DNA of 64,000 nt. It comes from an uncultured delta proteobacterium. GTDB lineage: Bacteria > Desulfobacterota > RBG-13-43-22. Each line of letters starts with the position of its first letter. Within the stretch, counting starts at the first letter, position 1. This document shows, piece by piece, positions 1 to 64,000 of this stretch. The notes under the pieces were generated by a model, which saw nothing but the letters and a program-made list of their open reading frames with translations, made no database searches and was not told the DNA's origin. The translations under genes and the position numbers were made by a program. The DNA lies in assembly GCA_963746605.1 (NCBI GenBank), contig CAVVCH010000007.1, positions 1,620 to 65,619 of the forward strand. Direction: 5' to 3'.

Positions 1-225
1 AATTCCAAACAATTTCGTCTGGCCCAGGTGGATGCCCTGCGCATTGCCGCCGGAGAGGGGCTGGGAAGCATTATCAATACGGCCATCCTGGGCGCCTACT
101 GCCGGGCCGCCGGGGCCGTCCCGCTCGCCTGCCTGGAAGAGGCGATCCGGGGTACGGTGCCGGCCAAGGTGGAGGCCAATGTGGCCGCGGCCCGAAAGGC
201 GTATGAGTTGACGAAAATATTTTAA
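1..225 (+). CDS. 2-oxoacid:acceptor oxidoreductase gamma subunit, C-terminal part (5' end outside window)
   Basis: VDALRIA...GSIINTAILGAY...ANVAAARKAYE matches the PorC/gamma C-terminus; alpha and beta subunits lie downstream. Confidence 0.85.
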   Translation, partial: NSKQFRLAQVDALRIAAGEGLGSIINTAILGAYCRAAGAVPLACLEEAIRGTVPAKVEANVAAARKAYELTKIF

Positions 226-231
226 AGACTT

Positions 232-345
232 TCTTTCACCGCCCGCTGCGCTCAAGACGCAGAGGACGCAAAGGGTTTTTTTATTCCGCGAACCGGCGGA
301 AAAAATAAATTCTTTGCGCCCTTTGCGCCTTTGCGGTGCGAAAAT
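232..345. repeat. 9-mer inverted-arm repeat element (GACGCAAAG / CTTTGCGCC)
   Basis: gacgcagaggacgcaaag ... ctttgcgccctttgcgcctttgcggtg forms an intergenic hairpin; related arms at 3250-3280 and 22795-22832. Confidence 0.75.
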
Positions 346-351
346 AATTTT

Positions 352-2097
352 ATGGATATTAAAGACATCGAACAGATAGCCCCGGTTTCCCGGGGGTCCA
401 CGGAGATTTTCAAGACCGGCCGGTGGGGTTCCGGGAAACCGGTTTATGTGGAGAAGACCTCCCCCTGCCGGCAGGCCTGTCCGGCGGGGATCGATATGGC
501 CCGGGCCTTGGCCGCGGCGTCCCTGGGGCGGCTCGACGAGGCCCTGCGGATCGTCCGGGAGGACAATCCCTTGCCGGGCGTCTGCGGACGGGTCTGCTAC
601 CACCCCTGCGAACAGGCCTGCAACCGGAAGGATTTTGACGAAGCGGTTAATATCCGCGGCTTTGAACGGTATCTGTCCGACCACGGTCGGGTGGACCTGG
701 AAAGAGAGGTCCCGGTCGAATTAAAAAAAGAGAAAGTGGCCGTCATCGGCTCCGGCCCGGCCGGCCTGAGCGCCGCCTGGCAATTGGTCCGGCTGGGATA
801 CCCGGTCACAATCTTCGAGGCCCTGCCCGAACCCGGGGGGATGCTGCGCTACGGTATTCCGGAGTACCGGCTCCCCGTCGAGGTCCTCCAAAGGGAGATC
901 GGGTATATCCGGCAACTCGGCGTGGAGATCCGGACCGGGGTGCGGGCGGGAAGAGACATTCCCCTGACGGAAATCAAAAAAGAGTACCAGGCCCTGTTCC
1001 TGGCCGCCGGGGCCCAAGGGAAGCCGGCGCCTGGGGATCGAAGGTGAAGACCTCCCCGGCGTCCTGGAAGGGATCCGGTTCCTGCGGCGGGTCCGTCACG
1101 GCGAGAAGGTGAAAATCGGCCGCCGGGTGGTCGTGATCGGGGGCGGAAATACCGCCGTGGACTGCGCCCGCACGGCCCGGCGTCTGGGCGGCGAAGAGGT
1201 CACCATCCTCTACCGACGCTCCCGGGCTTGAGATGCCGGCCTTGTCGGACGATCTGGACGGGGCGGAGCGGGAAGGGATCCGGCTGGAATGCCCGGTCCG
1301 TCCGAAACGATTGATTGAAGAAAAAGGGCGGCTGGCGGCGCTGGAATGTCTGCGGATGGAACCCGGACCTCCTGATGAAGACGGCCGGCCACGGCCCGTC
1401 CCCATACCGGGTTCGGAGTTCATCCTTCCGGTGGAAACGGTCATCAGTCGCCGTGGGCCAGGTCCCGGAGGCCGAATTCGTGGGGGACCTGGGGCTGTCT
1501 TTGAATCGGCTGGGCCGGATCGAAATGGTACCCGGGACCGCCGCCACGGCCGTGCCGGGGGTCTTCGCCGGCGGAGACGGCGCCGGAGGCCGGGCCTTCG
1601 TGGCCGATGCCATTGCCGAAGGGAAAACAGGGGCCCTGGCGATTGCCTGTTTTCTGGAAGGACGGGAGTTTAAAACGGAACGGGAACGCCTGCGGATCGG
1701 TTCCGGGGAATTCCTGGCCCTGGCCCCTTTCCGGACACCGGCGAAGACCCAGGCCGATTTGAAAAAAATCGTTTCCTTCGATCAGCTCAACAGCCTCTGT
1801 TTTCAACACAGCCGCCGGCAAGAAAATTCGGACCGAATGGACCCGCTGGAGGGACTGAAGCACTTCGAGGAACTGACGGAGGGCCTGGCCCCGGCCCAGA
1901 TAAAGGCCGAGATCGCCCGCTGCTTCAAATGCGGCACCTGTATCCATTGCGATCTCTGCTTTCTCCTCTGTCCGGATGTTTCCATCCGGAAGATCGGTTG
2001 GGAGGGCTACCGGGTGAACAGTGATTACTGCAAGGGCTGCGGCCAGTGCGCCGCCACCTGTCCCCGGCAGGTGATCGAGATGGGGGGGCCGGCATGA
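352..2097 (+). CDS. GltD/NfnB-like FAD/NAD(P) oxidoreductase fused to C-terminal 2[4Fe-4S] (delta-like) domain; split by three +1 frameshifts (~1020, ~1229, ~1446)
   Basis: PCRQACP, GRVCYHPCEQAC, VIGSGPAG, second Rossmann VIGGGNTAVD, YRRSR(A)EMPA, GVFAGGD, C-terminal CIHCDLCFLLCPD and CKGCGQCAATCP. Confidence 0.85.
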
Positions 2098-3245
2098 GGA
2101 CCCTGCTTTCCGGAAACGAGGCCATCGCCGAGGCGGTGCGCCTGGCCCGGGTGCCGTTCGTGGCCGCCTATCCCATTACCCCGCAGACCCCGATTTACGA
2201 AAAGTTGTCTGAAATGGAGAACCAGGGACGAATCACCGGGACTATGATGCGCACCGAATCCGAGCATTCGGCCATGGCCGCCTGCATCGCCGCCTCCCTG
2301 ACCGGGGTGCGGACCTTCACCGCCACCGCCTCCCAGGGGCTGGCCCTGATGCACGAGATGCTCCACTTTGCCTCCGGGAACCGGGTCCCGGTGGTGATGG
2401 CCAACGTGAACCGGGTGCTGGCCGTGCCCTGGGCCTTCGGCAGCGACCAGACCGACAGTCTTTCCCAGCGGGATACGGGCTGGCTGCAACTGTACTGCGA
2501 GGACGGACAGGAGGCCCTCGATACGGTCATCCAGGCCTACCGGATCGCCGAGCAGGTCATGCTGCCCGTCATGGTCTGCATCGACGGGTTTTTCACCTCC
2601 CATTTCATCGAACCCCTGGAGATCCCCGATCAGGAGGCGGTTGATGCCTTCCTGCCCCTGCCCAGCATCCCCAACCGGTTTGACACCCAAAACCCCGCCT
2701 ACATTTCCAATGTGGTCAGTCCCGCGCAGTTCATGCGCTTCCGGCAGCGGAGTTTCGAGGATATGGACAAGGCCCGACCGGTCATCCAAGCCGTCGATGA
2801 AGAATACCGGCAACGATTCGGCCGAGGCTACGGGCTGGTGGAGGCCGTGGATACCGGGGACGCCGAGATCGTCCTGGTCACCAGCGGGGCCATGACCGGC
2901 ACGGCCCGGGTGGCCGTCCGGGCGCTCCGGGAACATGGGGTCCGGGCCGGGCTGCTCAAGATCAAGGCCTTCCGGCCTTTCCCCAGGGAGGAGGTCCAGG
3001 CTGCGCTGAAAGGGGTGCCGAAGGCGGCGGTGGTGGACCGGAATATCTCCATCGGCAAGGAAGGGATCTTCTGCCAGGAATTGAAGGCCGCCCTGTATCC
3101 GCTGGAACGGCGCCCGCAAATCACCGGGTACATCGCGGGACTATGCGGGGACGATGTCTCCCCGGAGACGCTCGAGGAATTGGCCCGAGATACACTCCGG
3201 AGCGAGCAGCCACCTCCCGGACCGATCTGGGTGCGGAACGAATGA
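2094..3245 (+). CDS. 2-oxoacid:ferredoxin oxidoreductase alpha subunit
   Basis: SGNEAIA, YPITPQT, ESEHSA, TATASQGL motifs; ATGA overlap with upstream gene. Confidence 0.92.
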   Translation: MRTLLSGNEAIAEAVRLARVPFVAAYPITPQTPIYEKLSEMENQGRITGTMMRTESEHSAMAACIAASLTGVRTFTATASQGLALMHEMLHFASGNRVPVVMANVNRVLAVPWAFGSDQTDSLSQRDTGWLQLYCEDGQEALDTVIQAYRIAEQVMLPVMVCIDGFFTSHFIEPLEIPDQEAVDAFLPLPSIPNRFDTQNPAYISNVVSPAQFMRFRQRSFEDMDKARPVIQAVDEEYRQRFGRGYGLVEAVDTGDAEIVLVTSGAMTGTARVAVRALREHGVRAGLLKIKAFRPFPREEVQAALKGVPKAAVVDRNISIGKEGIFCQELKAALYPLERRPQITGYIAGLCGDDVSPETLEELARDTLRSEQPPPGPIWVRNE

Positions 3246-4150
3246 AAAACTTTCACCGCAAAGGCGCAAGGGACGCAAAGATAGAAAACGAATATTTCCG
3301 GTCGGGCCACATGGCCTGTCCGGGGTGCGGCATGGCCTCCACCATTCGGCTGGTCTTGAAGGCCCTGGGTGAAAAAACGGTCGTGGTCATCATTCCTTCC
3401 TGCGTCGGCGTCATCAGCGCCGCTTTTCCGAACAGCACCCTGACCGTGCCCTGTTTTCATTCAGCCTTTGAGATCGCGGCCCCGACGGCAGCCGGCATCG
3501 CTCAGGCCCTCAAAATTCAAGGGGATGAGGAAACCACCGTGCTGGCCCTGGCCGGCGACGGCGGCACTTTTGATATCGGGCTTCAGTCCCTGTCGGGCGC
3601 TGCCGATCGGAATGAAAATTTTCTCTATGTCTGTCTGGACAACGAAGGCTACATGAACACGGGTATTCAGTCGAGTTCGGCCACCCCCCAGGGGGCCTGG
3701 ACTACGACCACGCCGGGGGGTCGGGGCGGAAAAAAGAAACACTTCATGGAAATCATCGCGGCCCATCGCCTCCCCTATGCCGCCACGGCCTCCATCGGCC
3801 AACCGCTGGATCTCATGGAAAAGGTTAAAAAGGCCCAAAGGGTCCGGGGGACCCGGTTCATTCACACCCTGGTCCCCTGCCCGACGGGCTGGCGGATGCC
3901 CGAGGATCAGAGCGCTCGGTCGGCCATGCTGGCCGTGGAAAGCCGGATCTTCCCTCTCTATGAGATTGTCGACGGGATCCAATACCGGATCACCCACGAA
4001 TCACGAGGCCTCCCGGTCAGGGAGTACCTCAAACTGCAGGGTCGGTTTCGTCACCTGAGCGAGGAAGCGATTGCTGGGATCCAGCAAGAAGTGGACGAAG
4101 AATGGGAGCGGCTTCTGGTCCGCGTCCGGGGTTGTTCCCCAGAGGGCTGA
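3242..4150 (+). CDS. 2-oxoacid:ferredoxin oxidoreductase beta subunit (TPP-binding)
   Basis: ACPGCG, GDGGTFDIG, DNEGYMNTG, PCPTGW. Confidence 0.92.
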   Translation: MKNFHRKGARDAKIENEYFRSGHMACPGCGMASTIRLVLKALGEKTVVVIIPSCVGVISAAFPNSTLTVPCFHSAFEIAAPTAAGIAQALKIQGDEETTVLALAGDGGTFDIGLQSLSGAADRNENFLYVCLDNEGYMNTGIQSSSATPQGAWTTTTPGGRGGKKKHFMEIIAAHRLPYAATASIGQPLDLMEKVKKAQRVRGTRFIHTLVPCPTGWRMPEDQSARSAMLAVESRIFPLYEIVDGIQYRITHESRGLPVREYLKLQGRFRHLSEEAIAGIQQEVDEEWERLLVRVRGCSPEG

Positions 4151-4157
4151 TCGACCG

Positions 4158-4877
4158 ATGAAAAAATTGGTAATCCACGACAGCGGCACTATCCGAAAGA
4201 AGGTCTACACCTATGTGCGCGACCGGATTCTGGCGGGAGAGATAGCCCCTCAGCAGCGCCTGATCGAGACCAAGATCGCCCAGGAGATCGGGACCTCCCG
4301 CACCCCGGTCCGGGAGGCCCTGCATAACTTGGAAGTCGAAGGGCTCATCGAGTCCATCCCGCGGGTCGGGTATCGAGTCAAATTTTTGAATTCCGCAGAG
4401 GTGGAGGAGATTTGCGCTATCCGGGCCACTATCGAAGGGATGGCCGCCGACTGGGCCATGAGGAAGGCCCCTGGAAAGCTGGTGTCGGAACTAAAAAAAA
4501 ATATTGTCCAGTCGGAAAAAATCATAGCCCAGGGTACGGTTAAGGCTTTTGTGGAGTTGGATGCCCAATTCCATGAGAGTATCGCCCGACTGAGCGGTAG
4601 CCCGCGTCTCTTGGAGCTGGCCCAGACCCTTCGGCGCCATATGCTGCGCTACCGGATAGAGAGTATCTATACACCGGATAACGTCCGGCGGGCCATCGAC
4701 GGACACAAAGGCATCCTCCGGGCGATCGAGAAGGCCGATCGGGGAGGGGTGGGACAGGCCCTTAATGCCCATCTGGAACAGTCGAAGAAGGATATTCTGC
4801 GGTATGCCTTCAAAGAAACCAATCCGGAATCAGGAGGAGTAGAGGCTTTGGTTCCCGGTCCTGGGATTTGTTCCTAA
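4158..4877 (+). CDS. GntR/FCD family transcriptional regulator
   Basis: N-terminal wHTH (SRTPVREAL...EGLI) plus FCD domain (DAQFH...H). Confidence 0.92.
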   Translation: MKKLVIHDSGTIRKKVYTYVRDRILAGEIAPQQRLIETKIAQEIGTSRTPVREALHNLEVEGLIESIPRVGYRVKFLNSAEVEEICAIRATIEGMAADWAMRKAPGKLVSELKKNIVQSEKIIAQGTVKAFVELDAQFHESIARLSGSPRLLELAQTLRRHMLRYRIESIYTPDNVRRAIDGHKGILRAIEKADRGGVGQALNAHLEQSKKDILRYAFKETNPESGGVEALVPGPGICS

Positions 4878-4899
4878 CATTGAAACCGGGGCATTCTTT

Positions 4900-5040
4900 A
4901 AGTCCGAAATTCGAAGCACGAAATCCGAAACAAACACGAATGTCCAAAATCCAAATGATCAAAACAAACACGTTTCGAATTTTGAAATTTGATCATTTGA
5001 ATTTGTTTCGGATTTCGGATTTCGGATTTCGAGTTTGTGT
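4900..5040. repeat. Heptamer inverted-arm element (GAAATCC / GGATTTC), no cargo
   Basis: cgaaattcgaagcacgaaatccgaaacaaa ... tttgtttcggatttcggatttcggatttcgag; arms are reverse complements. Confidence 0.85.
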
Positions 5041-5061
5041 TTGTGTTTTGGTTAACAATCG

Positions 5062-5562
5062 ATGAGGGGAGAAAGGTTCTGGCATATTTTTGATCGGATC
5101 CTCGATCGGCTGGCCGCCCTGGCCGGTCTGATCCTGGTCTTTATCGTGGCCGCCGTTTGCTACACCATCGGGCTGCGCTATCTGTTTACCCGCACCACGA
5201 TCTGGATCACCCAGACCACCGAGTATGCCCTCTTGTGGATCGTTTTTCTTTCCACCACCTGGCTTTTGAGGGAGGGGGGGCATATCACGACCGATATCGT
5301 CTACACGCATCTTCGGAAGAAAACCAAACGCCGTCTCGACGGAGTCATGCTGGTCATCGGGGGGATCACCAGCGCCCTCCTGGTTTATTTGGGAGCAATC
5401 CATACCTGGGACTGTATCGCCAACGGCGTGACCGATGTCCGGGCGGTGACCGTCCCCAAAGCATCTGTTTTCAGCATCATCCCTCTGGGCAGCCTGCTCC
5501 TGACCATTCAGTTCTTTCGCATGGCCTGGGATCGAATGGCCCGGCGGAAGGACCAGGAATAG
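5062..5562 (+). CDS. dctQ: TRAP transporter small permease
   Basis: Four hydrophobic segments, RYLF...W...EY and GGHI motifs; adjacent to DctM. Confidence 0.9.
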   Translation: MRGERFWHIFDRILDRLAALAGLILVFIVAAVCYTIGLRYLFTRTTIWITQTTEYALLWIVFLSTTWLLREGGHITTDIVYTHLRKKTKRRLDGVMLVIGGITSALLVYLGAIHTWDCIANGVTDVRAVTVPKASVFSIIPLGSLLLTIQFFRMAWDRMARRKDQE

Positions 5563-5565
5563 CCG

Positions 5566-6885
5566 ATGGAATGGTACACGGCCCTTCTGATCCTGTTCGG
5601 AGGCATGGTGCTTCTGATTTTGACCAACCTGCCCATCGCCTTTGCCTTTCTGGTGGTCAATATGGTCGCGGCCTATTTCTTTCTGGGGGGGATGCCGGGC
5701 CTGGTCGGGGTGGTGACGGGAACCTTCACCTCGATTACGACTTTCACCCTGCTCCCCGTGCCCTTTTTCATCCTCATGGGGGAACTGATCTTCCATTCCG
5801 GCTTAGGGCTCAACGCGGTCAACGTGCTGGACAAATGGCTGGGTAAGGTCCGGGGCCGGCTCTCCATCCTGGCCATCGTCATGGGGGTCATCATCGGCGC
5901 CCTCTCCGGCTCAACGATCGCCACCTGCGCTCTCCTGGGAACCATCCTGCTTCCGGATATGTTGAAAAGAGGCTACAGCAAGAACATGAGCTTGGGCCCG
6001 CTCATGGGCGTCGGTACCGTGGATGCCCTGATCCCTCCCAACGCCCTGACCGTGGTGCTGGCCAGTCTGGCCAACATCGATGTCGGTCAACTGCTGATCG
6101 CCGGCATCTTGCCGGGCATTATCATGTCCGTCCTCTACCTGGCCTATGTCATCATCCGCTGCCGACTCAAACCGGAAGAAGCGCCGCTGTACGATGTCCC
6201 CCCCATTCCCTTGAAGGAAAAGATCGCGGATACGGTTAAGTACCTGTTGCCGCTCAGCTTGATCATCTTTATGGTCATCGGTTTCATATTCCTCGGAATC
6301 GCCACTCCGACGGAGGCGGCGGCCACCGGCACCTTGGGGTCCTTCATCCTGGCTCTCGTTTACCGGCGCTTAACCCTGGAAACGATCAAGAAATCGGTTT
6401 ACGGGACCGTGAAAGTCACGGTCATGATCTTCATGATCATCATCGTCTCCAGCACCTACGGGGAAATATTAGCCTTTACGGGCGCAGCTTCCGGAATGAC
6501 GGCGTTTATTACTCAGCTCACCATTTCGCCCATGGTGATCCTTGTCGGCATGCTGATCGTTATCCTGATTATGGGTTGTTTCATGGAAACGGTGGCCATT
6601 ATGATGATCACCATCCCGATCTATATGCCGGTCGTTAACTCGTTAGGTTATAATACGGTCTGGTTTGGTGTCCTGATGCTGATCGCCCTGGAGACCGGTC
6701 TGATCACCCCTCCCTTTGGCGTAACCCTCTTTGTGATGAAAGGCGTTGCTCCCCCGGAGGTAACCATGGCCGATATCTGGAGAGCCGTTACCCCCTATGT
6801 GGTCATCGATATCCTCTGCATCGCCCTGGTGTTGATTATGCCGTTTTTGGCAACGGTCGTACCCGGACTCATGGGGATGAAATGA
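5566..6885 (+). CDS. dctM: TRAP transporter large permease
   Basis: PFFILMGE, SGS, LIPP, GIATPTEAA, GLITPPFG motifs. Confidence 0.95.
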   Translation: MEWYTALLILFGGMVLLILTNLPIAFAFLVVNMVAAYFFLGGMPGLVGVVTGTFTSITTFTLLPVPFFILMGELIFHSGLGLNAVNVLDKWLGKVRGRLSILAIVMGVIIGALSGSTIATCALLGTILLPDMLKRGYSKNMSLGPLMGVGTVDALIPPNALTVVLASLANIDVGQLLIAGILPGIIMSVLYLAYVIIRCRLKPEEAPLYDVPPIPLKEKIADTVKYLLPLSLIIFMVIGFIFLGIATPTEAAATGTLGSFILALVYRRLTLETIKKSVYGTVKVTVMIFMIIIVSSTYGEILAFTGAASGMTAFITQLTISPMVILVGMLIVILIMGCFMETVAIMMITIPIYMPVVNSLGYNTVWFGVLMLIALETGLITPPFGVTLFVMKGVAPPEVTMADIWRAVTPYVVIDILCIALVLIMPFLATVVPGLMGMK

Positions 6886-6975
6886 AGGGAAATAAAATCA
6901 TTCGGTTTTCAAAGGACGATCCGGAGGGATTTGGATCGTCGGCCTTTAAAATAATTCCATTAAGGAGGCACCTTC

Positions 6976-7968
6976 ATGAAAAAAAGATTTCTGTTGATGA
7001 TGTTTCTGGCCCTGGCCGTTTTAATCGGTCCGACCGGCTGGGTTAAGGCGGAAACCTTCACCCTGAAAGCCGTGACCGGCTGGCCTAAAACAGCCAGCGA
7101 GTACAAGGCCTTTACCATCTTTACCGACCTGGTGGAACAGGCGGTTAAACAGAAAGCCCCGGGAGAATTGAAAATCCAGTATATCGGCGGCCCGGAGGCG
7201 GTCAAAACACCCGACCAGGTCCAGGCCTTGCAGCGGGGTATGGTGGACATGGTCTATACCACCACGGCCTATTACGTATCGGTCCTCCCGGAAGTGGATG
7301 CGTACAAATTATCCAATTTTACTCCCGCTGAAGAAAGATCCGGCGGGGCCCTGGCCTATCTGAACGGTATCCACGAAAAGAAGATCGGAGTCCATTTGCT
7401 GGCCAGGCTGGGTCTGGATACCAAATTTCATCTCTACCTGAAAAAACCCATCAAGACCGCCGACCTCAAAGGGTTGAACATCCGGGTTTCACCGATGTAC
7501 CTGCAGGCCATCAAAGGACTCGGCGGGAATCCGGTGGTGATTCCACCCACGGAAGTCTATACCGCCCTGGAGCGAAACGTGGTCGACGGCTATTGCTGGC
7601 CTTCGGTCGGAATTCGGGACTGGGGCTGGCACAAGCAGACGAAATATGTGGTCGACCCGGGCTTTTACACGGTTCCCAATCCCTTGCTGGTCAATTTGAA
7701 CACTTGGAATAAGCTGCCCCAAAAGCTGAGGGACCTGCTCACCGAAGCGGCCAAAGAAGCGGAGAAAAAGGTAACGGCCGTTTTTGACGAACTGGAGAAA
7801 CAGGAGCGGCCGCTGCTGGTCAAGGAAGGCATCCAGGTGATTGACCTGCCGGCCGGCGAGAAGGAAAAGTTTCTGCAGGTGGCTACCGATGAGGGCTGGA
7901 AGGACATCTTACTGAAAAATCCCCAATCCGGACCGGAGCTTAAAAAACTGCTGACCAGACCGAGGTAA
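6976..7968 (+). CDS. dctP: TRAP substrate-binding protein
   Basis: Signal peptide; DLKGLNIRV, LGGNPV, EVYTALERNVVDG. Confidence 0.92.
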   Translation: MKKRFLLMMFLALAVLIGPTGWVKAETFTLKAVTGWPKTASEYKAFTIFTDLVEQAVKQKAPGELKIQYIGGPEAVKTPDQVQALQRGMVDMVYTTTAYYVSVLPEVDAYKLSNFTPAEERSGGALAYLNGIHEKKIGVHLLARLGLDTKFHLYLKKPIKTADLKGLNIRVSPMYLQAIKGLGGNPVVIPPTEVYTALERNVVDGYCWPSVGIRDWGWHKQTKYVVDPGFYTVPNPLLVNLNTWNKLPQKLRDLLTEAAKEAEKKVTAVFDELEKQERPLLVKEGIQVIDLPAGEKEKFLQVATDEGWKDILLKNPQSGPELKKLLTRPR

Positions 7969-7972
7969 AGAG

Positions 7973-9352
7973 GTGGAAGAAAGAATTAAAAAAGCCCTGA
8001 TCGACATCGCCGGCCGGGAAAATGTTTCCGAGGCCCTAGTAGATCGGATCAACTGTTCGCAGGATTTTTCAGAACACCGCCATCTCCCGGAGGGGACCGT
8101 CTGGCCGACCACTACGGAACAGGTTTCGGCCATCCTCCGACTGGCCACTCAGGAAAAAATCCCCGTCACCCCCCGGGGGGCGGGCACGGGGGCCACGGGT
8201 ATGGCGGTGCCCAGCCGGGGGGGGATCGTCCTGGACCTGGTGCGGATGAATAAGATTCTGAAGATCAGTATTGAAGACCGCTTGGCCGTCGTCCAGCCGG
8301 GGGTTGTCTACGCCGACCTGCAAAGGGCTTTGGGCCGTTTTGGTTTCTTCTTTCCTCCCGATCCGGCCTCGGGCAAGGTAGCTACCCTCGGAGGCAACGT
8401 GGCCACCAACGCCGGGGGGATTAAAGGGGCTAAATACGGCACCACCAAAGATTATGTTCTGGGTCTGGAGGTGGTTCTGCCCGACGGCCGGGTCATGCGG
8501 ACCGGGTCCAATTGTATGAAGTCGGTCTCCGGCTACGGCCTGACCCAACTCCTGGTGGCCTCCGAAGGCACCCTGGGGGTGATCACCGAGATCCGGCTCA
8601 AGGTAAACCCGTTGCCCACCGCCCGTTCTACCGCCTTAGCCGCCTTTGACCGGTTGCGGGACGCGGGCCAGGCCGTCACCCAGATCATGGTCTCCGGGAT
8701 TATCCCCAGTGTTTGCGAAATCCTGGACCGTCAAACCATCAACCTGCTGACTCGGCATACCGAAGTGGAGTTACCCGCCGCGGAGGCCATCATCCTGGTC
8801 GAGACCGACGGTTATACCGTGACGGAAACCGAATTTCAGATGAGCAAAATCATCGAGGTATTTCAAAAGAACCAGGCGGTCCAAATCAGGCAAGCCGCCT
8901 CGGCGGCCGAAGCCGAAGGCCTCTGGTCCGCCCGCAAGTCGCTGGGCAGCGTGATTATGCGGTTCAAACCGAATTTTCTGGTGGAGGATGTGACCGTTCC
9001 CATGTCCAGGATCACCGATCTGCTGGAAGGGATCGAGGCGATCGGCCGCCGCTATGCCCTGGACCTGGTTACCTTCGGGCATGCGGGCGACGGGAATCTT
9101 CATCCCCACGTCATGTACGACGGCGCCGACCCGGAGGAAGTGGGCCGGGTGCACCAGGCGGCGGCCGACCTCTTCCGGCTGACCTGTCAACTGGGGGGAA
9201 CCCTGACCGGGGAGCACGGCATCGGATTGAGCAAGGCCTCTTTTATGTCCCTGGAGCACGATCCGGTGTCCCTGGAGATGATGCGTGCTCTGAAGAAAGT
9301 TTTCGATCCGCAGAACATCCTCAACCCGGGAAAGATGGGGCTGGAGGTTTAA
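7973..9352 (+). CDS. FAD-linked oxidase, GlcD/D-lactate dehydrogenase family
   Basis: PRGAGTG, PPDPAS, GGNVATNAGG, GHAGDGNLH, GEHGIG, ILNPGK. Confidence 0.92.
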   Translation: MEERIKKALIDIAGRENVSEALVDRINCSQDFSEHRHLPEGTVWPTTTEQVSAILRLATQEKIPVTPRGAGTGATGMAVPSRGGIVLDLVRMNKILKISIEDRLAVVQPGVVYADLQRALGRFGFFFPPDPASGKVATLGGNVATNAGGIKGAKYGTTKDYVLGLEVVLPDGRVMRTGSNCMKSVSGYGLTQLLVASEGTLGVITEIRLKVNPLPTARSTALAAFDRLRDAGQAVTQIMVSGIIPSVCEILDRQTINLLTRHTEVELPAAEAIILVETDGYTVTETEFQMSKIIEVFQKNQAVQIRQAASAAEAEGLWSARKSLGSVIMRFKPNFLVEDVTVPMSRITDLLEGIEAIGRRYALDLVTFGHAGDGNLHPHVMYDGADPEEVGRVHQAAADLFRLTCQLGGTLTGEHGIGLSKASFMSLEHDPVSLEMMRALKKVFDPQNILNPGKMGLEV

Positions 9353-10471
9353 ATGGAGCCCGGCAAACTTTTTGGGAAAAAATATCGGGATCAGATTTCC
9401 CGGTGTTCGCGCTGCGGATTTTGTCAGGTTTCCTGCCCGGTCTACGGGGCCACTCTCCGGCCGGCAATCAACCCCCGGGGGAAGATGCTTATTTTAAAGG
9501 ATGTTCTGGAGGGGCGGTTGGCCCTCGGCCGGGAACTGCAGGAAGTCTTTTACCAGTGTACCGTTTGCGCCAATTGCGCTTTGAATTGTCCCGCCGGGGT
9601 TAATGTGGCCGAGGTCCTCCAGGAAGCCCGGAAAGAGATGGTCCGGACAGGGGAGGGGCACCCGGTATTCGAAGGGTTGCAGCAGGTCCTGGACCGGCAG
9701 GTCAATATTTACGGTGAGGACGGCCGGGATGATTTCGGAAGGGAAAAAAATAAGCCGGCCGAGTATATTTTCTTTATCGGGTGCGTGGGCTCCTTTCGGG
9801 AAGTCGAATCCACCCGGCAAACCTTGAACCTGCTGGACCGTCTGAAGGTGGATTATACCTTGATCGACGAGGACTGTTGCAGCGGCATCCTGCAGGAGGT
9901 CGGTTACCCGATAAACGAGGATCGGGTCAGGGAAAATTGCCAACGCATCTTAAAGACGGGGGCCAAAACCGTTATTACCGGCTGTCCTTATTGCTTTCGG
10001 ACCTTTAACCGGGCTCCTTCTTACGCGCCGCTCCGGGACCGGGGGATCGGGATTATACATCTGACCCAGTTCTTAGAGGACGTAGACCTCGGCGTCACCA
10101 CGGAAAAAAAGATCACCTACCATGATCCCTGCGACCTGGGAAGGCATTCAAAAATGTACGACGCACCCCGCCGGATCATCCGGCGGATTGCCCCGAATTT
10201 TGTGGAAATGGACCACCACCAGGACCAGGCCCTCTGCTGCGGCGCGGGGGGAGGGATGCGGGCCGCCTATCCCGGGACGTCCATTAAGATGGCCCGCCAT
10301 TGTCTGCGGGAGGCCACGGACATCGGCGCCGACATTCTTTTGACCAACTGCAATTCCTGTTTACACAATTTGTCCAATGCCCAAAAAAGATATTCCTTTT
10401 TTCGGAAAGATAAATTACACATTTATAACGTGGGCCAGTACCTTAATCTCCTCCTGGATGGAGCCGAATGA
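9353..10471 (+). CDS. (Fe-S)-binding protein, GlcF/HdrD-like with CCG domains
   Basis: Two CxxCxxCxxxCP motifs; CCSG, YHDPCDLGR, CCGAGGG. Confidence 0.9.
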   Translation: MEPGKLFGKKYRDQISRCSRCGFCQVSCPVYGATLRPAINPRGKMLILKDVLEGRLALGRELQEVFYQCTVCANCALNCPAGVNVAEVLQEARKEMVRTGEGHPVFEGLQQVLDRQVNIYGEDGRDDFGREKNKPAEYIFFIGCVGSFREVESTRQTLNLLDRLKVDYTLIDEDCCSGILQEVGYPINEDRVRENCQRILKTGAKTVITGCPYCFRTFNRAPSYAPLRDRGIGIIHLTQFLEDVDLGVTTEKKITYHDPCDLGRHSKMYDAPRRIIRRIAPNFVEMDHHQDQALCCGAGGGMRAAYPGTSIKMARHCLREATDIGADILLTNCNSCLHNLSNAQKRYSFFRKDKLHIYNVGQYLNLLLDGAE

Positions 10472-10755
10472 GCCGGGAAGAAAAGGATAAGGCCAGGCCG
10501 GAGCTTGAGCCTCACTTATCAAAGGATATTAAATGGTTCCATGACCCGGGGCTTCGTTTTTTGCTTGACAACTTTCGGGTGCGTCCGTATACTCCCCCGA
10601 ATGACTATAATATGATTATATTGTAATTAATTCATGGCTACAAACAAGAATTTCAGACTGAAAAGGAGGTGAGGGGAGGCGAATCAACACGTCCTTAGGA
10701 TTAACCGGCCGGATCAAGCACTTGACAGTCAATAACCATTCAGAGGAGGTTAGGC

Positions 10756-11778
10756 ATGTTTAAAAAAGGACTATCTTTTCTTATAGGCGGGTGTTTTCTG
10801 CTTTCCATTCTCTTGGTTGGGGTGGGCTCTTCCCAGGCCAAGACCATCGAACTGACCTATTCCATCTTCTTTCCCGCTACCCATACCCATACGCTCTTGG
10901 CCACCGAATGGGCCAAGGAGATAGAAAAGCGGACCAATGGGGCGGTAAAGATTACCATGTTCCCGGGCGCCACCCTGACGCCGGCCAACCAGTGCTACGA
11001 CGGTGTGGTTAAAGGGATTTCGGACATCGGCATGTCGGTGCTCAGTTACACGGCCGGTCGCTTTCCCCTGATGGAGGTCATCGACATGCCGCTGGGCTAT
11101 AAAACCGGCAACCAGGCCACCCGGTTGTGCAATGTCTACTATAACAAATTTCAACCCAAAGAATTGGACGATGTCAAGGTGATGTATCTTCATGGACACG
11201 GTCCGGGCATCCTCCATACCCGGAGTAAACCGGTATCCAAACTCGAGGACCTGAAGGGGATGAAGATCCGCTGCACCGGGACCACCGCCAAACTGGTTTC
11301 CCATTTAGGGGCAACGCCGGTGGCCATGGCCCAGACCGAGACCTACGATGCCGTCCAGAAAGGGGTGGTGGACGGGCTGATGTCGCCTATTGAAACCTTA
11401 AAAGGGTGGAAGTTCGCGGAAGTCGTCAAATATACCACCTTGAATTACGGCTCGGCTTATTCCATGGCCTTCTTTGTGGTCATGAACAAACAAAAGTGGG
11501 CCTCCCTGCCCAAAGAGGCGCAAACGGTCATTCAAAAAGTGAATGAGGAGTGGATCGAAAAAACGGCCAAGGCTTGGGACGACATTGATAAGGCCGGGTT
11601 GGAATTCGGCAAGTCCAAGGGAATTCAATTCATCCCCTTGTCCAAGCAGGAAGACGAACGCTGGGCCCAGATGGCCCGTCCCATGTTTAGTGAGTATGCC
11701 CAGGCCATGAAAGCCAAGGGACTACCCGGAGAGGAAGCCTTGAATTTCTGCTTAGACTGGTTGAAGAAGAATCCGTAG
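10756..11778 (+). CDS. dctP: TRAP substrate-binding protein
   Basis: Signal peptide; DLKGMKIR, LGATPV, YDAVQKGVVDG; GGAGG ribosome-binding site. Confidence 0.92.
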   Translation: MFKKGLSFLIGGCFLLSILLVGVGSSQAKTIELTYSIFFPATHTHTLLATEWAKEIEKRTNGAVKITMFPGATLTPANQCYDGVVKGISDIGMSVLSYTAGRFPLMEVIDMPLGYKTGNQATRLCNVYYNKFQPKELDDVKVMYLHGHGPGILHTRSKPVSKLEDLKGMKIRCTGTTAKLVSHLGATPVAMAQTETYDAVQKGVVDGLMSPIETLKGWKFAEVVKYTTLNYGSAYSMAFFVVMNKQKWASLPKEAQTVIQKVNEEWIEKTAKAWDDIDKAGLEFGKSKGIQFIPLSKQEDERWAQMARPMFSEYAQAMKAKGLPGEEALNFCLDWLKKNP

Positions 11779-11802
11779 ATCGGATTATTTCAAAGGCAAT
11801 GC

Positions 11803-11848
11803 GGTGTTCCCCTTAACCCTCCGGTCCCGGAGGGTTAAGGGGAACACC
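11803..11848. terminator. Perfect 22-bp-stem hairpin between dctP and dctQ (mRNA stabiliser or terminator)
   Basis: ggtgttccccttaaccctccgg-tc-ccggagggttaaggggaacacc; no U-tract follows. Confidence 0.6.
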
Positions 11849-12031
11849 ATAATGTGTTAAACCACCAGGCCCGGTGCGTGGCCCCGAAGCACGTAAATGA
11901 AAGTGGCGATATTACAGCTTAAGTGCTTTATATTAATAATTAATAATCAATTGTTAATTGTTAATGAATGCCTATAGCGATACCGAGTTCTATTTATATA
12001 CTAAAAATATAGCTGCTAGGGGAGTAGCCCC

Positions 12032-12511
12032 ATGAATATATTTGTTGACGGCATCCACAAAGTCTCCCGCCTGATGTACTGGATCGCGGGAATCGCTTTG
12101 GCCGGGATTATGGCCTTAACGGTGGCCGACGTTTTTTTACGGCTTTTTAAGCTGCCCATTGAGGGAACGTTTGAGATTGTCTCGCTATTGGGGGGGGTGG
12201 TTATCGGCTTTGCCATTCCCCAGACCACCATTGAACGCGGGCATGTGCTCATGGATTTTTTGACCGAACGGCTTTCCTTCGGAGGACAGCGTTTCCTCCA
12301 TCTGCTTACCCGATTATTGGGCGGTTTGACCTTTTTGATTATCGGCTGGAATCTTTTTAAACTGGGGAACGATCTGAAGGATACCGGTCAGGTCTCGTTG
12401 ACGTTGAAATTCCCGGAATACCCGGTGGCTTACGGGATCGCCTTTTGTTGTCTCTTGGAGTGCCTGGTTTTATTGTCTGACCTGATCAAGAAAAAGGGGG
12501 CGGAAGTATGA
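12032..12511 (+). CDS. dctQ: TRAP transporter small permease
   Basis: DVFLR...PIEG..EIV and RGHV motifs; four TM segments. Confidence 0.9.
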   Translation: MNIFVDGIHKVSRLMYWIAGIALAGIMALTVADVFLRLFKLPIEGTFEIVSLLGGVVIGFAIPQTTIERGHVLMDFLTERLSFGGQRFLHLLTRLLGGLTFLIIGWNLFKLGNDLKDTGQVSLTLKFPEYPVAYGIAFCCLLECLVLLSDLIKKKGAEV

Positions 12512-13809
12512 GTTTCGGCATAATCGGCCTGCTGACGATAGTTCTCCTGTTTGTCCTGTTTCTTTTGGGCCTGGAAATCGGTTTTGCCATGGCCCTGGCC
12601 GGCTTCATCGGTTTTGCCGCCATCGTCAATGTCCCCGCGGCCCTGAACCTGGTAGCCAAGGACATCTACAGTGTCTTTTCTTCCTATGGATTCACGGTCA
12701 TACCGCTCTTTGTCTTGATGGGCCAAATAGGGGCCAGCGGCGGGGTGGCTCGAAATCTCTATGACGCGGCCTATAAATTTATCGGCCACATACCGGGCGG
12801 GTTGGCCATCGGGACCGTTGGGGCCGCCACGGCCTTCAAGGCTATCTGCGGCTCCTCTCCGGCCACGGCCGCCACCTTTGCCACGATCGCCGTTCCCGAG
12901 ATGGACCGCTACGGCTATGACAAACGGCTCTCCTGCGGCACGGTGGCCACCGTCGGGACCCTGGGGGTTTTGATCCCGCCCAGCGTAACCCTGATTATTT
13001 ATGGCATCCTGACCGAGACCTCCATCGGCAAGTTGTTTCTGGCCGGGATCATCCCCGGGTTGATCATCGCTTTTTCTTTTGTGGTTACACTGTACGGCTG
13101 GTGTAAAATCAATCCCCGGCTGGGGCCCAAGGGGCGCAAATCCACCTGGAAGGAACGGATCGCCTCCCTACCCCAGGTCCTTTGGGTGGCCCTGATTTTT
13201 GTCCTGGTGGTGGGGGGATTGATGTGGGGTTTTTTTACTCCTACCGAGGCGGGCAGCATCGGGACCTTTGCGGTGCTCATCCTCACCATCGCTAAAAGGG
13301 ATATGGACCTGAAGCGTTTTGTCAAGGCGATCAAGGATACGCTGCGGATCAGTTGCATGGTGATCACGTTGATCGCCGGGGCCACCATTCTGGGACATTT
13401 TTTCGCCGTGACCCGAACCCCTTATCTCGTGGCCGATTGGCTGGGCAGCCTGCCCCTGGATCGCAACCTGATCATGATTCTCATCTTTGTTATTTATCTG
13501 ATCGGAGGTTCCTTTATTGAGGACCTGGCTTTTCTGATCCTGGCCACGCCCATTTTCCTGCCCTTGGTTCTTAAACTGGGGTATGACCCGGTGTGGTTCG
13601 GGGTGATCGTCTGCGTCATCACCATGATCGGCATCATTCTGCCGCCCATGGCCATTAACGTCTTTGTTGTGGCCGGGGTAACGAAGGTGCCTATCGGCAC
13701 CATTTATAAAGGGATTTACCCCTTTATTGTGGGCATGTATATTTGTCTGTTTATCTTTCTGTTTTTTCCCCAGATCTCGCTCTGGCTGCCTAATTTAATC
13801 ATGAAATGA
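12508..13809 (+). CDS. dctM: TRAP transporter large permease
   Basis: IPLFVLMG, CGSS, LIPPS, FTPTEAG motifs. Confidence 0.95.
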   Translation: MSFGIIGLLTIVLLFVLFLLGLEIGFAMALAGFIGFAAIVNVPAALNLVAKDIYSVFSSYGFTVIPLFVLMGQIGASGGVARNLYDAAYKFIGHIPGGLAIGTVGAATAFKAICGSSPATAATFATIAVPEMDRYGYDKRLSCGTVATVGTLGVLIPPSVTLIIYGILTETSIGKLFLAGIIPGLIIAFSFVVTLYGWCKINPRLGPKGRKSTWKERIASLPQVLWVALIFVLVVGGLMWGFFTPTEAGSIGTFAVLILTIAKRDMDLKRFVKAIKDTLRISCMVITLIAGATILGHFFAVTRTPYLVADWLGSLPLDRNLIMILIFVIYLIGGSFIEDLAFLILATPIFLPLVLKLGYDPVWFGVIVCVITMIGIILPPMAINVFVVAGVTKVPIGTIYKGIYPFIVGMYICLFIFLFFPQISLWLPNLIMK

Positions 13810-14082
13810 GTAGCGGATGGCAGCTTCTCTCCTTGAAGGGTAGGGGAGACTTTAGTCGTCCCAACGAGGATGCTAAAGCCTTCTCTGCCCGGGACTTTTA
13901 TCCTTCGCGAATGCCCGCCCCGGGCGTTGAAATTAAATCTGAGAATTTATCTCTTTATTGCTGAGGGCTGGGTTTCGAAGGTTCAGGCGTTCCCCCAAAA
14001 GGATTATCTCTTCCATCCTTGACCCCCCCGTCGCTTTCCAGTAAAATACCCCCAAAAAATTCAAGATCAAGGCGAGGTGGAT

Positions 14083-15552
14083 ATGAATCCTGTCAAGGTA
14101 CTGTTCGTTTCACCGGAAGTCGTTCCTTTTGCCAAAACCGGCGGGTTGGCCGATGTGGCCGGTTCACTGCCCAAGGCCCTCAAAAAATTGGGCTGCGATG
14201 TGCGCCTGGTCTTGCCACTCTACCGCATGGTCCGGCAGGGTAATTTCCCTCTGAAGAAAATGCTGGAGGGGATCCGGATCCCCTTGGGCGGGCGGGCCAT
14301 TGAAGTGGACATTTACGAATCGACCCTGGCCGATGGACTCCCCGTCTATTTTATTGAACGGGATGAATTCTTCGATCGCACGAACCTTTACGGCACTTCA
14401 CGAGGGGACTATTTTGATAACGACCAGCGCTTTGTCCTCTTCTGCCAGGCGACCCTGGCCCTGGCCCCCTTTATCCCCTTTCAACCGGATATCTTTCATG
14501 GCCATGACTGGCAGACGGGGCTGATCCCGGCCTATTTACATTTCCGCCGGGCCTGGGATCCTTTTTGGGCCAACACGGCCAGTATATTCACCATCCACAA
14601 TATCGCCTATCAGGGGCTGTTTGAACCGGACATCGTTCCCCTGGCCGGTCTACCCTGGGAGGCCTATAGCCCTTCCGGACTGGAATTCTGGGGGTCGGTC
14701 AACCTCTTGAAATCCGGGATCGTCTACAGCCAGATCATCAATACCGTGAGCCGGCAGTACAGCCAGGAAATCCAAACCGAAGAATACGGCTATGGCTTGG
14801 AAGGGATCCTTTCGTATCGTCGGAATGACCTCTTCGGCATCGTCAATGGCGTTGATTATGAGGCCTGGGACCCCAAAACAGACCCTTTGATCGCCGCCTC
14901 TTTTCAACAAGACGACCTGGAGGGAAAAAAGGCCTGCAAGATCGACCTGCTGAAGCAATTCCACCTTTCCGAGGAACGGCAGGCCTACCCGCTTCTAGGG
15001 GTCATCTCCCGCCTGGCCGACCAGAAGGGGTTTGACCTGCTGGCCGCGGCCATGGACCGACTGATCGAGAAAGAGGTCACCCTGGTGATCCTGGGGACCG
15101 GAGAAGAAAAATACCATCAACTCTTTTCCGAACTGGCGGCGAAATTCCCCCAAAAAATCGGCCTGCGGTTGGCTTATGACAATACCCTGGCCCACAAAAT
15201 TGAGGCCGGAAGCGACATGTTCCTCATGCCTTCCCGTTACGAGCCCTGCGGGTTGAATCAGATCTACAGCCTGAAGTACGGAACCATTCCCATTGTGCGG
15301 GCTACCGGCGGCCTGGACGACACCATCCAGTCTTTTAATGCCCTGGACCAGTCGGGCACCGGGTTCAAATTCCAGGAATACCAGGCCGAGGCCTTCTGGC
15401 AGTCCCTGGAGGAGGCCTTGCAGACCTATGAAATTCCCCACCTCTGGCGAGCGCTGATGCGCAATGCCATGTCGCAGGATTTCTCCTGGGAGAATTCAGC
15501 CCGCGAATACCTGCGCTTGTATCAATTGGCCCGGGATCGTCTAAGCGCTTAA
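14083..15552 (+). CDS. glgA: Glycogen synthase
   Basis: KTGGLADV, HDWQ, TIHNIAYQG, RLADQKG, PSRYEPCGL, TGGL. Confidence 0.97.
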   Translation: MNPVKVLFVSPEVVPFAKTGGLADVAGSLPKALKKLGCDVRLVLPLYRMVRQGNFPLKKMLEGIRIPLGGRAIEVDIYESTLADGLPVYFIERDEFFDRTNLYGTSRGDYFDNDQRFVLFCQATLALAPFIPFQPDIFHGHDWQTGLIPAYLHFRRAWDPFWANTASIFTIHNIAYQGLFEPDIVPLAGLPWEAYSPSGLEFWGSVNLLKSGIVYSQIINTVSRQYSQEIQTEEYGYGLEGILSYRRNDLFGIVNGVDYEAWDPKTDPLIAASFQQDDLEGKKACKIDLLKQFHLSEERQAYPLLGVISRLADQKGFDLLAAAMDRLIEKEVTLVILGTGEEKYHQLFSELAAKFPQKIGLRLAYDNTLAHKIEAGSDMFLMPSRYEPCGLNQIYSLKYGTIPIVRATGGLDDTIQSFNALDQSGTGFKFQEYQAEAFWQSLEEALQTYEIPHLWRALMRNAMSQDFSWENSAREYLRLYQLARDRLSA

Positions 15553-15562
15553 AAGGTAAGAA

Positions 15563-15719
15563 TGACGGACTCGCCAGAAGTCCGTCAGCAGCCCGAGCGC
15601 GAATAAGCGCCGGGCTGGGGCGGGGGTGGCACCATTGGAATTCACTTCAAATGGCGGGGGAGGGGAAGCCCTCCCCCGCCGAGCAGAAAGTCGTTTTTTG
15701 ACTTTTTGCGAGGTTATCA
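15563..15719. mobile_element. MITE family A, copy 1 (~157 bp)
   Basis: Imperfect TIRs tgacggactcgccagaagtc / gactttttgcgaggttatca; near-identical copy at 40551-40707; flanks agaa/ataa. Confidence 0.8.
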
Positions 15720-15722
15720 ATA

Positions 15723-16256
15723 ATGACGGGGGTGAATAAAACGATTCGACGGAAGGTCTTCTTCCGGCTGTGGACAGGGATGCTGATTCTGTTCCTGATT
15801 TCCGGCCCGGGAGCCGGCATTTCTTCGGCCGGGCCTTCGGATCCGGATTCCGAAATCGGATCGTTGAATCTGAACCTGACCGACGATCAGGCGCAGACCA
15901 TTCAGGAACTTCGGAACAGGTTTCGCCAGGAAATGATTCAGATCCGAAAAAGAATGGCCAGCAAGCGTTTGGAGCTGCGGACCTTGAGTGAAGAAGAATT
16001 TCAAGGCGTCCGGGGAGAAGAAATTCGAAAGGATCTCCAGGCCCTTTTCCTGAACGGCCGGGAAAGGGCCCTGGTGTATCAATCCGAGGCCCTAAAAATT
16101 CTGCGGGAAGACCAGAAAGAGAAACTGCCTGCGGGAAGTGATATGGGGTTTCGCTGCCATTGGGGTCCTTTTATGGGGGGCGGCCCCGGCAGGGATTTCC
16201 GCCGAAACCGAAACCTACCTGCACCGCCGTCGGAGAAATCTCCGATCCAACCTTGA
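15723..16256 (+). CDS. Periplasmic Spy/CpxP/ZraP-like protein
   Basis: Signal/TM segment, LNLTDDQ and ILREDQK (LTxxQ-like) motifs, helical; directly upstream of a sensor kinase. Confidence 0.7.
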   Translation: MTGVNKTIRRKVFFRLWTGMLILFLISGPGAGISSAGPSDPDSEIGSLNLNLTDDQAQTIQELRNRFRQEMIQIRKRMASKRLELRTLSEEEFQGVRGEEIRKDLQALFLNGRERALVYQSEALKILREDQKEKLPAGSDMGFRCHWGPFMGGGPGRDFRRNRNLPAPPSEKSPIQP

Positions 16257-17997
16257 ATCGACGACCTTTTCATTCTGCCTACTATTTGCTTCCGGTCCTG
16301 GCGGTCCTGATCCTACTTCTTTTGATCAACGGTTACTTCGAAATCCAGAGAACCCGCGCGCAGTTGTTTAATCTCCTGGAGACCGAAGGACAACTGCTCG
16401 TCCGGGGGATTGAAACCAATGCGACCAATCTGATCAAGTCTTTCCTGGAGACCGGCCGCCGGTCGCCGGCCACAGATCTCCAGGAAGCTCTGGAAGCGGA
16501 ACCGCTGCTGGGCCTGGAGGATATCATGATCGAGCGACTGGTCGACCTGGGCCTGCGCTTGGATCAGGAGGCGGCTAAGAAATCCGGGGATCCTGCCACC
16601 CTCAGCGGGTTGATAGCTAAAACCGGGTTAACGCAGATCGAGTTTTTGGCCCGGTCCCGGGAAGACCTATCCCTAAGGCCGCGCTACCGGGAGTTATTGA
16701 AAAATCCATTTTTTCAGAAAGCTGTTGGCCGGCCAATCCCGGCTGTTCGTCTCCCGGAAAGACGCCGGGAAGGGACAGCCCTTTTACGCTTACCCTGGCC
16801 CTGGCCCGGCGTTTTGATCGAGGGTTTATACTGATACGCATCTCGCCGGAAGAATACCGCTTTCTGGGGGAGCAGATTATTATCCAGGGATTGATCAATG
16901 AATTCTTGGGGAAAGGAAATCTGGCTTACCTGGAAATCCTGGATTCCCAAAAACGGCTGCTGGGAGGGGCCGGCCGCGGGACAGAGGCCCAACCGGCGGC
17001 GGTTGAATGGAAAAAAACCTGGCCGGGGAAAGAAGCCCCCTTGTCGTGGATCAAAAGAGCCGATGGCGAATTCTTAGAGCTGTCCCGGGCTTTCGCCCCG
17101 GACGGTCGTTCTCCGGGGTCTATCCGGCTGGGTTTGTCCCTCCAGGGGATCACGCCCATACTCTATCAATCCCAAAAGCATATCCTGCTCATGACTGCCG
17201 TGCTTTTGGCCTTGGGCATAGTCAGTTTTTTTATCATCTTTCAAATCCAGAATCGCCATTTCAGCAAAATAAAGGAACTGGAAGAGCAGATGCGGATTCA
17301 GGAAGAGCTTTCCGCCATGGGGCAACTGGCGGCGGGCGTGGCCCATGAAATCAAGAATCCCCTGAATGCCATCGGCCTGGTCGTCCAACGGCTTCAAAAG
17401 GAATTTCGCTGGGAAGACCCTCAAGGGCAGCAGGAATACGAGCGTTTTACCGGGATCGTCCGGGATGAAATCGACCGGGTTAATAAAATCATCGAGCAGT
17501 TTCTTTTTGTTGCCCGGCCCTATCAATCCGAATTCCGAACGCAGGCCTTGGACGAGATTCTGGATTACGTGCTGGACCTGCTGGAGGAGACCATAAAGCG
17601 CAACGGGATCGTCCTGGAGAAAAACTGGCCAAAAGATCTGCCGCCTGTGATGGGCGATCGCTCCCAGTTGACCCAGGCCTTTCTAAATCTGCTCAACAAT
17701 GCGGTGGAAGCGATGCCCCGGGGCGGCCGCCTGAGAGTGGCCCTGCAATCAGGACCGGCACAGAAATCCCTGGAACTGCGGATTGAGGACAGCGGGCCCG
17801 GGATCCCACCGGAAAATCTGAAGAAGGTTTTCGCCCCTTATGTTACCACCAAGGAAAAGGGGATCGGCTTGGGCCTGGCCATCACCCAAAAGATCATTCA
17901 GGGCCACCAAGGCCGCCTGGAGGTGCACAGCCTCCCCGGAGAGGGGGCGACGGTCCGGATTCGTCTTCCCCTGGCGGAAAAGAAAAGTATCGCTTGA
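16253..17997 (+). CDS. Sensor histidine kinase (NtrB/ZraS-like); two +1 frameshifts at ~16720 and ~16785
   Basis: Two TM helices; H-box GVAHEIKNPL; NLLNNA, DSGPGI, TTKEKGIGLGL; TTG start overlaps the upstream stop. Confidence 0.85.
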
Positions 17998-18098
17998 CTT
18001 TTCAACGGATTAGTGTCAAAAAAAAAAGTTTTAAGTCGCACAAAAGAAGAGATTCTTCGCCAAGCTTTAATAAAATCCATGAGTAAAAGGTTGATGCC

Positions 18099-20801
18099 AT
18101 GCTAAGAAAGATCCACTGGAAGTTCACCCTCATCGCCGTGCTCCTCGTACTGTCCATTCTTATTCTCCTGCCTTTGGCCTCCAAGAACCTCCCCTCCTGG
18201 TGGGGGAAGGTCCTGCCCGCCGAGGGCCTGCGTTTGGGCCTGGACCTCCAGGGCGGTATGCACCTGATCCTCAAAGTGGACCTGGACAAAGCCGTCAGTA
18301 ACCAACTGGACTTGGTGCAGCAGGACCTCCGGGAAACGTTACGGAAGAAGCAGATTCCGATCAGTAAGGGGGAAACCCGGGGATTCAACCGCATGATCTT
18401 TATCCTGCCCAATCCGGAACAACTGACGAACCTCCAGAGCACCATTAAAGATGAATTTTCCGGGGTCACCATCCAGTCCACCGCCCAACAACCGGCGGGT
18501 CTTCAGGTTGAATTCGCCTTGAAGGAAAAAGAAATTAATTCCATCCGGGAAAACGCCCTGTCCCAGAGTCTGGAAATTATCCGCAACCGAATCGATCAGT
18601 TTGGGGTTACCGAACCGGTGATCGTCCGCCAGGGAGCGGATGAGATGGTGGTTCAGTTGCCGGGGGTCAAAGACCCGCAGCGGGCCCTGGACCTGATCGG
18701 TCGGACCGCCCAGTTGGAATTCAAGCTGGTGGATACGGAGACCAAAATCGATCTCCGGACCATGATTGACGAGGCCGTCAATAGCGGACGGTTGAAAAAG
18801 GATTTTTCCCATGCCGATTTGAATCAGGTGTTGGCCGATCGAATCCCTCCGGAACGGGAAATCTATATCCGCAAGGAGCTCGAACGGGAAACGGGCCGGG
18901 TCAGCAAACAGCCGGTGCTGCTGTTCAACAAGGCCCTGATGACCGGGGCGGCCATCAAAACCGCCCAGGTCCAGTTCGGCGGCAATTTTAACGAGCCCCA
19001 TGTGAGCGTGGAGCTGAATGCCCACGGGACCCGGGTTTTCGACCAGGTGACCAAGGACAACGTGGGCCGCCAATTGGCCATCATCCTGGACCAGATCGTT
19101 CAATCGGCGCCGGTAATTCAGGAGCGGATTTCCGGAGGCCAGGCTCAGATCACCGGGTCTTTTACCCCCGATGAGGCCGCGGACCTGGCCATTGTACTGC
19201 GGGCCGGGGCCCTGCCGGCGCCGGTGCAAATCGTCCAGAATGTCACCGTCGGGCCTTCCCTGGGACTGGACTCGATCCAGAAGGGTCTCGTTTCCGGCTT
19301 GGTGGGCACAGGGCTGGTCGTACTGTTCATGATGTATTATTACCGGTTTTCCGGGATCCTGGCCAACCTGGCCATGGTGTTTAACGTCCTGTTCATGATG
19401 GCGGCCATGAGCCTGTTCCGAGCCACCCTGACCCTCCCCGGCATCGCCGGGGTCATTCTGTCCATCGGGATGGCCGTGGACTCCAACGTCCTGATCTTTG
19501 AGCGGATGCGGGAGGAGTTTAAGGCCGGCAAACCGGTCAAATCGGGGGTGGACGGAGGTTACGACAAGGCTTTCTGGACCATCATCGATTCCCATGTGAC
19601 CACCCTGATCACCGCTTTCGCCTTGTTCCTTTTCGGGTCCGGTCCCATCAAGGGGTTTGCCGTCACCTTAAGCATCGGTGTCATCTTCAACCTCTTCACG
19701 GCCCTTTTTTGCACCCGGGTCATTTACGATTATCTGAGTGTCAAACGGCTGCTCAAGCCGCTGCACTTCGTGGAGTTCATCAAGAAATCCAAGATTGATT
19801 TTATCGGTCTGAGGAAGTACGCCTTTATCCTTTCCGGAATACTGTCCCTGATCGGGGTGATAGCCTTTGTCCAGATCAACCGCGGGGAAGCCAACCTGGG
19901 TGTGGAATTCGGGGGCGGCACCATGGCCCAATTCAAGGCCCAGCAGTCTTTCCGGTTGGACAAGGTCAGGAGCGCCCTGATCCAGCGGGGGTTTAAAGAT
20001 TTTGAACTGCAGCAGGTAGCCAACGAAAATATCCTGATGGTGCGGATTAAAAAGACCGAAAAGACCGTGACCAAGGAAGCGGACGCCATCGCCAAGGCCC
20101 TCCAGGAGGATTTCCCCGAACTGAAATTTGTCTTGGAGAGCAAGGCGGAAATCGGGGCTTCGGTAAGCGCGGCCTTGAAAAAAGCGGCGTTGATCGCCAT
20201 CGCCATTTCTCTGGCCGGGATCATTCTCTACCTGGCCTGGCGCTTTGAGTTCCGTTTCGGGGTGGCGGCGGCCATTGCCACCTTTCATGACGTCTTGGCG
20301 GTCCTGGGCATTTTTTACCTGTTGGACAAAGAGATCACCCTGCTGATCGTGACGGCCCTGCTGACCTTGGCCGGGTATTCCCTGACCGATACGGTGGTGG
20401 TCTTCGACCGGATCCGGGAGACCATGAACCGCCTGGGCCGGCGAAATTTCGGGGAGGTCATCAACCTCAGCGTCAATGAAGTGCTCTCGCGGACCATCAT
20501 CACCTCCCTGACGGTGTTCCTGGTTTTGCTGGCGCTGTTTTTTCTGGGCGGGGTGGTGATCCATGATTTTGCCCTGGCCCTGCTGATGGGGGTGGTGGTG
20601 GGGACCTATTCCTCGATCTTCGTGGCCTCGCCCATCGTGTACCATTGGCCGAGTAAGAAAGGGAGGAGTCGGAAGGCGCCGGTGGAAAAGCCGGCCCTGA
20701 TCAAGGCGACTCCGGAACCCGAGAAACCGGTGACTGAAAAAATCGAAAAACCCATGCCGGCGGCCAAGGGAAAGGCTGGAAAGAAGAAAGGGCGCAAGTA
20801 G
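18099..20801 (+). CDS. secDF: Fused protein translocase subunit SecDF
   Basis: LGLDLQGG, RIDQFGVTEP, LTLPGIAG, GMAVDSNVLIFER, then SecF GVEFGGG and GYSLTDTVVVFDRIRE. Confidence 0.97.
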   Translation: MLRKIHWKFTLIAVLLVLSILILLPLASKNLPSWWGKVLPAEGLRLGLDLQGGMHLILKVDLDKAVSNQLDLVQQDLRETLRKKQIPISKGETRGFNRMIFILPNPEQLTNLQSTIKDEFSGVTIQSTAQQPAGLQVEFALKEKEINSIRENALSQSLEIIRNRIDQFGVTEPVIVRQGADEMVVQLPGVKDPQRALDLIGRTAQLEFKLVDTETKIDLRTMIDEAVNSGRLKKDFSHADLNQVLADRIPPEREIYIRKELERETGRVSKQPVLLFNKALMTGAAIKTAQVQFGGNFNEPHVSVELNAHGTRVFDQVTKDNVGRQLAIILDQIVQSAPVIQERISGGQAQITGSFTPDEAADLAIVLRAGALPAPVQIVQNVTVGPSLGLDSIQKGLVSGLVGTGLVVLFMMYYYRFSGILANLAMVFNVLFMMAAMSLFRATLTLPGIAGVILSIGMAVDSNVLIFERMREEFKAGKPVKSGVDGGYDKAFWTIIDSHVTTLITAFALFLFGSGPIKGFAVTLSIGVIFNLFTALFCTRVIYDYLSVKRLLKPLHFVEFIKKSKIDFIGLRKYAFILSGILSLIGVIAFVQINRGEANLGVEFGGGTMAQFKAQQSFRLDKVRSALIQRGFKDFELQQVANENILMVRIKKTEKTVTKEADAIAKALQEDFPELKFVLESKAEIGASVSAALKKAALIAIAISLAGIILYLAWRFEFRFGVAAAIATFHDVLAVLGIFYLLDKEITLLIVTALLTLAGYSLTDTVVVFDRIRETMNRLGRRNFGEVINLSVNEVLSRTIITSLTVFLVLLALFFLGGVVIHDFALALLMGVVVGTYSSIFVASPIVYHWPSKKGRSRKAPVEKPALIKATPEPEKPVTEKIEKPMPAAKGKAGKKKGRK

Positions 20802-20831
20802 GCCCCTTCCGGATTTGGTAACAGCGTTGAT

Positions 20832-20864
20832 TAGGAGGGTTCTGAGGAGCCCTCCTATTTTTTT
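20832..20864 (+). terminator. Rho-independent terminator after secDF
   Basis: taggagggttc-tgag-gagccctccta followed by T7. Confidence 0.8.
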
Positions 20865-20966
20865 GTCGTTTCGCCCTTCCGGCTGGCAGCGGCGTAGCCT
20901 GAAGGATAGGTTCACCTGGTTGTCAAAATGGGGAAGAGTGATTAGTATCACTTAAAAGGAGAATAT

Positions 20967-22124
20967 ATGGCGGAAGCAAACCGATTGGATTTTGAACAAG
21001 GCCCTATTCGTCCGCCCAATGAGGCGAAAAGCCTGTTGATCCGGGTAACACGAAACTGTTCGTGGAATCAGTGCCTGTTTTGCCCGGTCTACAAAGGAAG
21101 GGAGTTTTCTCGTCGCGGGGTGGAGGAAGTCAAGGAAGACATCAGGACCATAAAAAAAATCAAAGAGGATCTGAATTCCTTATCCCGGCGATTGGGCGCC
21201 GGCGGGGAAGTGGATGATCGGGTCATCGGACATGTTTTTCATCACGCCGAATACAGCCATGCTTACCGAAACGTGGCCGCCTGGTTGTATTACGGGGAGC
21301 ATAACGTCTTCCTCCAGGACGCCAACAATTTGATCCTCGGCACGAAAGAATTGAAAGAAATCCTGGAGTTTTTGCGGCAGGAGCTCTCACCGGTCAACCG
21401 CATCACCACCTACGCCCGGTCCAAGACGGTCAACCGGAAAACCGTGGAGGAATTGAAGACCCTGCGCCTGGCCGGCCTCGACCGGGTCCACATCGGGCTG
21501 GAAAGCGGTTCGGATGCTGTTTTGTCGCTGATGAAGAAAGGAGTCACCGCCGCCGAGCATATCGAAGCAGGGCGGAAGGTCAAGGCGGCCGGGATCTCCT
21601 TATCCGAATATATCATGCCGGGTTTGGGCGGACAGGCGTTGTGGCGGGAACACGCCCTGGAGACGGCCCGGGTATTGAATGCCATTGATCCGGATTTTAT
21701 CCGGATCCGATCGCTACGTGTTCCCTCGCGAGTACCGCTTTATTCCCAAGTGGCCGATGGTTCCTTTGTTCCCTTGACCGACGACGAAACAGCCGAAGAA
21801 CTTCATCTGCTGGTCGACAATCTGGAAGGAATCTCGAGTACCGTCACCTCCGATCATATCATGAACCTTTTGGAAGACGTTTCCGGCACGCTCCCTCAGG
21901 ACAAAGGAAAGCTGCTGGCGGCCATTGACGCCTATCGTTTTCTTTCGCCGGAAGAGAAATTGATTTACCGCTTCGGGCGGCGGGGAGGCGCCTACCGTTC
22001 AGTGAAGGACATGAAGGATTTGGTGCTGCGTAACAAAATTGAAAGAGCCGTGGAGGAGGTAAAGGCCACCCATCCGGAGGGGATAGACTCCTTTCTGAAA
22101 GAACTGGTGGATCAGACCGTCTAA
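20967..22124 (+). CDS. Radical SAM protein
   Basis: IRPPNE...RNCSWNQCLFC cluster motif; FLQDAN; HIGLESG. Confidence 0.88.
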   Translation: MAEANRLDFEQGPIRPPNEAKSLLIRVTRNCSWNQCLFCPVYKGREFSRRGVEEVKEDIRTIKKIKEDLNSLSRRLGAGGEVDDRVIGHVFHHAEYSHAYRNVAAWLYYGEHNVFLQDANNLILGTKELKEILEFLRQELSPVNRITTYARSKTVNRKTVEELKTLRLAGLDRVHIGLESGSDAVLSLMKKGVTAAEHIEAGRKVKAAGISLSEYIMPGLGGQALWREHALETARVLNAIDPDFIRIRSLRVPSRVPLYSQVADGSFVPLTDDETAEELHLLVDNLEGISSTVTSDHIMNLLEDVSGTLPQDKGKLLAAIDAYRFLSPEEKLIYRFGRRGGAYRSVKDMKDLVLRNKIERAVEEVKATHPEGIDSFLKELVDQTV

Positions 22125-22152
22125 AGAAAAACCTTTTTTCGGAGGAAGAACC

Positions 22153-22653
22153 ATGATAACACCGGAAGCTATGCGAGAGAAGGCCATGGATCTGTTTGCC
22201 CGGGATATTTACTGAGCCCAGGCCATCCTGGCCGTGGGTCTGGAAATGATCGGCGAAGAAGAAAGGGACGCGGCCATCCGGGCCATGGCCGGCTTGACCG
22301 GCGGCTGCTATCGGGGAGATCTCTGCGGGGCCATTGCCGGAGCGGCCCAGGTCGTCGGCTGCCTTTTTGGGCGAGCCAGCCTGAATGAAATGGAGGACGG
22401 TCGTCTGGCTTCCACGGTTAGAAAAGTGTATGACCGATTGAAGCAGATGGCGAAAGAAGAAATACGGCGATACCAGTTGCCGGACCATATCGAATTGTGA
22501 CTGGTACGACCCGGAAGATGTGAAGGCCCGCCGGGTGGATGGCCGACGCGACGAGTGTACCCGTTTTGTAGGGGAGTGCGCCCGGGTTGTGGGAGAGGTG
22601 CTGCTCGAAGTGGTAGGCGAGGAGGAATTGAAAATATTGCAAGGGGTAGAGTG
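22153..22653 (+). CDS. C-GCAxxG-C-C family protein, probable selenoprotein (in-frame TGA 22213-22215); +1 frameshift ~22460; 3' end approximate
   Basis: GGAGG RBS; MITPEAMREKAMDLFARDIY-UGA-AQAILAVG...GGCYRGDLCGAIAGA...YGDTSCRTI...ECTRFV; UGA occupies the first conserved Cys position. Confidence 0.75.
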
Positions 22654-22734
22654 AAGTGAAAAGAAGAGGGGAGAAGGAAGAGGGAAGATAGAAGAAAAAA
22701 ATCTCCTGCTCCGCGAAAAAGACCCCGCCAGAGG

Positions 22735-22835
22735 CGTGAGTTCTTTGAAAAATCGGCGTCTCAGCGATTTTTCAAAAACTAAATTCGTCTTTCTCTAGCC
22801 CCTCGGCGAACTCGAGCGAAGCGGGCGAGAGATAA
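22735..22835. repeat. Intergenic palindrome plus 9-mer-family arm between convergent genes
   Basis: tttgaaaaatcg-N9-cgatttttcaaa; ctcggcgaactcgagcgaagcgggcg resembles the reverse complement of ~240-265. Confidence 0.55.
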
Positions 22836-22896
22836 AAAGAACACCCCCGGTAAATACATTTATGAGACTGTTGATAATCTAGAGGCCGGAGGAAAA

Positions 22897-24648
22897 TTAT
22901 TCCTCTACGAACAGGTTTACCAACTTTTTCCCCCGGATATCCGCCAGTCCTTTGTCGGTCAGTCGGATAAAGGGCAGGCCGGTAAAACAAAAGGTTTGCA
23001 GGGTCAGGAAAGGGCGTTCCAGGTCGGAGCCCAATGATCGAAAGGCCTGCTCCACGGCTTCGATCTGCCGTTGCAGCACGGGCAGGGGCTCTTCGGAAAT
23101 GAGTCCCATGATCGGCAGCGGCATCTCCGCCAGCACCCGCTCCCCGGCGGCGACCACCAAGCCGCCGGCTAAATCCAACAGTCGGTTTACCGCCAGGGCC
23201 ATTTCCCGGTCACTGGCCCCGATTACCAGGAGGTTGTTGGCGTCCCACCCCAGACTGGTGGCCACCGCCCCCTTTTTCAGACCGAACCCCTGGGCAAAAC
23301 CCAACGCCGGGCAAGGCAGCGCAGCCAACCGCTGAAAGACCGCCATCTTCAAAACATCCTGCCGAGGATCCGCTTCCAAAAATCCTTTTTGACTCTTCAG
23401 CCGAACGCTGGATTCCCGGGTAATGGTGGAGCCGACGGCTTTGACGACCCGGACGGTAGTTTCCGGGCCCGGCGCCGGCAGCGCCAAACTCTCCGGCTCG
23501 ATCCGGGAAAGGGAAAAAGATCGGCGGGCCTCGGGCGGATAGGCAAAAGGGTCCGAAGAAAGCAGCGGCCGTCCCTCGTCCACGGCCAGTCGGCCCCCCA
23601 CCCACACCCGGCGGCATTCAAAATCACGCAGGTCTTCCACCAGCACCAGATCGGCTAACTTTCCCGGGGCCACCCCGCCCAGGTCCCGCAGGCCGTAATA
23701 ATCGGCCACGTTGCGAGTGACCATCTGCACCGCCACCAGGGGATCCACCCCCAGTTCCACGGCCCGGGCCAGCAGGGCGTTCATCCCCCGTCCCCGCACC
23801 AGATCGGCCGGGTCAAACAGATCGGAGACGATCATCATTCGGTGCAGGTCAACCCCTTGCCGGGCAATCGGGGCGATCGCCTGAAATTCCCGGCGGACAA
23901 ACCCTTCCCGGATCATGACCGCCAGACCCAGGCGAAGCCGCTCCAAGGCCTCGTCCAGGGTTGTCGCCTCATGACAGGAGGTCGTGCCCGCGGCCGCATA
24001 CGCCATCAGATTTTCTCCCCGGGCCCCGGCGGCATGCCCTTCCCGGGTCTTATTCAGGCGGTGAGCCAGGGCATAACCGGACATGACCCGAGGATCCAGA
24101 CCGGTTACCCGGGGCCAATAGGCCTCTCCTTCCCCCAGGACCAAGGGACTTCTCAAGATTCGGCGGAAGTCCCCCCGAGACCAGCCTTGACTGGTTTCCA
24201 ATTCGGGGTAGGGAGGAGTCAGGGCCGGGGCTAAAAAGAAGATCCGCAGGGGTTGGCGGCCGGCCTCTTCCATGAACCAATCCACCCCGGTCTTTCCCAG
24301 GACATTGGCGATCATGGCCATTTCCGTTACCGCCGTGGTGTTACCTGTGGCCAAGGCATAAGGGCTGTATGCCCCGCAGGTAAAGATACTGTCTAAATGG
24401 GTATGGGCGTCGATCAATCCGGGAAGGAGGTATTTCCCTTTCCCGTTCACTACCTGTGTTTTCGGCCCTATCAGAGGACCGGACTCGGGTCCTACATAGG
24501 CGATGCGGTCTTGGGAGATCCCGACCGAAAACGAGGGCTGGATCTCCCGGGAATACACATTGACTAATTGGATGTTTTCGATGACCACCTCGGCCTTTTT
24601 TCGGCCCTGGGCCACCTGAATGAGTTCTTTTACTCGTTCCGTCCGCAT
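22897..24648 (-). CDS. ade: Adenine deaminase
   Basis: PGLIDAHTHLDS metal site, EGH, HEAT, IREG, GGVAPGKLAD; C-terminal LPIMGLIS. Confidence 0.88.
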   Translation of the reverse strand: MRTERVKELIQVAQGRKKAEVVIENIQLVNVYSREIQPSFSVGISQDRIAYVGPESGPLIGPKTQVVNGKGKYLLPGLIDAHTHLDSIFTCGAYSPYALATGNTTAVTEMAMIANVLGKTGVDWFMEEAGRQPLRIFFLAPALTPPYPELETSQGWSRGDFRRILRSPLVLGEGEAYWPRVTGLDPRVMSGYALAHRLNKTREGHAAGARGENLMAYAAAGTTSCHEATTLDEALERLRLGLAVMIREGFVRREFQAIAPIARQGVDLHRMMIVSDLFDPADLVRGRGMNALLARAVELGVDPLVAVQMVTRNVADYYGLRDLGGVAPGKLADLVLVEDLRDFECRRVWVGGRLAVDEGRPLLSSDPFAYPPEARRSFSLSRIEPESLALPAPGPETTVRVVKAVGSTITRESSVRLKSQKGFLEADPRQDVLKMAVFQRLAALPCPALGFAQGFGLKKGAVATSLGWDANNLLVIGASDREMALAVNRLLDLAGGLVVAAGERVLAEMPLPIMGLISEEPLPVLQRQIEAVEQAFRSLGSDLERPFLTLQTFCFTGLPFIRLTDKGLADIRGKKLVNLFVEE

Positions 24649-24702
24649 AACGGTCCTTCCTTTTTAAGGGGGTAAGGCGAGTTTCGCGAGAATGGCGGGG
24701 AA

Positions 24703-25914
24703 TTACAAGATCTGGAAATCTTCCGAGGCCGTAGTCAAGGGTTCAAGCCCCTGTTGGGTCAGGACATAGGTATTCTCCACTCCCACCAGCCCAATCCCCG
24801 GTAGGATCACCTTGGGCTCCAAGGCCAGAACCATGTTTTCCCCCAGGGGCCAACTAAATTTGGGGGCAATCAAGGGCAACTCATCCAGCTCCAGACCTAC
24901 CCCGTGTCCTACATAGGCGGCCCGGGCGGCGTCGGATCCCATGAAATGGTCCCGGTACCCCAGTCGGGTGGCGGCTTCCACGGCCCAATGATAGATCTGT
25001 TCCCCGGTGATCCCCGGTTGGGCCCTATCCTTGATCAGTTCCTGGACCTCGATCATGGCCTGGTAGGCCTTGAGGGCGGCCGCCGCCGGCCTTCCCAGGG
25101 AAAACATGCGGGTCTGATCGACGATATATCCGTTAAAACAGCCGCAGTAATCGATGCTGATCGGTTCCCCTGACCGGAGCGTTTTTAAACCCGCCCCCTG
25201 GCTGAAAGCCGGCCCCGTACCCAGTCCACCGGAAGGGGAGTCGATGTAGGAGGCCCGAACCCCTTCCGGGCCGGAAAGGATATGGCCGTAAAATACCTCC
25301 TGGTTGAAGCCTCGGGTACGAATGTAACCCTGATGCCCCTTATGGCGCAGGAAAGATTCCAGGCGGCCGGCTAATTCCAGTTCGGTCAGCCCCGGTTTTA
25401 GCTGTGAAGGCACAGCCCGCACCAGGTCGGCCATCATCTGGGCCGCCTGCTTCAGGTTTTCAATCTCCCAGGCGGATTTGATCATCCGGCAGCGTCGGAG
25501 TTGAACGCTGAAGTCCAGCAGGTGGGCCGTCGGGAAAAGTTTTTCGAACTGCAGGTAGATCAGGGCCGGTAAGATATCCAGTTCCAGTCCCAGGGTCTGG
25601 GGCAAGAGGACATCCCTTTCCAGAAGGGCGACCGGAAGGTCCCGCAGGGAAGTCAGGGGTAAGATTTTCTCCAGGGAGGATTCCTCCCGGGCCCGCTCGA
25701 TGTTTTTTCGAATAAAAAGGATTGGTTCTTCCTGGGGCTGGAGAAAAAGGACACCCGGCTGCATGGTTCCGGAAAAATAGAAACGATCCATGTTCTGGAA
25801 CAGGAGGACCCCCTCGAACCCGTCCTGGACCATCATTTCCTGAATAGCCTGCAGGCGATGTTCAATCTCGGAGGCCGGGACGTAAAGGCCGGGTGGGCTG
25901 AATTCGGAGACCAT
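24703..25914 (-). CDS. Xaa-Pro peptidase family protein (M24)
   Basis: RMIKSAWE, DQTR, GHGVGLELDE, LEPK, GVEN. Confidence 0.92.
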   Translation of the reverse strand: MVSEFSPPGLYVPASEIEHRLQAIQEMMVQDGFEGVLLFQNMDRFYFSGTMQPGVLFLQPQEEPILFIRKNIERAREESSLEKILPLTSLRDLPVALLERDVLLPQTLGLELDILPALIYLQFEKLFPTAHLLDFSVQLRRCRMIKSAWEIENLKQAAQMMADLVRAVPSQLKPGLTELELAGRLESFLRHKGHQGYIRTRGFNQEVFYGHILSGPEGVRASYIDSPSGGLGTGPAFSQGAGLKTLRSGEPISIDYCGCFNGYIVDQTRMFSLGRPAAAALKAYQAMIEVQELIKDRAQPGITGEQIYHWAVEAATRLGYRDHFMGSDAARAAYVGHGVGLELDELPLIAPKFSWPLGENMVLALEPKVILPGIGLVGVENTYVLTQQGLEPLTTASEDFQIL

Positions 25915-26068
25915 AATGATAAATTATGAAAGAGCCTTTCCGACTTGTCAATGTCTTTCGGTTCCCGGGAACAAATTGATTGACAAGTTTCGGGAATCAT
26001 AATAAAAATTTAATGATTGGTTCCACTTCCGGCCGGCGTTCACTCATTACTCACTCCGCAAGGATGCC

Positions 26069-28151
26069 ATGAAACTAAGAACCAAAGCCTCCCTCTTTTT
26101 ATCGACTCTCCTGGTCGCTATTTTTTTAGGACAGGCCCTCTATTTCTACTATGTTCTGGAGAAGGCCCTGCTGAATCAGACCCATCATCGGCAGGAAGAA
26201 ATTGTGAGTCTGCTGGGTGACCGTCTCGATGTGGGTATTCGAAGCGCCCAAACCGATCTGTTGAATATCGCCGCTCATCTGGATTTCACGTTGCTGAAAG
26301 AATAAGAAATCCGGCCTGCTCGAATCCTATCTGCAGGCCGCTTTTAATTTTAATTCGGATTTCGACAACGGGTATTTTATCCTGGACGCGCAGGGCCGAG
26401 GATTGGCGGACTACCCGGCCGGAGCGGATTTTCTGGGACAGGATTTTTCCTTTCGGGATTATTTTCAAAAGACCCGGGATGAAAAACGACCGGTCATTTC
26501 CAAGACCTACCTTTCCAAGCGCACCGGGGCGCCGGTGATCACCTTTACCGCCCCCCTCAGGAGTTATGACGGGATATTTTTCGGGGTCTTAGCCGGTTCC
26601 GTAAATCTGCTGCGGGATAACATGTTCGGCATTTTTAAAGGGAATCGTATCGGCCAAACCGGAAAAATATTGATTTACGATTCGAGAGGGCAACTGATTT
26701 TTCATCCCGACCCGGGAATCATTCTGAATCCAACCCGACTGGCGGAATACCGGATCTCTCCCGAACTGTTCGGCCAAAAGGCCAAAGGCACGATTCTCCG
26801 CTCCGGCGGGGAGAAGAATGAAGTCTGCATTTCCTTTTATCGGATGGGAAGCACGGACTGGATCGTGGCCCTTCAGACCGAGTCCCGGGAAATCTTAGCT
26901 CCCCTGGAGGTCTTACGAAAGGAGGTGGCCCTGGCCCTGTTGCTGGCCTTGATCGCCGCCATCGGATTGGGTATCTGGGGCATGGGGATTTTGGTGAGAC
27001 CCATCCAAGCCCTCAGTCGGAGTATCAAACATTTTCAGGGGGAAACGTGGGAGGAGCCTCCCGGCCTGTTGAACCGATCCGATGAAATCGGCGAATTGGG
27101 CCAGGATTTCAAGGGAATGAGTCTCAATCGGCGCCGAATCGAAAAGGATCTGCAGGAAAAGAAGGAGCAGTTGGAATTCCATTATGCCCTCTCCGAGGAG
27201 GTCAACCGGTCCCTGGATTTGAATACGCTGCTCAACCGGGCGGTGGAGATGATCACCCGAAAATCCAATGTTCCCATGATCGGCATCTTGATCTTGAATG
27301 AGGGGACCCAGGAACTGGAATACCTGGTACGATCCGGCTATCCGCCGGAACATATCCGGGATCATGATAAAATCCCCCTGAGCCAGGGGGCCTCCGGCCA
27401 GGTGGCCCGGACCGGGGAATCCTTGATCATCCCGGACTACAGCCGCTATCCCCAGGCCTTCCTCTCTTCCCAGGAAAAGGGCGGGATCGGCTCCATGGCG
27501 GTTTTCCCCTTGAAGATACAGGAACGCGTCGTCGGAATCCTGAATATCGCCGACCCGGAGCCCCAGGCCTTTTCTCCGGATAAAATCGATTTTTTTCAGC
27601 AACTGGCGCCGATTTTGGCCGGGGCCATTAATAATGCCCGGACCTACCAGCAGACCCAACATTTGAACCAGGCCCTGGTCGAGTTGAGCCGGATGGACGG
27701 CCTGACCGGGGTCTTCAACCGGCGTTACCTGGAAGAACGGTTGAGCGAAGAAATCAACCGATGTCGCAGACATGGGGGCTATCTGGGATTGATGATGATC
27801 GACGTGGATGATTTCAAGCAAATCAACGATAGCTTCGGTCATGCCGTCGGAGATGAGGTTTTGAAAGCGGCGGCCGATTTGATTCAAAAAAGTTGTCGAA
27901 ATATTGATATCGTCGGTCGATACGGCGGGGATGAATTTCTGGTCATTTTGATCGAAACCACGGAACCTGAAGCCCTGAAGATCGCCGAGCGCATCCGACA
28001 GAAGGCCGAGGAGGTGGCCATACCGCCCCATCAGCCTTTGCTCAGCCTTTCGATCGGGGTGGCTTCTCAAAACAGCGACTATGAAGGGATTCTGAAAAAA
28101 GCCGACGATCGCATGTACGCCCAAAAACGGTTGAACCCTCTCCGTTCCTGA
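26069..28151 (+). CDS. Diguanylate cyclase with Cache, HAMP, GAF and GGDEF domains; +1 frameshift ~26300
   Basis: TM; FSFRDYF Cache motif; RSDEIGEL HAMP; GAF; DGLTG, FKQINDSFGH, RYGGDEF. Confidence 0.88.
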
Positions 28152-28192
28152 GCGGAAAGGCTGCAACCATCTCACCAAAAGTAGAGGTATTT

Positions 28193-28846
28193 ATGAAGCT
28201 GAATTTTATTAAAGCCCGCGATCTGCCTGATGCCTGGTTTCAGGCCGTCTACGAGATCCTGGAACACGGCCGGGAGTATGTGATCGACCGGGGAAGCTGC
28301 GAAGGGCAAAAAAGGTTGGAATTCGATTACCTGACTGTCCAAATCAAGCATCCGGGGACCCGGCCGCTGATTCCCGACATCCCGCCGAATCTGGGGATTC
28401 CCAATCCCGTGGCCGAAGGCTACGTGGAACAGTACCTGCCCTATTTAATGACGGCCGTCAAACAGGAGAACGAGGATTATACCTACGGACAATATTTAGA
28501 ACCTCAGATTCAGGAAGTCATCCGCATGTATAAAGAGGACGGCTACGGGACCAACCAGGCCTATATGACGGTGGGGAATCCCCAGGCCATCTATCTGAAA
28601 GACCCTCCCTGCCTCCGGGGGATCGACACTCGCATCCGTGACGGGCGGCTCCATTTTTTTGTATATTTCCGATCCTGGGATCTCTGGAACGGCTTCCCGG
28701 CCAACCTGGCCGCCATTCAAATGTTGAAGGAGTACATGGCCCAGGAGATCGGGGTGGAGGACGGTCAGATCATCGCCGCCAGTAAAGGGTTGCATCTCTA
28801 CGACTATGTCTGGGAATTGGCGAAGCTGCGCACCCTTAAAAAATAA
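28193..28846 (+). CDS. thyA: Thymidylate synthase, short (archaeal-like) form
   Basis: YTYG, DPPCL catalytic Cys, FRSWD, FPANL, GLHLY. Confidence 0.82.
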   Translation: MKLNFIKARDLPDAWFQAVYEILEHGREYVIDRGSCEGQKRLEFDYLTVQIKHPGTRPLIPDIPPNLGIPNPVAEGYVEQYLPYLMTAVKQENEDYTYGQYLEPQIQEVIRMYKEDGYGTNQAYMTVGNPQAIYLKDPPCLRGIDTRIRDGRLHFFVYFRSWDLWNGFPANLAAIQMLKEYMAQEIGVEDGQIIAASKGLHLYDYVWELAKLRTLKK

Positions 28847-29192
28847 ATTCGAAATCCGAAGCACCAAATTCGAGACAAACAACAATAATGGACTCGCAAA
28901 AAGTCCCGAACTGTCATCCTGAACCCTTCGCCTCCTGTCATCCTGAGCAACGCGAAGGATCTCGCTTTTCGGCTCAGGGTAAACTGCGTGAAGGATCTCA
29001 GAACTAGTTGAAATCCAAGATTCTTCGCATTCGCTCAGAATGACAAACTCTTGCTGACGTACTTTTTGCGAAACCATCAACATTGATTTTTTCTGCTAAC
29101 GGACCGCTGCGGCTTAGGGAGAGGGTTGTTTTGAATTTTGAATTTCGGTCATTTGGATTTGTTTCGGATTTCGGATTTCGGGTTTCGAATTT
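28845..29192. repeat. Heptamer inverted-arm element (GAAATCC / GGATTTC) enclosing a MITE
   Basis: Left arm aaattcgaaatccgaagcaccaaattcgagacaaac; right arm ttttgaatttcggtcatttggatttgtttcggatttcggatttcgggtttcgaattt; same family as 4900-5040. Confidence 0.8.
28886..29079. mobile_element. MITE family A, copy 3, with a different REP-like interior
   Basis: TIRs taatggactcgcaaaaagtc / actttttgcgaaaccatca; flanks acaa/acat; interior tgtcatcctgagcaacgcgaaggatct ... agattcttcgcattcgctcagaatgaca. Confidence 0.7.
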
Positions 29193-29237
29193 TCCCCTAA
29201 AAGGACTTCTCTTTCAATTCGCTGGGCGAGTTGCTCC

Positions 29238-30485
29238 ATGTCCCCTCACGACGTAATCGTCATCGGCGGGGGCGCCTCGGGATTGATGGCCGCCGGACGG
29301 GCAGCGGAAATGGGCGCCCGCGTTCTCCTCCTGGAAAAGATGCCCCGCCTGGGTTTAAAGCTGGGCCTCACCGGGAAGGGACGGGGCAACCTGACCAACC
29401 AAGGAGATATCCAGACCTTCATCGAAAGTTATTCTCCCGATGGAAAATTCCTGCGCAATTGTTTCGCCCGATTTTTCAATCAGGATCTGATGGACTTTTT
29501 TGAAACGCTGGGAGTCCCGTTAACCGTGGAACGGGGCCAGCGGGTTTTCCCGGCCTCGGACCGGGCACTGGACCTGGTTTCCGCCCTCCTTCGTTACGGC
29601 CAACAAGGCCGGGTCAGGATCACCAAAGAACACCCGGTGGAGAAAATTGAGGTTGGGGACGGAGCGGTCAAGGGGGTCTGGTCCCAAGGACGTTATTTTG
29701 AAGCCCAGGCGGTGGTCCTGGCTACCGGCGGGGCCTCCTATCCCCAGACCGGCTCCTCCGGGGACGGTTATCGTCTGGCGAGGTCGCTGGGACACACCAT
29801 TATTCCCATCAGACCCTATTTAATCCCCCTGGTGACCGAGGACGACGAGGTCTCCGGACTGCAGGGCTTGTCCTTAAAGAATGTCCGGGCGACCCTTTAC
29901 CTGGAGGGGAAGAAAGATCAATCGGAGTTCGGGGAGATGATCTTTACCCATTTTGGCCTGTCGGGTCCGATTATCCTGACGCTGAGCGGACGGGCCGTTG
30001 ATCGGCTGCCTAAAGGGAAAGTGGAAGTGTCTTTGAATTTCAAACCGGCGTTGACGCCGGAACAGATCGATCTCAGGTTGAGGAGGGAGTTTCAGGAAAA
30101 TCCCTTGAAGGGGGCCGGATCGGTATTGAAAAACCTGCTCCCCGCGCGGCTGGTACCGGTTTTTTTATCCCGGGCGGATGTTTCGGCGGAGAAAAAGAGC
30201 AATCAAATCACCTCCGGCGAACGGCAGCGGATCAAAAATCTTTTGTCCGATTTTCGTCTCACCGTCCAGGGGCATCGTCCTCTGGAGGAGGCCATCATTA
30301 CGGCCGGTGGAATTGCCCTGAAAGAAGTGGACCCGCGCACCCTGGAATCAAAAAAGATAAAAAATTTGTTTCTCTGCGGGGAGGTTCTGGATATTCAAGG
30401 ACGGACCGGGGGCTTTAATCTGCAGGCGGCGTTTTCCACCGGCTGGCTGGCCGGTACCCACGCGGCCGAAAAGCTTCGAATTTAA
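29238..30485 (+). CDS. NAD(P)/FAD-dependent oxidoreductase, HI0933/BaiN family
   Basis: GGGASG, TGKGRGNLTN, ATGGASYPQTGSSGDG, FTHFGLSGP, TGGFNLQAAFSTG. Confidence 0.93.
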   Translation: MSPHDVIVIGGGASGLMAAGRAAEMGARVLLLEKMPRLGLKLGLTGKGRGNLTNQGDIQTFIESYSPDGKFLRNCFARFFNQDLMDFFETLGVPLTVERGQRVFPASDRALDLVSALLRYGQQGRVRITKEHPVEKIEVGDGAVKGVWSQGRYFEAQAVVLATGGASYPQTGSSGDGYRLARSLGHTIIPIRPYLIPLVTEDDEVSGLQGLSLKNVRATLYLEGKKDQSEFGEMIFTHFGLSGPIILTLSGRAVDRLPKGKVEVSLNFKPALTPEQIDLRLRREFQENPLKGAGSVLKNLLPARLVPVFLSRADVSAEKKSNQITSGERQRIKNLLSDFRLTVQGHRPLEEAIITAGGIALKEVDPRTLESKKIKNLFLCGEVLDIQGRTGGFNLQAAFSTGWLAGTHAAEKLRI

Positions 30486-30537
30486 CCCGAAGTCTCACCG
30501 AACGAAACGGGCGAAGGAGAGGGCCGTTTCTTAAGGC

Positions 30538-30578
30538 TCCCTCTCCCCGACGCGGGAGAGGGTTGGGGTGAGGGGGAT
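30538..30578. repeat. REP-like GC-rich palindrome
   Basis: ccctctccc-cgacgc-gggagaggg ttggggtgaggg; partial relative at ~29117. Confidence 0.6.
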
Positions 30579-30647
30579 AACCGTAGTTCAAGGCCGTTGC
30601 CGTTATAAAATTTTTGGCCAGAGTGTCCACCCGCAAAGCATGAAAAT

Positions 30648-31728
30648 ATGGAACGAGTCGATTTAAGAAACCTGACCCGCCAGGAATTGAAGGCCTGGGC
30701 GGCTAAACGGGGACTGGAACCCTACCGGGGGGACCAGATTTTTCAGTGGATCCAGTCGCCCGGGATCGAAACCTTCGACCAGATAACCAATTTGGCGAAA
30801 AAATGGCGGGCCAAACTGGAAGAAGAAGCCATCCTGAGCCGGTTGACGGCCCGGGAGATCGAAACCTCCCGGGACGGCACCCGCAAATTTTTATGGGACC
30901 TGGAAGACGGGGAACGGATCGAAAGCGTCCTGATCCCGGAACGGGGCCATTACACCCTGTGCATTTCCTCCCAGGTGGGCTGCGCCCAGCAGTGCCGTTT
31001 TTGTCATACCGGCCGGATCGGCCTGCGTCGGAATTTGAGCGCGGCGGAAATCGTCAACCAGGTGCGCACGGTAAAAGGCCATCTGGCGGGCGACCCCATT
31101 CAGTTGACCAACGTGGTCCTGATGGGTATGGGGGAGCCGCTGGCCAATTTCAAGAATACGCTGCGGGCCCTGCAGATCCTGTTGGACCCTCATGGGCTTG
31201 CAGATGTCCTACCGGCACGTGACCCTGTCCACGGCCGGGTTGATTCCGGAGATGAAGATCCTGGGCGAGCAGTCCCCGGTGGGCCTGGCCGTGTCTTTGA
31301 ATGCCGCCGACGACGCCACCCGCAGCCTGCTCATGCCGGTCAACCGGCGTTACCCGCTCCGGGACCTGATCGAGGCCTGCCGCTCCTATCCGCTTGCCGC
31401 GCGGCAGCGGATTACCTTCGAATACATACTCCTGGAAGGAATCAACGACTCCCTCCGGTCGGCCAAAGATCTGGCGGACCTGCTGAAGGGGGTCAAGGCC
31501 AAAATCAATCTGATCCCCTTCAATCCCCACGAAGGCACCGAATTCCGGCCGCCCACGGAGCAGCGGCTCCTGGCCTTCCAGGAAGCCCTGATCAGCCGCC
31601 ACTACACGGTCATCATCCGCCGGAGCAAAGGCAGCGACATCTCCGCCGCCTGCGGCCAGCTCCATGCCCGCTGGACCGGGGCCGAGCGCTCTTCGGCCAG
31701 CGGTGGAACAACTTCCGGGACGGTGTGA
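30648..31728 (+). CDS. rlmN: 23S rRNA (adenine(2503)-C2)-methyltransferase; +1 frameshift ~31195
   Basis: DGTRK, IESV, CISSQVGCAQQCRFC, MGMGEP, SLNA, FEY, INLIPFNP, DISAACGQL. Confidence 0.95.
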
Positions 31729-31823
31729 TTGGAAGGGGATATAAAAAATAAAGATTTGGCCCCGTCTTCCCGATGGTTTTCGCGGTGTATGGGATATTGT
31801 TTAGATGATAGAATCCAGAGAAC

Positions 31824-31881
31824 GTGTAACAGTCGTGCAGCGAATCCGCGTAAACTTGTGTCGCTGACGTTGGCGTTATAT
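31824..31881 (+). other. attC-like integron recombination site
   Basis: GTGTAAC...gcagcga...tcgctga...GTTATAT, 58 bp, imperfect palindrome, immediately upstream of a foreign-looking ORF. Confidence 0.55.
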
Positions 31882-31934
31882 GCTTTAAAATGTCAGAATG
31901 CCCGGGTAGGAGTACCACTTAGAGAGGCTTCGTA

Positions 31935-32321
31935 ATGCCGATTTCATGCATGCTTTGCGACAAAGAAGTGACAAACGGTGAGCGGGACTTCAGGCCTACC
32001 CGAACGCTATATATGTGCAGAAGGTGTGGGCTTATCCAGCTCGAGGAAGAAGCCGCAGATGACTTCGCGGGAGAGCGATATTCATCGAACGATAAAGCAG
32101 CCATCAGCATAACGCTTCGCAACGAGTGGGAGGGTGGGGGGAGGCCCTCCCGCGGGAATCAGAAACTGACGCTCGACGATCTCAACCGAATCGTTTCTCA
32201 ATTTCGACCTTTAGACCCTATCGAGAAGATGGATTACGCGTTGGTGAATATCGAGAAGGCATCCAGTTACGTCGGGCAAAGACTCAGCATAATGATCGAC
32301 TATGACTACCCCCTTTACTAA
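31935..32321 (+). pseudogene. Zn-finger N-terminal part of a cassette-type protein, apparently 3'-truncated
   Basis: CMLC...CRRCG, then PIEKMD...DYPLY and an abrupt stop. Confidence 0.45.
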
Positions 32322-32427
32322 GGAATTTGTCGAGACGGGCAAAGGCCGTCCGCATCCTTACGACATGCCGGTGGGCCTATGAAGTCCTTCTGAATCGGCA
32401 AGGTGATATGTTTTATCATGGGAGGTC

Positions 32428-32643
32428 ATGGTCAATACAATGCCGCCTGCGATCAAGGCAACAATCCTGGGCCACCCCGTCGTTTCGCTGCTCGTGATCT
32501 ACATTGATGTTATAGTCGGCCTGTCGGCTTCTATGAGTATTCAAGAAAAAATCCCTGGGAAGAATATAGATGAAAACCTTGTGATCCTTGCCGGTGTGGC
32601 GCCCTCGGAGCAGGTACTACATCTCTGCCTGGAAGTGGGATGA
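32428..32643 (+). CDS. Small hypothetical protein (duplicated)
   Basis: GGAGG RBS; ATGA overlap with next gene; frame conserved in both copies. Confidence 0.4.
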   Translation: MVNTMPPAIKATILGHPVVSLLVIYIDVIVGLSASMSIQEKIPGKNIDENLVILAGVAPSEQVLHLCLEVG

Positions 32644-33275
32644 CCTGGGTGAGGCCGCACATCTCTGGAATATCCCGGCGAAGGCTCGGTGACTTTCTCC
32701 TGTTCGGCGTCACGGCGGCGGAGCTAGTTCTCCTCTTTTTCCTGGCGCCCACCTTCACGGTCGCAGATTGGGTTTACGTCTCACAGCATCTCCTGGTTCT
32801 TGGGATTGCCCTCACGCGTCCCCCGCCTGAGGCGCAGGATCGCTCGTTCCTCTCCAGCACCGCCGTCGTCGTATCCTATGCCTACCCCTATGCCCAGGTG
32901 GCGTATCTCCGGTGGGTGCCCGGCAACCTTACGTGGCCCGAGGGTGGGCTGGTGCTTGTGACTCTCGCGGCGTTTCTAAGCTTCGCAAGCCTTCTCAGTC
33001 TGGGCAGATGGTTCGGGGTCTGGCCGGCCATGCGTGGTCTGGCAACGAGAGGTCCATACCGGCTCGTGCGCCATCCGATGTATCTGGCCTATGTGCTTTC
33101 GGACATCGGTTGCAACCTCCAGGAATGGAATTTCGGCACAGCGCTGCTGGTGATGGCGGGATGGGCATCCCTGTTCTACCGCATCCGTGCCGAAGAGCGG
33201 ATACTCTCTCAACATTCCGGATGGTCGACCTACGTTGCCTTGGTGCGCCAACGCCTCTTCCCCGGCCTCTGGTAG
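32640..33275 (+). CDS. Isoprenylcysteine carboxylmethyltransferase/PEMT family membrane protein
   Basis: LATRGPYRLVRHPMY, RIRAEERIL, RLFPGLW. Confidence 0.88.
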   Translation: MTWVRPHISGISRRRLGDFLLFGVTAAELVLLFFLAPTFTVADWVYVSQHLLVLGIALTRPPPEAQDRSFLSSTAVVVSYAYPYAQVAYLRWVPGNLTWPEGGLVLVTLAAFLSFASLLSLGRWFGVWPAMRGLATRGPYRLVRHPMYLAYVLSDIGCNLQEWNFGTALLVMAGWASLFYRIRAEERILSQHSGWSTYVALVRQRLFPGLW

Positions 33276-33404
33276 GCTGGGTAGTGGAAACGGGGTCAAA
33301 TCTTTATTTTGTAAATGGGGTCACTTCTTTATTGTTGATAATATCGATCTCAGAGGCAATTCCCAGACTATCTGGCAAGGGAAACTGATCTTAGTTCTGA
33401 AATA

Positions 33405-33433
33405 AGGGGGGTCGGACCTGGTCCGACCCCCCA
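33405..33433. terminator. GC hairpin between convergent genes
   Basis: ggggggtcggacc/ggtccgacccccc. Confidence 0.55.
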
Positions 33434-33513
33434 TATTCTTTATACCATCTGGTGATTCGACATGGAGAAACACATAACGACCGGGTGCACCGGGTCGGTG
33501 AGAAAGGGCGCGT

Positions 33514-35163
33514 TTACGTTCCCAGACAGGCCGCCAAGTCTTGTTCCACGGTGGTGATCGGCTTGATGTCGAAATTCTCTACCAGAAGTTTGAGAACGTT
33601 CGGTGTCACGAAATCGGGCAGACTCGGTCCCAGGCGAATTCCCTTGATCCCCAAATGAAAGAGCGTCAAGAGGATCGCCACAGCCTTTTGCTCGTACCAG
33701 GACAGGATCAGGGACAGCGGAAGATCGTTGACCCCCACCCCGAGAGCCTCCGCCAGGGCCGTGGCGATGACGATGGCCGAGTAAGCGTCGTTGCACTGTC
33801 CAACGTCGAGCAGCCGAGGCACGCCGTCAATCGCCCCAAGGTCCTTCTCGAAGAACCGAAACTTGCCGCAGGCCAGCGTGAGGATGACCGTGTCATCGGG
33901 GGCCTTTTCGACGAACTCCGTGTAGTAGTTGCGGCCGGGTTTGGCGCCATCGCAACCACCCACGAGGAAGAAGTGACGGATTTTTCCGGCCTTGGCGTAG
34001 TCAACAACGGTGTCCAGGACACGTCCCATGGGGTGGTCCCTGAGCACCGTGTTCCTCGCGTAACCCACCCAGACCGATCCGCGATCTTCTTCCGTCGGGA
34101 AGCCCTGCATTTCTAGAGCCTTGTCGACCACCTTCGCGAAATCGCCGTTTGGCACATGGCTGACCCCCGGCCAACCTACAAGGCCGGTGGTGAAGATTCT
34201 GTCCCGGTAGGAATCTCGAGGCTTCTGAAGGCAGTTCGTGGTCATCAGGATGGCTCCCGGAAACTGCTCGAACTCCTCTTTCTGGTTTTGCCAAGCGGTT
34301 CCGTAGTGGCCAAAAAAGTGCTTGTACGACTTCAGGGCCGGGTAACCGTGGGCCGGCAGCATCTCTCCATGGGTGTAGACCGATACTCCCCGACCTTCAG
34401 TCTGTTTCAGCAGGTCCTCGAGGTCTTTGAGATCGTGACCGGAGACGAGAATGGCCTTCCCGGCAACATGCCCGAGCGGAACCGGGGTAGGTTGGGGATG
34501 ACCGAAGCGGCCGGTGTTTCCCGCGTCGAGCAATTCCATGGCCCGGAGGTTGGCCTTTCCCGTGTCCAGTGCCGAGGCGACCCAGTCCTGCAAATCCATC
34601 TTCCGGTCCAAAAACCGGGTCAAAAGCCCCTGCACCGACGCATAAACCGCGTCGTCCTCCTCGCCGAGGATGGCTGCGTGGTCAGCGTAGGCGGCTACCC
34701 CGCGAATGCCGTAAAGAACGGTCTCCTGGAGACTTTGGATGTCGGGGTCCGCGCCCCGATCGATGGGAAGTCCCACTTCCTCTCCCTGTGCTACAAGTCC
34801 TTCCAAGGTTTGGGCTGGGTGGAACTCCGCCGCGGGATCTTCGAACCGGGTGGGTCCGCCGGCAGCAACAACCGCCTGCTTCAGGGCTTCACGTTTCTTT
34901 ACCGTCTCCCGGATCAGATCTGCCAAACGAGGCGGGTCGAAGTCCACGTTCGTCAGGGTGGCAAACAGGGCCTTGACGGTAAAGCGGTTGACCTCTTGAT
35001 CGACCACGCCAACGCTCCGACCGGCCACGGCAAATTGACTCAATCCCCTCACCGCGTAGGTCAGGAGATCCTGGAGCGCCGCAACTTGTGGGCTTTTACC
35101 GCAGACGCCTTGTTTGGTGCATCCGGTGCCTGGGACCGTCTGCTCACATTGATGACAAAACAT
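33514..35163 (-). CDS. hcp: Hybrid cluster protein (hydroxylamine reductase)
   Basis: MFCHQCEQT...GCTKQGVCGK, SGHDL, THGEMLPAH, TTNC, GGCDG, ACGK, GQCND, SWYEQK. Confidence 0.97.
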   Translation of the reverse strand: MFCHQCEQTVPGTGCTKQGVCGKSPQVAALQDLLTYAVRGLSQFAVAGRSVGVVDQEVNRFTVKALFATLTNVDFDPPRLADLIRETVKKREALKQAVVAAGGPTRFEDPAAEFHPAQTLEGLVAQGEEVGLPIDRGADPDIQSLQETVLYGIRGVAAYADHAAILGEEDDAVYASVQGLLTRFLDRKMDLQDWVASALDTGKANLRAMELLDAGNTGRFGHPQPTPVPLGHVAGKAILVSGHDLKDLEDLLKQTEGRGVSVYTHGEMLPAHGYPALKSYKHFFGHYGTAWQNQKEEFEQFPGAILMTTNCLQKPRDSYRDRIFTTGLVGWPGVSHVPNGDFAKVVDKALEMQGFPTEEDRGSVWVGYARNTVLRDHPMGRVLDTVVDYAKAGKIRHFFLVGGCDGAKPGRNYYTEFVEKAPDDTVILTLACGKFRFFEKDLGAIDGVPRLLDVGQCNDAYSAIVIATALAEALGVGVNDLPLSLILSWYEQKAVAILLTLFHLGIKGIRLGPSLPDFVTPNVLKLLVENFDIKPITTVEQDLAACLGT

Positions 35164-35249
35164 GGGTTCTCTCCTGTCCGTAAAAGTGGCTTTACCATCG
35201 TTGGAGATGGCTGAAGTTTCTATTTTAGGAACCTTGCCGGTTTGTTTCC

Positions 35250-35263
35250 ATGACTTAAGTCAA
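35250..35263 (-). promoter_or_regulatory. Crp/Fnr-type (HcpR-like) palindrome upstream of hcp
   Basis: TTGAC-TTAA-GTCAT on the minus strand; perfect core TGACTTAAGTCA about 88 bp upstream of the hcp start. Confidence 0.55.
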
Positions 35264-35272
35264 GTCCCACGT

Positions 35273-35374
35273 CCGCAGCCGGCTCATGCCGGTCAACCGA
35301 CGTTACCCGCTCCGGGATGTGATCGAATCCTGCCGTTCCTATCCTTGCCGCGCAGTGAGCGGATTACCCTCGAA
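35273..35374 (+). pseudogene. Degenerate internal fragment of rlmN
   Basis: cgcagccggctcatgccggtcaaccgacgttacccgctccggga...agcggattaccctcgaa aligns to 31320-31422. Confidence 0.85.
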
Positions 35375-35535
35375 CAACACCACAATAAGAGAATGTAGCA
35401 GATGTCCTACAACCGCCGCTAGATTTCGTGGCCATTGACGCCGCCAGCGGCTTCGCCCCTAGTATAAATAGACCTATCTCTTGACGACACGCTATCTTGA
35501 TAGTACCATTAAAAGTGTCATAGGAGGTACATCCA

Positions 35536-35817
35536 ATGCCAAAGACACCAAAGATTATCCCAATTTCCGACCTGAGGCAAAATGCCAGTAATGTGGTAAA
35601 AGGCATTTCTGCCTCCAAGCAACCGGTGTTCATTACCCAACGAGGACGAGCGGCCGCGGTCATGGTGAGCATGCAGGCCTATGAAGAGTCGCAGCACGAA
35701 CTTGATATCCTTAGACTGCTGGCCCGCGGCGAAAAGGAAATGGAGGCGGGCGCGGGCTACGAACTTGACGAGGTACTGAAGGAAGCCGACCGTTTTCTTG
35801 AGAGCGCAAAACATTGA
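35536..35817 (+). CDS. Phd/YefM family antitoxin
   Basis: IIPISDLR...PVFITQRGRAAAVMVS; GGAGG RBS. Confidence 0.9.
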   Translation: MPKTPKIIPISDLRQNASNVVKGISASKQPVFITQRGRAAAVMVSMQAYEESQHELDILRLLARGEKEMEAGAGYELDEVLKEADRFLESAKH

Positions 35818-35940
35818 AAGTACGGTTTACCCCTGCAGGTCGCCAACAGTTCCTCGAAGGTGAAAGATCAAACGGTATGGATTATTGCCGCTTGGCATAA
35901 CGCACAATTGCCAGAGAACCCTGAAAGTGAAAACGGGTAA
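35814..35940 (+). pseudogene. RelE/ParE toxin with large internal deletion
   Basis: TTGA overlap; MKVRFTPAGRQQFLE joined out of frame to VKDQTVWIIAAWHNAQLPENP; only 127 bp. Confidence 0.75.
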
Positions 35941-35975
35941 ACGATTCGCTGGGAGCGGGGGATGCAAGTGAAAAC

Positions 35976-36038
35976 GGGTAACGAGTCGTTGGAGCCAATC
36001 GCCGAAAAAGCTGGCTCTGGCTCAACTCCGTGTTGGCG
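35976..36038 (+). other. attC-like site closing the TA cassette
   Basis: GGGTAACgagtcgttggagcca...tggctcaactccgtGTTGGCG, 63 bp; left half partly duplicated at ~35925-35957. Confidence 0.7.
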
Positions 36039-36119
36039 CCACCGTAGCGGTACCAACCAGACCATTGGAGACCGAGTGTTACATCGGCTCAAACACAGTA
36101 ACAAGTGGTAATGAGCTGA

Positions 36120-37004
36120 AAGGTGATATGTTTTATCATAGGAGATTATGGTCAATAAAATGCCGCCTGCGATCAATGCGACAATCCTGAGCCACCCCGT
36201 CGTTTCGCTGCTCTTGATCTACATTGATGTTGTAGTCGGCCCGTCGGCGTCTATGAGTATTCGAGAAAAAATCCCTGGGAAGAATATAGATGAAAACCTT
36301 GTGATCCTTGCCGGTGTGGCGCCCCCGGAGCAGGTACTACATCTCTGCCTGGAAGGGGGATGACCTGGGTGAGGCCGCACATCTCTGGAATATCCCGGCG
36401 AAGGCTCGGTGACTTTCTCCTGTTCGGCGTCACGGCGGCGGAGTTAGTTCTCCTCTTTTTCCTGGCGCCCACCTTCACGGTCGCAGATTGGGTTTACGTC
36501 TCACAGCATCTCCTGGTTCTTGGGATTGCCCTCACGCGTCTCCCGCCTGAGGCGCAGGATCGCTCGTTCCTCTCCAGCACCGCCGTCGTCGTATCCTATG
36601 CCTACCCCTATGCCCAGGTGGCGTATCTCCGGTGGGTGCCCGGCAACCTTACGTGGCCCGAGGGTGGGCTGGTGCTTGTGACTCTCGCGGCGTTTCTGAG
36701 CTTCGCAAGCCTTCTCAGTCTGGGCAGATGGTTCGGGGTCTGGCCGGCCAGGCGTGGTCTGGCAACGAGAGGTCCATACCGGCTCGTGCGCCATCCGATG
36801 TATCTGGCCTATGTGCTTTCGGACATTGGTTGCAACCTCCAGGAATGGAATTTCGGCACAGCGCTGCTGGTGATGGCGGGATGGGCATCCCTGTTCTACC
36901 GCATCCGTGCCGAAGAGCGGATACTCTCTCAAGATTCCGGATGGTCGACCTACGTTGCCTTGGTGCGCCAACGCCTCTTCCCCGGCCTCTGGTAGGCTGG
37001 GTAG
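36120..37004 (+). repeat. 885-bp direct repeat, copy 2
   Basis: Matches 32400-33284. Confidence 0.95.
36360..36995 (+). CDS. Isoprenylcysteine carboxylmethyltransferase/PEMT family protein, second copy
   Basis: Same 211-aa protein as 32640-33275 with three substitutions seen (P/L, M/R, H/D). Confidence 0.88.
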   Translation: MTWVRPHISGISRRRLGDFLLFGVTAAELVLLFFLAPTFTVADWVYVSQHLLVLGIALTRLPPEAQDRSFLSSTAVVVSYAYPYAQVAYLRWVPGNLTWPEGGLVLVTLAAFLSFASLLSLGRWFGVWPARRGLATRGPYRLVRHPMYLAYVLSDIGCNLQEWNFGTALLVMAGWASLFYRIRAEERILSQDSGWSTYVALVRQRLFPGLW

Positions 37005-37051
37005 AGGCCCGGTCTGACAATCGGTCAGAAAACTTAATTTTGCTGAAAAGG

Positions 37052-37540
37052 TCATATAGATTTAATCCATTCGGTTATCGCCTTCTTTTTCTCCTCTGAA
37101 AAATCGTTGTGTACCTGATCATACAACCAGCGTAGAGACGTGCTTCTTAACCTATTCCGAAACAGCTCCTCTGCTTCCTGGATAACCACTTTTATCAGAC
37201 AGGGACATTTATCTGTAAACACAGACGGATCATCCACAAAAATATTCTTCTTCCGAATTTCAGCACATTGAAAAAAGAACGAAGGCCCCTCAATAGCCTC
37301 AATTATATCCCAAAAGGAAACATCTTCAGATCGTCTTGCCAATTCGTACCCACCTTTAACGCCGGTAATGGATCGGACAATCCCTGCCTTTCGCAGCTTC
37401 GCGAAAACCTTTGAAAGGTAACTCTCTGTAATGCCGTTTAATTCTGCTATTTGCCTGATTCCAACCGTTTTGCGTTCAGGAATATCCACCATGTAAAATA
37501 ATGAATGAAACGCATATTCTACCCCAATACTAAATTGCAT
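37052..37540 (-). CDS. Rrf2 family transcriptional regulator
   Basis: VEYAFHSL, SYLSKVF..L, GVKGGYELAR, IIEAIEG, FQCAEIR. Confidence 0.92.
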   Translation of the reverse strand: MQFSIGVEYAFHSLFYMVDIPERKTVGIRQIAELNGITESYLSKVFAKLRKAGIVRSITGVKGGYELARRSEDVSFWDIIEAIEGPSFFFQCAEIRKKNIFVDDPSVFTDKCPCLIKVVIQEAEELFRNRLRSTSLRWLYDQVHNDFSEEKKKAITEWIKSI

Positions 37541-37632
37541 TTTTTACCTCACTTTTGTGTTCATAAGGCCATTAATTACCTCATTAGTGAAAGTTTGTCT
37601 TGACTTTTCTATAGGCCATGACCATAATAGCC

Positions 37633-37657
37633 ATTATGGATACATTATATCCATAAT
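37633..37657. promoter_or_regulatory. Probable Rrf2 operator
   Basis: Perfect inverted repeat ATTATGGATA-N5-TATCCATAAT in the divergent intergenic region. Confidence 0.65.
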
Positions 37658-37682
37658 AAAAAAAATGAAAAGGAGAATAAAC

Positions 37683-38054
37683 ATGTTCGATGACAGGTTT
37701 CGGGAAGTTATTAGTAAAGAGGGTATTGTTTCTATTGTATCATGTTCTGATGGTGAAGCCCATGTGGTAAATACCTGGAATAGCTACCTCGTAATACCAG
37801 ACGATGGAAGGCTCTTCATTCCCGCTTGGAAAATGAGAAAAACTGAAGGGAAAACGCTGAAGAATAACAAAGTGTTGCTCACTATCGGGACCAAGGAAGT
37901 GGACGGTCGCATGGGCCCCGGTACAGGATACCTTCTTGAAGGCACAGCAAGATTCATAAAGTCGGGGTCTGAATTTGATATGATGAAAAGCAAATTCTCA
38001 TTTCTGACTCGAGTACTTGAAGTCACTGTTACATCGATGATACAGACGCTTTAA
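37683..38054 (+). CDS. Pyridoxamine 5'-phosphate oxidase-like FMN-binding protein
   Basis: HVVNTWNSY, GPGTGYLLEGTA, RVLEVTV; resembles Desulfovibrio FMN-binding protein; AGGAG RBS. Confidence 0.85.
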   Translation: MFDDRFREVISKEGIVSIVSCSDGEAHVVNTWNSYLVIPDDGRLFIPAWKMRKTEGKTLKNNKVLLTIGTKEVDGRMGPGTGYLLEGTARFIKSGSEFDMMKSKFSFLTRVLEVTVTSMIQTL

Positions 38055-38310
38055 AGTGGAGCGTTGGACGGACGGGGGACATCCACGGGGCCTTGAGGGA
38101 CGCCCATCGAATTATCACTTTCCCTTTGAGAGGCTTGCTATCAGTCCTATTTCATAATTCAATCGGCGTCCCTCTCAATCGTCCCGACCTCAATCTGTCT
38201 ATTATCGTTCGGTACTATGGTTCCCGTGTATCTTGGAAAGAAGAACCGCCGTGTGTAGAAAGGCAGGGCCAGACATTGGCTCAGACCGTGAAAATTGACC
38301 AAAAAGAATT

Positions 38311-38373
38311 GCATAACCAACCGGCTGGCAATGGATCGCCGAAAGAGCCGGCTCACACTGGGCCGCGTTCGAG
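38311..38373 (+). other. Degenerate attC-like site
   Basis: GCATAAC...atcgccgaaagagccggctc...GTTCGAG; core nearly identical to atcgccgaaaaagctggctc in the 35976 site. Confidence 0.5.
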
Positions 38374-38397
38374 GCAATAGTCAAGTTGCAGGCTTGT

Positions 38398-39283
38398 TCA
38401 CTGGTCGGCACCCTTGCTCTTTGATTTCGCACCGCCGTAGTCATAGACTCCTTTGCCGCTTTTTCGCCCTAAATGCCCGGCTTTAACCAGCTTCACCAGC
38501 ATGGTCGCCGGACGGTATTTATCTCCCAGTTCACGATGGAACGTGTTCATACAGGCCAGCAGTATATCCAGCCCGAAGGCATCGGCGGCGGCCAAGGGGC
38601 CCAGGGGGAACCCCAGTCCCCTGGTGCAGCTTCGGTCGATCTCCTCGGGGCTGGCCAGGTTTGTCTCTAAGGCGCAGAAGGCTTCGTTGACCATCGGAAG
38701 GTAGAGGCGATTGATGACGAACCCCGGTGAATCGGCGACGGTGACCGTTTCTTTGCCGCAACTTCCCAGGAAGTCGATCACCTTCCGGTGCGTGTCATCG
38801 GAGGTGTCGATTCCCCGCACTACCTCAACCAGCGGGGTGAGGGCGGCAGGGATCAAAAAGTGGGTGCCGATGCATAGGGCGGGGCGTGAGGTGGCAGAGG
38901 CGATTTCCGTGATCCACAAGGTGGATGTGTTGCTGGCCAGGATGGCTTCCTTGGGGCTTAGATCGTCCAGGTCCTTTAAAAATCTGCTTTTTTATTTGGA
39001 TGTCTTCATAGACCGCCTCGATGATAAGGTCGGCTTCGGCAACCGCTTCGCCCAGGTCCGCCCCCATCCTCAGGCGCCCCAGCGCCTCATTGACCTTTTC
39101 CTGGATAGCCTTGCCCTTCTTTACCCGCTGCGCCAGGAATCCTTCGATGTTTCTTCTTCCTTTATCCACGTTCTCCCGGGTTACGTCGTGCAAGTACGTT
39201 TGGAAACCTCCCAACGCGCAGACTATGCCGATCTGGCTGCCCATGGTTCCCATGCCCACCACTGAAACGTTTTGTATTGACAT
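38398..39283 (-). CDS. 3-hydroxyacyl-CoA (3-hydroxybutyryl-CoA) dehydrogenase; +1 frameshift ~38980
   Basis: VVGMGTMG, IIEAVYE, LASNTST, GTHFLIP, DSPGFVINR, PLGPL, GHLGRKSGKG. Confidence 0.9.
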
Positions 39284-39585
39284 TGGATGAATCCCCTCTT
39301 TTGTTGCGAGTAAAAAATCAACGAAATAAGACTGTTTGGGCGCACAAACTATTTTAAGGCCTTACGGATTTTTGGTGTATCAGCTCGTGCAATTCAATGG
39401 CCCGCGAGAGAAGGGCTTTGGCCGAGGCGAGACCGGCTTGATCTTCCTGCACCCCAATACGAATAGAACGTTCAAACGTGCCTTCACCGTGGATACTGGC
39501 CACGGCCGAGGCACCCATGGGGCTGATAGATGAATGAATGGTCGCGGGAATCATATCCAGGGTTATAAAGGCGTAAAGATCCGGA

Positions 39586-39996
39586 TTATCGCTCCAGCCT
39601 TGACAGAAAAGACTGCATGGTATTCCATTCCTGTGGGGTAAATCGGTTGAGGAACGCTCGATTGGTTTCTTCAAAAAGCCCCAGAAGGGACGCTTTTCGC
39701 TCTCTGGCCGAAAGCGTCAGATAGATGCGCAGCGAGCGACGGTCCCTGTTGTCCGGCTTCCTTTCAATCCATCCATCTTTTTCCAAACGGTCCAAGAGCC
39801 CGGTAATGGTCGCTCGATCCTGGAAGGTTTTCTCCGCCAGTTCACTGGGCAACAATCCCTCCTCTTCCATAATGGCAACTACCAAAAAGAACTGACCGTG
39901 GGTAAGCCCGAGAGAGGCAATCTCCTCACGGTAGGCCCTTGTTACGTTCCTTACGGTTTTGCCCAATTGAAAGCAGATGCAGTCTTTAAACGGCAT
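39586..39996 (-). CDS. MarR family transcriptional regulator
   Basis: GLTHGQF, DRATITGLLDRLE, DRRSLRIYLT. Confidence 0.92.
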   Translation of the reverse strand: MPFKDCICFQLGKTVRNVTRAYREEIASLGLTHGQFFLVVAIMEEEGLLPSELAEKTFQDRATITGLLDRLEKDGWIERKPDNRDRRSLRIYLTLSARERKASLLGLFEETNRAFLNRFTPQEWNTMQSFLSRLER

Positions 39997-40275
39997 CACA
40001 TCTCCCTTTTCCCCGTAAAACAAACACGGCTCATATGATTAACATACAAATAGTTAAAACACAAACTAAATAGGCCTTATTCCGCCGGACAGGCCATGGC
40101 ACTCTCAGGCGTGAGGTGAAAAATCTGAGTGCATCTGTCCGGAGAACGATTATTGGGCGCGTGACGCAACGTGCCTGGATTGGGAAATGTATTTCGATCA
40201 AAAAGAATCCTATTTACAAGTTCCATAAAAAGTCCTATAATCTATGTAACTAATTAGGGCCATAGGAAGTGATCC

Positions 40276-40653
40276 ATGAAAGTAAAGGCGCATCTGGTTC
40301 TCCCGAAAGAAATCCTGGAAGAGGTCGATCAAATTGCCGGGAAAAGGGGCCGGAGCCTCTTCATCGCCGAGGCGGCCCTCGAAAAATTAGAGCGCGAGCG
40401 TTTCCTGAAAATATTAGAGGAAACGCGGGGGGCCTGGGACGACAAACGGCACCCGGATCTCCGGAGTTCCCGGGACATGGAAGCTTACTTGGGTAAGCAA
40501 AGGGATTCCTTGCAAAAGCGGCGGGAGCGCCTGGAGGGGCAGGGAAAGGATGACGGATTCGCCAGAAGTCCGTCAACAGCCCGAGCGCGAATAAGCGCTG
40601 GGGTGGGGGTGGGACCATTTGAATTCACTTCAAATGGCGGGGAGTCCGCCTAA
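40276..40653 (+). CDS. Ribbon-helix-helix (VapB-like) antitoxin; C-terminus read into a MITE
   Basis: HLVLPKEILEEVD...RSLFIAEA; last ~33 aa are encoded by MITE DNA. Confidence 0.75.
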   Translation: MKVKAHLVLPKEILEEVDQIAGKRGRSLFIAEAALEKLERERFLKILEETRGAWDDKRHPDLRSSRDMEAYLGKQRDSLQKRRERLEGQGKDDGFARSPSTARARISAGVGVGPFEFTSNGGESA

Positions 40654-40707
40654 GGCGGGATCACCCGCCGAGCAGAAAGTCGTTTTTTGACTTTTGCGAG
40701 GTTATCA
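40551..40707. mobile_element. MITE family A, copy 2
   Basis: TIRs as copy 1; perfect 4-bp AGGA target duplication (40547-40550 and 40708-40711). Confidence 0.85.
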
Positions 40708-40710
40708 AGG

Positions 40711-41106
40711 ATGAGCAGATTTCTGCTGGATTCCGATGTGATCATCTGGCACCTGCGGGGCCGGAACGAAGTAACCGAGATGTTAAAGGGCCTTCAGTCC
40801 TACGGAGTTCCGGGGTGTTCCGCTATTTCCATCCTCGAAGTGGAAATGGGTATGAAGAAAAGCGAGGAGGAAAAAACGAGCCGGTTTCTGAAGGCCCTTA
40901 AGGTTTTCGAAGTTAACCGAGAAGTGGCTTCGCAAGCCGCTAAAATCGCCCGGGACCAGAAATCGAAAGGTCTGACCCTGGGACTGGGGGATGCCATTAT
41001 CGCCGGCACCTGTTTGCTAAACAACCTAACATTGGTAACCTATAATCGGAAACATTACCCTGTTGAAACCCTGGAATTTTTTACAGTTCCCCCGTTAGAC
41101 CGCTAA
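40711..41106 (+). CDS. vapC: VapC PIN-domain toxin
   Basis: FLLDSDVII, ISILE, GDAIIAGT, LVTYNRKHY. Confidence 0.9.
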   Translation: MSRFLLDSDVIIWHLRGRNEVTEMLKGLQSYGVPGCSAISILEVEMGMKKSEEEKTSRFLKALKVFEVNREVASQAAKIARDQKSKGLTLGLGDAIIAGTCLLNNLTLVTYNRKHYPVETLEFFTVPPLDR

Positions 41107-41238
41107 AACCATCCTGCCGTTTTTTTGTCGCTTTTTGGGGCCTGGGTTGACTTTATTTATAAATATAAGTTATAATAGAAAATTCGGGTCGAATGATCTT
41201 CATTGTCCCGGTAGGCTATATAGGAAGTCTTGGAAAAA

Positions 41239-41616
41239 ATGAAACCGGATTTTGAAAAAGGACGGGGGCTGCTGCCGGCCATCGCCCAGGATTGGCAGAC
41301 CGGCCAGGTCTTGATGCTGGCTTTTATGAATCAGACCGCCTGGGAAAAGACCCTGGAGACCCGCAAGGCCCATTACTGGAGCCGGAGTCGGAATGAACTC
41401 TGGTTGAAGGGGGGCACCTCCGGTCACGTTCAGGAAATTAAAGAAATCTGGATCGATTGCGACAACGACACCATTTTACTTAAAGTGGAACAAGTAGGGG
41501 GCGGGGCCTGCCATACCGGATACCGGAGCTGTTTTTTTCAGCAAGTGCAATCTGACGGCAGCCTGGAAGTGCGGGGGGAAAAGGCCTTTGATCCCGGGGA
41601 GGTCTATAAAAAGTGA
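41239..41616 (+). CDS. hisI: Phosphoribosyl-AMP cyclohydrolase
   Basis: [26 protein letters not shown]. Confidence 0.96.
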
Positions 41617-42488
41617 AGCCTTTGTTAAAGTTAGGTATTCCGAAGGGGAGCCTCCAGGAGGCGACCATCAAGCTGTTTCGGAAGTCCGGTTGGAAGATCG
41701 ACGTGAACAGCCGGAATTATTTCCCGGAAATGGACGACGATGAGATTCAATGCTCTATTTGCCGGGCCCAGGAGATGTCCCGGTACGTGGAGAGCGGGAC
41801 CCTGGATGTGGGCTTGACCGGGAGGGATTGGACCCTGGAAAACAACTCCAAGGTCAAAATGGTGGCCGATCTGGTGTATTCCAAGGTCAGCCAGCGACCG
41901 GCCCGCTGGGTGCTGGCGGTGGCCAATGACTCTAAATTCAAGAAACCGGAAGACCTCCGGGGGAAAAAGATCGCCACGGAATTGGTCAACTTCACCAGGC
42001 GTTACTTTGCCGAGCGGGAAATACCGGTGCGGGTGGAATTTTCCTGGGGGGCCACGGAGGCCAAGATCGCCTCGGGATTGGCCGATGCCGTGGTGGAAGT
42101 GACCGAAACCGGGAGCACCATTCACGCCCACGGTCTGAAGATCATCGAGGAATTGATGCAATCCAATACCCAGGTGATTGCCAACCGGGAATCCTGGAAG
42201 GATCCCTGGAAAAAGGAAAAGGTCAAACAGATTGTCCTCCTGCTTCAAGGGGCCATGCGGGCCGAGAAGATGGTGGGCATCAAGATGAACGTCCCCAAAG
42301 AAAAACTAAAAGAGGTGGTGCAACAACTGCCCAGTTTAAACGCCCCGACCGTAGCCAATTTATACCAGTCCGACTGGTTTTCCGTGGAAACGGTGGTCGA
42401 GGAAGCGCGGGTTCGGGAATTGATCCCGGTTTTGATCAAGAAAGGTGCCCAGGGGATCATCGAGTATCCACTGAACAAAGTGATTTGA
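41613..42488 (+). CDS. hisG: ATP phosphoribosyltransferase, long form
   Basis: [29 protein letters not shown]-terminal regulatory domain. Confidence 0.96.
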
Positions 42489-42528
42489 TCGGACTTTCTA
42501 AAGGGCCTGGTCACCAGGGAATGAAACG

Positions 42529-43302
42529 ATGCCACATTCATTAAAGGGGTTCCCCCGCGGTTGGTCCGGCTGCATCCCGTGGCTGCTGATCGGCGCGTTG
42601 TGTTTTGGCTGTCAGAGTTCTCCCCAGTTGAGAGAAGAAGCCTTGAGCCACATGCGTATGGGGGATTCCCTGCTTCAGGAAGGCAAACCCACCCAGGCCC
42701 TGGGGGAGCTGCTCAAAGCCACGGAAATGGATCCGGATAACCCCCAGATCCATAACGTCCTGGGGGTGGTTTATTTGGAGAAGGGGATGGCGCCGCAAGC
42801 CGCAGAACATTTTCAGAAGGCCCTGTCCCTGGATCCTAAATATATTGAGGTCCGCAATAACCTGGGGATCGCCTACTTGAGGTCCGGGAAAACCCAGGAG
42901 GCTATCCGAGAGTTCAACCTGGCCCTTGAAAGCCCTATCTATGCCACCCCGCAGTTTGCCTATTATAATTTAGGACAGGCCTACTTAGCGCTTAAAGATT
43001 ATGAAAAGGCCCGGGCCAATTATAACGAATCCCTGAAACTATCCCCTCAGTACGGTCTGAGTTATTACGGATTGGGACTGACCTGGAAAGGGGTGGAAAA
43101 CTGGGAAAAGGCGGCCGAAGCCTTTAAAAAAACCATCGAATATGCCCCCCGGTTCGTTCCGGCCCACTTTGAACTCGGGGAAGTCCTGGTCCGGCTTAAG
43201 GAAATCCCGCTGGCCCGTCTGGCCTTCCAGGAAGTGATCCAGTTGGCGCCCGATTCGGAACAGGCCAAGAAGGCCCAAGAGAAGTTAAAGGAATTGAAAT
43301 GA
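42529..43302 (+). CDS. TPR lipoprotein (PilF/PilW-like)
   Basis: Lipobox LCFGC followed by tandem TPR motifs. Confidence 0.8.
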   Translation: MPHSLKGFPRGWSGCIPWLLIGALCFGCQSSPQLREEALSHMRMGDSLLQEGKPTQALGELLKATEMDPDNPQIHNVLGVVYLEKGMAPQAAEHFQKALSLDPKYIEVRNNLGIAYLRSGKTQEAIREFNLALESPIYATPQFAYYNLGQAYLALKDYEKARANYNESLKLSPQYGLSYYGLGLTWKGVENWEKAAEAFKKTIEYAPRFVPAHFELGEVLVRLKEIPLARLAFQEVIQLAPDSEQAKKAQEKLKELK

Positions 43303-44484
43303 ATTCGCAGTCCGCCTCCTCCGACTCGGTTTCTTTGCGGGCTCGGGAAATCACGCCCTTTATCGTCATGGATGTCCTGGAAGCCGCCCAGGCCCTGGAA
43401 AGGGCAGGGGAGACACATCATCCACCTGGAAGTGGGGGAACCGGATTTTGATACCCCGGAGTGTATCAAGGAAGCCGGTATCCGGGCGATCAGGGAAGGC
43501 AAGACCCATTACACCCACAGCCTCGGACTGCTGGAATTGCGGGAGGCCATCTGCGCCCATTACCATGAACGCTATGGGGTGGAAATTTCACCGGAACAGG
43601 TGGTCGTGACTTCCGGCACTTCCCCGGCCATGTTCATGGTCTTTTCGGCCCTGCTGGAACCGGGGGAGGAAGTGATTGTCTCCGACCCCCATTACGCCTG
43701 TTACCCCAATTTCATCCGCTTTGCCCAAGGACAGCCGATCCTGGTCCCGGTCCGGGAGGAGGACGGGTTTCAATTTTATCCCGAAGAGGTGAAAAGACGG
43801 ATCGGACCTAAGACCAAGGGAATCTTTATTAATTCTCCGGCCAATCCTACAGGCACCCTGCTTTCAGCCTCCCGCATGGAGGAATTGGCCCGCTTCTCTC
43901 CGGTCATCATCTCCGATGAAATTTACCACGGCCTGGTCTACGAAGGGCAGGAGCATTCCATCCTGGAGTTCACCGACCGGGCCTTCGTTCTCAACGGGTT
44001 TTCCAAGCTCTACGCCATGACCGGTTGGCGGCTGGGTTACCTGATTGCCCCCAAGGCCTTCGTGCGACCGCTCCAGAAGATCCATCAAAACTTTTTCATC
44101 TCGGCCAACGCCATGGCGCAGTGGGCCGGGATCGCCGCCCTGACCCAGGCCCAGGGGGATGTGGCTCGAATGCGAGAAACCTATGATCTTCGCCGGAAAG
44201 TTATGATCCGAAGGCTGAAAGAAATCGGCTTTGGGTTGGCGGTGGAACCCACAGGCGCGTTTTATGTCCTGGCCAACGCCAGAAAGTTCCATCCCGATTC
44301 CTATCGCCTGGCCTTTGATATTCTGCATAAAGCCAAGGTGGGGGTGTCCCCGGGGATCGACTTCGGGTCGGGGGGAGAAGGCTACCTTCGTTTTACCTAC
44401 GCCAATTCCCTGGAAAGAATCGAGGAAGGCCTGCGCCGTTTGGCCGATTATATAGGCGCGAAGCGCTACCAAGAGATTTCATGA
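43299..44484 (+). CDS. PLP-dependent aminotransferase class I/II; +1 frameshift ~43400
   Basis: HLEVGEPDF, NSPANPTG, SDEIY, NGFSKLYAMTGWRLG. Confidence 0.93.
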
Positions 44485-45095
44485 TCATCCGTTCGGCGGT
44501 TTTTCTCAAAAGCGGGTTAAAACAGGGAGATTTTCCTATTCTCCCCCATCCGGAAATTGCCTTTGCCGGACGTTCCAATGTAGGCAAGTCATCTCTGATC
44601 AATGCCTTGCTGGGTCGAAAACATCTGGTCCGGACCAGCCGGACTCCCGGTCAGACCCAAACCTTGAATTTTTTCTTGATCAACGAGGATCTGGTGTTTG
44701 TGGATTTGCCGGGCTATGGATATTCCCAGGCCTCCAAAGCCGTCATCCAGGCCTATCAGCAGGCCATGATGGATTATCTGCAATTCAGCCGGAAGATCAC
44801 GCTCCTGGTGCTCTTGTTGGATATCCGCCGTTCTCCCAGCGAAGAGGATCGGTTTTTTTTTCATTTGGCCCAAAATTTAGGGATTGGTCCCCTGGTGGTA
44901 CTCACCAAAGCGGATAAGATCAATCGAGGCAAATGGGGGGAGGCATTCAAGGAGATAAGACGACACCTGGATTGGGGGGAACAGGCGGCGATTTTCTTTT
45001 CCACCCGAAGCCGGCAGGGCCAGCAGGAATTATGGGCGGCACTGAGCCTACATATTCAGAACGCCCAAGACCGGGACGCACCAAAGGTGTTTTAA
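44481..45095 (+). CDS. engB: Ribosome biogenesis GTPase YihA/YsxC
   Basis: GRSNVGKS, TPGQT, DLPGYG, TKAD. Confidence 0.95.
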   Translation: MIIRSAVFLKSGLKQGDFPILPHPEIAFAGRSNVGKSSLINALLGRKHLVRTSRTPGQTQTLNFFLINEDLVFVDLPGYGYSQASKAVIQAYQQAMMDYLQFSRKITLLVLLLDIRRSPSEEDRFFFHLAQNLGIGPLVVLTKADKINRGKWGEAFKEIRRHLDWGEQAAIFFSTRSRQGQQELWAALSLHIQNAQDRDAPKVF

Positions 45096-45110
45096 AAGAA
45101 ATGACGCTTA

Positions 45111-45258
45111 GAACCCGTCGAGAAATAAGCTGTACAATACCACTAATACCTCCGCTCATGCTGAGCCTGTCGAAGCATTGCCGTATCGTTCACCCTTCGA
45201 CAAGCTCAGGGCGAACGGTTGTAGTGCCGCTTTGTCAAGGTTATTTGTTTACAGATCC
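45111..45258 (+). mobile_element. MITE family B, copy 1 (148 bp)
   Basis: TIRs gaacccgtcgagaaataa / ttatttgtttacagatcc; TTA target duplication; REP-like ctgagcctgtcgaag...cttcgacaagctcag interior; inverted copy at 55537-55683. Confidence 0.85.
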
Positions 45259-45385
45259 TTAGCCTTGGACGGCGGCACCCTGTTGGGTTGCATAATCCCA
45301 AACCGAAACTTTCGTAAGGGTCTCCACCCTGACGGGCGAAGGATCGTATCATTAACTTTTCATTATCAAGGAGGAAAACACCATC

Positions 45386-46054
45386 ATGAAGAAAAAGGTA
45401 TTCACCGTAATGGCATTTTGTTTTTTAACCCTTGGCCTTTTCAGCGGTTCCGTTTTGGCGGCACCGCCGGACAACTTCACCACCAAGATGGTGGTCAACG
45501 GCATGTCCATGCCGATGGCCAAAATGGGCCTCAAAAGCCGGGTTCAGACAGGCATGCTGCAGGATATCTACACCGTCACCGACGGAGCGACCCATAAGAC
45601 GGTCATGATCAATCCTCAGACTAAAACCTATTACGAGCAAGTGCAGCCAAAGCGCAACGAAGCCCCATCCGTTTATGATCCGAATGTGGTCATGGAGAAA
45701 AAGAAACTGGGATCGGAAACGGTGGACGGACATCCCTGTGTCAAATCGGAGATGACCTATTATCACAAGGACACTCCCACCCAGAAATTCAAGGGGATCA
45801 TCTGGGAGGCCCAGGATTTAGGGGGACTGCCGATTCGAACCGAGATCACGGTCGAGGCCATGCAAAAGGCGGGGGGAAGCGGCAAAATGGTCAGTGAAAT
45901 GAAGGAAGTCAAGGTGGGCGGGGCCACGGCGTCCATGTTTGAAGTGCCCAAAGACTACAAGAAAGTCAACAGCATGCCGGAATTGATGGGCATGGGCGGC
46001 GACATGCAAAATATGATGAAGCAGATGCAGAAGGGCAAGATGCCTAAGCAATAG
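45386..46054 (+). CDS. Secreted DUF4412-like protein
   Basis: Signal peptide; GSETVDGHPC; MFEVPKDYKK. Confidence 0.7.
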   Translation: MKKKVFTVMAFCFLTLGLFSGSVLAAPPDNFTTKMVVNGMSMPMAKMGLKSRVQTGMLQDIYTVTDGATHKTVMINPQTKTYYEQVQPKRNEAPSVYDPNVVMEKKKLGSETVDGHPCVKSEMTYYHKDTPTQKFKGIIWEAQDLGGLPIRTEITVEAMQKAGGSGKMVSEMKEVKVGGATASMFEVPKDYKKVNSMPELMGMGGDMQNMMKQMQKGKMPKQ

Positions 46055-46066
46055 GTCCGGCTTTCC

Positions 46067-46507
46067 ATGCCAAAAATCACTAAACAACGTTCCGCTCAGC
46101 GGACAAGCTTTTTGCGGGTCCGTCATTTTTGGCGCTTGCTGCTTATAGGAGCATTCCTTTTTCTCGGCGCCTGCGCCGGAATGGAGGGGAACCTTTCCCC
46201 GAAAACCCCGGGAGTGACCCTGGATACCGGGAACCTGCTGGATCAGGAAAAAAACTGGCGGGGCATGGTCCTGTGCGGACCCTTCGGGTCGCCGATTAAA
46301 GGAAAAGTCGGGGAAATAGGTTGGCGGGCTGCCGAGGAGGCCGTCCGGAATAAGATGCCCATGGTTTACTTGACCACCGACGGCTTCCAGCGTTTGGAGG
46401 TTCAGGTCCTGGAGAAGGGGGAAAAGGAACGATGCAGCCTGATCCAGGAACGCATTTATCAGGATGGCGTCCTGGTGCGGGAGGAGATCAAACGATTCTG
46501 TGAATAA
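46067..46507 (+). CDS. Hypothetical lipoprotein
   Basis: Hydrophobic stretch ending in LGAC; ORF ends before a terminator. Confidence 0.55.
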   Translation: MPKITKQRSAQRTSFLRVRHFWRLLLIGAFLFLGACAGMEGNLSPKTPGVTLDTGNLLDQEKNWRGMVLCGPFGSPIKGKVGEIGWRAAEEAVRNKMPMVYLTTDGFQRLEVQVLEKGEKERCSLIQERIYQDGVLVREEIKRFCE

Positions 46508-46521
46508 ATCGCTCGGACGGA

Positions 46522-46568
46522 CCCACAAAAAAACCAAATCGGGTGGTTTCGATTTGGTTTTTTTGTGG
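46522..46568. terminator. Bidirectional intrinsic terminator
   Basis: ccacaaaaaaaccaaatcg...cgatttggtttttttgtgg between convergent genes. Confidence 0.8.
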
Positions 46569-46580
46569 CCGGGATTCGGG

Positions 46581-47732
46581 CTACAGTGACGCTTGAAGCA
46601 GTTCGGTAATATCCTTTATTTCCAGTTGATCTTCTTTACCGGTGCCCTTGCGGCTGTCTTCAAAGAGGGAGATGCAGTAGGGGCAAGCGGTGGCTAAAAT
46701 ATCCGCCCCTTTTTCGGCGGCCTCCCGCACTTTTATATCCGAGAAGCGCTGTTCGGGCTTGGTCTCCATCCACAGGCGGCCGCCGCCCCCGCCGCAGCAG
46801 AGGCTGGTCCCTTTATTTTGTCCAAATTCGACCAACTCCGCGCCGGGGATGGCCTGGATCAGCTCCCGGGGTTGTTCGAACACTTCGTTGTGGCGGCCCA
46901 GGTAACAGGGATCGTGATAGACTACTTTTTTATTGAGGGGGTTTTTGGGGGTCAGCTTCCCTTCCTTTACCAGTTGCGTCAAGAAGAGGGAATAATGCTG
47001 GACTTCGAAGTCGGCCCCCAGTTCTTTGTAATCCTGGGTGAAGGTGGTGAAGCAGTGGGGCGAAGTGGTGATGATTTTTTTTACCCCTTTTTCCTTATAC
47101 AGAGCGATGTTTTTCTCGGCCAGCTTGGAAAACAGGGCCTCGTCGCCGATTTTGCGGACCGATTCCCCGCAGCAGGATTCCTCGTTGCCGATGATGCCGA
47201 AGCTGACCCCGGCGGCTTTCAATAGCTCCACGATCGCTCGAGCGATTTTCTGGCTCCGTTGATCGTAAGCCGAGGTGCAGCAGACAAAAAGGAAATATTC
47301 CGTATCCGGCCCGAAAGTGGGTACATCCAGGCCCTGCGTCCAGTTGATCCGCTTCTCTTTGTCCTCCGCCCAGGGATTGCCGTGGCTGTGCACACTGCCC
47401 AGGATGGGGCGCAGGTTTTGAGGAATGGCTCCGGTTTCGGCGATCATGGCCCGCATGGCCCGGATCACATCGATGATCTTGACCTGCCGGGGGCAATTGC
47501 GGACACAGAGGTTGCAGGTGGTGCAGGCATACAGGATTTCATCCGACTCGAAGCCCTCCATGCCCAGTTGTCCCATGCGGATCAGCTTGCGGACCACGAA
47601 GGGAGAGCCCTCCACCACGCGTCCCCAGGGGCATAATCCGGCGCATAGCCCGCACTGCATGCATTGGTTTAAGGTATCTCCACCCATGGCCGCGATAGCC
47701 TGGTTGACTTCCATAAAGGGGGTAATCGACAT
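46581..47732 (-). CDS. (Fe-S)-binding protein, HdrD-like
   Basis: CMQCGLCAGLCP, CTTCNLCVRNCP, ESCCG, YHDPCYLGR, CCGGGGG, TACPYC. Confidence 0.92.
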   Translation of the reverse strand: MSITPFMEVNQAIAAMGGDTLNQCMQCGLCAGLCPWGRVVEGSPFVVRKLIRMGQLGMEGFESDEILYACTTCNLCVRNCPRQVKIIDVIRAMRAMIAETGAIPQNLRPILGSVHSHGNPWAEDKEKRINWTQGLDVPTFGPDTEYFLFVCCTSAYDQRSQKIARAIVELLKAAGVSFGIIGNEESCCGESVRKIGDEALFSKLAEKNIALYKEKGVKKIITTSPHCFTTFTQDYKELGADFEVQHYSLFLTQLVKEGKLTPKNPLNKKVVYHDPCYLGRHNEVFEQPRELIQAIPGAELVEFGQNKGTSLCCGGGGGRLWMETKPEQRFSDIKVREAAEKGADILATACPYCISLFEDSRKGTGKEDQLEIKDITELLQASL

Positions 47733-47866
47733 AAAATACTCCTTTCTTGACCGAACGATCTTATTGTTATTATCTATTTAATTCAATAGGTTAATTAACG
47801 GAAACCCATTTTCTGTTGCCTTGTATCCTTAACATACCTTAAAAAGGTAAGTCAAGGGTTTTCCCC

Positions 47867-48151
47867 ATGGAAACGCCAAGGAATGAAATCCAAATTGTCG
47901 TCGAATGTTACGCCGGGTATCAGTATCCGGAACGGCCGGTGGCTTTTCGCATCCAAGACAGGAATTTTAAGGTAGAAAAAATGTTGGATCGCTGGTATGG
48001 GGAAGAAGCGCACTATTTTAAAGTATTGGCTGATGATCAACGGGTGTATTTGTTGAGCTATCGTCCGGGGCAGGATGTCTGGACTTTGAGCGGGATGTTA
48101 CCTCTCCAGGGCCATTGGTCGGGGGAGGAGGGGAAAAACAGTGTCTATTAG
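47867..48151 (+). CDS. Conserved hypothetical protein
   Basis: VECYAGY..PERPVAF...LDRWYG..YFKV pattern; overlaps next start. Confidence 0.7.
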   Translation: METPRNEIQIVVECYAGYQYPERPVAFRIQDRNFKVEKMLDRWYGEEAHYFKVLADDQRVYLLSYRPGQDVWTLSGMLPLQGHWSGEEGKNSVY

Positions 48152-49259
48152 GATCGGATTGATCCAGGGCCAGGGCCGGTATGAAAATATTCGGGCCGCC
48201 CTGGAAACCCTGGATGACGAATTTCCCGTAGGAAATCGAATCGTCATCAAACCCAATTTTGTGTCCACCACCATTCAACCGGCGGCCACCCATGTCGATG
48301 CGGTCCGGGCGGTCATTGATTTCCTGCAGGAACGGTCAAAGGCCACCATTAAGATCGCCGAAGGCGCAGCCCTGGGGGATACCTTTGAGGGATTCCGGAA
48401 CTTCGGCTACCTGGACTTGAAAAAGGAATACTCCAATTTGGAGTTCGTGGATCTCAACCGGGACATCTTCGAGACCGTCCTGCTGAAGGACAAGGGCGGA
48501 AACGGTCACCCTTTTCGCATCGCCCAGACCATCTTGCGGAGTGACCTGCGGATTTCCGTTACCCCCCCGAAAACCCATGATACCGTGGGGGTCACATTGG
48601 CAATAAAGAATATGCTGGTCGGGAGCCTGATTCGAAGCGCCCGTCTTTCCTCCTTATCCGTTTTCTGGAAACCCTTCCATTGGCTTACGGAATGGATGCC
48701 GGGGAGTATCCGGGACCTGTTTTCCTTCGAAAACCTGACCCGGCTCTTGGGGACCCGTTTTATCGGGAGTGATAAGGTCAAACTGCACCAGGGATATTTG
48801 AACCTCAACTTGTTCCTGTTCCAGTTGGCCGCCCTGATACCCCCGCACCTGGCCGTAATCGACGGTTTCGAAGGGATGGAAGGCAACGGGCCGGTCCACG
48901 GCGATCCTGTTCCCCTGGATTGGGCTTTGGCCGGGCTGAATCCTCTGACGGTGGACCGGGTAACCACCCGACTGATGGGGTTTGATCCCGAGGATATCGG
49001 CTACTTGACCTTTCTAACCGAAGCCCGGAGCGCCATGCCTAAGGAAAAGATTTCTTTCGTGGGAGATTCCCCGCAGGGATTGGGCCGGCCATTTAAACCC
49101 CACCGAAATTTTGTTCGCCAACAGGCCTGGAAGAGAGAACTGGCTGAAATCGGGGATAGCCGTTTGGCATTGGGTTTGGCCGGACATAATCCGGACCTAT
49201 TGGGAGGGAATGACGATGGACAAGATGATGCGAATTCGAATCGGGAGCCTGGCCTTTGA
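48141..49259 (+). CDS. DUF362 domain protein
   Basis: VIKPNFV, IAEG, PKTH..VTLAIKN, IDGFEGMEGNGP. Confidence 0.85.
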   Translation: MSIRIGLIQGQGRYENIRAALETLDDEFPVGNRIVIKPNFVSTTIQPAATHVDAVRAVIDFLQERSKATIKIAEGAALGDTFEGFRNFGYLDLKKEYSNLEFVDLNRDIFETVLLKDKGGNGHPFRIAQTILRSDLRISVTPPKTHDTVGVTLAIKNMLVGSLIRSARLSSLSVFWKPFHWLTEWMPGSIRDLFSFENLTRLLGTRFIGSDKVKLHQGYLNLNLFLFQLAALIPPHLAVIDGFEGMEGNGPVHGDPVPLDWALAGLNPLTVDRVTTRLMGFDPEDIGYLTFLTEARSAMPKEKISFVGDSPQGLGRPFKPHRNFVRQQAWKRELAEIGDSRLALGLAGHNPDLLGGNDDGQDDANSNREPGL

Positions 49260-49587
49260 GGCCCGGCTCAATGACACCAAGGTTGCCGGGATGATCTGGA
49301 AGGCCCTGCCTATTTCGGCCGACTTCAATTTTTGGGGGGATGAAATTTATTTTACCATTCCGGTCCGGGAAAAGACCCTGGAATTTCCAAAAGAGGTGGT
49401 CGAGGCCGGGGATCTGGGCTATTGGCCGGACGGCTCCTGTTTTTGTATTTTTTACGGGATGACCCCCATCAGCAGTCTGGGTAAGATCAAACCGGCCAGC
49501 CCGGTGGAGGTGATCGGCCGGGTGGAGGACTACGAAAGGTTTAAAGCGCTTACCGGAGCGGGGAAGATTACGCTGGAGCGAGTTTGA
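49216..49587 (+). CDS. Cyclophilin-like fold protein
   Basis: WGDEIYF, GDLGYWPDG..FCIFYG.TP, PASPVEVIG. Confidence 0.85.
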   Translation: MDKMMRIRIGSLAFEARLNDTKVAGMIWKALPISADFNFWGDEIYFTIPVREKTLEFPKEVVEAGDLGYWPDGSCFCIFYGMTPISSLGKIKPASPVEVIGRVEDYERFKALTGAGKITLERV

Positions 49588-49601
49588 GGAAGAAGATCGA
49601 C

Positions 49602-49655
49602 AAGGCCGATACTGGAAACCGGAATGGCTAGCCAGTATCGGCCTTTCTTTTTTTC
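49602..49655. terminator. Intrinsic terminator between convergent genes
   Basis: aaggccgatactgg...ccagtatcggcctt followed by T-tract. Confidence 0.75.
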
Positions 49656-50372
49656 CTAATCCAATTTAATCGAATCCTTGGTCTTTTCCCGTCGGTTGGA
49701 CTCCTTCTTATTATAGCTCGCCATGCAGGAATCATTTTGCCCCTTGGTCAGCGAGCAAACCAGATAATCCGAGATTTCGATGATGCAGGCTCGTATGGCC
49801 TTGCCCGTGGGGGTTTTCTCGTATTTCCCCAGGTCGCCGGATAGAATCCCGATGTGTCCCCCCAGGCTGAACCCGCTGGACTCCGAGGTAGCTTCCACGG
49901 TCCGGCTGTCCGCGATTTCCCCGGTATCGGTGTCGATTATCTTCAGATCCACGGCCATATAGGCCCTTTCCTGTTTCCCGCCGACTCGAAAGCCCATGAT
50001 CCCGATCCCGCCGCCGGTGCCCTGGGTATTCTCCTCGAAAGCGGAGACGGTGGCGGCTACCAGATACTTGGCCCCCTTAATTTTTCCGATTTTAGCCTTG
50101 GTCCGCGGATCGATCCGCCCGGAGGCTCCCAGATCCTGCTCCCCGATGACGGCATTGATTTCTTTTCGTTCCAATACCTGAAAAGCCTTGGTGGAGGCCA
50201 GTTCATTGACCAGCATGTCCTGGAGATCATAGCCCATGTTCCCTCGCCACCAACCGGCGGAGGTCTGGTTGGTGAACCGCAGCACCCCGAGGCGGGGCTT
50301 TTCCTGAGCCTCGGCCAGACAAAAAGAAAAAACAATCGTGAAAACAAACAACAGCGCAATGACTTTTTTCAT
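49656..50372 (-). CDS. CsgG/HfaB family protein
   Basis: Signal peptide; FQVLERKE...EQDL, GKIKGAKYLV, VDLKIIDTDTGEI. Confidence 0.85.
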   Translation of the reverse strand: MKKVIALLFVFTIVFSFCLAEAQEKPRLGVLRFTNQTSAGWWRGNMGYDLQDMLVNELASTKAFQVLERKEINAVIGEQDLGASGRIDPRTKAKIGKIKGAKYLVAATVSAFEENTQGTGGGIGIMGFRVGGKQERAYMAVDLKIIDTDTGEIADSRTVEATSESSGFSLGGHIGILSGDLGKYEKTPTGKAIRACIIEISDYLVCSLTKGQNDSCMASYNKKESNRREKTKDSIKLD

Positions 50373-50567
50373 GGTACCTCCTGATTCAATGAAATGAACT
50401 CGTCCTTTTCTGAGCAGAAAAATAGCCCAATCCGATTAAAAAAACAACCCTTAACCCGCTTACCTTTTTTTTCATTCTCAAGGAGTTTCATTCTTATTAT
50501 CGGGCGAACATAAAAATATTTAAGAAAATAGTTTATAAATAGGGGCCGAGGGATTCTAAAGCTCCGA

Positions 50568-50627
50568 TCTCTGTCATCCGTCATCCGTCATCTGCCCTCT
50601 GTCATCCGTCATCTGCCCTCTGTCGTT
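50568..50627 (+). repeat. CTGTCAT/CCGTCAT heptamer tandem array (right-arm orientation)
   Basis: ctctgtcatccgtcatccgtcatctgccctctgtcatccgtcatctgccctctgtcgt. Confidence 0.85.
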
Positions 50628-51028
50628 CTATCCCGCCTCGAGCATCCAGAAATGACGTTTTAATTATTCATCAAACAGGAGTTCGGGAAGTAAAACCAAT
50701 GTCGGGAAATAGACTAAAAAAAACCGGCTTATCGGATAGTTGCCAGGTAGGATAAACCTAGAGTTGTTCTTGAATTTATAAAAATGGTAGAGTATAATAA
50801 ATATTTCTATAATTGGCTTGACGGGTTATGGCACATGGCAATTCATCTCATAGCTCATGGCGAAAATACAGGGTACAAGGGCTTTATCTGAAAACGCCTA
50901 CTTTTGATAAATAGTTTCCATCGTTCTCTTATACTATTTATCGAAGAAGGCATGGGAAAGAATGTGAAGAAGAGGACAATTTCAAGGAAGAAATTCTGAC
51001 ACCCCATTCCTAAAGTAAAGGACAACGC

Positions 51029-51721
51029 ATGAAGAAGATCTTTGTTCCCTTCTGGATACTGAGTATTTTTCTGCTGTTCACCTCTTGCACGGCGGCGGTC
51101 AAAACGTCAGGGGCGCTGAACGTCCAGCCTGACCCGGCCCGGGATTATCAGATCCAAGTGGGCGATGCCCTGGACATCAAGTTTTTCTACCACCCCGAAT
51201 TGAACGAGTCGGTAGTGGTCCGGCCGGACGGCCGGATTTCACTCCAGTTGGTACACGAGGTCCAGGCCTCGGGCCTGACCCCGGAAACGTTGCGGGAAAA
51301 CCTCCGGGGAAAATACGAGCCACAAATCAGTAAACCGGAGATCGCCGTCATCGTCCGGTCCTTCACCGCCCAGAAGGTATACGTCGACGGGGAGGTGGCC
51401 AAGCCCGGGCTGATCCCCCTGACCGGCCGGATGACGGTCCTCCAGTCCATCGCCTCGGCCGGGGGATTGAAAGACACGGCCCGGACCAACGAGATCATCC
51501 TCATCCGCCGTGGCCCGGAAAACCGGCCGGCCTCAATGCTGGTGAACGTGGAAAAGGCGATCGACGGCAGCGATCCCTCACAGGACCTCTCGCTGCAGCC
51601 GGCGGATATCGTCTATGTCCCCAAGTCCCCGATCGCCAACGTCAACGTGTGGATTGACCAGTACATCCGGAAGAACATCCCGATCCAGTTGGGGCTTTAT
51701 TATAATTTAGTGCCGTACTAG
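51029..51721 (+). CDS. Polysaccharide export outer-membrane lipoprotein (Wza-like)
   Basis: Lipobox FTSC; YQIQVGD, VRPDGRIS, VYVDGEVAKPG, LQPADIVYVP. Confidence 0.92.
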   Translation: MKKIFVPFWILSIFLLFTSCTAAVKTSGALNVQPDPARDYQIQVGDALDIKFFYHPELNESVVVRPDGRISLQLVHEVQASGLTPETLRENLRGKYEPQISKPEIAVIVRSFTAQKVYVDGEVAKPGLIPLTGRMTVLQSIASAGGLKDTARTNEIILIRRGPENRPASMLVNVEKAIDGSDPSQDLSLQPADIVYVPKSPIANVNVWIDQYIRKNIPIQLGLYYNLVPY

Positions 51722-51771
51722 AGCTTATCTCAATGTCAAGCCTTCGTAACTAAGAGCTGACACAGGCAAAA

Positions 51772-51833
51772 GAGCTTATAGCTCATATGGTGAGCTGTAT
51801 TTGTATTTGCTCTGAGCTACGAGCCCTGAGCTA
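51772..51833. repeat. AGCTCAT / ATGAGCT heptamer inverted arms without cargo
   Basis: agcttatagctcatatggtgagct...ctgagctacgagccctgagctaa. Confidence 0.65.
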
Positions 51834-51847
51834 AAAGAAGGAGATCC

Positions 51848-53317
51848 ATGGAAACAACGAATTACCCGAATATTCAGGACTCGTCGGGCGGTAGCCTGCG
51901 CGATTTCCTGGCTATCCTCTTCAAGCGGAAGGCCGCCATCCTGACCATCTTTCTGGCTACGGTCATTACCGTGGCCGTCGGCTCCTTCCTGATGTCCCCC
52001 ACCTACGAGGCCCGGTCCAGCCTGCTGGTCAAGTTCGGGCGGGAGTTCATCTACCGGTCCGAGGTAGGGGACAAGGCCCCCATGATCTCCTTCAACCAGG
52101 AAGAGGCCATCAACTCGGAGATCAACATCCTGACCAGCCGGGACATCATCGAGCGGGTGATCAAGACCATCAAGCTGGAGAATATCTACCCGGAGCTGGC
52201 GAAGAACCCGCCGGCCAGGATGACGCCGATGGAAGCGGCGGTTATCGTCTTCCAGAAGAAGCTGACGGCCGAGGGGATCAAGAAGTCCAGCGTCATCGAG
52301 GTCTCCTTCCAGCACAAGGATCCCCAAGTGGCCGCCCGGGCCGTCAACCTGCGTGGTGGACTTCTTCAAGGAGAAGCACCTGGCGGTCCACAGCGGGACG
52401 GAATCGACTTTCCTGGAAAGTCAGACCGACCTGTACGACCAAGGAGCTCAAGAACTCGGAGAATCGCCTGGAGGCCTTCAGGCAGAAGAACCGGGTCTTT
52501 TCCCTGGACGAGCAGCGGAGCCTGCTCTTGAAGCAGCGCACGGAGCTGGACACCTCGCTGAAGAGCACCCAGAACCGGATCGACGAACTGGCCAAGAAGC
52601 TCGCTTCCCTGAGGGGCCAGATGAAAGGCATCCTGGCCGACAAGAACAACTACACCCAGACCGAGCGGGACAAGATCATCGTCGAGGCCCGGGCCAAGCT
52701 GCTCACCCTGCAGTTGAGCGAGCAGGACCTCTCCTCCAAGTACACGGACAACAACCGGCTGCTGGTCAACGTGCGCCAGGAGATCCAGATCGTCAGGGAT
52801 TTTCTGAAGGAGCAGGAGGAGGCCATCGGCGGCAAGGTGAAAACCAGCAACCCGGTTTACCAGGATGCGGAAAAGGGGGCCATGAACGCCGAGGCCGAAG
52901 AGGCTTCCTTACGGGCTAAGGCCGCCACCCTGCAGGCGCAGATCGGCCAGTTGGATGGCGAGATTAAGACCCTGGACCTCCGGGAAAAGGACCTCCAGGG
53001 ACTGAAGCGGGAGGTCAGCTACCAATGACAAGAATTTCCGGACCTACCAGGACAAGAAGGAGGAGGCCCGGATCTCCGACGAGATGAACCGCCAGAAGCT
53101 GGCCAACATCAGCGTCATCCAGGCCGCCGTGGTCCCCTCCAAGCCCATCAAGCCCAAAAAAGCCCTGAATGTCCTGCTGGGCATCATCCTGGGGGCCGTC
53201 TCCGGCCTGGGGTTCGCCTTCCTCTCCGAGTATACCAGCCAGCGCTTCACCTCCCCGGACAGCGTGGAGCAGCGGCTCGGGCTGCCGGTGTTGGCGACGA
53301 TAACGCTAAAAGAGTGA
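51848..53317 (+). CDS. Polysaccharide chain-length determinant (GumC/Wzc N-terminal type); three +1 frameshifts (~52352, ~52443, ~53025)
   Basis: LRDFLAILFKRK, PTYEA, ILTSR, coiled coil, A..P..PIKP plus TM, LGLPVLATI. Confidence 0.88.
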
Positions 53318-53331
53318 CGTGGTTAAAACTC

Positions 53332-53409
53332 GGATGACAGATGGCAGATGACAGAAAAAAACAGATGACAGATGACGGATGGCAGACGACGGTAAAGACC
53401 CGATGACGG
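53332..53409 (+). repeat. ATGACAG/ATGACGG heptamer left arm; last unit supplies the start codon
   Basis: ggatgacagatggcagatgacaga...gatgacagatgacggatggcagacgacggtaaagacccgATGACGG. Confidence 0.9.
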
Positions 53410-53792
53410 AACAGATTAAAAGCTTTCGGGATTTGCGGGTCTATCAAGCAGCATTTGAGTTGCAGCAAGAGGTTTTTAGGGTTTCCAAGTCCTTTCCAAA
53501 GGAAGAAATGTTCTCTCTGACAGATCAGATCAGGCGTTCATCGAGGGCCATCGGAGCCAATTTGGCAGAGGCCTGGCAAAAAAGACGTTATGAAGCTCAT
53601 TTTGTCAGCAAACTGAGCGATTCAGACGCCGAACAGGCCGAAACCCAGCACTGGCTGGACACGGCCCTGAATTGTAAGTATATCAAGCCGGAAGTTCAGG
53701 CCGGCCTCCTTGAAAAATGTCAAGAGATCGGCCGAATGCTCGGCACCATGATCAACAAACCCTCATCTTTTTGTCGCCAATTCTCAAAATGA
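53403..53792 (+). CDS. Four helix bundle protein (23S rRNA-IVP/Avd-like fold), intact
   Basis: SFRDLRVYQAA, FPKEEMFSLTDQIRRSSRAIGANLAEAW, ETQHWLD. Confidence 0.93.
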   Translation: MTEQIKSFRDLRVYQAAFELQQEVFRVSKSFPKEEMFSLTDQIRRSSRAIGANLAEAWQKRRYEAHFVSKLSDSDAEQAETQHWLDTALNCKYIKPEVQAGLLEKCQEIGRMLGTMINKPSSFCRQFSK

Positions 53793-53796
53793 TATT

Positions 53797-53937
53797 CCGT
53801 TATCTGTTATCTGTCCTCCGTCCTCCGTCATCCGGTCTTTCTCCGTCATCCGTCCTCTGTCATCCGTCATCCAGTCTTTCTCCGTCATCCGTCCTCTGTC
53901 ATCCGTCATCCAGTCTTTCTCCGTCATCCGGTCTTTA
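53797..53937 (+). repeat. CTGTCAT/CCGTCAT heptamer right arm with 39-bp higher-order repeat
   Basis: Reverse complement of the left arm; unit gtctttctccgtcatccgtcctctgtcatccgtcatcca starts at 53835 and 53874, partial at 53913. Confidence 0.9.
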
Positions 53938-53958
53938 CTCTGAGCCATGAGCTAACCC

Positions 53959-55411
53959 ATGTATCTCAATTATTATAATCTCCGGGCCGAACCCTTTCGG
54001 ATCACCCCCGACCCGGAATTCCTCTACCTGAGCCCCAGCCACCGGGAGGCTCTGGCGACCATCACCTACGCGGTGGAGCAGGGTAAGGGGTTCATGGCCC
54101 TGGTGGGCGAGGTGGGTCTGGGGAAGACGACGCTGCTGCAGGCCTTCCTGCAGGCAGCGACAGGGAGCCAAAGAAAAGGTCATCTATCTCTTCAATAGCC
54201 GCTTTTCCTACGGCGGGCTGCTCCGGGCACTGGCGCGGGAGCTGGACCTGGAGGTGACCTCCGAGGAACCCGAAGATCTCCTGGATCATATTTACCAGGC
54301 CCTGATCCGGGAATACGCCCGGGGGAACAATATCGTCCTCCTGATCGACGAGGCCCAGGGTCTGCCGGAGGAAACCCTGGAGGGGCTTCGGTTGATCTCC
54401 AACCTGGAGACCTCGACCGAGAAGCTGCTCCAGATCGTGCTGGTGGGCCAGCCCGAACTGGCCGCCAAGCTCGACCGCTACGAGCTGCGCCAGCTCAAGC
54501 AGCGGATCGCCGTCCAGGCCGTCCTGTCCCCCCTGACCCGGGAGGAAAGCCGGGAATACCTCCGGTTCCGGCTGGAAAAAGCCGGCGGGCGGGCCGAGGA
54601 TATTTTCACCCCCCGGGCCCTGGAAAGGATCGTCCGCCGGGCTAAGGGGATTCCCCGGGCCCTCAACATCCTGGCCGACAACGCCCTGGTGACCGGGTTC
54701 GGGTACCAGCGGAAACCCATTCCCCTCAAGGTGGTCAACGAGGTGTCGGCCGACCTGGAGGGTCGTAACAAATCGTTTTTCCGCCGCTGGGTCCCGGCTT
54801 CCCAAGCCGCTCTGCTGGTCGGCTTGGGGGTATTGGGGGCGTCCATCTATTATCAGCAGTCAGACTCGGGGCCCAAGGTCTCCATTACCTTGCGGGAGAA
54901 GGATCGGGCGGGGAAGGCCGCCGCCGTGAAGATTCCGCTCCAGGAGGATCCTCTGCAGGTCACCGGGATCCAGCCGGTCAGGGAGGGGGAAGTCATGAAC
55001 CTCGCGGCCCCGAATGGTCTGGCCCAAGGGAAAACCGAGGCCTCCAGCGGGCGGGAAACCTCGACCCCGGGCAGCCGGGGAAAAGAACCGGCTGCCACCG
55101 AAAAAAAACCGACGCCGGAAAAAGAAAACCTGGGCATTCCTCCTAAACGAAAGGTGGAGGTCGCTCCGTCCCCGGAACAACAGCCGGCTGCCGCCGAAGA
55201 GCATCCAGCCCCCGGGTTCCCCTTCACCCGGAAGGTCCGGAAAGGAGAAAACCTCTACCGCATGATCCTGGAGGTCTACGGCGCCAGCAATCCGGAATTG
55301 TGGGATCTGGTCCGGAAGCACAATCCGCGGATCAACAAGGACCTGAAGATACTGGTGGGGCAAAAGATCATCTTCCCGGAATGGAAACCAATAGCCAAAA
55401 ACGGAGGTTAG
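53959..55411 (+). CDS. ExeA-like AAA ATPase with TM and C-terminal LysM-like domain; +1 frameshift ~54165
   Basis: PFRITPDPEFLY, GEVGLGKT, IDEAQ, LVGQPEL, GIPRALN; VRKGENL...NPRI...ILVGQKIIFP. Confidence 0.88.
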
Positions 55412-55473
55412 CTCATAGCTCATAGCAAAAAACAGGGGTCAAGGGTTCGAGGATTCAAGGGTTCAAGTGAACT

Positions 55474-55776
55474 GCGGAACAGGGTGCTTTTATTCTAAGA
55501 GAGGGACGCCGACATACAATTTTCGAAAGAGGGATAGGATCTGTAAACAAATAACCTTGACAAACGGCCCCACAACCGTTCGCCCTGAGCTTGTCGAAGG
55601 GTGAATGATACGGCAATGCTTCGACAGGCTCAGCATGAACGGAGATATTAGCGGTATTGTACAGCTTATTTCTTGACGGGTTCTTAAGGAGGACCGAAGT
55701 TCCTCGCCACAGAGAAATTGTCGATGAATTGGCCAGGAAAATTTGTAAAGATCTCGACATTCCTTTTGTGAGGTAA
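55474..55776 (+). pseudogene. HicA toxin, 5'-truncated and interrupted by a MITE
   Basis: AEQGAFILREGRRHTIFERGI [MITE] RRTEVPRHREIVDELARKICKDLDIPFVR*; removing the MITE and one TSD restores the frame. Confidence 0.8.
55537..55683 (-). mobile_element. MITE family B, copy 2
   Basis: Reverse complement of 45111-45258; flanks ATA/TTA. Confidence 0.85.
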
Positions 55777-55779
55777 TCA

Positions 55780-55952
55780 ATGAAATACAGAGCGGTTATA
55801 AAAGAAGTTGGTGTGGATTGGATGGTTAATTGATCTGCCGGGGGTAAATGCTCAGGAGAAGAACAGGGAAGAATTATTAAAATCCCTTCGTATCGGAGCC
55901 GAGGATATGCCTGGCCACGATCGAAATCAACGATCCCCAATGGGCCGTTTAG
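55780..55952 (+). pseudogene. HicB antitoxin remnant (paralog of 62497-62706)
   Basis: MKYRAVIK...WIGWLIDLPGVNAQE...SLRIGAED with small deletions. Confidence 0.78.
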
Positions 55953-56083
55953 GGGTATAAACTATCAGCACTCGGCCCCTTGAACCCTTCGAATTCACTA
56001 TGAACTATGAGCTCCGAGCGATGACCTCTCTTGTCTTCGCCGTGAGCTATAAGCTACGAACTATGAGCTAAGTCGGAGATTTT

Positions 56084-56941
56084 ATGGGTAAAATCTATCA
56101 GGCTCTCCAAAAAGCCCGAGACAACCGGAGCAAACTCCAGGTTGTCGTAGGAGTCCGGGAAACAGCCCCTGACCTATCCGGAAGCGGCGCCGGCCCCGAA
56201 GCGCGAAGACCCCCCGACCCTGTCGATGTTCAAGCCGATCCTAGCCCCGGCCCCCCGGAGGCGGTGCCGATCCCGGCAGCGGTCCCGCAGGAAACCTTCC
56301 TTCCCCTGACCCTGGAATTGGAGGCGGAGAAAGAGATGGCCACGCTGTACCAGAATATCGAGGCCCTGGTGGGCCAGCCCCGGAAAAAGATCATCCAGTT
56401 CATCGGTTCCCATCCGGGGGAGGGGACCTCCACCATAGCCCGCGACTTTGCCCGGTTCTCGGCCTCCCGGCTGGGGAAAAAGGTGCTTTTCCTGGAGGGG
56501 GACCCGGCCGACTCCTCGCAGCCTTTTTCCGGCGGAGGCCGAATGGTCAGCCTGGAAGAGACGGTCCGCCGGGGGGAGGAGGTCGAAGGGGCCTTTGCCC
56601 AGTCTGAGGGAACCGGCCTGGCCGTCGGCCTGGTGGCTCGGGAGGAGGGATCCCTGATCCACTTCCTGGAATCCGAAGACCGGGCCCCGGTTTGGGAGCG
56701 CCTGAAAGAGCATTTCGACCTGGTGGTGATCGATTCTCCTCCGTTGTCGGCCTCCACCGCCGGCCTGGCCTTCTGCCGCCGAGCCGACGGGGTAGTCCTG
56801 GTCCTGGAAGCCGAACGTACCCGGGGCCCGGTGGCCGAAAAGGCCAAGGAGCAGATCCAGAAGAACGGGGGGAATATCCTGGGGGTGGTCTTCAATAAAA
56901 GGAAGTTTTACATTCCGAAGAGTATTTATAAAAGACTTTAG
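56084..56941 (+). CDS. CpsD/CapB family tyrosine-protein kinase
   Basis: MGKIYQAL; Walker A variant PGEGTST; VVIDSPP; ADGVVLV; LGVVFNKR. Confidence 0.88.
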   Translation: MGKIYQALQKARDNRSKLQVVVGVRETAPDLSGSGAGPEARRPPDPVDVQADPSPGPPEAVPIPAAVPQETFLPLTLELEAEKEMATLYQNIEALVGQPRKKIIQFIGSHPGEGTSTIARDFARFSASRLGKKVLFLEGDPADSSQPFSGGGRMVSLEETVRRGEEVEGAFAQSEGTGLAVGLVAREEGSLIHFLESEDRAPVWERLKEHFDLVVIDSPPLSASTAGLAFCRRADGVVLVLEAERTRGPVAEKAKEQIQKNGGNILGVVFNKRKFYIPKSIYKRL

Positions 56942-57015
56942 ATGACGGATGACAGATGACGAGACGGATGACGGAACGAAAGACCAGATGGCAGAAGACA
57001 GATGACGGATGACGG
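56941..57015 (+). repeat. ATGACAG/ATGACGG heptamer left arm
   Basis: gatgacggatgacagatgacgagacggatgacggaacgaaagaccagatggcagaagacagatgacggATGACGG; begins at the kinase stop codon. Confidence 0.9.
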
Positions 57016-57297
57016 AACAGATCAAAAGCTATAGGGATTTGAGGGTCTATCAGGCAGCCTTTGAGCTGCAGCAGGAAATTTTTGAGGTTTCCAAGGCCTT
57101 CCCCATTTTCTTCAGAAATCGGGATTTTTCGATTTCTGAAGGCCGAGACGCAGCACTGGTTGGATACGGCGTTGGATTGCAAATACATCAAACCGGAGAT
57201 TCACGCCGGCCTCCTCGAAAAATGCCAAGAGATCGGCCGCATGCTCGGCACCATGATTAACAAGCCTTCCTCCTTCTGTCGCCAATTCTCAAAATGA
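57009..57297 (+). pseudogene. Four helix bundle gene with central deletion
   Basis: MTEQIKSYRDLRVYQAAF...SKAFP, then palindrome ttcagaaatcg..cgatttctgaa, then AETQHWLD...FCRQFSK; lacks the KEE...QIRRS...AEAW block. Confidence 0.85.
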
Positions 57298-57307
57298 CCC
57301 GTTCTTT

Positions 57308-57547
57308 TCTGTCATCTGTCATCCGTCATCTGTCATCCGGTCTTTGGCCGCATGCTCGGTACCATGATCAACAAACCCTCATCTTTTTGCCGTAACTTCT
57401 CTAAATAATGAATCTTTTTCCGTCATCTGTCCTCCGTCCTCCGTCCTCTGGTCTTTTTCCGTCGTCCGTCATCTGTCCTCTGTCTTCTCCGTCCTCCGTC
57501 TCCGTCATCTGTCCTCCGTCTCCGTCTCCGTCATCTGTCATGAGCTA
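57308..57547 (+). repeat. CTGTCAT/CCGTCCT right-arm arrays enclosing an extra four-helix C-terminal fragment (57346-57408)
   Basis: Tandem heptamers; embedded GRMLGTMINKPSSFCRNFSK*. Confidence 0.85.
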
Positions 57548-57551
57548 ACCC

Positions 57552-58988
57552 ATGGTCCCCCTGCGCCGTAAAATCCTCCTCGATGCCCTCAAACTTTTCG
57601 ACCTTGCGGCCCTGGTCGGCTATTTCCTCTTCGCCGCTTGGGTCAGCTCGCGGGAAATGAAGGGCGTTTCCTTCGAGCAGGTGCTGGCCATGCGGATCAA
57701 GGTTTCGAACCTGTTGACCTTCTTGGGCTTCCTGCTGGTCTGGCACCTGATCTTTTCATTTTTCAAGCTCTACCATTCCCGGCGCCTCACCTCTATCCCC
57801 GAAGATATGCGTCAAATCATCAAGGCCGTCACCTTGGGGACTTTGGTACTCTTTGTGGCGGCGCTGGTTTTCAACATCCGGCTGGTCAATGGCCTCTTCC
57901 TGGTTGTTTTTTTTAGCGCCTGTACCGCTGGGACGATGGCCTCCCGCCTGGTGCTGAAAAAGGTCCTGGAGAAGATCAGGACGAAGGGCCGGAACCTGCG
58001 GAACATCCTCATAGTGGGCACCAACGGTCGGGCCCTGCGTATGGTGGACAGGATCTTGAGGAAACCGGAATTCGGCTACCAGGTCATGGGTTTCGTGGAC
58101 GAGGGCCGGGGCATGGCCGGTTTCGAGAAATCGGGCCACCGCCTGGTGGCTGACTTCAATAGCCTGCCGGCCCTGCTTCGCACCGAAGTGATCGACGAAG
58201 TGGCGATCTGCCTGCCCATCAAGTCCTATTACCAGCAGATTTCCCAGATCGTGTCCAACTGCGAGAAGCAGGGCATCATGGTCCGCTTCCTGTCGGACAT
58301 CTTCAACCTGAAACTGGGCCGGGTCAAGCCGGAGGAGTTCGACGAAGGGGCCTTTATCACCGTTTCCACCGGACGGATGGAAGGGTTCCCTTTGCTGGTC
58401 AAGTATGGGATGGATTTCATCGTTTCGCTGGTTTTGCTGGTTTTTTTATGCATCCCCTTTCTGGCCGTGGCCCTGCTGATTAAGATTACATCCAAGGGAC
58501 CCGTCTTTTTTATCCAGGACCGGGTGGGGCTCCACAAGCGGGTCTTCCGGCTGTATAAATTCCGGACCATGGTGGCCGACGCGGAGGCGAAAATCGCGGC
58601 CCTGGAGGGGCTGAACGAGGTGGACGGCCCGGCCTTCAAGATCAAAAACGATCCCCGGATCACCGGCATCGGCAAATTCTTGCGGAAAACCAGCATCGAC
58701 GAACTGCCCCAGTTGATCAACGTGTTGAAGGGGGAGATGAGCCTGGTCGGCCCGCGGCCCCTGCCCATCCGGGACTACAACGGGTTCGACCGGGACTGGC
58801 ACCGCCGGCGCTTCAGCGTCAAACCGGGCATGACCTGCCTCTGGCAGGTGAACGGCCGCGGCAATGTCTCTTTTTCCGAATGGATGAAAATGGACATGCA
58901 ATATATTGATCAATGGTCGTTCTGGTTGGATCTGAAAATTCTCGTATTGACAATCCCGGCAGCTTTAAGAGGTTCAGGCGCCTCCTAA
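57552..58988 (+). CDS. Polyprenyl glycosylphosphotransferase (priming sugar transferase, WcaJ-like)
   Basis: TM domain; ILIVG; YKFRTM, DPRIT..GKFLRKTSIDELPQL, SLVGPRP, KPGMTCLWQV. Confidence 0.95.
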   Translation: MVPLRRKILLDALKLFDLAALVGYFLFAAWVSSREMKGVSFEQVLAMRIKVSNLLTFLGFLLVWHLIFSFFKLYHSRRLTSIPEDMRQIIKAVTLGTLVLFVAALVFNIRLVNGLFLVVFFSACTAGTMASRLVLKKVLEKIRTKGRNLRNILIVGTNGRALRMVDRILRKPEFGYQVMGFVDEGRGMAGFEKSGHRLVADFNSLPALLRTEVIDEVAICLPIKSYYQQISQIVSNCEKQGIMVRFLSDIFNLKLGRVKPEEFDEGAFITVSTGRMEGFPLLVKYGMDFIVSLVLLVFLCIPFLAVALLIKITSKGPVFFIQDRVGLHKRVFRLYKFRTMVADAEAKIAALEGLNEVDGPAFKIKNDPRITGIGKFLRKTSIDELPQLINVLKGEMSLVGPRPLPIRDYNGFDRDWHRRRFSVKPGMTCLWQVNGRGNVSFSEWMKMDMQYIDQWSFWLDLKILVLTIPAALRGSGAS

Positions 58989-59103
58989 CTGGAGTTATTT
59001 GCCACGAGCCACGAGCTGTGAGCTCTTGAAAAAGGTATAGAGATCGATCGGGAGACTTTTCCGCATCGAAAGGGCGGTAGCCTGCCCTGAAAGGTTGAAC
59101 ATT

Positions 59104-59222
59104 GATGACGGATGACAGATGACAGATGACGGAACATATTAAACTTTCGAGATTTGCGGGTCTATCAAGCAGCTTTTGAGCCGCAGAGGAAATTGGACGA
59201 ATGCTCGGCAGTATGATCAAGG
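59104..59222 (+). pseudogene. Heptamer left arm plus minimal four-helix-bundle remnant (N-terminus fused to C-terminus)
   Basis: gatgacggatgacagatgacagATGACGGaacatattaaa...gatttgcgggtctatcaagcagcttttgag | gaaattggacgaatgctcggcagtatgatcaa. Confidence 0.8.
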
Positions 59223-59324
59223 GAGTGGCCAGCTTGGATGCCGCTTCCTTCAACAGTCTCGATCAAAAAAATGACTTGTAAGATGAATAAATGACTTGTA
59301 AAATAAAATTTATAGAGGTTTGTT

Positions 59325-59561
59325 ATGGAAACGGCGGTAACAAAGCGCGGGCAGACTGTCATCCCAGCCGCTATCCGGAAACGTTATCGGATAGACAACG
59401 GTGCTCATTTGGTTTGGCTAGATGACGGGGAGACGATAAAAGTTGTTCCGGTCACCGCCGACCCGCTACAAAACCTTCGGGGGCGAGGGCGGGGAAAGAA
59501 ATTGACCGAAAAATTATTAAATGAACGCCGTAGAGATCGCGATTATGAAAAACGGCCCTGA
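59325..59561 (+). CDS. AbrB/MazE/SpoVT family antitoxin
   Basis: VTKRGQTVIPAAIRKRY; GAGG RBS. Confidence 0.9.
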   Translation: METAVTKRGQTVIPAAIRKRYRIDNGAHLVWLDDGETIKVVPVTADPLQNLRGRGRGKKLTEKLLNERRRDRDYEKRP

Positions 59562-59759
59562 AAGCGGGAAACGGCCTTTATCAGGTTGAAAGCTTTCCAC
59601 CGTATTTCGCTGGCTGATGCTGTCATCGCGGCCTATGCCATTCGCCATGACGCCATCCTTATGCACAAGGACCCGGAATTTGAGGCCCTATCCGGTTCAC
59701 TGACCCTGGGATCGCTCCCCTATAAATCAGCAGTTGGAAATCGGAAGATCCCAGGCTGA
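59545..59759 (+). pseudogene. VapC PIN toxin lacking its N-terminal catalytic half
   Basis: Only RLKAFHRISLADAVIAAYA...LMHKDPEF...LPYK remains, out of frame with the ATG. Confidence 0.78.
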
Positions 59760-59773
59760 TTTCTTGGGGTACT

Positions 59774-60028
59774 ATGGTAAAAAAGAAAAAACCTGAATTC
59801 GGGGACTATAAGGAGGCTTCGGTCTGGTTCGATACAAGTGACCTGGCGGATTATCAGGATCAGATGGTTTCGGTAGATTTTTCGTTCGATCTGAGAAAAA
59901 TGCCTGACTTGGTGGCCTTGGACCGGGAAATTGCCAAGGATGTTAGACAGTTGTCCATAAGAGAACATATTCCTACCCGGACACTGGTTAATCGGTTGCT
60001 GAAAAAAGGCCTAGAAGGTCTCCATTAG
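59774..60028 (+). CDS. CopG/BrnA-like antitoxin, orphan
   Basis: PEFGDYKEASVWFDTSDLADY plus C-terminal RHH; no upstream toxin ORF. Confidence 0.7.
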   Translation: MVKKKKPEFGDYKEASVWFDTSDLADYQDQMVSVDFSFDLRKMPDLVALDREIAKDVRQLSIREHIPTRTLVNRLLKKGLEGLH

Positions 60029-60053
60029 TCTTATTATTGGCCGTGTCGACTTT

Positions 60054-60135
60054 CCTCCGTCATCTGTCATCCGTCGTCCGTCATCCAGTCTTTACCCGTC
60101 CTCCGTCATCTGTCGTCTGTCATCCGGTTTTTCCC
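60054..60135 (+). repeat. CTGTCAT/CCGTCAT right-arm array
   Basis: cctccgtcatctgtcatccgtcgtccgtcatccagtcttt...ctgtcatccggttttt. Confidence 0.85.
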
Positions 60136-60330
60136 GTCTGCCAGACCAGAAAGCCCAAAGCTTTACTGAATGGAGTGAGCAACGTCCCGCTTTACGCGGA
60201 GGTGTCGAAACTGCCTCCCTGCATGACCCTGGAAAAGGAGCAGCCCAAAGACCGCCGTAAAATCCAGGCAGGAGAGGTTAACCGATCGATAAACTTCCAT
60301 TTTAGCAAATGATATCCTGGGAGGACAGCC

Positions 60331-60570
60331 ATGCAGGATCTGTTAAACCGTATTACCTTTGACAAGGAGGTTCTTTGTGGGAAGCCTCTTATTCGAGGAC
60401 TACGGATATCTGTCGAAATGCTGTTAGAGTTACTGGCCAAAGGGGCTACACAGGAGGAGATCCTACAAGACTACCCCCAACTTGAACCAGATGACCTTCG
60501 GGCGGTTTTGCTTTATGCGCATCATCTAGTGGCCAGAGAAGATATTTTTGATCGTGTCGCAGTTGGGTAA
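60331..60570 (+). CDS. DUF433 antitoxin-like protein
   Basis: RITFDKEVLCGKPLIRGLRISV...EILQDYPQLEPDDLRA. Confidence 0.92.
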   Translation: MQDLLNRITFDKEVLCGKPLIRGLRISVEMLLELLAKGATQEEILQDYPQLEPDDLRAVLLYAHHLVAREDIFDRVAVG

Positions 60571-60575
60571 ACGCT

Positions 60576-60842
60576 ATGGATTTCTTGCTGGATGTCAATG
60601 CCAGTGGGGCCGTGGCCCAATGGTTAATTCACCGGGGTCATGACGTAGCCGAGGTCGGCCGGAAAGACCCCAAAATGAGTGACAGTGAGATTTTGAACTG
60701 GGCCGTAAGGGAACACCGGGTTATTATTACAACAGACAACGATTTTGAGGAAATGATCTGGCGACAGGGGAAGCCGCATTGTGGGGTTTTACGTCTGGAA
60801 AACTTGCCACGCTCTGAGGGTCTATCAAGCCGCCTAAAATGA
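60576..60842 (+). pseudogene. DUF5615 PIN-like toxin, probably 3'-truncated by a four-helix-bundle fragment
   Basis: FLLDVN, GHDV, SDSEIL, ITTDNDF, GVLRL; ends in tgagggtctatcaagccgcct, which matches ~57040-57060. Confidence 0.7.
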
Positions 60843-60932
60843 GCCTTTTGCCCAACGAGGACCTTCTATTGACCGCAGTGGCCCTCAAAGCCGACTATTT
60901 TCTTCAGAAATCGGCCCTTTGATTTCTGAAGC

Positions 60933-61010
60933 ATCCGTGCCAAGTTGATGCCTTCGTCCCAGACCAAATAGACCAGTAAGTTATGCAACTTAGAACCAAC
61001 GTCCCGCATT
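60933..61010 (+). repeat. Dispersed ~78-bp repeat, copy 1 (copy 2 at ~62182-62261)
   Basis: atccgtgccaa..gatgccttcgt.ccag.ccaaatagaccagtaagttatgcaactt.gaaccaacgtcccgcatta. Confidence 0.85.
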
Positions 61011-61075
61011 AGCGCATTACTTGGTTTTTCACTAATCAACAATCCGATCAAACAAATGGGCAAAAGGAGATTTTT

Positions 61076-61303
61076 ATGATTAAAACAAAAGGATTGGCTT
61101 TGCAGGAGGCTTTGGATGCGGCTGATCATCTGCCCTTTGAGGATCAGGAAACATTGATCGAATTATTGCAGCGACGTTTTGTAGAAAAAAGAAGAGTGGA
61201 AATAGCTCGACATGCTAGAGAGACCATCAGGGCGGTAAGAGAAGGCAGGGCCAAGTATGGGAATATTGACGACCTTAAAAAAGACCTGCTGGGAAAACCG
61301 TGA
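61076..61303 (+). CDS. Probable antitoxin
   Basis: AGGAG RBS; LPFEDQETLIELL; C-terminal GNIDDLKKDL; GTGA overlap with toxin. Confidence 0.75.
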   Translation: MIKTKGLALQEALDAADHLPFEDQETLIELLQRRFVEKRRVEIARHARETIRAVREGRAKYGNIDDLKKDLLGKP

Positions 61304-61584
61304 GGCAGCTATCCTGGTCAACCAGTTTCCGTAGGGCCTTTAAGAAAAGGGTCGAGGGTAAGGCCACCTTAGAAGATAGAGTTTTTGAGGTTTTGGGGAG
61401 GTTAGCCGAGGACCCATATCACCCACTTCTGAAATCTCATAAACTAAGCGGCGCCTTGAAAGGGCTGTGGACGTGCTGGGTGGAATATGACTGCCGGATC
61501 ATTTTTACTTTTGAAAAGGACCCTAAAGGGAGTGGCGAGTTAATCATATTGGTAGATATCGGCAAACATGACGAGGTCTATTAA
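61300..61584 (+). CDS. RelE/StbE/YafQ family mRNA interferase toxin, apparently intact
   Basis: WSTSFRRAFK, LKSHKLSG.LKGLW, YDCRIIF, DIGKHDEVY. Confidence 0.9.
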   Translation: MRQLSWSTSFRRAFKKRVEGKATLEDRVFEVLGRLAEDPYHPLLKSHKLSGALKGLWTCWVEYDCRIIFTFEKDPKGSGELIILVDIGKHDEVY

Positions 61585-61664
61585 CCAGGTTGTCATGGAG
61601 AAGTGTCAATGAGCTATGAGCTGTTTTGTCACATGTCAAGACCTGGCACCACAATACGCAGCGC

Positions 61665-61806
61665 CAAATTAGCCCAATTAAGGGAGCATGTGGAAGAGAG
61701 GCTGATCACGCATCTGCGAAAGCGGCACAAGGTCAGAGATAGAAAGATGGGATACCTCAGGTTCAAACGGAGGGCGTTGTACGAGAAGTACGGTCTCTAC
61801 AAAGTG
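61665..61806 (+). pseudogene. Group II intron RT/maturase C-terminal fragment
   Basis: LREHVEERLITHLRKRHKVRDRKMGYLRF...LYEKYGLYKV resembles the end of maturase domain X. Confidence 0.6.
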
Positions 61807-61949
61807 CATGTCAATAGATCAGGCCTCGGAATTTTGGGATAGCCATGATTTTACTGAATTCCCAGATATTCAGGAAGTAAAAGGGGTTCGTTTCAAATGG
61901 TCAAAAGAGAAAGTCGGGGTCTAACCCCTGAGGCTCTGTGGTTTTGAAC

Positions 61950-62095
61950 CTCCGCTTTCCGTCCTCCGGTCTTTTTCTGTCTTCAGCCCTCCGTCATCTG
62001 TCGTCTGTCATCCGTCATCAGGTCTTTTTCCGTCGTCTGTCGTCCGCCCTCTGTCATCTGGTCTTTATCCGTCATCTGTCGTCTGTCATCTGACC
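61950..62095 (+). repeat. CTGTCAT/CCGTCAT right-arm array punctuated by GGTCTTT
   Basis: ccgtcatctgtcgtctgtcatccgtcatcaggtctttttccgtcgtctgtcgtccgccctctgtcatctggtcttt. Confidence 0.88.
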
Positions 62096-62340
62096 TCGCG
62101 CCCCCGGCGGGCAGCCGGTCTCAAGAAATCGAGTGCCCGATTTCTGGAGATTGAAAGGCAGTAACCGTGTCCATCCGTAAAATCCGTGCCAAAAAAGATG
62201 CCTTCGTTCCAGTCCAAATAGACCAGTAAGTTATGCAACTTTGAACCAACGTCCCGCATTATATAAGATCTATGAGCTGTATTCCTCGAACCCTTGGACC
62301 CTGTTTCTTTGCCATGAGCTAAGCAAACCAGATAACTTCA

Positions 62341-62491
62341 TTGAAAAGAAATCAGCTTATAAAACATCTTAATTTAAACGGGCAACCCTTTTAAGAGAAG
62401 GACGTCGCCATAGCATCTTTAAAAAAGGCTTGGCTAAAACGGAAGTTCCAAGGCATTCTGTAAAGACTTGGACATCCCTTTTGTGAGGTAA
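62341..62491 (+). pseudogene. HicA toxin with internal deletion and frameshift
   Basis: MKRNQLIKHL...LLREGRRHSIFKKGLAKTEVPRH joined to CKDLDIPFVR*; lacks REIVDELARKI seen in the 55474 paralog. Confidence 0.78.
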
Positions 62492-62496
62492 TCATT

Positions 62497-62706
62497 ATGA
62501 AATATCGGGCCATTATAAGAAAATCCGGCGATTGGTGGATCGGGTGGCTGATTGATTTGCCGGGGGTCAATGCGCAGGAAAAAACAAAGAAAAAACTGTT
62601 TGAATCCTTAAGGATCGGCGCTGAAGATATTCTGGCCACCGACATATCTTTCGATCCCAAGACCGAAATGGCTACGATCGATGTTCCCGATCCTGCCTGG
62701 GCCTGA
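62497..62706 (+). CDS. hicB: HicB family antitoxin (short form)
   Basis: MKYRAIIRKSGDWWIGWLIDLPGVNAQEKT. Confidence 0.88.
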   Translation: MKYRAIIRKSGDWWIGWLIDLPGVNAQEKTKKKLFESLRIGAEDILATDISFDPKTEMATIDVPDPAWA

Positions 62707-62747
62707 TTTTTCATCCTCCTTCAGAATGGCTCCGTCCGTGCCGGGCA

Positions 62748-62799
62748 GCCGGTCTTTTTCTGTCCTCTGTCGTCTGTCATCTGTCATCCGGTCTTTTCC
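62748..62799 (+). repeat. CTGTCAT right-arm array
   Basis: ccggtctttttctgtcctctgtcgtctgtcatctgtcatccggtctttt. Confidence 0.85.
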
Positions 62800-62928
62800 C
62801 GTTTTGCTAATTGGGGAAACAAAGCAAGGAATAAAAGGTTTTATGATCAAATGATTCCCTTAGCTGATCAAATTTTCGATGATTTCCTGGAATGTCAGGA
62901 GGAAATTTCCGGTGAAAAGAGTTATTAA
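62800..62928 (+). pseudogene. RelE/Gp49-like toxin C-terminal remnant
   Basis: VLLIG..NKARNKRFYDQMIPLADQIFDDFLE; begins right at the heptamer array; overlaps the HTH start. Confidence 0.65.
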
Positions 62929-63241
62929 GGAATACAAGGATTTTTTTATTGAAGCCAATAAAACCATGACGCCTGAAAGCGTTGTCCGGGCCGAGGAAAA
63001 GGCCAATCAGATTATGCTGAATCTTAAACTGGGCGAACTACGAAAGGAATTAGGCATTAAACAGGGGGACATCAAGGGGTTCAGCCAATCCGGTGTTTCA
63101 AAAATCGAAGGCAGAGAAGACTTAAAGATCTCCACGCTTATTTCATATTGTAAAGCTCTTGGGGTGGAGGTTGAAATAAAGACTTTTTTAAAAAAAGCGC
63201 TACCGAAGTCAAGGTCAAAGGTCCTCCTTCGCGCGGGTTGA
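62912..63241 (+). CDS. XRE/HigA family HTH antitoxin
   Basis: AGGAGG RBS with GTG start; LGELRKELGIKQ...SQSGVSKIE..EDLKISTLISYCKALG. Confidence 0.85.
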   Translation: MKRVIKEYKDFFIEANKTMTPESVVRAEEKANQIMLNLKLGELRKELGIKQGDIKGFSQSGVSKIEGREDLKISTLISYCKALGVEVEIKTFLKKALPKSRSKVLLRAG

Positions 63242-63269
63242 AGACTATCTTTTGGAAATTCCAGCTCTT

Positions 63270-63400
63270 AGGCTCTGTAGTTCCGTCCTCCGTCGTCTGT
63301 CATCTGTCATCCGGTCCCTGTGGCTCTGATCTCTGAGGCTCTGAAGTTCTGTCATCCGTCATCTGTCCTCTGTCATCCGTCTTTCGTCGTCTGTCATCCG
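63270..63400 (+). repeat. CTGTCAT right-arm array with interleaved GGCTCTGA octamers
   Basis: ccgtcctccgtcgtctgtcatctgtcatccgg..ggctctgatctctgaggctctgaagttctgtcatccgtcatctgtcctctgtcatccg. Confidence 0.85.
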
Positions 63401-63448
63401 CAGTTTGGAGGATTACAAGTAGTGTATATTTTAGGCATTTCCGCATAC

Positions 63449-64000
63449 TAGTATCATGTAACGTTAATATTTCGTATATTTAAAAAATATGCTATAATGG
63501 CGACAACTCACTGAGGGAGGTCGCCATGTCACCAAGATATCGAGTAACCTTGACCAAAGAGGAGCGCCAAGATCTGGAGACCCTGACCCATCGTGGAAAA
63601 ACCCACGCCAGAAAGTTTATCCATGCCCGTGCATTACTTTTATGTGATGCGGGGCCGGATGGACCAGCCTGGAATGTTTCCGACGTGGCCGCAGCGCTGG
63701 GGGTTACCAGTCGGGCGATTGAACACCTGAAGAAACGATTTGTTGAGGAAGGGCTGGAAGCGGCCCTGGAGCGTAAGCCTCGGGAAATGCCTCCACGAGA
63801 AGTCACCTTTGACGGAGCCTTTGAAGCCCGATTGATCGCTTTGGCCTGTTCCGAAGCCCCGGAAGGTCGTCGGCGGTGGACAGTCAGGCTCTTGGCCGAT
63901 AAGGCTGTCGAACTGGACTTTGCCCCTTCGGTATCGCATATGACGGTACAGCGGGTTTTAAAAAAAACGAACTTAAACCTCACCGCAGCCGATACTGGAA
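63449..64000 (+). mobile_element. IS630-family element, left end and orfA (ATG 63526), running off the window
   Basis: MSPRYRVTLTKEER...RALLLCD...KRFVEEGLEAALERK...LIALACS.APEGRRRWTVRLLAD; TA at left end; A8C slippery site 63960-63968 whose -1 frame reads NELKPHRSRYW. Confidence 0.9.

Follow-up and report, generated by a model that had tools for sequence, protein, structure and literature searches.

The window, by which we mean the whole 64,000-nucleotide stretch of contig CAVVCH010000007.1 analyzed here (uncultured delta proteobacterium, assembly GCA_963746605.1), carries an XrtA/PEP-CTERM-like exopolysaccharide (EPS) operon. Its intergenic slots hold arrays of tandem heptamers, intact or decayed genes for a small four-helix-bundle protein (IVP), and TA-type modules (Table 1). 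The arms around the IVP genes consist of tandem heptamers, (GATGACR)n in the 5′ arm and (YGTCATC)n in the 3′ arm.

Table 1. Repeat arrays, IVP genes and associated cargo along the EPS operon (window coordinates).
Feature	Position	Strand	Basis or remark
Solo right-type array (YGTCATC)n, 7 units	50568..50624	-	Upstream of EPS operon; TRF
Slot B, between export and chain-length genes: short hairpin	51722..51847	.	Sequence reading
Left arm, copy 1, (GATGACR)n with AAAGACC punctuation	53329..53408	+	Last unit holds start codon
Intact four-helix-bundle gene, 129 aa	53403..53792	+	PF05635, E 9e-32; TIGR02436, 102 bits against cut-off 24
Right arm, copy 1, (YGTCATC)n	53797..53937	+	39-nt super-period, GGTCTTT punctuations; pairs with left arm
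Slot D, nested hairpin of other units, without IVP gene	55409..56075	+	TRF
Left arm, copy 2	56941..57016	+	TRF
Decayed IVP gene, copy 2	57009..57297	+	Split over two frames
Right arm, copy 2, two blocks (57308-57345 and 57413-57535)	57308..57535	+	TRF
Left arm, copy 3, 4 units	59104..59131	+	TRF
IVP remnant, copy 3	59126..59260	+	Retains ~20 initial codons (70% identity) and 17 codons from the C-terminal part
TA-type cargo: MazE-like ORF, truncated PIN, CopG-like ORF	59325..60028	+	Profile matches
Right-type array, nearest complement of the 59104 left arm	60052..60138	+	TRF
Two TA-type pairs: DUF433/DUF5615; unnamed ORF and YafQ-type toxin	60331..61584	+	Profile matches
Right-type array	61950..62092	+	TRF
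Right-type array	62748..62790	+	TRF
Two right-type arrays (63284-63311 and 63350-63398)	63270..63400	+	CTGAGGCT-type octamers between

The inverted heptamer arms described in the initial annotation are real: TRF finds period-7 arrays at every site that it named, and a 20-mer of (GATGACR) units, allowing at most two mismatches, matches the window 37 times, always within 50573-63377, against no match in 100 dinucleotide shuffles. Across the whole assembly (4.56 Mb), 12 of the 14 clusters with at least four (GATGACR) units lie in the window (50572-63398); a cluster of 20 units is found outside it at C20:8873-9027, and a cluster on C1 was rejected as a (GATGACR) array, since on reading it is a different repeat. 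The ATG codons at 53403, 57009 and 59126 are contained in the last left-arm unit, as annotated, and the AAAGACC motif (53375 and 56981) does pair across the cargo in the RNA fold with GGTCTTT, which is present in many right arms. The array at 50568, previously listed among those separating TA modules, instead lies upstream of the EPS operon; the equivalent slot of the congener G002 holds a 47-unit array. There are three left-type (+) arrays in the window (53333-53408, 56941-57014 and 59104-59131) and nine right-type (-) arrays, an excess for which simple hairpin units do not account.

Three four-helix-bundle loci had been annotated; the gene at 53403-53792 is an intact PF05635 member, but the copies at 57009 and 59126 are decayed. 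In copy 2, the N-terminal 32 and C-terminal 52 residues are 88% and 92% identical to those of copy 1, a palindrome (cttcagaaatcg..cgatttctgaag, ~57110-57141) takes the place of the middle, and a second copy of the gene 3′ end (111-nt period, 77% matches) separates the two right-arm blocks. All three copies have arms and gene ends in common, and we consider it likely that each is a copy of an IVS-type hairpin element, copy 1 being intact and the other two decayed. The element itself is, in all probability, a unit of ~0.6 kb in which a PF05635/TIGR02436 gene fills the loop of a long heptamer-armed hairpin. Folding of the copy 1 region (53320-53960), as the initial annotation had proposed, gave a long arm-to-arm stem, with the left arm paired to the right and a free energy of -231.7 kcal/mol compared with -181.4 ± 6.4 kcal/mol for 20 shuffles (z = -7.9). 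The IVP protein is maintained and under strong purifying selection, with dN/dS values of 0.078 and 0.040 when the 53403 gene is compared with each of the G002 copies in turn.

Weak similarity to bAvd (PF22296, E 1.5e-10, 41.9 bits, just above the cut-off of 40) reflects a four-helix-bundle fold family related to that of Avd of diversity-generating retroelements, and might be taken to mean that the genes are Avd accessories and the repeats debris of template and variable regions. However, the score against the Avd equivalog model is 43.6 bits, below the cut-off of 80, the four reverse-transcriptase matches in the genome lie on C13, C60 and C61 and none on the contig of the window (C7), and the repeats are inverted 7-mer arrays rather than a template/variable-region pair. 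We disfavor this origin as almost certainly wrong.

The remaining slots differ in content. The slot B hairpin belongs to another heptamer family (AGCTTAT/AGCTCAT ... TGAGCTA) and ends in TGAGCTAA, 13 nt before the start codon. In slot D, the units are TAGCTCA (55409-55426), the octamer AGGGTTCA (55434-55467), and CCTTGAAC-type and TGAGCTA-type units (55975-56075), and within the hairpin lie a short repeat that is widespread (55578-55645) and a paralogue, now decayed, of the 62497 ORF. The inserts are intergenic, as originally described, but the flanking EPS genes are not all unbroken in this assembly: three breaks divide the chain-length gene (51848-53317) into four ORF pieces, and the ATPase gene (53959-55411) reads as two pieces, each gene being a single ORF in G002.

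Beside the third copy, TA modules and solo right arms have accumulated, and the unnamed-ORF/YafQ-type pair is 94.6% identical to a stretch in the congener G001. Between 59.3 and 63.4 kb, repeats separate small cargo modules that all point the same way, a feature of integron cassette arrays; on this reading, the arms would be recombination sites for successive insertion of TA cassettes. G001, which carries different cargo, including PIN genes, between right-type arrays, could be read in the same way, and duplication of the sugar-transferase gene 3′ end in its slot E (the slot of copy 2) suggests array-mediated rearrangement. Nevertheless, no integron-integrase match reaches the cut-off genome-wide (best 136.5 bits against 265, on C53; none on C7), and the tandem heptamer arms are not attC-like and are common to solitary IVS-type hairpins and rRNA IVSs. 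Family members elsewhere are, moreover, mostly solitary units and not cassette arrays. We therefore disfavor an integron-like array, which we regard as very unlikely. The earlier statement that the window shows no recombinase or transposase for the inserts holds for integron integrases and needs amending for an IS630-type transposase fragment that begins at 63526.

We surveyed the flanks of family genes at 110 loci; 30 of these come from relatives of this genome, and the other 80 represent many phyla, archaea and CPR among them. Among the 106 genes, which are non-independent (paralogues, congeners) and were located with an HMM built from 22 of the same loci, 7/8-mer arrays are found upstream of 71, downstream of 65 and on both sides of 53. 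Array density is 3.50/kb in the 200-nt flanks (146 in 41,662 nt) and 0.30/kb elsewhere in the loci (76 in 254,596 nt), a 12-fold enrichment. In 38 of 52 comparable pairs, the upstream and downstream units are reverse complements of each other with at most one mismatch, compared with 3.4% of 2,356 permuted pairs, although the unit sequence varies by locus. Strand asymmetry, for which the initial annotation had proposed a test, is likewise evident: in 42 of the 52 pairs the purine-rich arm precedes the gene, in five it follows, and five are ties. The arms are of narrow length (median 32 nt, IQR 29-41), and the loop is occupied by the ORF (medians of 408 nt for the loop and 366 nt for the ORF). 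Arrays are present at all six loci from finished plasmids of cultured strains; at the Oscillatoria plasmid locus, a direct-orientation array comes first, and the complementary array is ~300 nt farther downstream. Units differ by at most one position in 54% of pairs at protein identities of at least 70% and in 7% at 55-70%, so the unit diverges much faster than the protein while the arms stay matched.

Period-7 repeats are in general excess in this genome (508 TRF rows, compared with 169 for period 6 and 187 for period 8), and a period-7 excess is reported for other bacteria in the available text of two studies (PMC4692102, PMC2700814), as would be expected if the arms were ordinary slippage products that adjoin genes by chance. 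Such simple-sequence repeats would not explain the enrichment in gene flanks, the complementarity of the units, the narrow arm length, or the fact that neighboring same-unit arrays genome-wide are inverted in 66 cases and direct in 15, and we disfavor this explanation as highly improbable. Hairpin units of the kind found here are the classical ORF-bearing 23S rRNA IVS element, already known, placed in operon intergenic slots, and the earlier designation as a candidate new system with no characterized mechanism was overstated, as the unit is a known IVS element with an S23p/IVP ORF. What appears to be new is its generality: throughout bacteria and archaea, this very large gene family seems to follow the architecture as a rule, and ORF-less derivatives exist.

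In this genome (G000), the arms around the other IVP genes are built from different heptamers, each drawn from an abundant family of ORF-less hairpins: AACATCG (20 inverted pairs, one with an IVP gene) and AAATCCG/AAATTCG (14 inverted pairs, one with an IVP gene). ORF-less hairpins with the same arms are scattered through the genome, several sharing subterminal sequence with the gene-bearing copy. Many are bracketed by an A-run and a T-run, which reads like two-way intrinsic terminators. One stop-to-start hairpin, present in G000 and G001, is absent from G002 and G003, where 2 nt separate the two genes, so that two congeners carry the hairpin at this orthologous site and two lack it. These short ORF-less derivatives with terminal inverted repeats resemble MITEs, but no clear target-site duplication was found at this polymorphic site.

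The EPS slots themselves have long been occupied, with turnover of what they hold. In G000, G001, G002 and G007, no intergenic slot of the operon lacks a 7/8-mer hairpin of some kind, slot C being filled in all four, and occupancy is kept across two genera. The content changes: in slot E, the IVP gene is intact (129 aa) in G002 and decayed in this genome, G001 has 5.2 kb of inserted DNA that includes PIN genes, and G007 has an IVP gene of 31% identity with octamer arms.

Conserved occupancy of every slot in two genera, together with the terminator-like bracketing, would also be expected if the hairpins were host-useful operon punctuation, acting as RNase III sites, terminators or 3′ stabilizers that set EPS cistron ratios, with the gene a passenger in some. 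Enterobacterial REP elements provide a precedent for such roles. On the other hand, G002 and G003 do without a hairpin at the orthologous junction, slot content is intact, decayed or replaced by another lineage, and strong purifying selection on the protein would be needless for a mere passenger. We regard host punctuation as possible, if rather unlikely; it overlaps with the explanation that we favor, the main difference being who benefits.

We favor an mRNA intervening sequence in the EPS operon, in which pairing and cleavage are predicted from sequence. The element would be transcribed as part of the operon, and its arms would form a paired stem, ~80 bp long, in which the start codon of the gene is hidden. 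RNase III would cut the stem, releasing the gene RNA and separating the flanking cistrons, and the element would spread by a route in which the IVP protein may participate. The initial annotation had offered an mRNA intervening sequence and/or an integron-like array; the integron half is not supported, as no IntI-class integrase passes its cut-off and the arms are unlike attC, and the mRNA half is supported by comparison. This support comes from: (i) the stability of the stem; (ii) the co-variation of the arms in 52 pairs; (iii) an ORF copy embedded between the same heptamers in a 23S rRNA gene, and their presence around the Coxiella IVS, the stem of which is cut by RNase III (see below); and (iv) the orientation of the neighbors of the 106 genes, which, as judged from crude open frames, are both co-directional in 74 cases, both opposite in four, mixed in 18 and undetermined in 10. 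Because the arms are symmetric at the DNA level, the co-orientation bias points to the transcript.

The classical mismatch test of RNA-level pairing, however, fails. In ungapped arm alignments (50 pairs, with 1,289 of 1,497 positions Watson-Crick), no excess of sense G-U was found (42 G-U, 70 of A-C type, binomial p 0.010, and 96 others), and the consensus units have seven sense G-U against 21 A-C mismatches. There is no advantage in duplex energy of sense over antisense (Wilcoxon p 0.42), and the duplex energy beats the first percentile of permuted pairs in only 22 of 100 loci.

Mismatches without sense-strand G-U tolerance fit a DNA-level mobile hairpin, in which the arms act as single-stranded DNA or cruciforms in copying or transposition, the IVP is the element's own factor, and RNA processing is a side effect. 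REP sequences serve RAYT transposases as hairpins in just such copying or transposition, and the flanking of each IVP gene in G000 by a heptamer family also dispersed as ORF-less hairpins recalls the RAYT/REPIN pattern. The empty/filled polymorphism and the fast change of units whose arms stay matched (54% against 7%) point the same way. Yet the protein is a 129-aa helical bundle with no nuclease or recombinase family assigned from Pfam or NCBIfam, the polymorphic site lacks a clear target-site duplication, and a DNA-only mechanism does not predict the co-orientation of 74 against four. We judge mobility at the DNA level alone to be unlikely, and retain the mRNA intervening sequence as our working model.

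With REP/REPIN sequences and their RAYT genes, the elements have in common a gene flanked in inverted orientation by a family that is dispersed as small intergenic hairpins, and the coexistence in one genome of several families, each with its own gene. They differ in that the gene encodes a small helical bundle and not a Y1 transposase, the arms are tandem 7/8-mers and not one imperfect palindrome, and movement is only putative.

Tandem heptamers are also known as the STRR of cyanobacteria. The available texts describe GGGAATC in Xanthomonas, with 70-75 convergent pairs, and GGGGAYT in Nostoc (PMC4692102), heptanucleotide families "mostly found in pairs" in Geobacter (PMC2700814), and TAACTGA repeats in Beggiatoa, some ending exactly at start codons (PMC4679880). 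As far as these texts go, such repeats resemble ours in being intergenic, of ~4-6 units and often in convergent pairs; the passages retrieved by term search draw no link to PF05635 genes, and "23S", "four-helix" and "S23" do not occur.

The closest relatives are the 23S rRNA IVSs of Coxiella and Leptospira, which have an S23p/IVP family protein in the loop, complementary ends and a long stem, and of which ORF-less versions exist. Plasmid AZO_p2 of Azospirillum lipoferum 4B provides a direct connection: a 23S rRNA gene on this plasmid (Rfam RF02541, 563 bits) has a decayed ORF copy embedded in it, between GAGGACG/GATGACA units and their complement. According to the available part of the Coxiella report (PMC4990558), tandem GACAGAT heptamers of strain-variable copy number likewise precede the ATG of the ORF, and a 28-bp terminal stem is cut mid-stem by RNase III, a cleavage that we infer for the EPS operon. 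The same text describes the Coxiella ORF as decaying and its protein as probably not made in vivo, whereas the IVP protein studied here is under purifying selection, and the host transcript is rRNA there and an mRNA operon here.

As a rule, an IVP gene (PF05635/TIGR02436) is the cargo of a hairpin whose arms are tandem 7- or 8-mers. In the window, the left arm is (GATGACR)n, 5' of the gene, and the right arm is the complementary (YGTCATC)n, 3' of it. TRF recovered heptamer arrays at every place named in the initial annotation, and a 20-mer of three (GATGACR) units matches the window 37 times with at most two mismatches, always at 50573-63377, against 0 matches in 100 dinucleotide-preserving shuffles. 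In the assembly as a whole (4.56 Mb, 62 contigs), clusters of at least four units number 14, 12 of them within this 13-kb stretch; elsewhere, contig C20 carries 20 units with a short complementary arm ~110 nt later, the one ORF-less copy of this unit seen in the genome, around which an orthology search met a synteny break, and a cluster on C1 is, on reading, a different repeat. As had been read from the sequence, the final unit of each left array gives the ATG of a PF05635-related ORF (3/3; 53403, 57009 and 59126). Arrays of right-arm ('-') sense number nine, against three of left-arm sense, and our best guess is that they include leftovers of nested or rearranged elements. In 48000-64000, Rfam at permissive thresholds yielded just three matches, all at chance level, and no rRNA. 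Contigs from four metagenome DNA runs (wetland, soil) were short, of low depth, and none spanned an element; a single contig of run X1 has one extra heptamer after 56940 and a single contig of run X2 lacks 39 nt at 53834-53874, weak hints of array length polymorphism. Array-to-array joints in metagenome contigs have 22-46-nt sides and are probably repeat cross-matches.

Three four-helix-bundle loci had been counted initially; copy 1 (53403) is indeed an intact gene, but copy 2 (57009) is decayed and copy 3 (59126) is a remnant, both falling below the PF05635 cut-off (27.9 bits, or no match). Copy 1 scores 109.9 bits against PF05635 (cut-off 33.8; residues 9-114 on profile positions 1-105) and 102.2 bits against TIGR02436 (cut-off 24), and it is by sequence a relative of solved four-helix-bundle proteins, with matches to 2rld_A (E 4.4e-9) and 2gsc_A (E 2.1e-5). 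Both PDB entries have five chains, and the available text of PMC4990558 describes a pentameric state for the Xanthomonas structure. Compared with the congener G002, copy 1 gives a dN/dS of 0.078 against the slot C copy (dS 0.34) and of 0.040 against the slot E copy (dS 0.84); the intact gene is under purifying selection. In copy 2, the first 32 codons are 88% and the last 52 codons 92% identical to the intact copy, and the middle is swapped for a palindrome with a 12-bp stem, of the cttcagaaatcg..cgatttctgaag type (~57110-57141). Palindromes of this type also stand beside TA modules of the window (~60902-60930, ~62120-62150) and at C20:10003, C60:68594 and C61:240378 of the source genome, with seven core matches genome-wide.

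Features of the window, its counterparts in related genomes (G001 and G002, congeners; G007, a more distant relative), other PF05635 genes of the source genome (G000) and loci on finished plasmids
Feature	Position	Strand or arms	Remarks
Left arrays (n = 3)	53333-53408, 56941-57014, 59104-59131	+	
Copy 1 IVP gene	53403-53792		129 aa; PF05635 E 9e-32; only intact one of three
EPS operon genes			export protein; chain-length determinant; system ATPase; tyrosine kinase; EPS polyprenyl glycosylphosphotransferase
Chain-length determinant gene	51848-53317		four ORF pieces (three breaks); single ORF, 488 aa, in G002
ATPase gene	53959-55411		two ORF pieces; single ORF, 484 aa, in G002
Octamer TGAGCTAA	51827-51834, 53948-53955, 56064-56071, 57541-57548		before EPS start codons
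TA-type modules	downstream of copy 3		MazE-like with truncated PIN; CopG-like; DUF433/DUF5615; unnamed ORF with YafQ-type toxin; HTH ORF
Slot E, G000			decayed copy (copy 2)
Slot E, G001			5.2 kb; four right-type arrays and PIN genes
Slot E, G002			intact 129-aa IVP gene
Slot E, G007		octamers AAGGGGTC/CCCTTGAA	31%-identical PF05635 gene (E 1.9e-34)
PF05635 gene, G000	C45:70999	GAACATC	family AACATCG, 51 TRF rows
PF05635 gene, G000	C12:26354	TAATTAT	family AATAATT, 45 TRF rows
PF05635 gene, G000	C45:168649	GAAATCC	family AAATCCG (41) / AAATTCG (35 TRF rows)
PF05635 gene, G000	C61:79070	GAAGATG	family AAGATGG, 20 TRF rows
PF05635 gene, G000	C54:59149	CAACCAG	family AACCAGC, 6 TRF rows
Nostoc punctiforme PCC 73102, two loci		TCAGGAG/CTGACTC and AGCAGGGG/CCCCCTGC	
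Nostoc sp. MS1			gene directly between complementary arrays
Anabaena sp. 90, plasmid pANA02	L187		IVP gene between cas6 and cas4
Azospirillum lipoferum 4B			gene directly between complementary arrays
Oscillatoria nigro-viridis PCC 7112		AGAGGGGG	array directly downstream in direct orientation

The genes between the inserts have their best NCBIfam matches in XrtA/PEP-CTERM-type families, all below equivalog cut-offs, in a search with the intact genes of G002. The inserts were said to leave the EPS genes unbroken; they do fall between genes, but the chain-length determinant and ATPase genes are nonetheless in pieces, which could be assembly error or real decay. The congener G001 has similar breaks, and indel variants occur near 53015-53019 among metagenome contigs. 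A comparison of orthologous EPS loci, as proposed initially, found that slot E (kinase/sugar transferase) differs in content between genomes and that slot C (chain-length/ATPase) is filled in G000, G001 and G002, of one genus, and in G007, of another. In slot E of G001, the 3' end of the sugar-transferase gene is duplicated, which suggests recombination between arrays. A remnant like copy 3 also lies downstream of the sugar transferase in G007 and in the related genome G019, and the heptamer arrays of the window were found in 6 of 41 genomes (G000 and five of 40 relatives), all of the window's taxonomic family.

Further repeats were seen in this operon. The octamer TGAGCTAA precedes the start codons of four EPS genes by 3-13 nt, in two cases as TGAGCTAACCCATG without a Shine-Dalgarno sequence; it has only 30 copies genome-wide, six in this stretch, and is reminiscent of the TAACTGA repeats of Beggiatoa, which stop right in front of start codons (available text of PMC4679880). 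A ~68-nt repeat at 55578-55645 (gccctgagcttgtcgaaggg ... cttcgacaggctcagc) has 28 core copies in the genome, and since its summed contig depth reaches 160-680 in the four wetland/soil runs, with many differing flanks, it is very widespread. The 69-aa ORF 62497 (region 62459-62639; no Pfam match) has a decayed paralogue in slot D (55409-56075), at 55744-55918 (73% over 182 nt); octamer arms AGGGTTCA / CCTTGAAC enclose this paralogue, so that such hairpins can carry non-IVP cargo.

Downstream of copy 3, the TA modules do stand in a single orientation with right-type arrays between them, and G001 has different cargo in the same kind of setting. The YafQ-type pair at 61044-61414 is 94.6% identical to its G001 counterpart (L062:18934-19304) and the flanking EPS genes of the two genomes are 83-90% identical, which hints at recent exchange of this module between congeners. 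An 80-nt repeat (60933-61011, 62182-62261; 91% identical) follows two right-type arrays. Such a row of modules had been likened to an integron cassette array, a reading that we rejected because no IntI-class integrase exceeds the cut-off in the genome (TIGR02249, 265 bits; best match 136.5 bits, on C53) and none of the weak matches is on C7, the contig that holds the window at 1620-65619; on reading, the array separators are tandem heptamers. The earlier remark that no recombinase or transposase for the inserts is visible stands as far as integrases go; an IS630-family transposase N-terminal part at 63526-63999 runs off the window end and scores 57.6 bits (cut-off 100). Assignment of the IVP as the Avd protein of a diversity-generating retroelement was rejected as well, with NF033474 at 43.6 bits against a cut-off of 80 and no PF00078 reverse transcriptase match on C7.

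In a search for homologues, matches at E <= 1e-5 occur in 29 of the 41 genomes searched (G000 and 40 relatives), and 7,963 of 8,000 scored candidates in one family search reached E <= 1e-10. To the loci around homologues in the relatives, a scan of one genome per species added 80, from Bacteroidota, Acidobacteriota, Planctomycetota, Chloroflexota, Cyanobacteria, Clostridia, CPR groups, Methanophagales and other archaea. With an HMM made from 22 of the loci fetched, 106 genes of nearly full length were located; they include paralogues and congeners and are not independent. A tandem 7-/8-mer array lies within 200 nt upstream of 71 of the 106 genes, downstream of 65 and on both sides of 53; array density is 3.50 per kb in the 200-nt flanks (146 in 41,662 nt) versus 0.30 per kb elsewhere in the same loci (76 in 254,596 nt). 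Units vary by locus (AGGCGTG/CTCACGC, AGGATTCA/CTTGAATC, CGGGAGT/TCCCGAC, AGTGGTT/ACTAACC), and in 38 of 52 comparable pairs those upstream and downstream are reverse complements of each other (any rotation, at most one mismatch), compared with 3.4% of 2,356 permuted pairs. Of the 52 pairs, 42 have the purine-rich arm upstream and 5 have it downstream, with 5 ties; the flank scan across genomes that had been suggested ties the arrays, with a strand bias, to PF05635 genes. The median distance between array and start codon is 23 nt, and that between stop codon and array is 7 nt; the ORF takes up almost the whole loop (median loop 408 nt, median ORF 366 nt), and arm lengths are narrowly spread around a median of 32 nt, or 4.5 units (IQR 29-41).

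Arrays are present at all six loci fetched from finished plasmids of cultured strains; the pattern is no metagenome-bin artefact, and complementary arrays directly flank the gene at five of these. At the Oscillatoria locus, GAGTGGGA lies upstream and the complementary TCTCCCAC ~300 nt beyond the downstream direct array. The Anabaena plasmid has long (GGTGACA/GGGAACA)n and CTGTCAC arms, and this locus may account for earlier flags of the family in the vicinity of cas genes. Close homologues (70-93% identity) are mostly found on 0.5-2-kb contigs, and in G002 contig C4 (L061 position 1) ends within an array; this is consistent with arrays breaking short-read and metagenome assemblies, as they seem to do.

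Whether the hairpin acts as RNA or DNA was approached from several sides. As the initial annotation had anticipated, an RNA fold of 53320-53960 pairs the left arm with the right over ~80 bp, including AAAGACC with GGUCUUU and taking in the start-codon region, at -231.7 kcal/mol versus -181.4 +/- 6.4 for 20 shuffles (z -7.9). At 74 of 106 loci the IVP gene and its two neighbours point the same way, and at 4 both neighbours are opposite (mixed 18, undetermined 10; orientation from crudely called frames); since the arms are symmetric in DNA, we count this toward the RNA level, together with the IVP start codon within or beside the stem and the processing of the rRNA members as RNA. The proposed mRNA intervening sequence is backed by arm folding, co-orientation and rRNA kin, but not by two tests on arm pairs. 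Aligned without gaps, 50 arm pairs have Watson-Crick matches at 1,289 of 1,497 positions, and the mismatches comprise 42 of G-U type in the sense transcript versus 70 of A-C type (p 0.010) and 96 others, so that wobble gave no support for sense-RNA pairing; nor did duplex energies favour the sense strand over the antisense (p 0.42). Arm duplex energy fell below the first percentile of permuted pairs in 22 of 100 loci, a weak test whose place was taken by the unit-level complementarity test.

The heptamer unit diverges far more quickly than the protein, with the two arms remaining matched: units are within a distance of 1 in 54% of pairs at >=70% protein identity, 7% at 55-70% and ~3% below. 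Such divergence argues against a fixed protein-heptamer recognition code and is compatible with co-evolution; it fits either arms renewed by copying or genes landing in existing hairpins, and for this reason we retain a DNA-level mechanism for spread as a serious rival, or as a complement. Processing of the operon mRNA by RNase III would still be the most likely mode of action.

The source genome contains many more such repeats, with 508 TRF rows of period 7, 169 of period 6 and 187 of period 8, and 423 arrays of period 7 or 8 after merging. Where two arrays of one unit are neighbours within 4 kb, they are inverted in 66 cases and direct in 15; the inverted pairs are mostly 10-200 nt apart, with the purine-rich arm first in 54 of 66. 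There are 10 PF05635 matches in this genome, and the genes outside the window lie in arms of non-GATGACR units that are abundant families. ORF-less hairpins have arms in common with gene-bearing copies: in the AACATCG family, the arms, including an irregular unit, are common to 19 ORF-less hairpins and one gene-bearing copy, and several of these hairpins also share a ~30-nt subterminal segment; the AAATCCG/AAATTCG family behaves alike. Many ORF-less AACATCG hairpins lie between an A-run and a T-run (for example C1:18346-18655, C16:40406-40540), as in two-way intrinsic terminators. One ORF-less hairpin, at C6:21460-21551, sits between a stop codon and the following start codon; G001 carries it at the orthologous site (two loci), and it is missing in the congeners G002 and G003, where just 2 nt separate the stop codon from the ATG. 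In comparison with MITEs, a target-site duplication was sought at this empty/filled site; GTTAATAG occurs on both sides in G000 alone, not in the G001 copies, and no clear duplication is seen. In a second empty-site search, the site of the C61 hairpin was filled or replaced in all three congeners.

The window element is an IVS element with an S23p/IVP ORF in another kind of host transcript, and the rRNA IVS is one landing place among many. At the Azospirillum lipoferum 4B locus, Rfam identifies a 23S rRNA gene (RF02541, 563 bits, model positions 868-1715), within which the ORF carries stop codons and is flanked by cagaggacggatgacagaggacggaggacag and ccgtcctctgtcttctgtcatccgtc, of the window's heptamer family (units GAGGACG/GATGACA). 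For the ORF-bearing IVS of Coxiella, the available text of PMC4990558 describes three tandem GACAGAT units plus GACAGAA before the ATG of the ORF, with a copy number that differs between strains, and a 28-bp terminal stem that RNase III cuts mid-stem. Because GACAGAT is GATGACA at a shifted reading start, the window units are those of the classical ORF-bearing IVS element; what had been offered as a new system is thus of a known kind. The source genome's own 23S rRNA gene (C52:168239-171401) has 3,163 nt versus a 2,925-position model, with small insertions in the visible part of the alignment and no PF05635 match there. IVSs with an ORF are also described in CPR rRNA genes, in the literature text available.

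To our knowledge, the PF05635 family has solved structures but no known function. Tandem heptamer repeats of cyanobacteria (STRR), Xanthomonas, Geobacter and Beggiatoa have been described as curiosities without an explanation. A RAYT has its own REPIN family. Heptamer repeats are described, in the texts available, for Xanthomonas, Nostoc (PMC4692102), Geobacter (PMC2700814) and Beggiatoa (PMC4679880), and the main texts of the open-access literature gave no general link of heptamer hairpins to PF05635; the general architecture of IVP hairpins appears not to have been described before. The results join a gene family, unexplained heptamer repeats and the origin of rRNA IVSs, and for a very large family vaguely labelled 'four helix bundle protein' they offer testable element biology, with arrays that separate cistrons of capsule/EPS and CRISPR-cas operons.

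We put forward, as a speculation that we consider rather doubtful, that PF05635 genes and tandem-heptamer hairpins form one widespread, so far unrecognised class of selfish hairpin elements in bacteria and archaea. Its autonomous form would carry the four-helix-bundle gene at the hairpin apex, and non-autonomous forms could include STRR-like repeats, Xanthomonas GGGAATC pairs, Geobacter heptanucleotide sites and ORF-less rRNA IVSs. The pentameric protein would be the element's own factor, binding about five tandem arm units (median 4.5) and thereby protecting, copying or spreading the hairpin, and each IVP gene would serve one hairpin family, as RAYTs do with REPINs. 

As with REP/RAYT, the sequences that flank the gene have relatives scattered between genes as short hairpins; unlike REP/RAYT, the flanked gene is PF05635 and not of the Y1 (RAYT) transposase family, and the comparison concerns only how the systems work. 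As in 23S rRNA IVSs, an IVP ORF fills the loop of a stem made by complementary ends, and tandem heptamers of the rRNA-IVS unit, GATGACR in the window, precede the ORF start; unlike them, the window copies lie between protein-coding genes and not in a 23S helix.

Follow-up and report, generated by a model that had tools for sequence, protein, structure and literature searches.

Results

Organization of the Spacer between the ATPase and Kinase Genes

The window, i.e., the whole stretch of 64,000 nt that was analyzed, comes from an uncultured delta proteobacterium (source genome G000; other genomes are numbered likewise). Between the stop codon of an ATPase gene (55409–55411) and the start codon of a kinase gene (56084) lies a gap of ∼660 nt separating two polysaccharide genes. 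The features of the spacer and its surroundings are listed below, where A/a, B/b and C/c denote the left/right arms of the respective families.

51771–51833, + strand: cargo-free hairpin of the AGCTCAT type, located between Poly_export and Wzz (A18 ... a16)
54254–55411, + strand: 3′ part of an ExeA-like AAA ATPase gene (Pfam AAA_22, E 4.5e-12)
55409–55426, + strand: A-left arm, TAGCTCA × 2.6 (TRF, 100% matches)
55434–55470, + strand: B-left arm, AGGGTTCA × 4.2 (TRF 55434–55467), ending in the inner boundary AAGTGAAC
55450–55533, + strand: hicA remnant, N-terminal part without start codon (tblastn with the HicA homologue P0153)
55535–55686, + strand: MITE of 152 nt within hicA (42 genome matches, 35 full length)
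55684–55776, + strand: hicA remnant, C-terminal part including the stop codon (similarity to 60-aa HicA)
55781–55952, + strand: hicB remnant in three frames (tblastn with the HicB-family protein P0002)
55966–55992, + strand: B-right arm, ∼2.5 units, opening with the inner boundary CACTC (inverted repeats I5, I7, I11, I12)
55998–56019, + strand: inner ATGAGCT-type right arm (I6: 16 nt, 94%)
56036–56071, + strand: outer ATGAGCT-type right arm, ending in ATGAGCTAA (I3: 19 nt, 89%; I4: 21 nt, 81%)
56084–56941, + strand: BY-kinase-like P-loop gene of the polysaccharide locus (ORF; weak Pfam AAA_31 match)
62265–62706, + strand: second hicAB copy (73% identity over 182 nt; tblastn)

The layer order given in a first-pass annotation of this DNA, namely AGCTCAT arm, 8-mer arm, hicA::MITE, hicB, 8-mer arm and ATGAGCT arms, was found to be correct, including its coordinates. 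The arms abut the flanking genes closely. The ATPase stop codon TAG forms the opening three bases of the left heptamer arm, and the outer right arm ends 12 nt upstream of the kinase start codon and 3 nt before a GGAG (56075–56078). The first codons of the hicA remnant overlap the B-left arm, whose inner boundary AAGTGAAC is also present in the B arms of G001 and G007. An N-terminal piece of the ATPase is found at 53959–54198 in a different frame; the G002 gene is continuous. Orthologues of the kinase are 83% (G002), 87% (G001), 69% (G007) and 60% (G019) identical. No terminator-like site was predicted on the + strand in 55300–56200, and the spacer lies between co-directional genes, with which it is presumably co-transcribed. 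A search of 50000–64000 against Rfam gave no match at E ≤ 0.1.

Complementarity and Predicted Pairing of the Arms

Both left arms consist of tandem units (period 7 × 2.6 and period 8 × 4.2), and the complementary units recur in the right arms. The arms of the A pair as well as those of the B pair are reverse-complementary beyond chance. This was assessed by aligning the reverse complement of each left arm to the rest of the spacer, with random genome stretches of equal length as controls. The A pair reached an inverted-match score of 14.0, which none of 400 controls attained (highest control 9.0), and the B pair a score of 12.0, which was reached by 1 of 400. The inverted repeats of the B-right arm are 20 nt (I5, 80%), 18 nt (I7, 83%) and 11 nt (I12, 100%) in length.

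The proposal that the spacer folds with its arms paired was borne out by prediction, as the RNA ensemble matches the two outer arms (A-left and the outer a arm) to each other and likewise the two B arms. Between A-left and the outer a arm 16.5 of 19 nt are paired, with a pair probability of about 1.0 with 56036–56071, and between B-left and the b arm 16.3 of 37 nt. The inner ATGAGCT arm (55998–56019) does not pair with A-left (0.2 of 19 nt). The minimum free energy has a z-score of −4.0, and an equally good fold was seen in none of 20 shuffles. The cargo-free hairpin between the Poly_export and Wzz genes, which the first-pass annotation had named for comparison, folds with −22.9 kcal/mol (51761–51847).

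A fortuitous resemblance or an error of assembly is in our view an extremely improbable origin of the arrangement. Both the shortness of the right 8-mer arm, with 11 nt matching perfectly, and the frame breaks in the assembly would fit such an origin, but the controls above argue against chance, and arms of these families are also found in four related genomes. Moreover, short contigs from other public sequencing runs span 55364–55460 (ATPase end, A-left and B-left) and 55915–56068 (hicB into the b and a arms), with about 96% identity or better. The best of these runs holds 0.21 of the sampled words and the matching contigs are short DNA contigs; none of the run contigs listed bridges the hicA–MITE junctions. 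One extra 8-nt unit in B-right was seen in contigs of two runs (X1 and X3; the X4 rows repeat those of X3), so that related strains differ in the copy number of the 8-mer. Some contig joints skip 501–509 nt between the B arms. Their shorter side is only 20–21 nt and could stem from the B hairpin of any organism, and they are thus not evidence for an empty allele.

The Insert: hicAB Relic and MITE

The translation of 55639–55773 gave 427 protein matches at E ≤ 0.01, the best of which are 60-aa HicA proteins with PF07927 (71–93% identical). By tblastn, the first codons of hicA are gone and the gene is interrupted by the MITE. It lies upstream of hicB with a gap of 4 nt. The hicB remnant matches P0002 with 75% identity over 36 aa and in two shorter pieces in other frames. 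The insert resembles HicAB type II toxin-antitoxin pairs in the order hicA then hicB and in its strong similarity to 60-aa HicA (PF07927) and 69–75-aa HicB-family proteins. It differs in that both genes are broken and in that the Pfam HicA and HicB models find no match at the spacer: six-frame searches of the genome yielded 9 and 4 matches, respectively, none of them here at E ≤ 1. The identity of the genes was therefore settled by homology searches with the translated pieces. Sequencing errors may account for the frame breaks in hicB; the reading frame also shifts in two other genes of the window, those for Wzz and the ATPase, at places where it does not in G002. The second hicAB copy has lost ∼31 nt from within hicA, and its hicB is an intact 69-aa ORF (62497–62706) with 1695 relatives, named HicB family in their sources. 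This intact paralogue gave no Pfam or NCBIfam match at E ≤ 0.1.

The MITE is short and non-coding, is present in many copies (79–98% identity) and has terminal inverted repeats, which are imperfect (28 nt, 71%; arms I1 and I2). Full-length copies carry TTA or TAA on both sides, i.e., a 3-nt target-site duplication. It may be akin to Tourist-like MITEs or IS5-family derivatives with 3-bp TWA duplications. It resembles Tourist-like MITEs in its length of 152 nt, absence of coding sequence, imperfect terminal repeats, 35 full-length copies and TTA/TAA flanks. It differs from them in that the spacer copy is itself flanked by ATA and TTA, and in that no autonomous parent was found via end pairs, those 250–3500 nt apart resembling neighbouring MITE copies only.

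The first-pass annotation had placed a REP hairpin inside the MITE as a separate, innermost layer. This hairpin (55576–55599/55619–55642; 24 nt, 83%; 21.8 of 24 nt paired in the RNA ensemble) instead belongs to the MITE, as 33 of the 35 genomic matches to its core lie within MITE copies. A REP/RAYT system was rejected, since the core is not dispersed on its own and is absent from all six RAYT loci examined; its best alignments to these loci scored 8–10.5, which we judge to be about chance level.

Elements landing within elements are known from REP/BIME sequences, which are targeted by the insertion sequences IS1397 and ISKpn1. The word arms are similar in being palindromes between operon genes that serve as landing sites. 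They differ from REP/BIME in that they consist of tandem words rather than the REP consensus and that no RAYT link was found (6 loci), and the MITE differs from REP-targeting insertion sequences in that it sits in hicA at a TWA site and not at a hairpin tip. Across the genome, one MITE copy was observed within a hairpin span against 0.13 expected, a count too low for concluding that insertions favour loops.

Orthologous Spacers and Order of the Layers

The spacer between the ATPase and kinase genes was compared in five genomes, with the following arrangements of arms.

G019 (more distant relative): no arms
G007 (sister genus): A a only, an AGCTCAT-type hairpin of ∼110 nt
G002: single a array only
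G001 (same genus): C C C c c b b
G000 (source genome): A B [hicAB::MITE] b a a

Among these five spacers, hicAB and the MITE are private to G000, b is common within the genus and A is common across genera. The outer layers are thus more widely shared, which is consistent with their being older. A relative with the outer arms only, for which the first-pass annotation had proposed to look, is represented by G007. The earlier suggestion that arm families insert into each other's loops is the best reading of this junction, with the outer hairpin alone in G007 and none in G019.

The spacer is, in our view, likely to be an insertion scar built up in layers, whose nesting records the order of arrival and holds no code. 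In the order that we infer, the spacer would first have held a resident hairpin of tandem AGCTCAT words, beginning at the ATPase stop codon and ending 12 nt short of the kinase start. Its loop would then have received another hairpin, which belongs to the 8-mer AAGGGTTC family. hicAB would have entered the 8-mer loop and decayed, with loss of the hicA 5′ end and breakage of the hicB frame, and the 152-nt MITE would finally have landed in hicA with a TWA target duplication. At the RNA level, the stems may pair and so sequester the insert or take it out, perhaps through cleavage by RNase III, as happens with rRNA intervening sequences.

Some details of the order are less firm. The distance to G000 is about the same for G001 and G002, so that "B after A" is not rooted on the tree. 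By eye, a possible single-unit remnant of B-left can be seen within the C pair of G001, which would make a crossing order. Together with the C ... c b b arrangement of this spacer, it suggests that later rearrangement or loss of arms is frequent, which makes parsimony over five genomes weak.

Alternatively, the spacer could be a single composite element, with AGCTCAT words, an A-rich linker and 8-mer words as the parts of a bipartite terminal inverted repeat and with hicAB brought in by a single event. The left end, A-linker-B, is indeed repeated in the window at 62283–62335 on the minus strand (85.7% over 49 nt), and also occurs in G001 (beside the start of a sugar-transferase gene), G002 and G020. 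In total, the A-linker-B pattern was found in 6 of 21 family genomes (7 matches), against none for a reversed control pattern. A looser A-then-B pattern gave 161 matches against 103–115 in shuffles and was too noisy, so only matches read by eye were kept. Two of the seven A-linker-B matches (G006 and G010), however, show, as we read them, an AGCTCAT that adjoins a plain B hairpin by chance. Both families also occur separately: A-only hairpins at the ATPase–kinase junction of G007, at 51771–51833 of the window and in the rRNA spacer, and B-only hairpins at the polyexp>wzz junctions of G007 and G001 and at wzz>atp of G019. The second hicAB copy is preceded by the inverted A-linker-B end and thus lies outside, not within, it.

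hicB loci elsewhere also speak against a composite element. Flanks of 250 nt or more on either side were available for 55 of 80 metagenomic loci surveyed. In 3 of the 55, an inverted repeat spanned the cassette, each time alongside a stronger direct repeat, and tandem 7–8-nt word arms were absent from the best 25 inverted matches, i.e., seen at 0 of 55 other hicAB loci among the matches inspected. Judged from these sequence comparisons, the word arms do not belong to a mobile unit of hicAB, and we regard arrival as one composite element as unlikely.

Nesting of Arm Families

The first-pass annotation had further proposed that the identity of the arms behaves like a matched bracket code, in which brackets close in the reverse order of opening. 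In 19 spacers from five related genomes, nine hold at least two arm families, and only one of these, the G000 locus itself, is fully nested and balanced. Another has a nested core with extra arms, one is crossing (B A ... b a) and six contain arms without partner. A right-hand ATGAGCT arm lacks its left partner in six spacers. The genome-wide count of nested against interleaved pairs likewise failed to reveal a code. At a relaxed threshold (102 pairs), one nested pair, the spacer locus, and one crossing pair of different families were seen, the latter (C45) having a 9-nt partner and probably being due to chance. At a strict threshold (81 pairs) there was neither a nested nor a crossing pair of different families, and one same-family crossing pair was present at both. 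One nested against one crossing pair, or none against none, makes no statistical case for a code, and the test has no power at such counts. As the units are self-contained palindromes or cassettes, stepwise insertion yields only nested or serial order. Single-linkage clustering of the repeat units was dropped because almost every heptamer ended up in a single family of 473 arrays.

The nested stems could also have been selected as an RNA device that folds away the 660 nt and juxtaposes the ATPase stop codon with the kinase ribosome-binding site, serving translational coupling or controlled processing, with arm identity ensuring correct pairing. The positions of the arms would suit such a device, A-left opening with the stop codon itself and the outer arm stopping 3 nt short of GGAG, as would the predicted ensemble with its outer–outer and inner–inner pairing. 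A precedent is found in the STRR heptamer hairpins of filamentous cyanobacteria, e.g., between hupS and hupL, for which a role in transcript stability or translational coupling has been proposed (PMC2670836). However, right arms without partner precede start codons in six spacers, one spacer is crossing, and orthologous junctions carry different words (polyexp>wzz: A here, B in G001 and G007). In addition, the cargo consists of dead genes and a transposon, and TGAGCTAA before start codons has no genome-wide signal (7 of 30 sites). Thus, while folding might, according to the model, bring the flanking genes together, we find selection for it very unlikely.

Word Hairpins in the Genome and in Relatives

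The arms of the spacer belong to a class of heptamer-word hairpins resembling cyanobacterial STRR and 23S rRNA intervening sequences. Genome-wide, 492 seed arrays had 115 inverted against 29 direct partners; after merging, 81 pairs resulted, whose loops have a median length of 72 nt. Inverted arms of period 7 flank 7 of the 11 PF05635 genes in the genome, with scores of 22–38 against at most 13 in shuffles. The spacer locus is not such a gene-bearing hairpin, as its loop holds hicAB relics and the MITE; PF05635 is carried by neighbouring spacers. The B arms are a real family; in relatives they form simple hairpins and, in one case (kin>sugT of G007), enclose a PF05635 homologue. As a genome-wide signal preceding start codons, TGAGCTAA was rejected (7/30 sites against 10–25% for six control words).

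Intervening sequences of 23S rRNA carry an S23p/PF05635 ORF, as in Leptospira and Coxiella. The word hairpins share with them a long stem, optional cargo in the loop and, presumably, a location in a transcribed region; here, period-7 arms surround 7 of 11 PF05635 genes and an A-type hairpin lies in an rRNA spacer. The ATPase–kinase copy differs in lying between protein genes and in holding a hicAB relic instead of PF05635, and RNase III excision is hypothetical here. To our knowledge, STRR heptamer hairpins and the PF05635 "intervening-sequence protein" have been unexplained for decades. Among the PF05635 papers listed, no title or abstract opening dealt with repeat arms. With STRR the hairpins have in common tandem arms of 7-nt words and a location between genes that are co-transcribed in the case of STRR (PMC2670836) and presumably so here. 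They differ in host, an uncultured delta proteobacterium, in their words, in the 8-nt units of one family and in the nesting of elements in the loop.

The A-type (AGCTCAT) hairpin of the rRNA operon is located between tRNA-Ile and tRNA-Ala in the 16S–23S spacer. At the same site, G005 has the same hairpin, G006, G009, G010 and G012 have other heptamer words, and G002, G003 and G023 have no word hairpin. Close relatives thus differ in their words at identical positions of the polysaccharide operon, as at the polyexp>wzz junction (A words in G000, B words in G001 and G007), and of the rRNA spacer. The ATPase–kinase junction forms a natural series from empty, via outer hairpin only, to outer and inner hairpin with cargo. 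Both observations suggest that the hairpins are gained and lost as discrete units within transcribed spacers and can accommodate further insertions.

A wider reading, which we put forward tentatively and hold to be rather doubtful, is that word hairpins are RNA-level intervening sequences of operons as well as of rRNA, whose stems are cut or sequestered such that the loop cargo stays out of the working transcript. If so, loops would be safe harbours in which toxin-antitoxin pairs, MITEs and PF05635 genes accumulate in nested fashion. The spacer locus does not demonstrate a new mechanism; it supplies constructs for probing RNase III processing and translational coupling.

Three features would count as signs of such RNA-level intervening sequences: the AGCTCAT hairpin in the rRNA spacer, the arm starting exactly at the upstream stop codon and the right arms conserved just before start codons.

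The layered ATPase–kinase spacer

The ~660-nt spacer between an ATPase and a kinase gene sits within a polysaccharide export locus of a metagenome-assembled genome of 4.56 Mb (62 contigs), in which the window covers positions 1620-65619 of contig C7. It is a clear, ordinary-in-kind accumulation of elements within elements inside a word hairpin, that is, a hairpin whose arms are built of tandem 7–8-nt words. Left and right arms are written A/a (AGCTCAT-type), B/b (8-mer) and C/c (GATGACA-type).

Features of the locus (window positions)
51029-51721, Poly_export gene
51848-53317, Wzz-type gene, in pieces
53379-53792, PF05635 four-helix-bundle gene
53959-54198 plus 54254-55411, ExeA-like AAA ATPase
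55409-55411, ATPase stop codon TAG, the first triplet of the A-left arm
55409-55426, A-left arm, TAGCTCA x2.6, followed by a 7-nt A-rich linker
55434-55467, B-left arm, AGGGTTCA x4.2
55535-55686, 152-nt MITE inserted in hicA
about 55966-55992, B-right arm, complementary 8-mer
55998-56019, inner ATGAGCT-type right arm
56036-56071, outer ATGAGCT-type right arm, ending in ATGAGCTAA 12 nt upstream of the kinase ATG
56084-56941, BY-kinase-like gene
about 57009-57297, second PF05635 gene, broken
57552-58988, sugar transferase

We aligned the reverse complement of each left arm with the other 613 nt of the spacer, taking 400 equal-length random stretches of the genome as controls. The inverted match of the A arm scored 14.0, which none of the 400 controls reached (top control 9.0), and that of the B arm scored 12.0, reached by one. 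The inner boundary of the B pair (AAGTGAAC in the left arm and the complement in the right) also occurs in B arms of relatives. One added 8-nt unit in the B-right arm is seen in contigs of two public sequencing runs (X1 and X3; X4 duplicates the rows of X3); the number of units differs among related strains.

The MITE has 42 matches in the genome, 35 of them full-length at 79–98% identity. Copies lie between two TTA or two TAA triplets, a 3-nt TWA duplication of the kind typical of IS5/Tourist-type elements; the copy in the spacer has ATA and TTA. Its internal hairpin (24-nt arms, 83%, 19-nt loop) is what the first-pass annotation had taken for a REP hairpin forming a separate innermost layer. 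Some insertion sequences target REP elements. As 33 of the 35 matches to the hairpin core fall within MITE copies and the hairpin is absent from six RAYT loci (top local alignment scores of 8–10.5, judged without a control to be at chance level), we rejected it as a further nested element and regard it as part of the MITE. Apart from this layer, the proposed order A, B, hicA::MITE, hicB, b, a was confirmed. Contigs from four runs on wetland and soil also contain the hairpin arms, which reach very high summed depth and have other loop sequences there, so the palindrome is widespread beyond this genome.

The hicAB relic

The translation of 55639-55773 gave 427 protein matches at E<=0.01, the top ones being 60-aa, PF07927-bearing proteins named HicA (71–93% identity). 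Using tblastn with one HicA homologue, the N-terminal piece of hicA was found to begin within the B-left arm, with no start codon, and to end in HTIFERG; after a break of ~150 nt, reading restarts at LRRTEVPRH and continues to the stop at 55774-55776. Four nucleotides downstream lies hicB, spread across three different frames. A six-frame genome search with the Pfam HicA and HicB models had no match in the locus at E<=1, so the name hicAB stands on homology instead of a profile match. A diverged second copy at 62265-62706 (73% identity over 182 nt) has an intact hicB of 69 aa with 1695 relatives (source name "HicB family"), which had no match in Pfam or NCBIfam at E<=0.1.

The reading frame also shifts inside the Wzz-type (51848-53317) and ATPase (53959-55411) genes, of which the orthologues in G002, a genome of the same genus, are single-frame and continuous; either sequencing error or operon decay would account for this. 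The frame breaks in hicB may be sequencing errors. Such errors do not account for the MITE or for the absent 5′ end of hicA.

The arms could have been a component of the hicAB unit. We examined the 55 of 80 metagenomic loci of this HicB family that have at least 250 nt on each side. An inverted repeat spanning the cassette exceeded shuffles in three, all of which had a stronger direct repeat, and none of the best 25 inverted matches had a tandem-word build. The arms are thus no part of a hicAB unit, and we rejected that origin.

Orthologous junctions and the origin of the layers

ATPase–kinase spacers in this genome and its relatives (kinase identity; spacer; arms)
G019, more distant relative: 60%; 88 nt; no arms
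G007, sister genus: 69%; 120 nt; A a only
G002, same genus: 83%; 100 nt; 9-mer doublet and a single a array
G001, same genus: 87%; 432 nt; C C C ... c c b b
G000, this genome: A B [hicAB::MITE] b a a

The outer arm crosses genus boundaries, sharing of the 8-mer right arm stays within the genus, and only this genome has the gene relics and MITE. Stepwise insertion predicts such a pattern, in which outer layers are the more widely shared, and G007 provides a relative with the outer arms alone. The suggestion that elements inserted into each other's loops is thus supported for this locus. In the G001 spacer a possible single-unit B-left remnant was seen by eye within the C pair; if real, it would mean a crossing order. 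At the Poly_export–Wzz junction the window has A arms, and G001 and G007 have B arms.

Alternatively, A units, A-rich linker and B units may form one composite end. This left end recurs inverted at 62283-62335, adjoins the sugar-transferase start in G001 and is also present in G002 and in G020, another family genome; a pattern search hit seven sites, spread over 6 of 21 family genomes, and the reversed control gave no match. However, two of the seven read as chance AGCTCAT beside a plain B hairpin, and the A-only and B-only hairpins at orthologous junctions argue against a composite end. We keep it alive as a less likely rival of stepwise insertion.

It had further been proposed that arm identity behaves like a matched bracket code. 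We annotated A, B and C arms in 19 spacers of five genomes. An arm had to show two adjacent units and no more than 2 mismatches, so degenerate arms can escape. Arms were found in 17: seven single-family hairpins, one lone a array and nine mixed-family spacers. Among these nine, only the ATPase–kinase spacer of this genome is fully nested and balanced, one combines a nested core and extra arms (G001 Wzz–ATPase, B C C C c b c a), one has a crossing order (G001 kinase–sugar transferase, B A ... b b a; sequence checked), and six have partnerless arms. In six spacers a right-hand a arm directly precedes a start codon and no left A is present. Genome-wide, 492 period-7/8 seed arrays had an inverted partner in 115 cases vs a direct partner in 29; the inverted partners merged into 81 pairs (median loop 72 nt), none of them nested in or crossing a pair of another family. 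With the threshold relaxed, 102 pairs gave one nested case, this locus, and one crossing case, which is probably chance. Nesting of arm families is thus rare and partnerless arms are common, a nested-to-crossing count of this size has no power, and a code is not supported. Nor is one needed, since a palindromic unit inside a palindromic unit yields only nested or serial order.

The minimum free energy of 55400-56085 was −224.8 kcal/mol vs −190.1 ± 8.7 for shuffles (z = −4.0; 0 of 20 as low). In the partition function, which is an equilibrium prediction only, A-left paired with the outer a arm over 16.5 of 19 nt and with the inner one over 0.2 of 19, B-left with b over 16.3 of 37 nt, and the MITE through its inner hairpin (21.8 of 24 nt; terminal repeats, 0.3 of 28). 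The arms are accordingly predicted to pair, A with outer a and B with b; that the spacer folds away, as first suggested, is a prediction. Within 55300-56200 no terminator-like site was found on the + strand, and the two promoter-like matches lie inside the shuffle range (1.0 ± 1.1).

Word hairpins elsewhere in the genome

The locus is useful as a comparative series for the word-hairpin class. The genome has 508 period-7 tandem arrays, and hairpin families such as GAACATC and AAATCCG with arms of about five heptamers and loops of 16–85 nt. Inverted repeats lie within 350 nt of 7 of 11 PF05635 matches (scores 22–38 vs at most 13 in 30 shuffles), with a best internal period of 7 in all seven, and a PF05635 homologue lies inside a B-armed spacer of G007. 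Among GAACATC-armed hairpins (G000:C45:70923-71424; short copies include C61:59858-59994), the loops of those of ~135 nt hold the PF05635 gene start (ATG AAG AAA CAG, on one strand), and such short hairpins look like internal-deletion derivatives of gene-bearing copies. The PF05635 protein at the Wzz–ATPase junction (53379-53792) is 94.6% identical to its G002 counterpart at the same junction (L021 3965-4351), above the 83–92% of the flanking genes; the homologue there is distant (48%) in G001, broken in G007 and missing in G019.

Heptamer STRR hairpins are described between hupS and hupL in cyanobacteria, with transcript stabilisation or translation coupling as possible roles (PMC2670836), and TAACTGA heptamers immediately upstream of starts in Beggiatoaceae (PMC4679880). 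In this genome, starts preceded by TGAGCTAA are confined to the one operon, and the word shows no enrichment before starts outside it (7 of 30 sites). It precedes four genes of the locus (51826-51850, 53940-53961, 56063-56086, 57535-57554), in two of which CCCATG follows directly, without a Shine-Dalgarno sequence.

Downstream of the sugar transferase, a 4.5-kb tract (58988-63500) holds small toxin-antitoxin genes and relics: MazE/AbrB with a PIN fragment, two CopG-type antitoxin ORFs, DUF433 with DUF5615, a YafQ/RelE-type toxin, hicAB and an HTH_3 gene. TCCGTCA-type arrays follow several of them in the same orientation, with no inverted pairs. A 79-aa ORF (61603-61842) starts in an ATGAGCT doublet; it had no match in Pfam or NCBIfam at E<=0.1, and may resemble the C-terminus of a group II intron maturase.

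An A-type hairpin (TAGCTCA x4.4 and complement) takes up the 77-nt gap separating the two tRNAs of the 16S–23S spacer (G000:C52:167935-168003; L112 86-154; L114 2136-2202), which from their sequences would be tRNA-Ile and tRNA-Ala (Rfam names tRNA only). At this spot G005 has the same hairpin, G006 and G009 an AAATCCG-type one, G010 and G012 one of other words, G002 and G003 a small plain hairpin in a spacer of 27 nt, and G023 50 nt without a word hairpin. The varied words here and at the Poly_export–Wzz junction suggest that word hairpins turn over as units in transcribed spacers. The 23S rRNA match (L114 2440-5602) spans 3163 nt vs a 2925-position model and contains a 28-nt, 89% inverted repeat (3705-3732 / 3838-3865) with a 105-nt loop, the arms of which are not heptamer words. 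The extra length and the repeat make it a candidate intervening sequence, an element that in rRNA can carry an S23p ORF.
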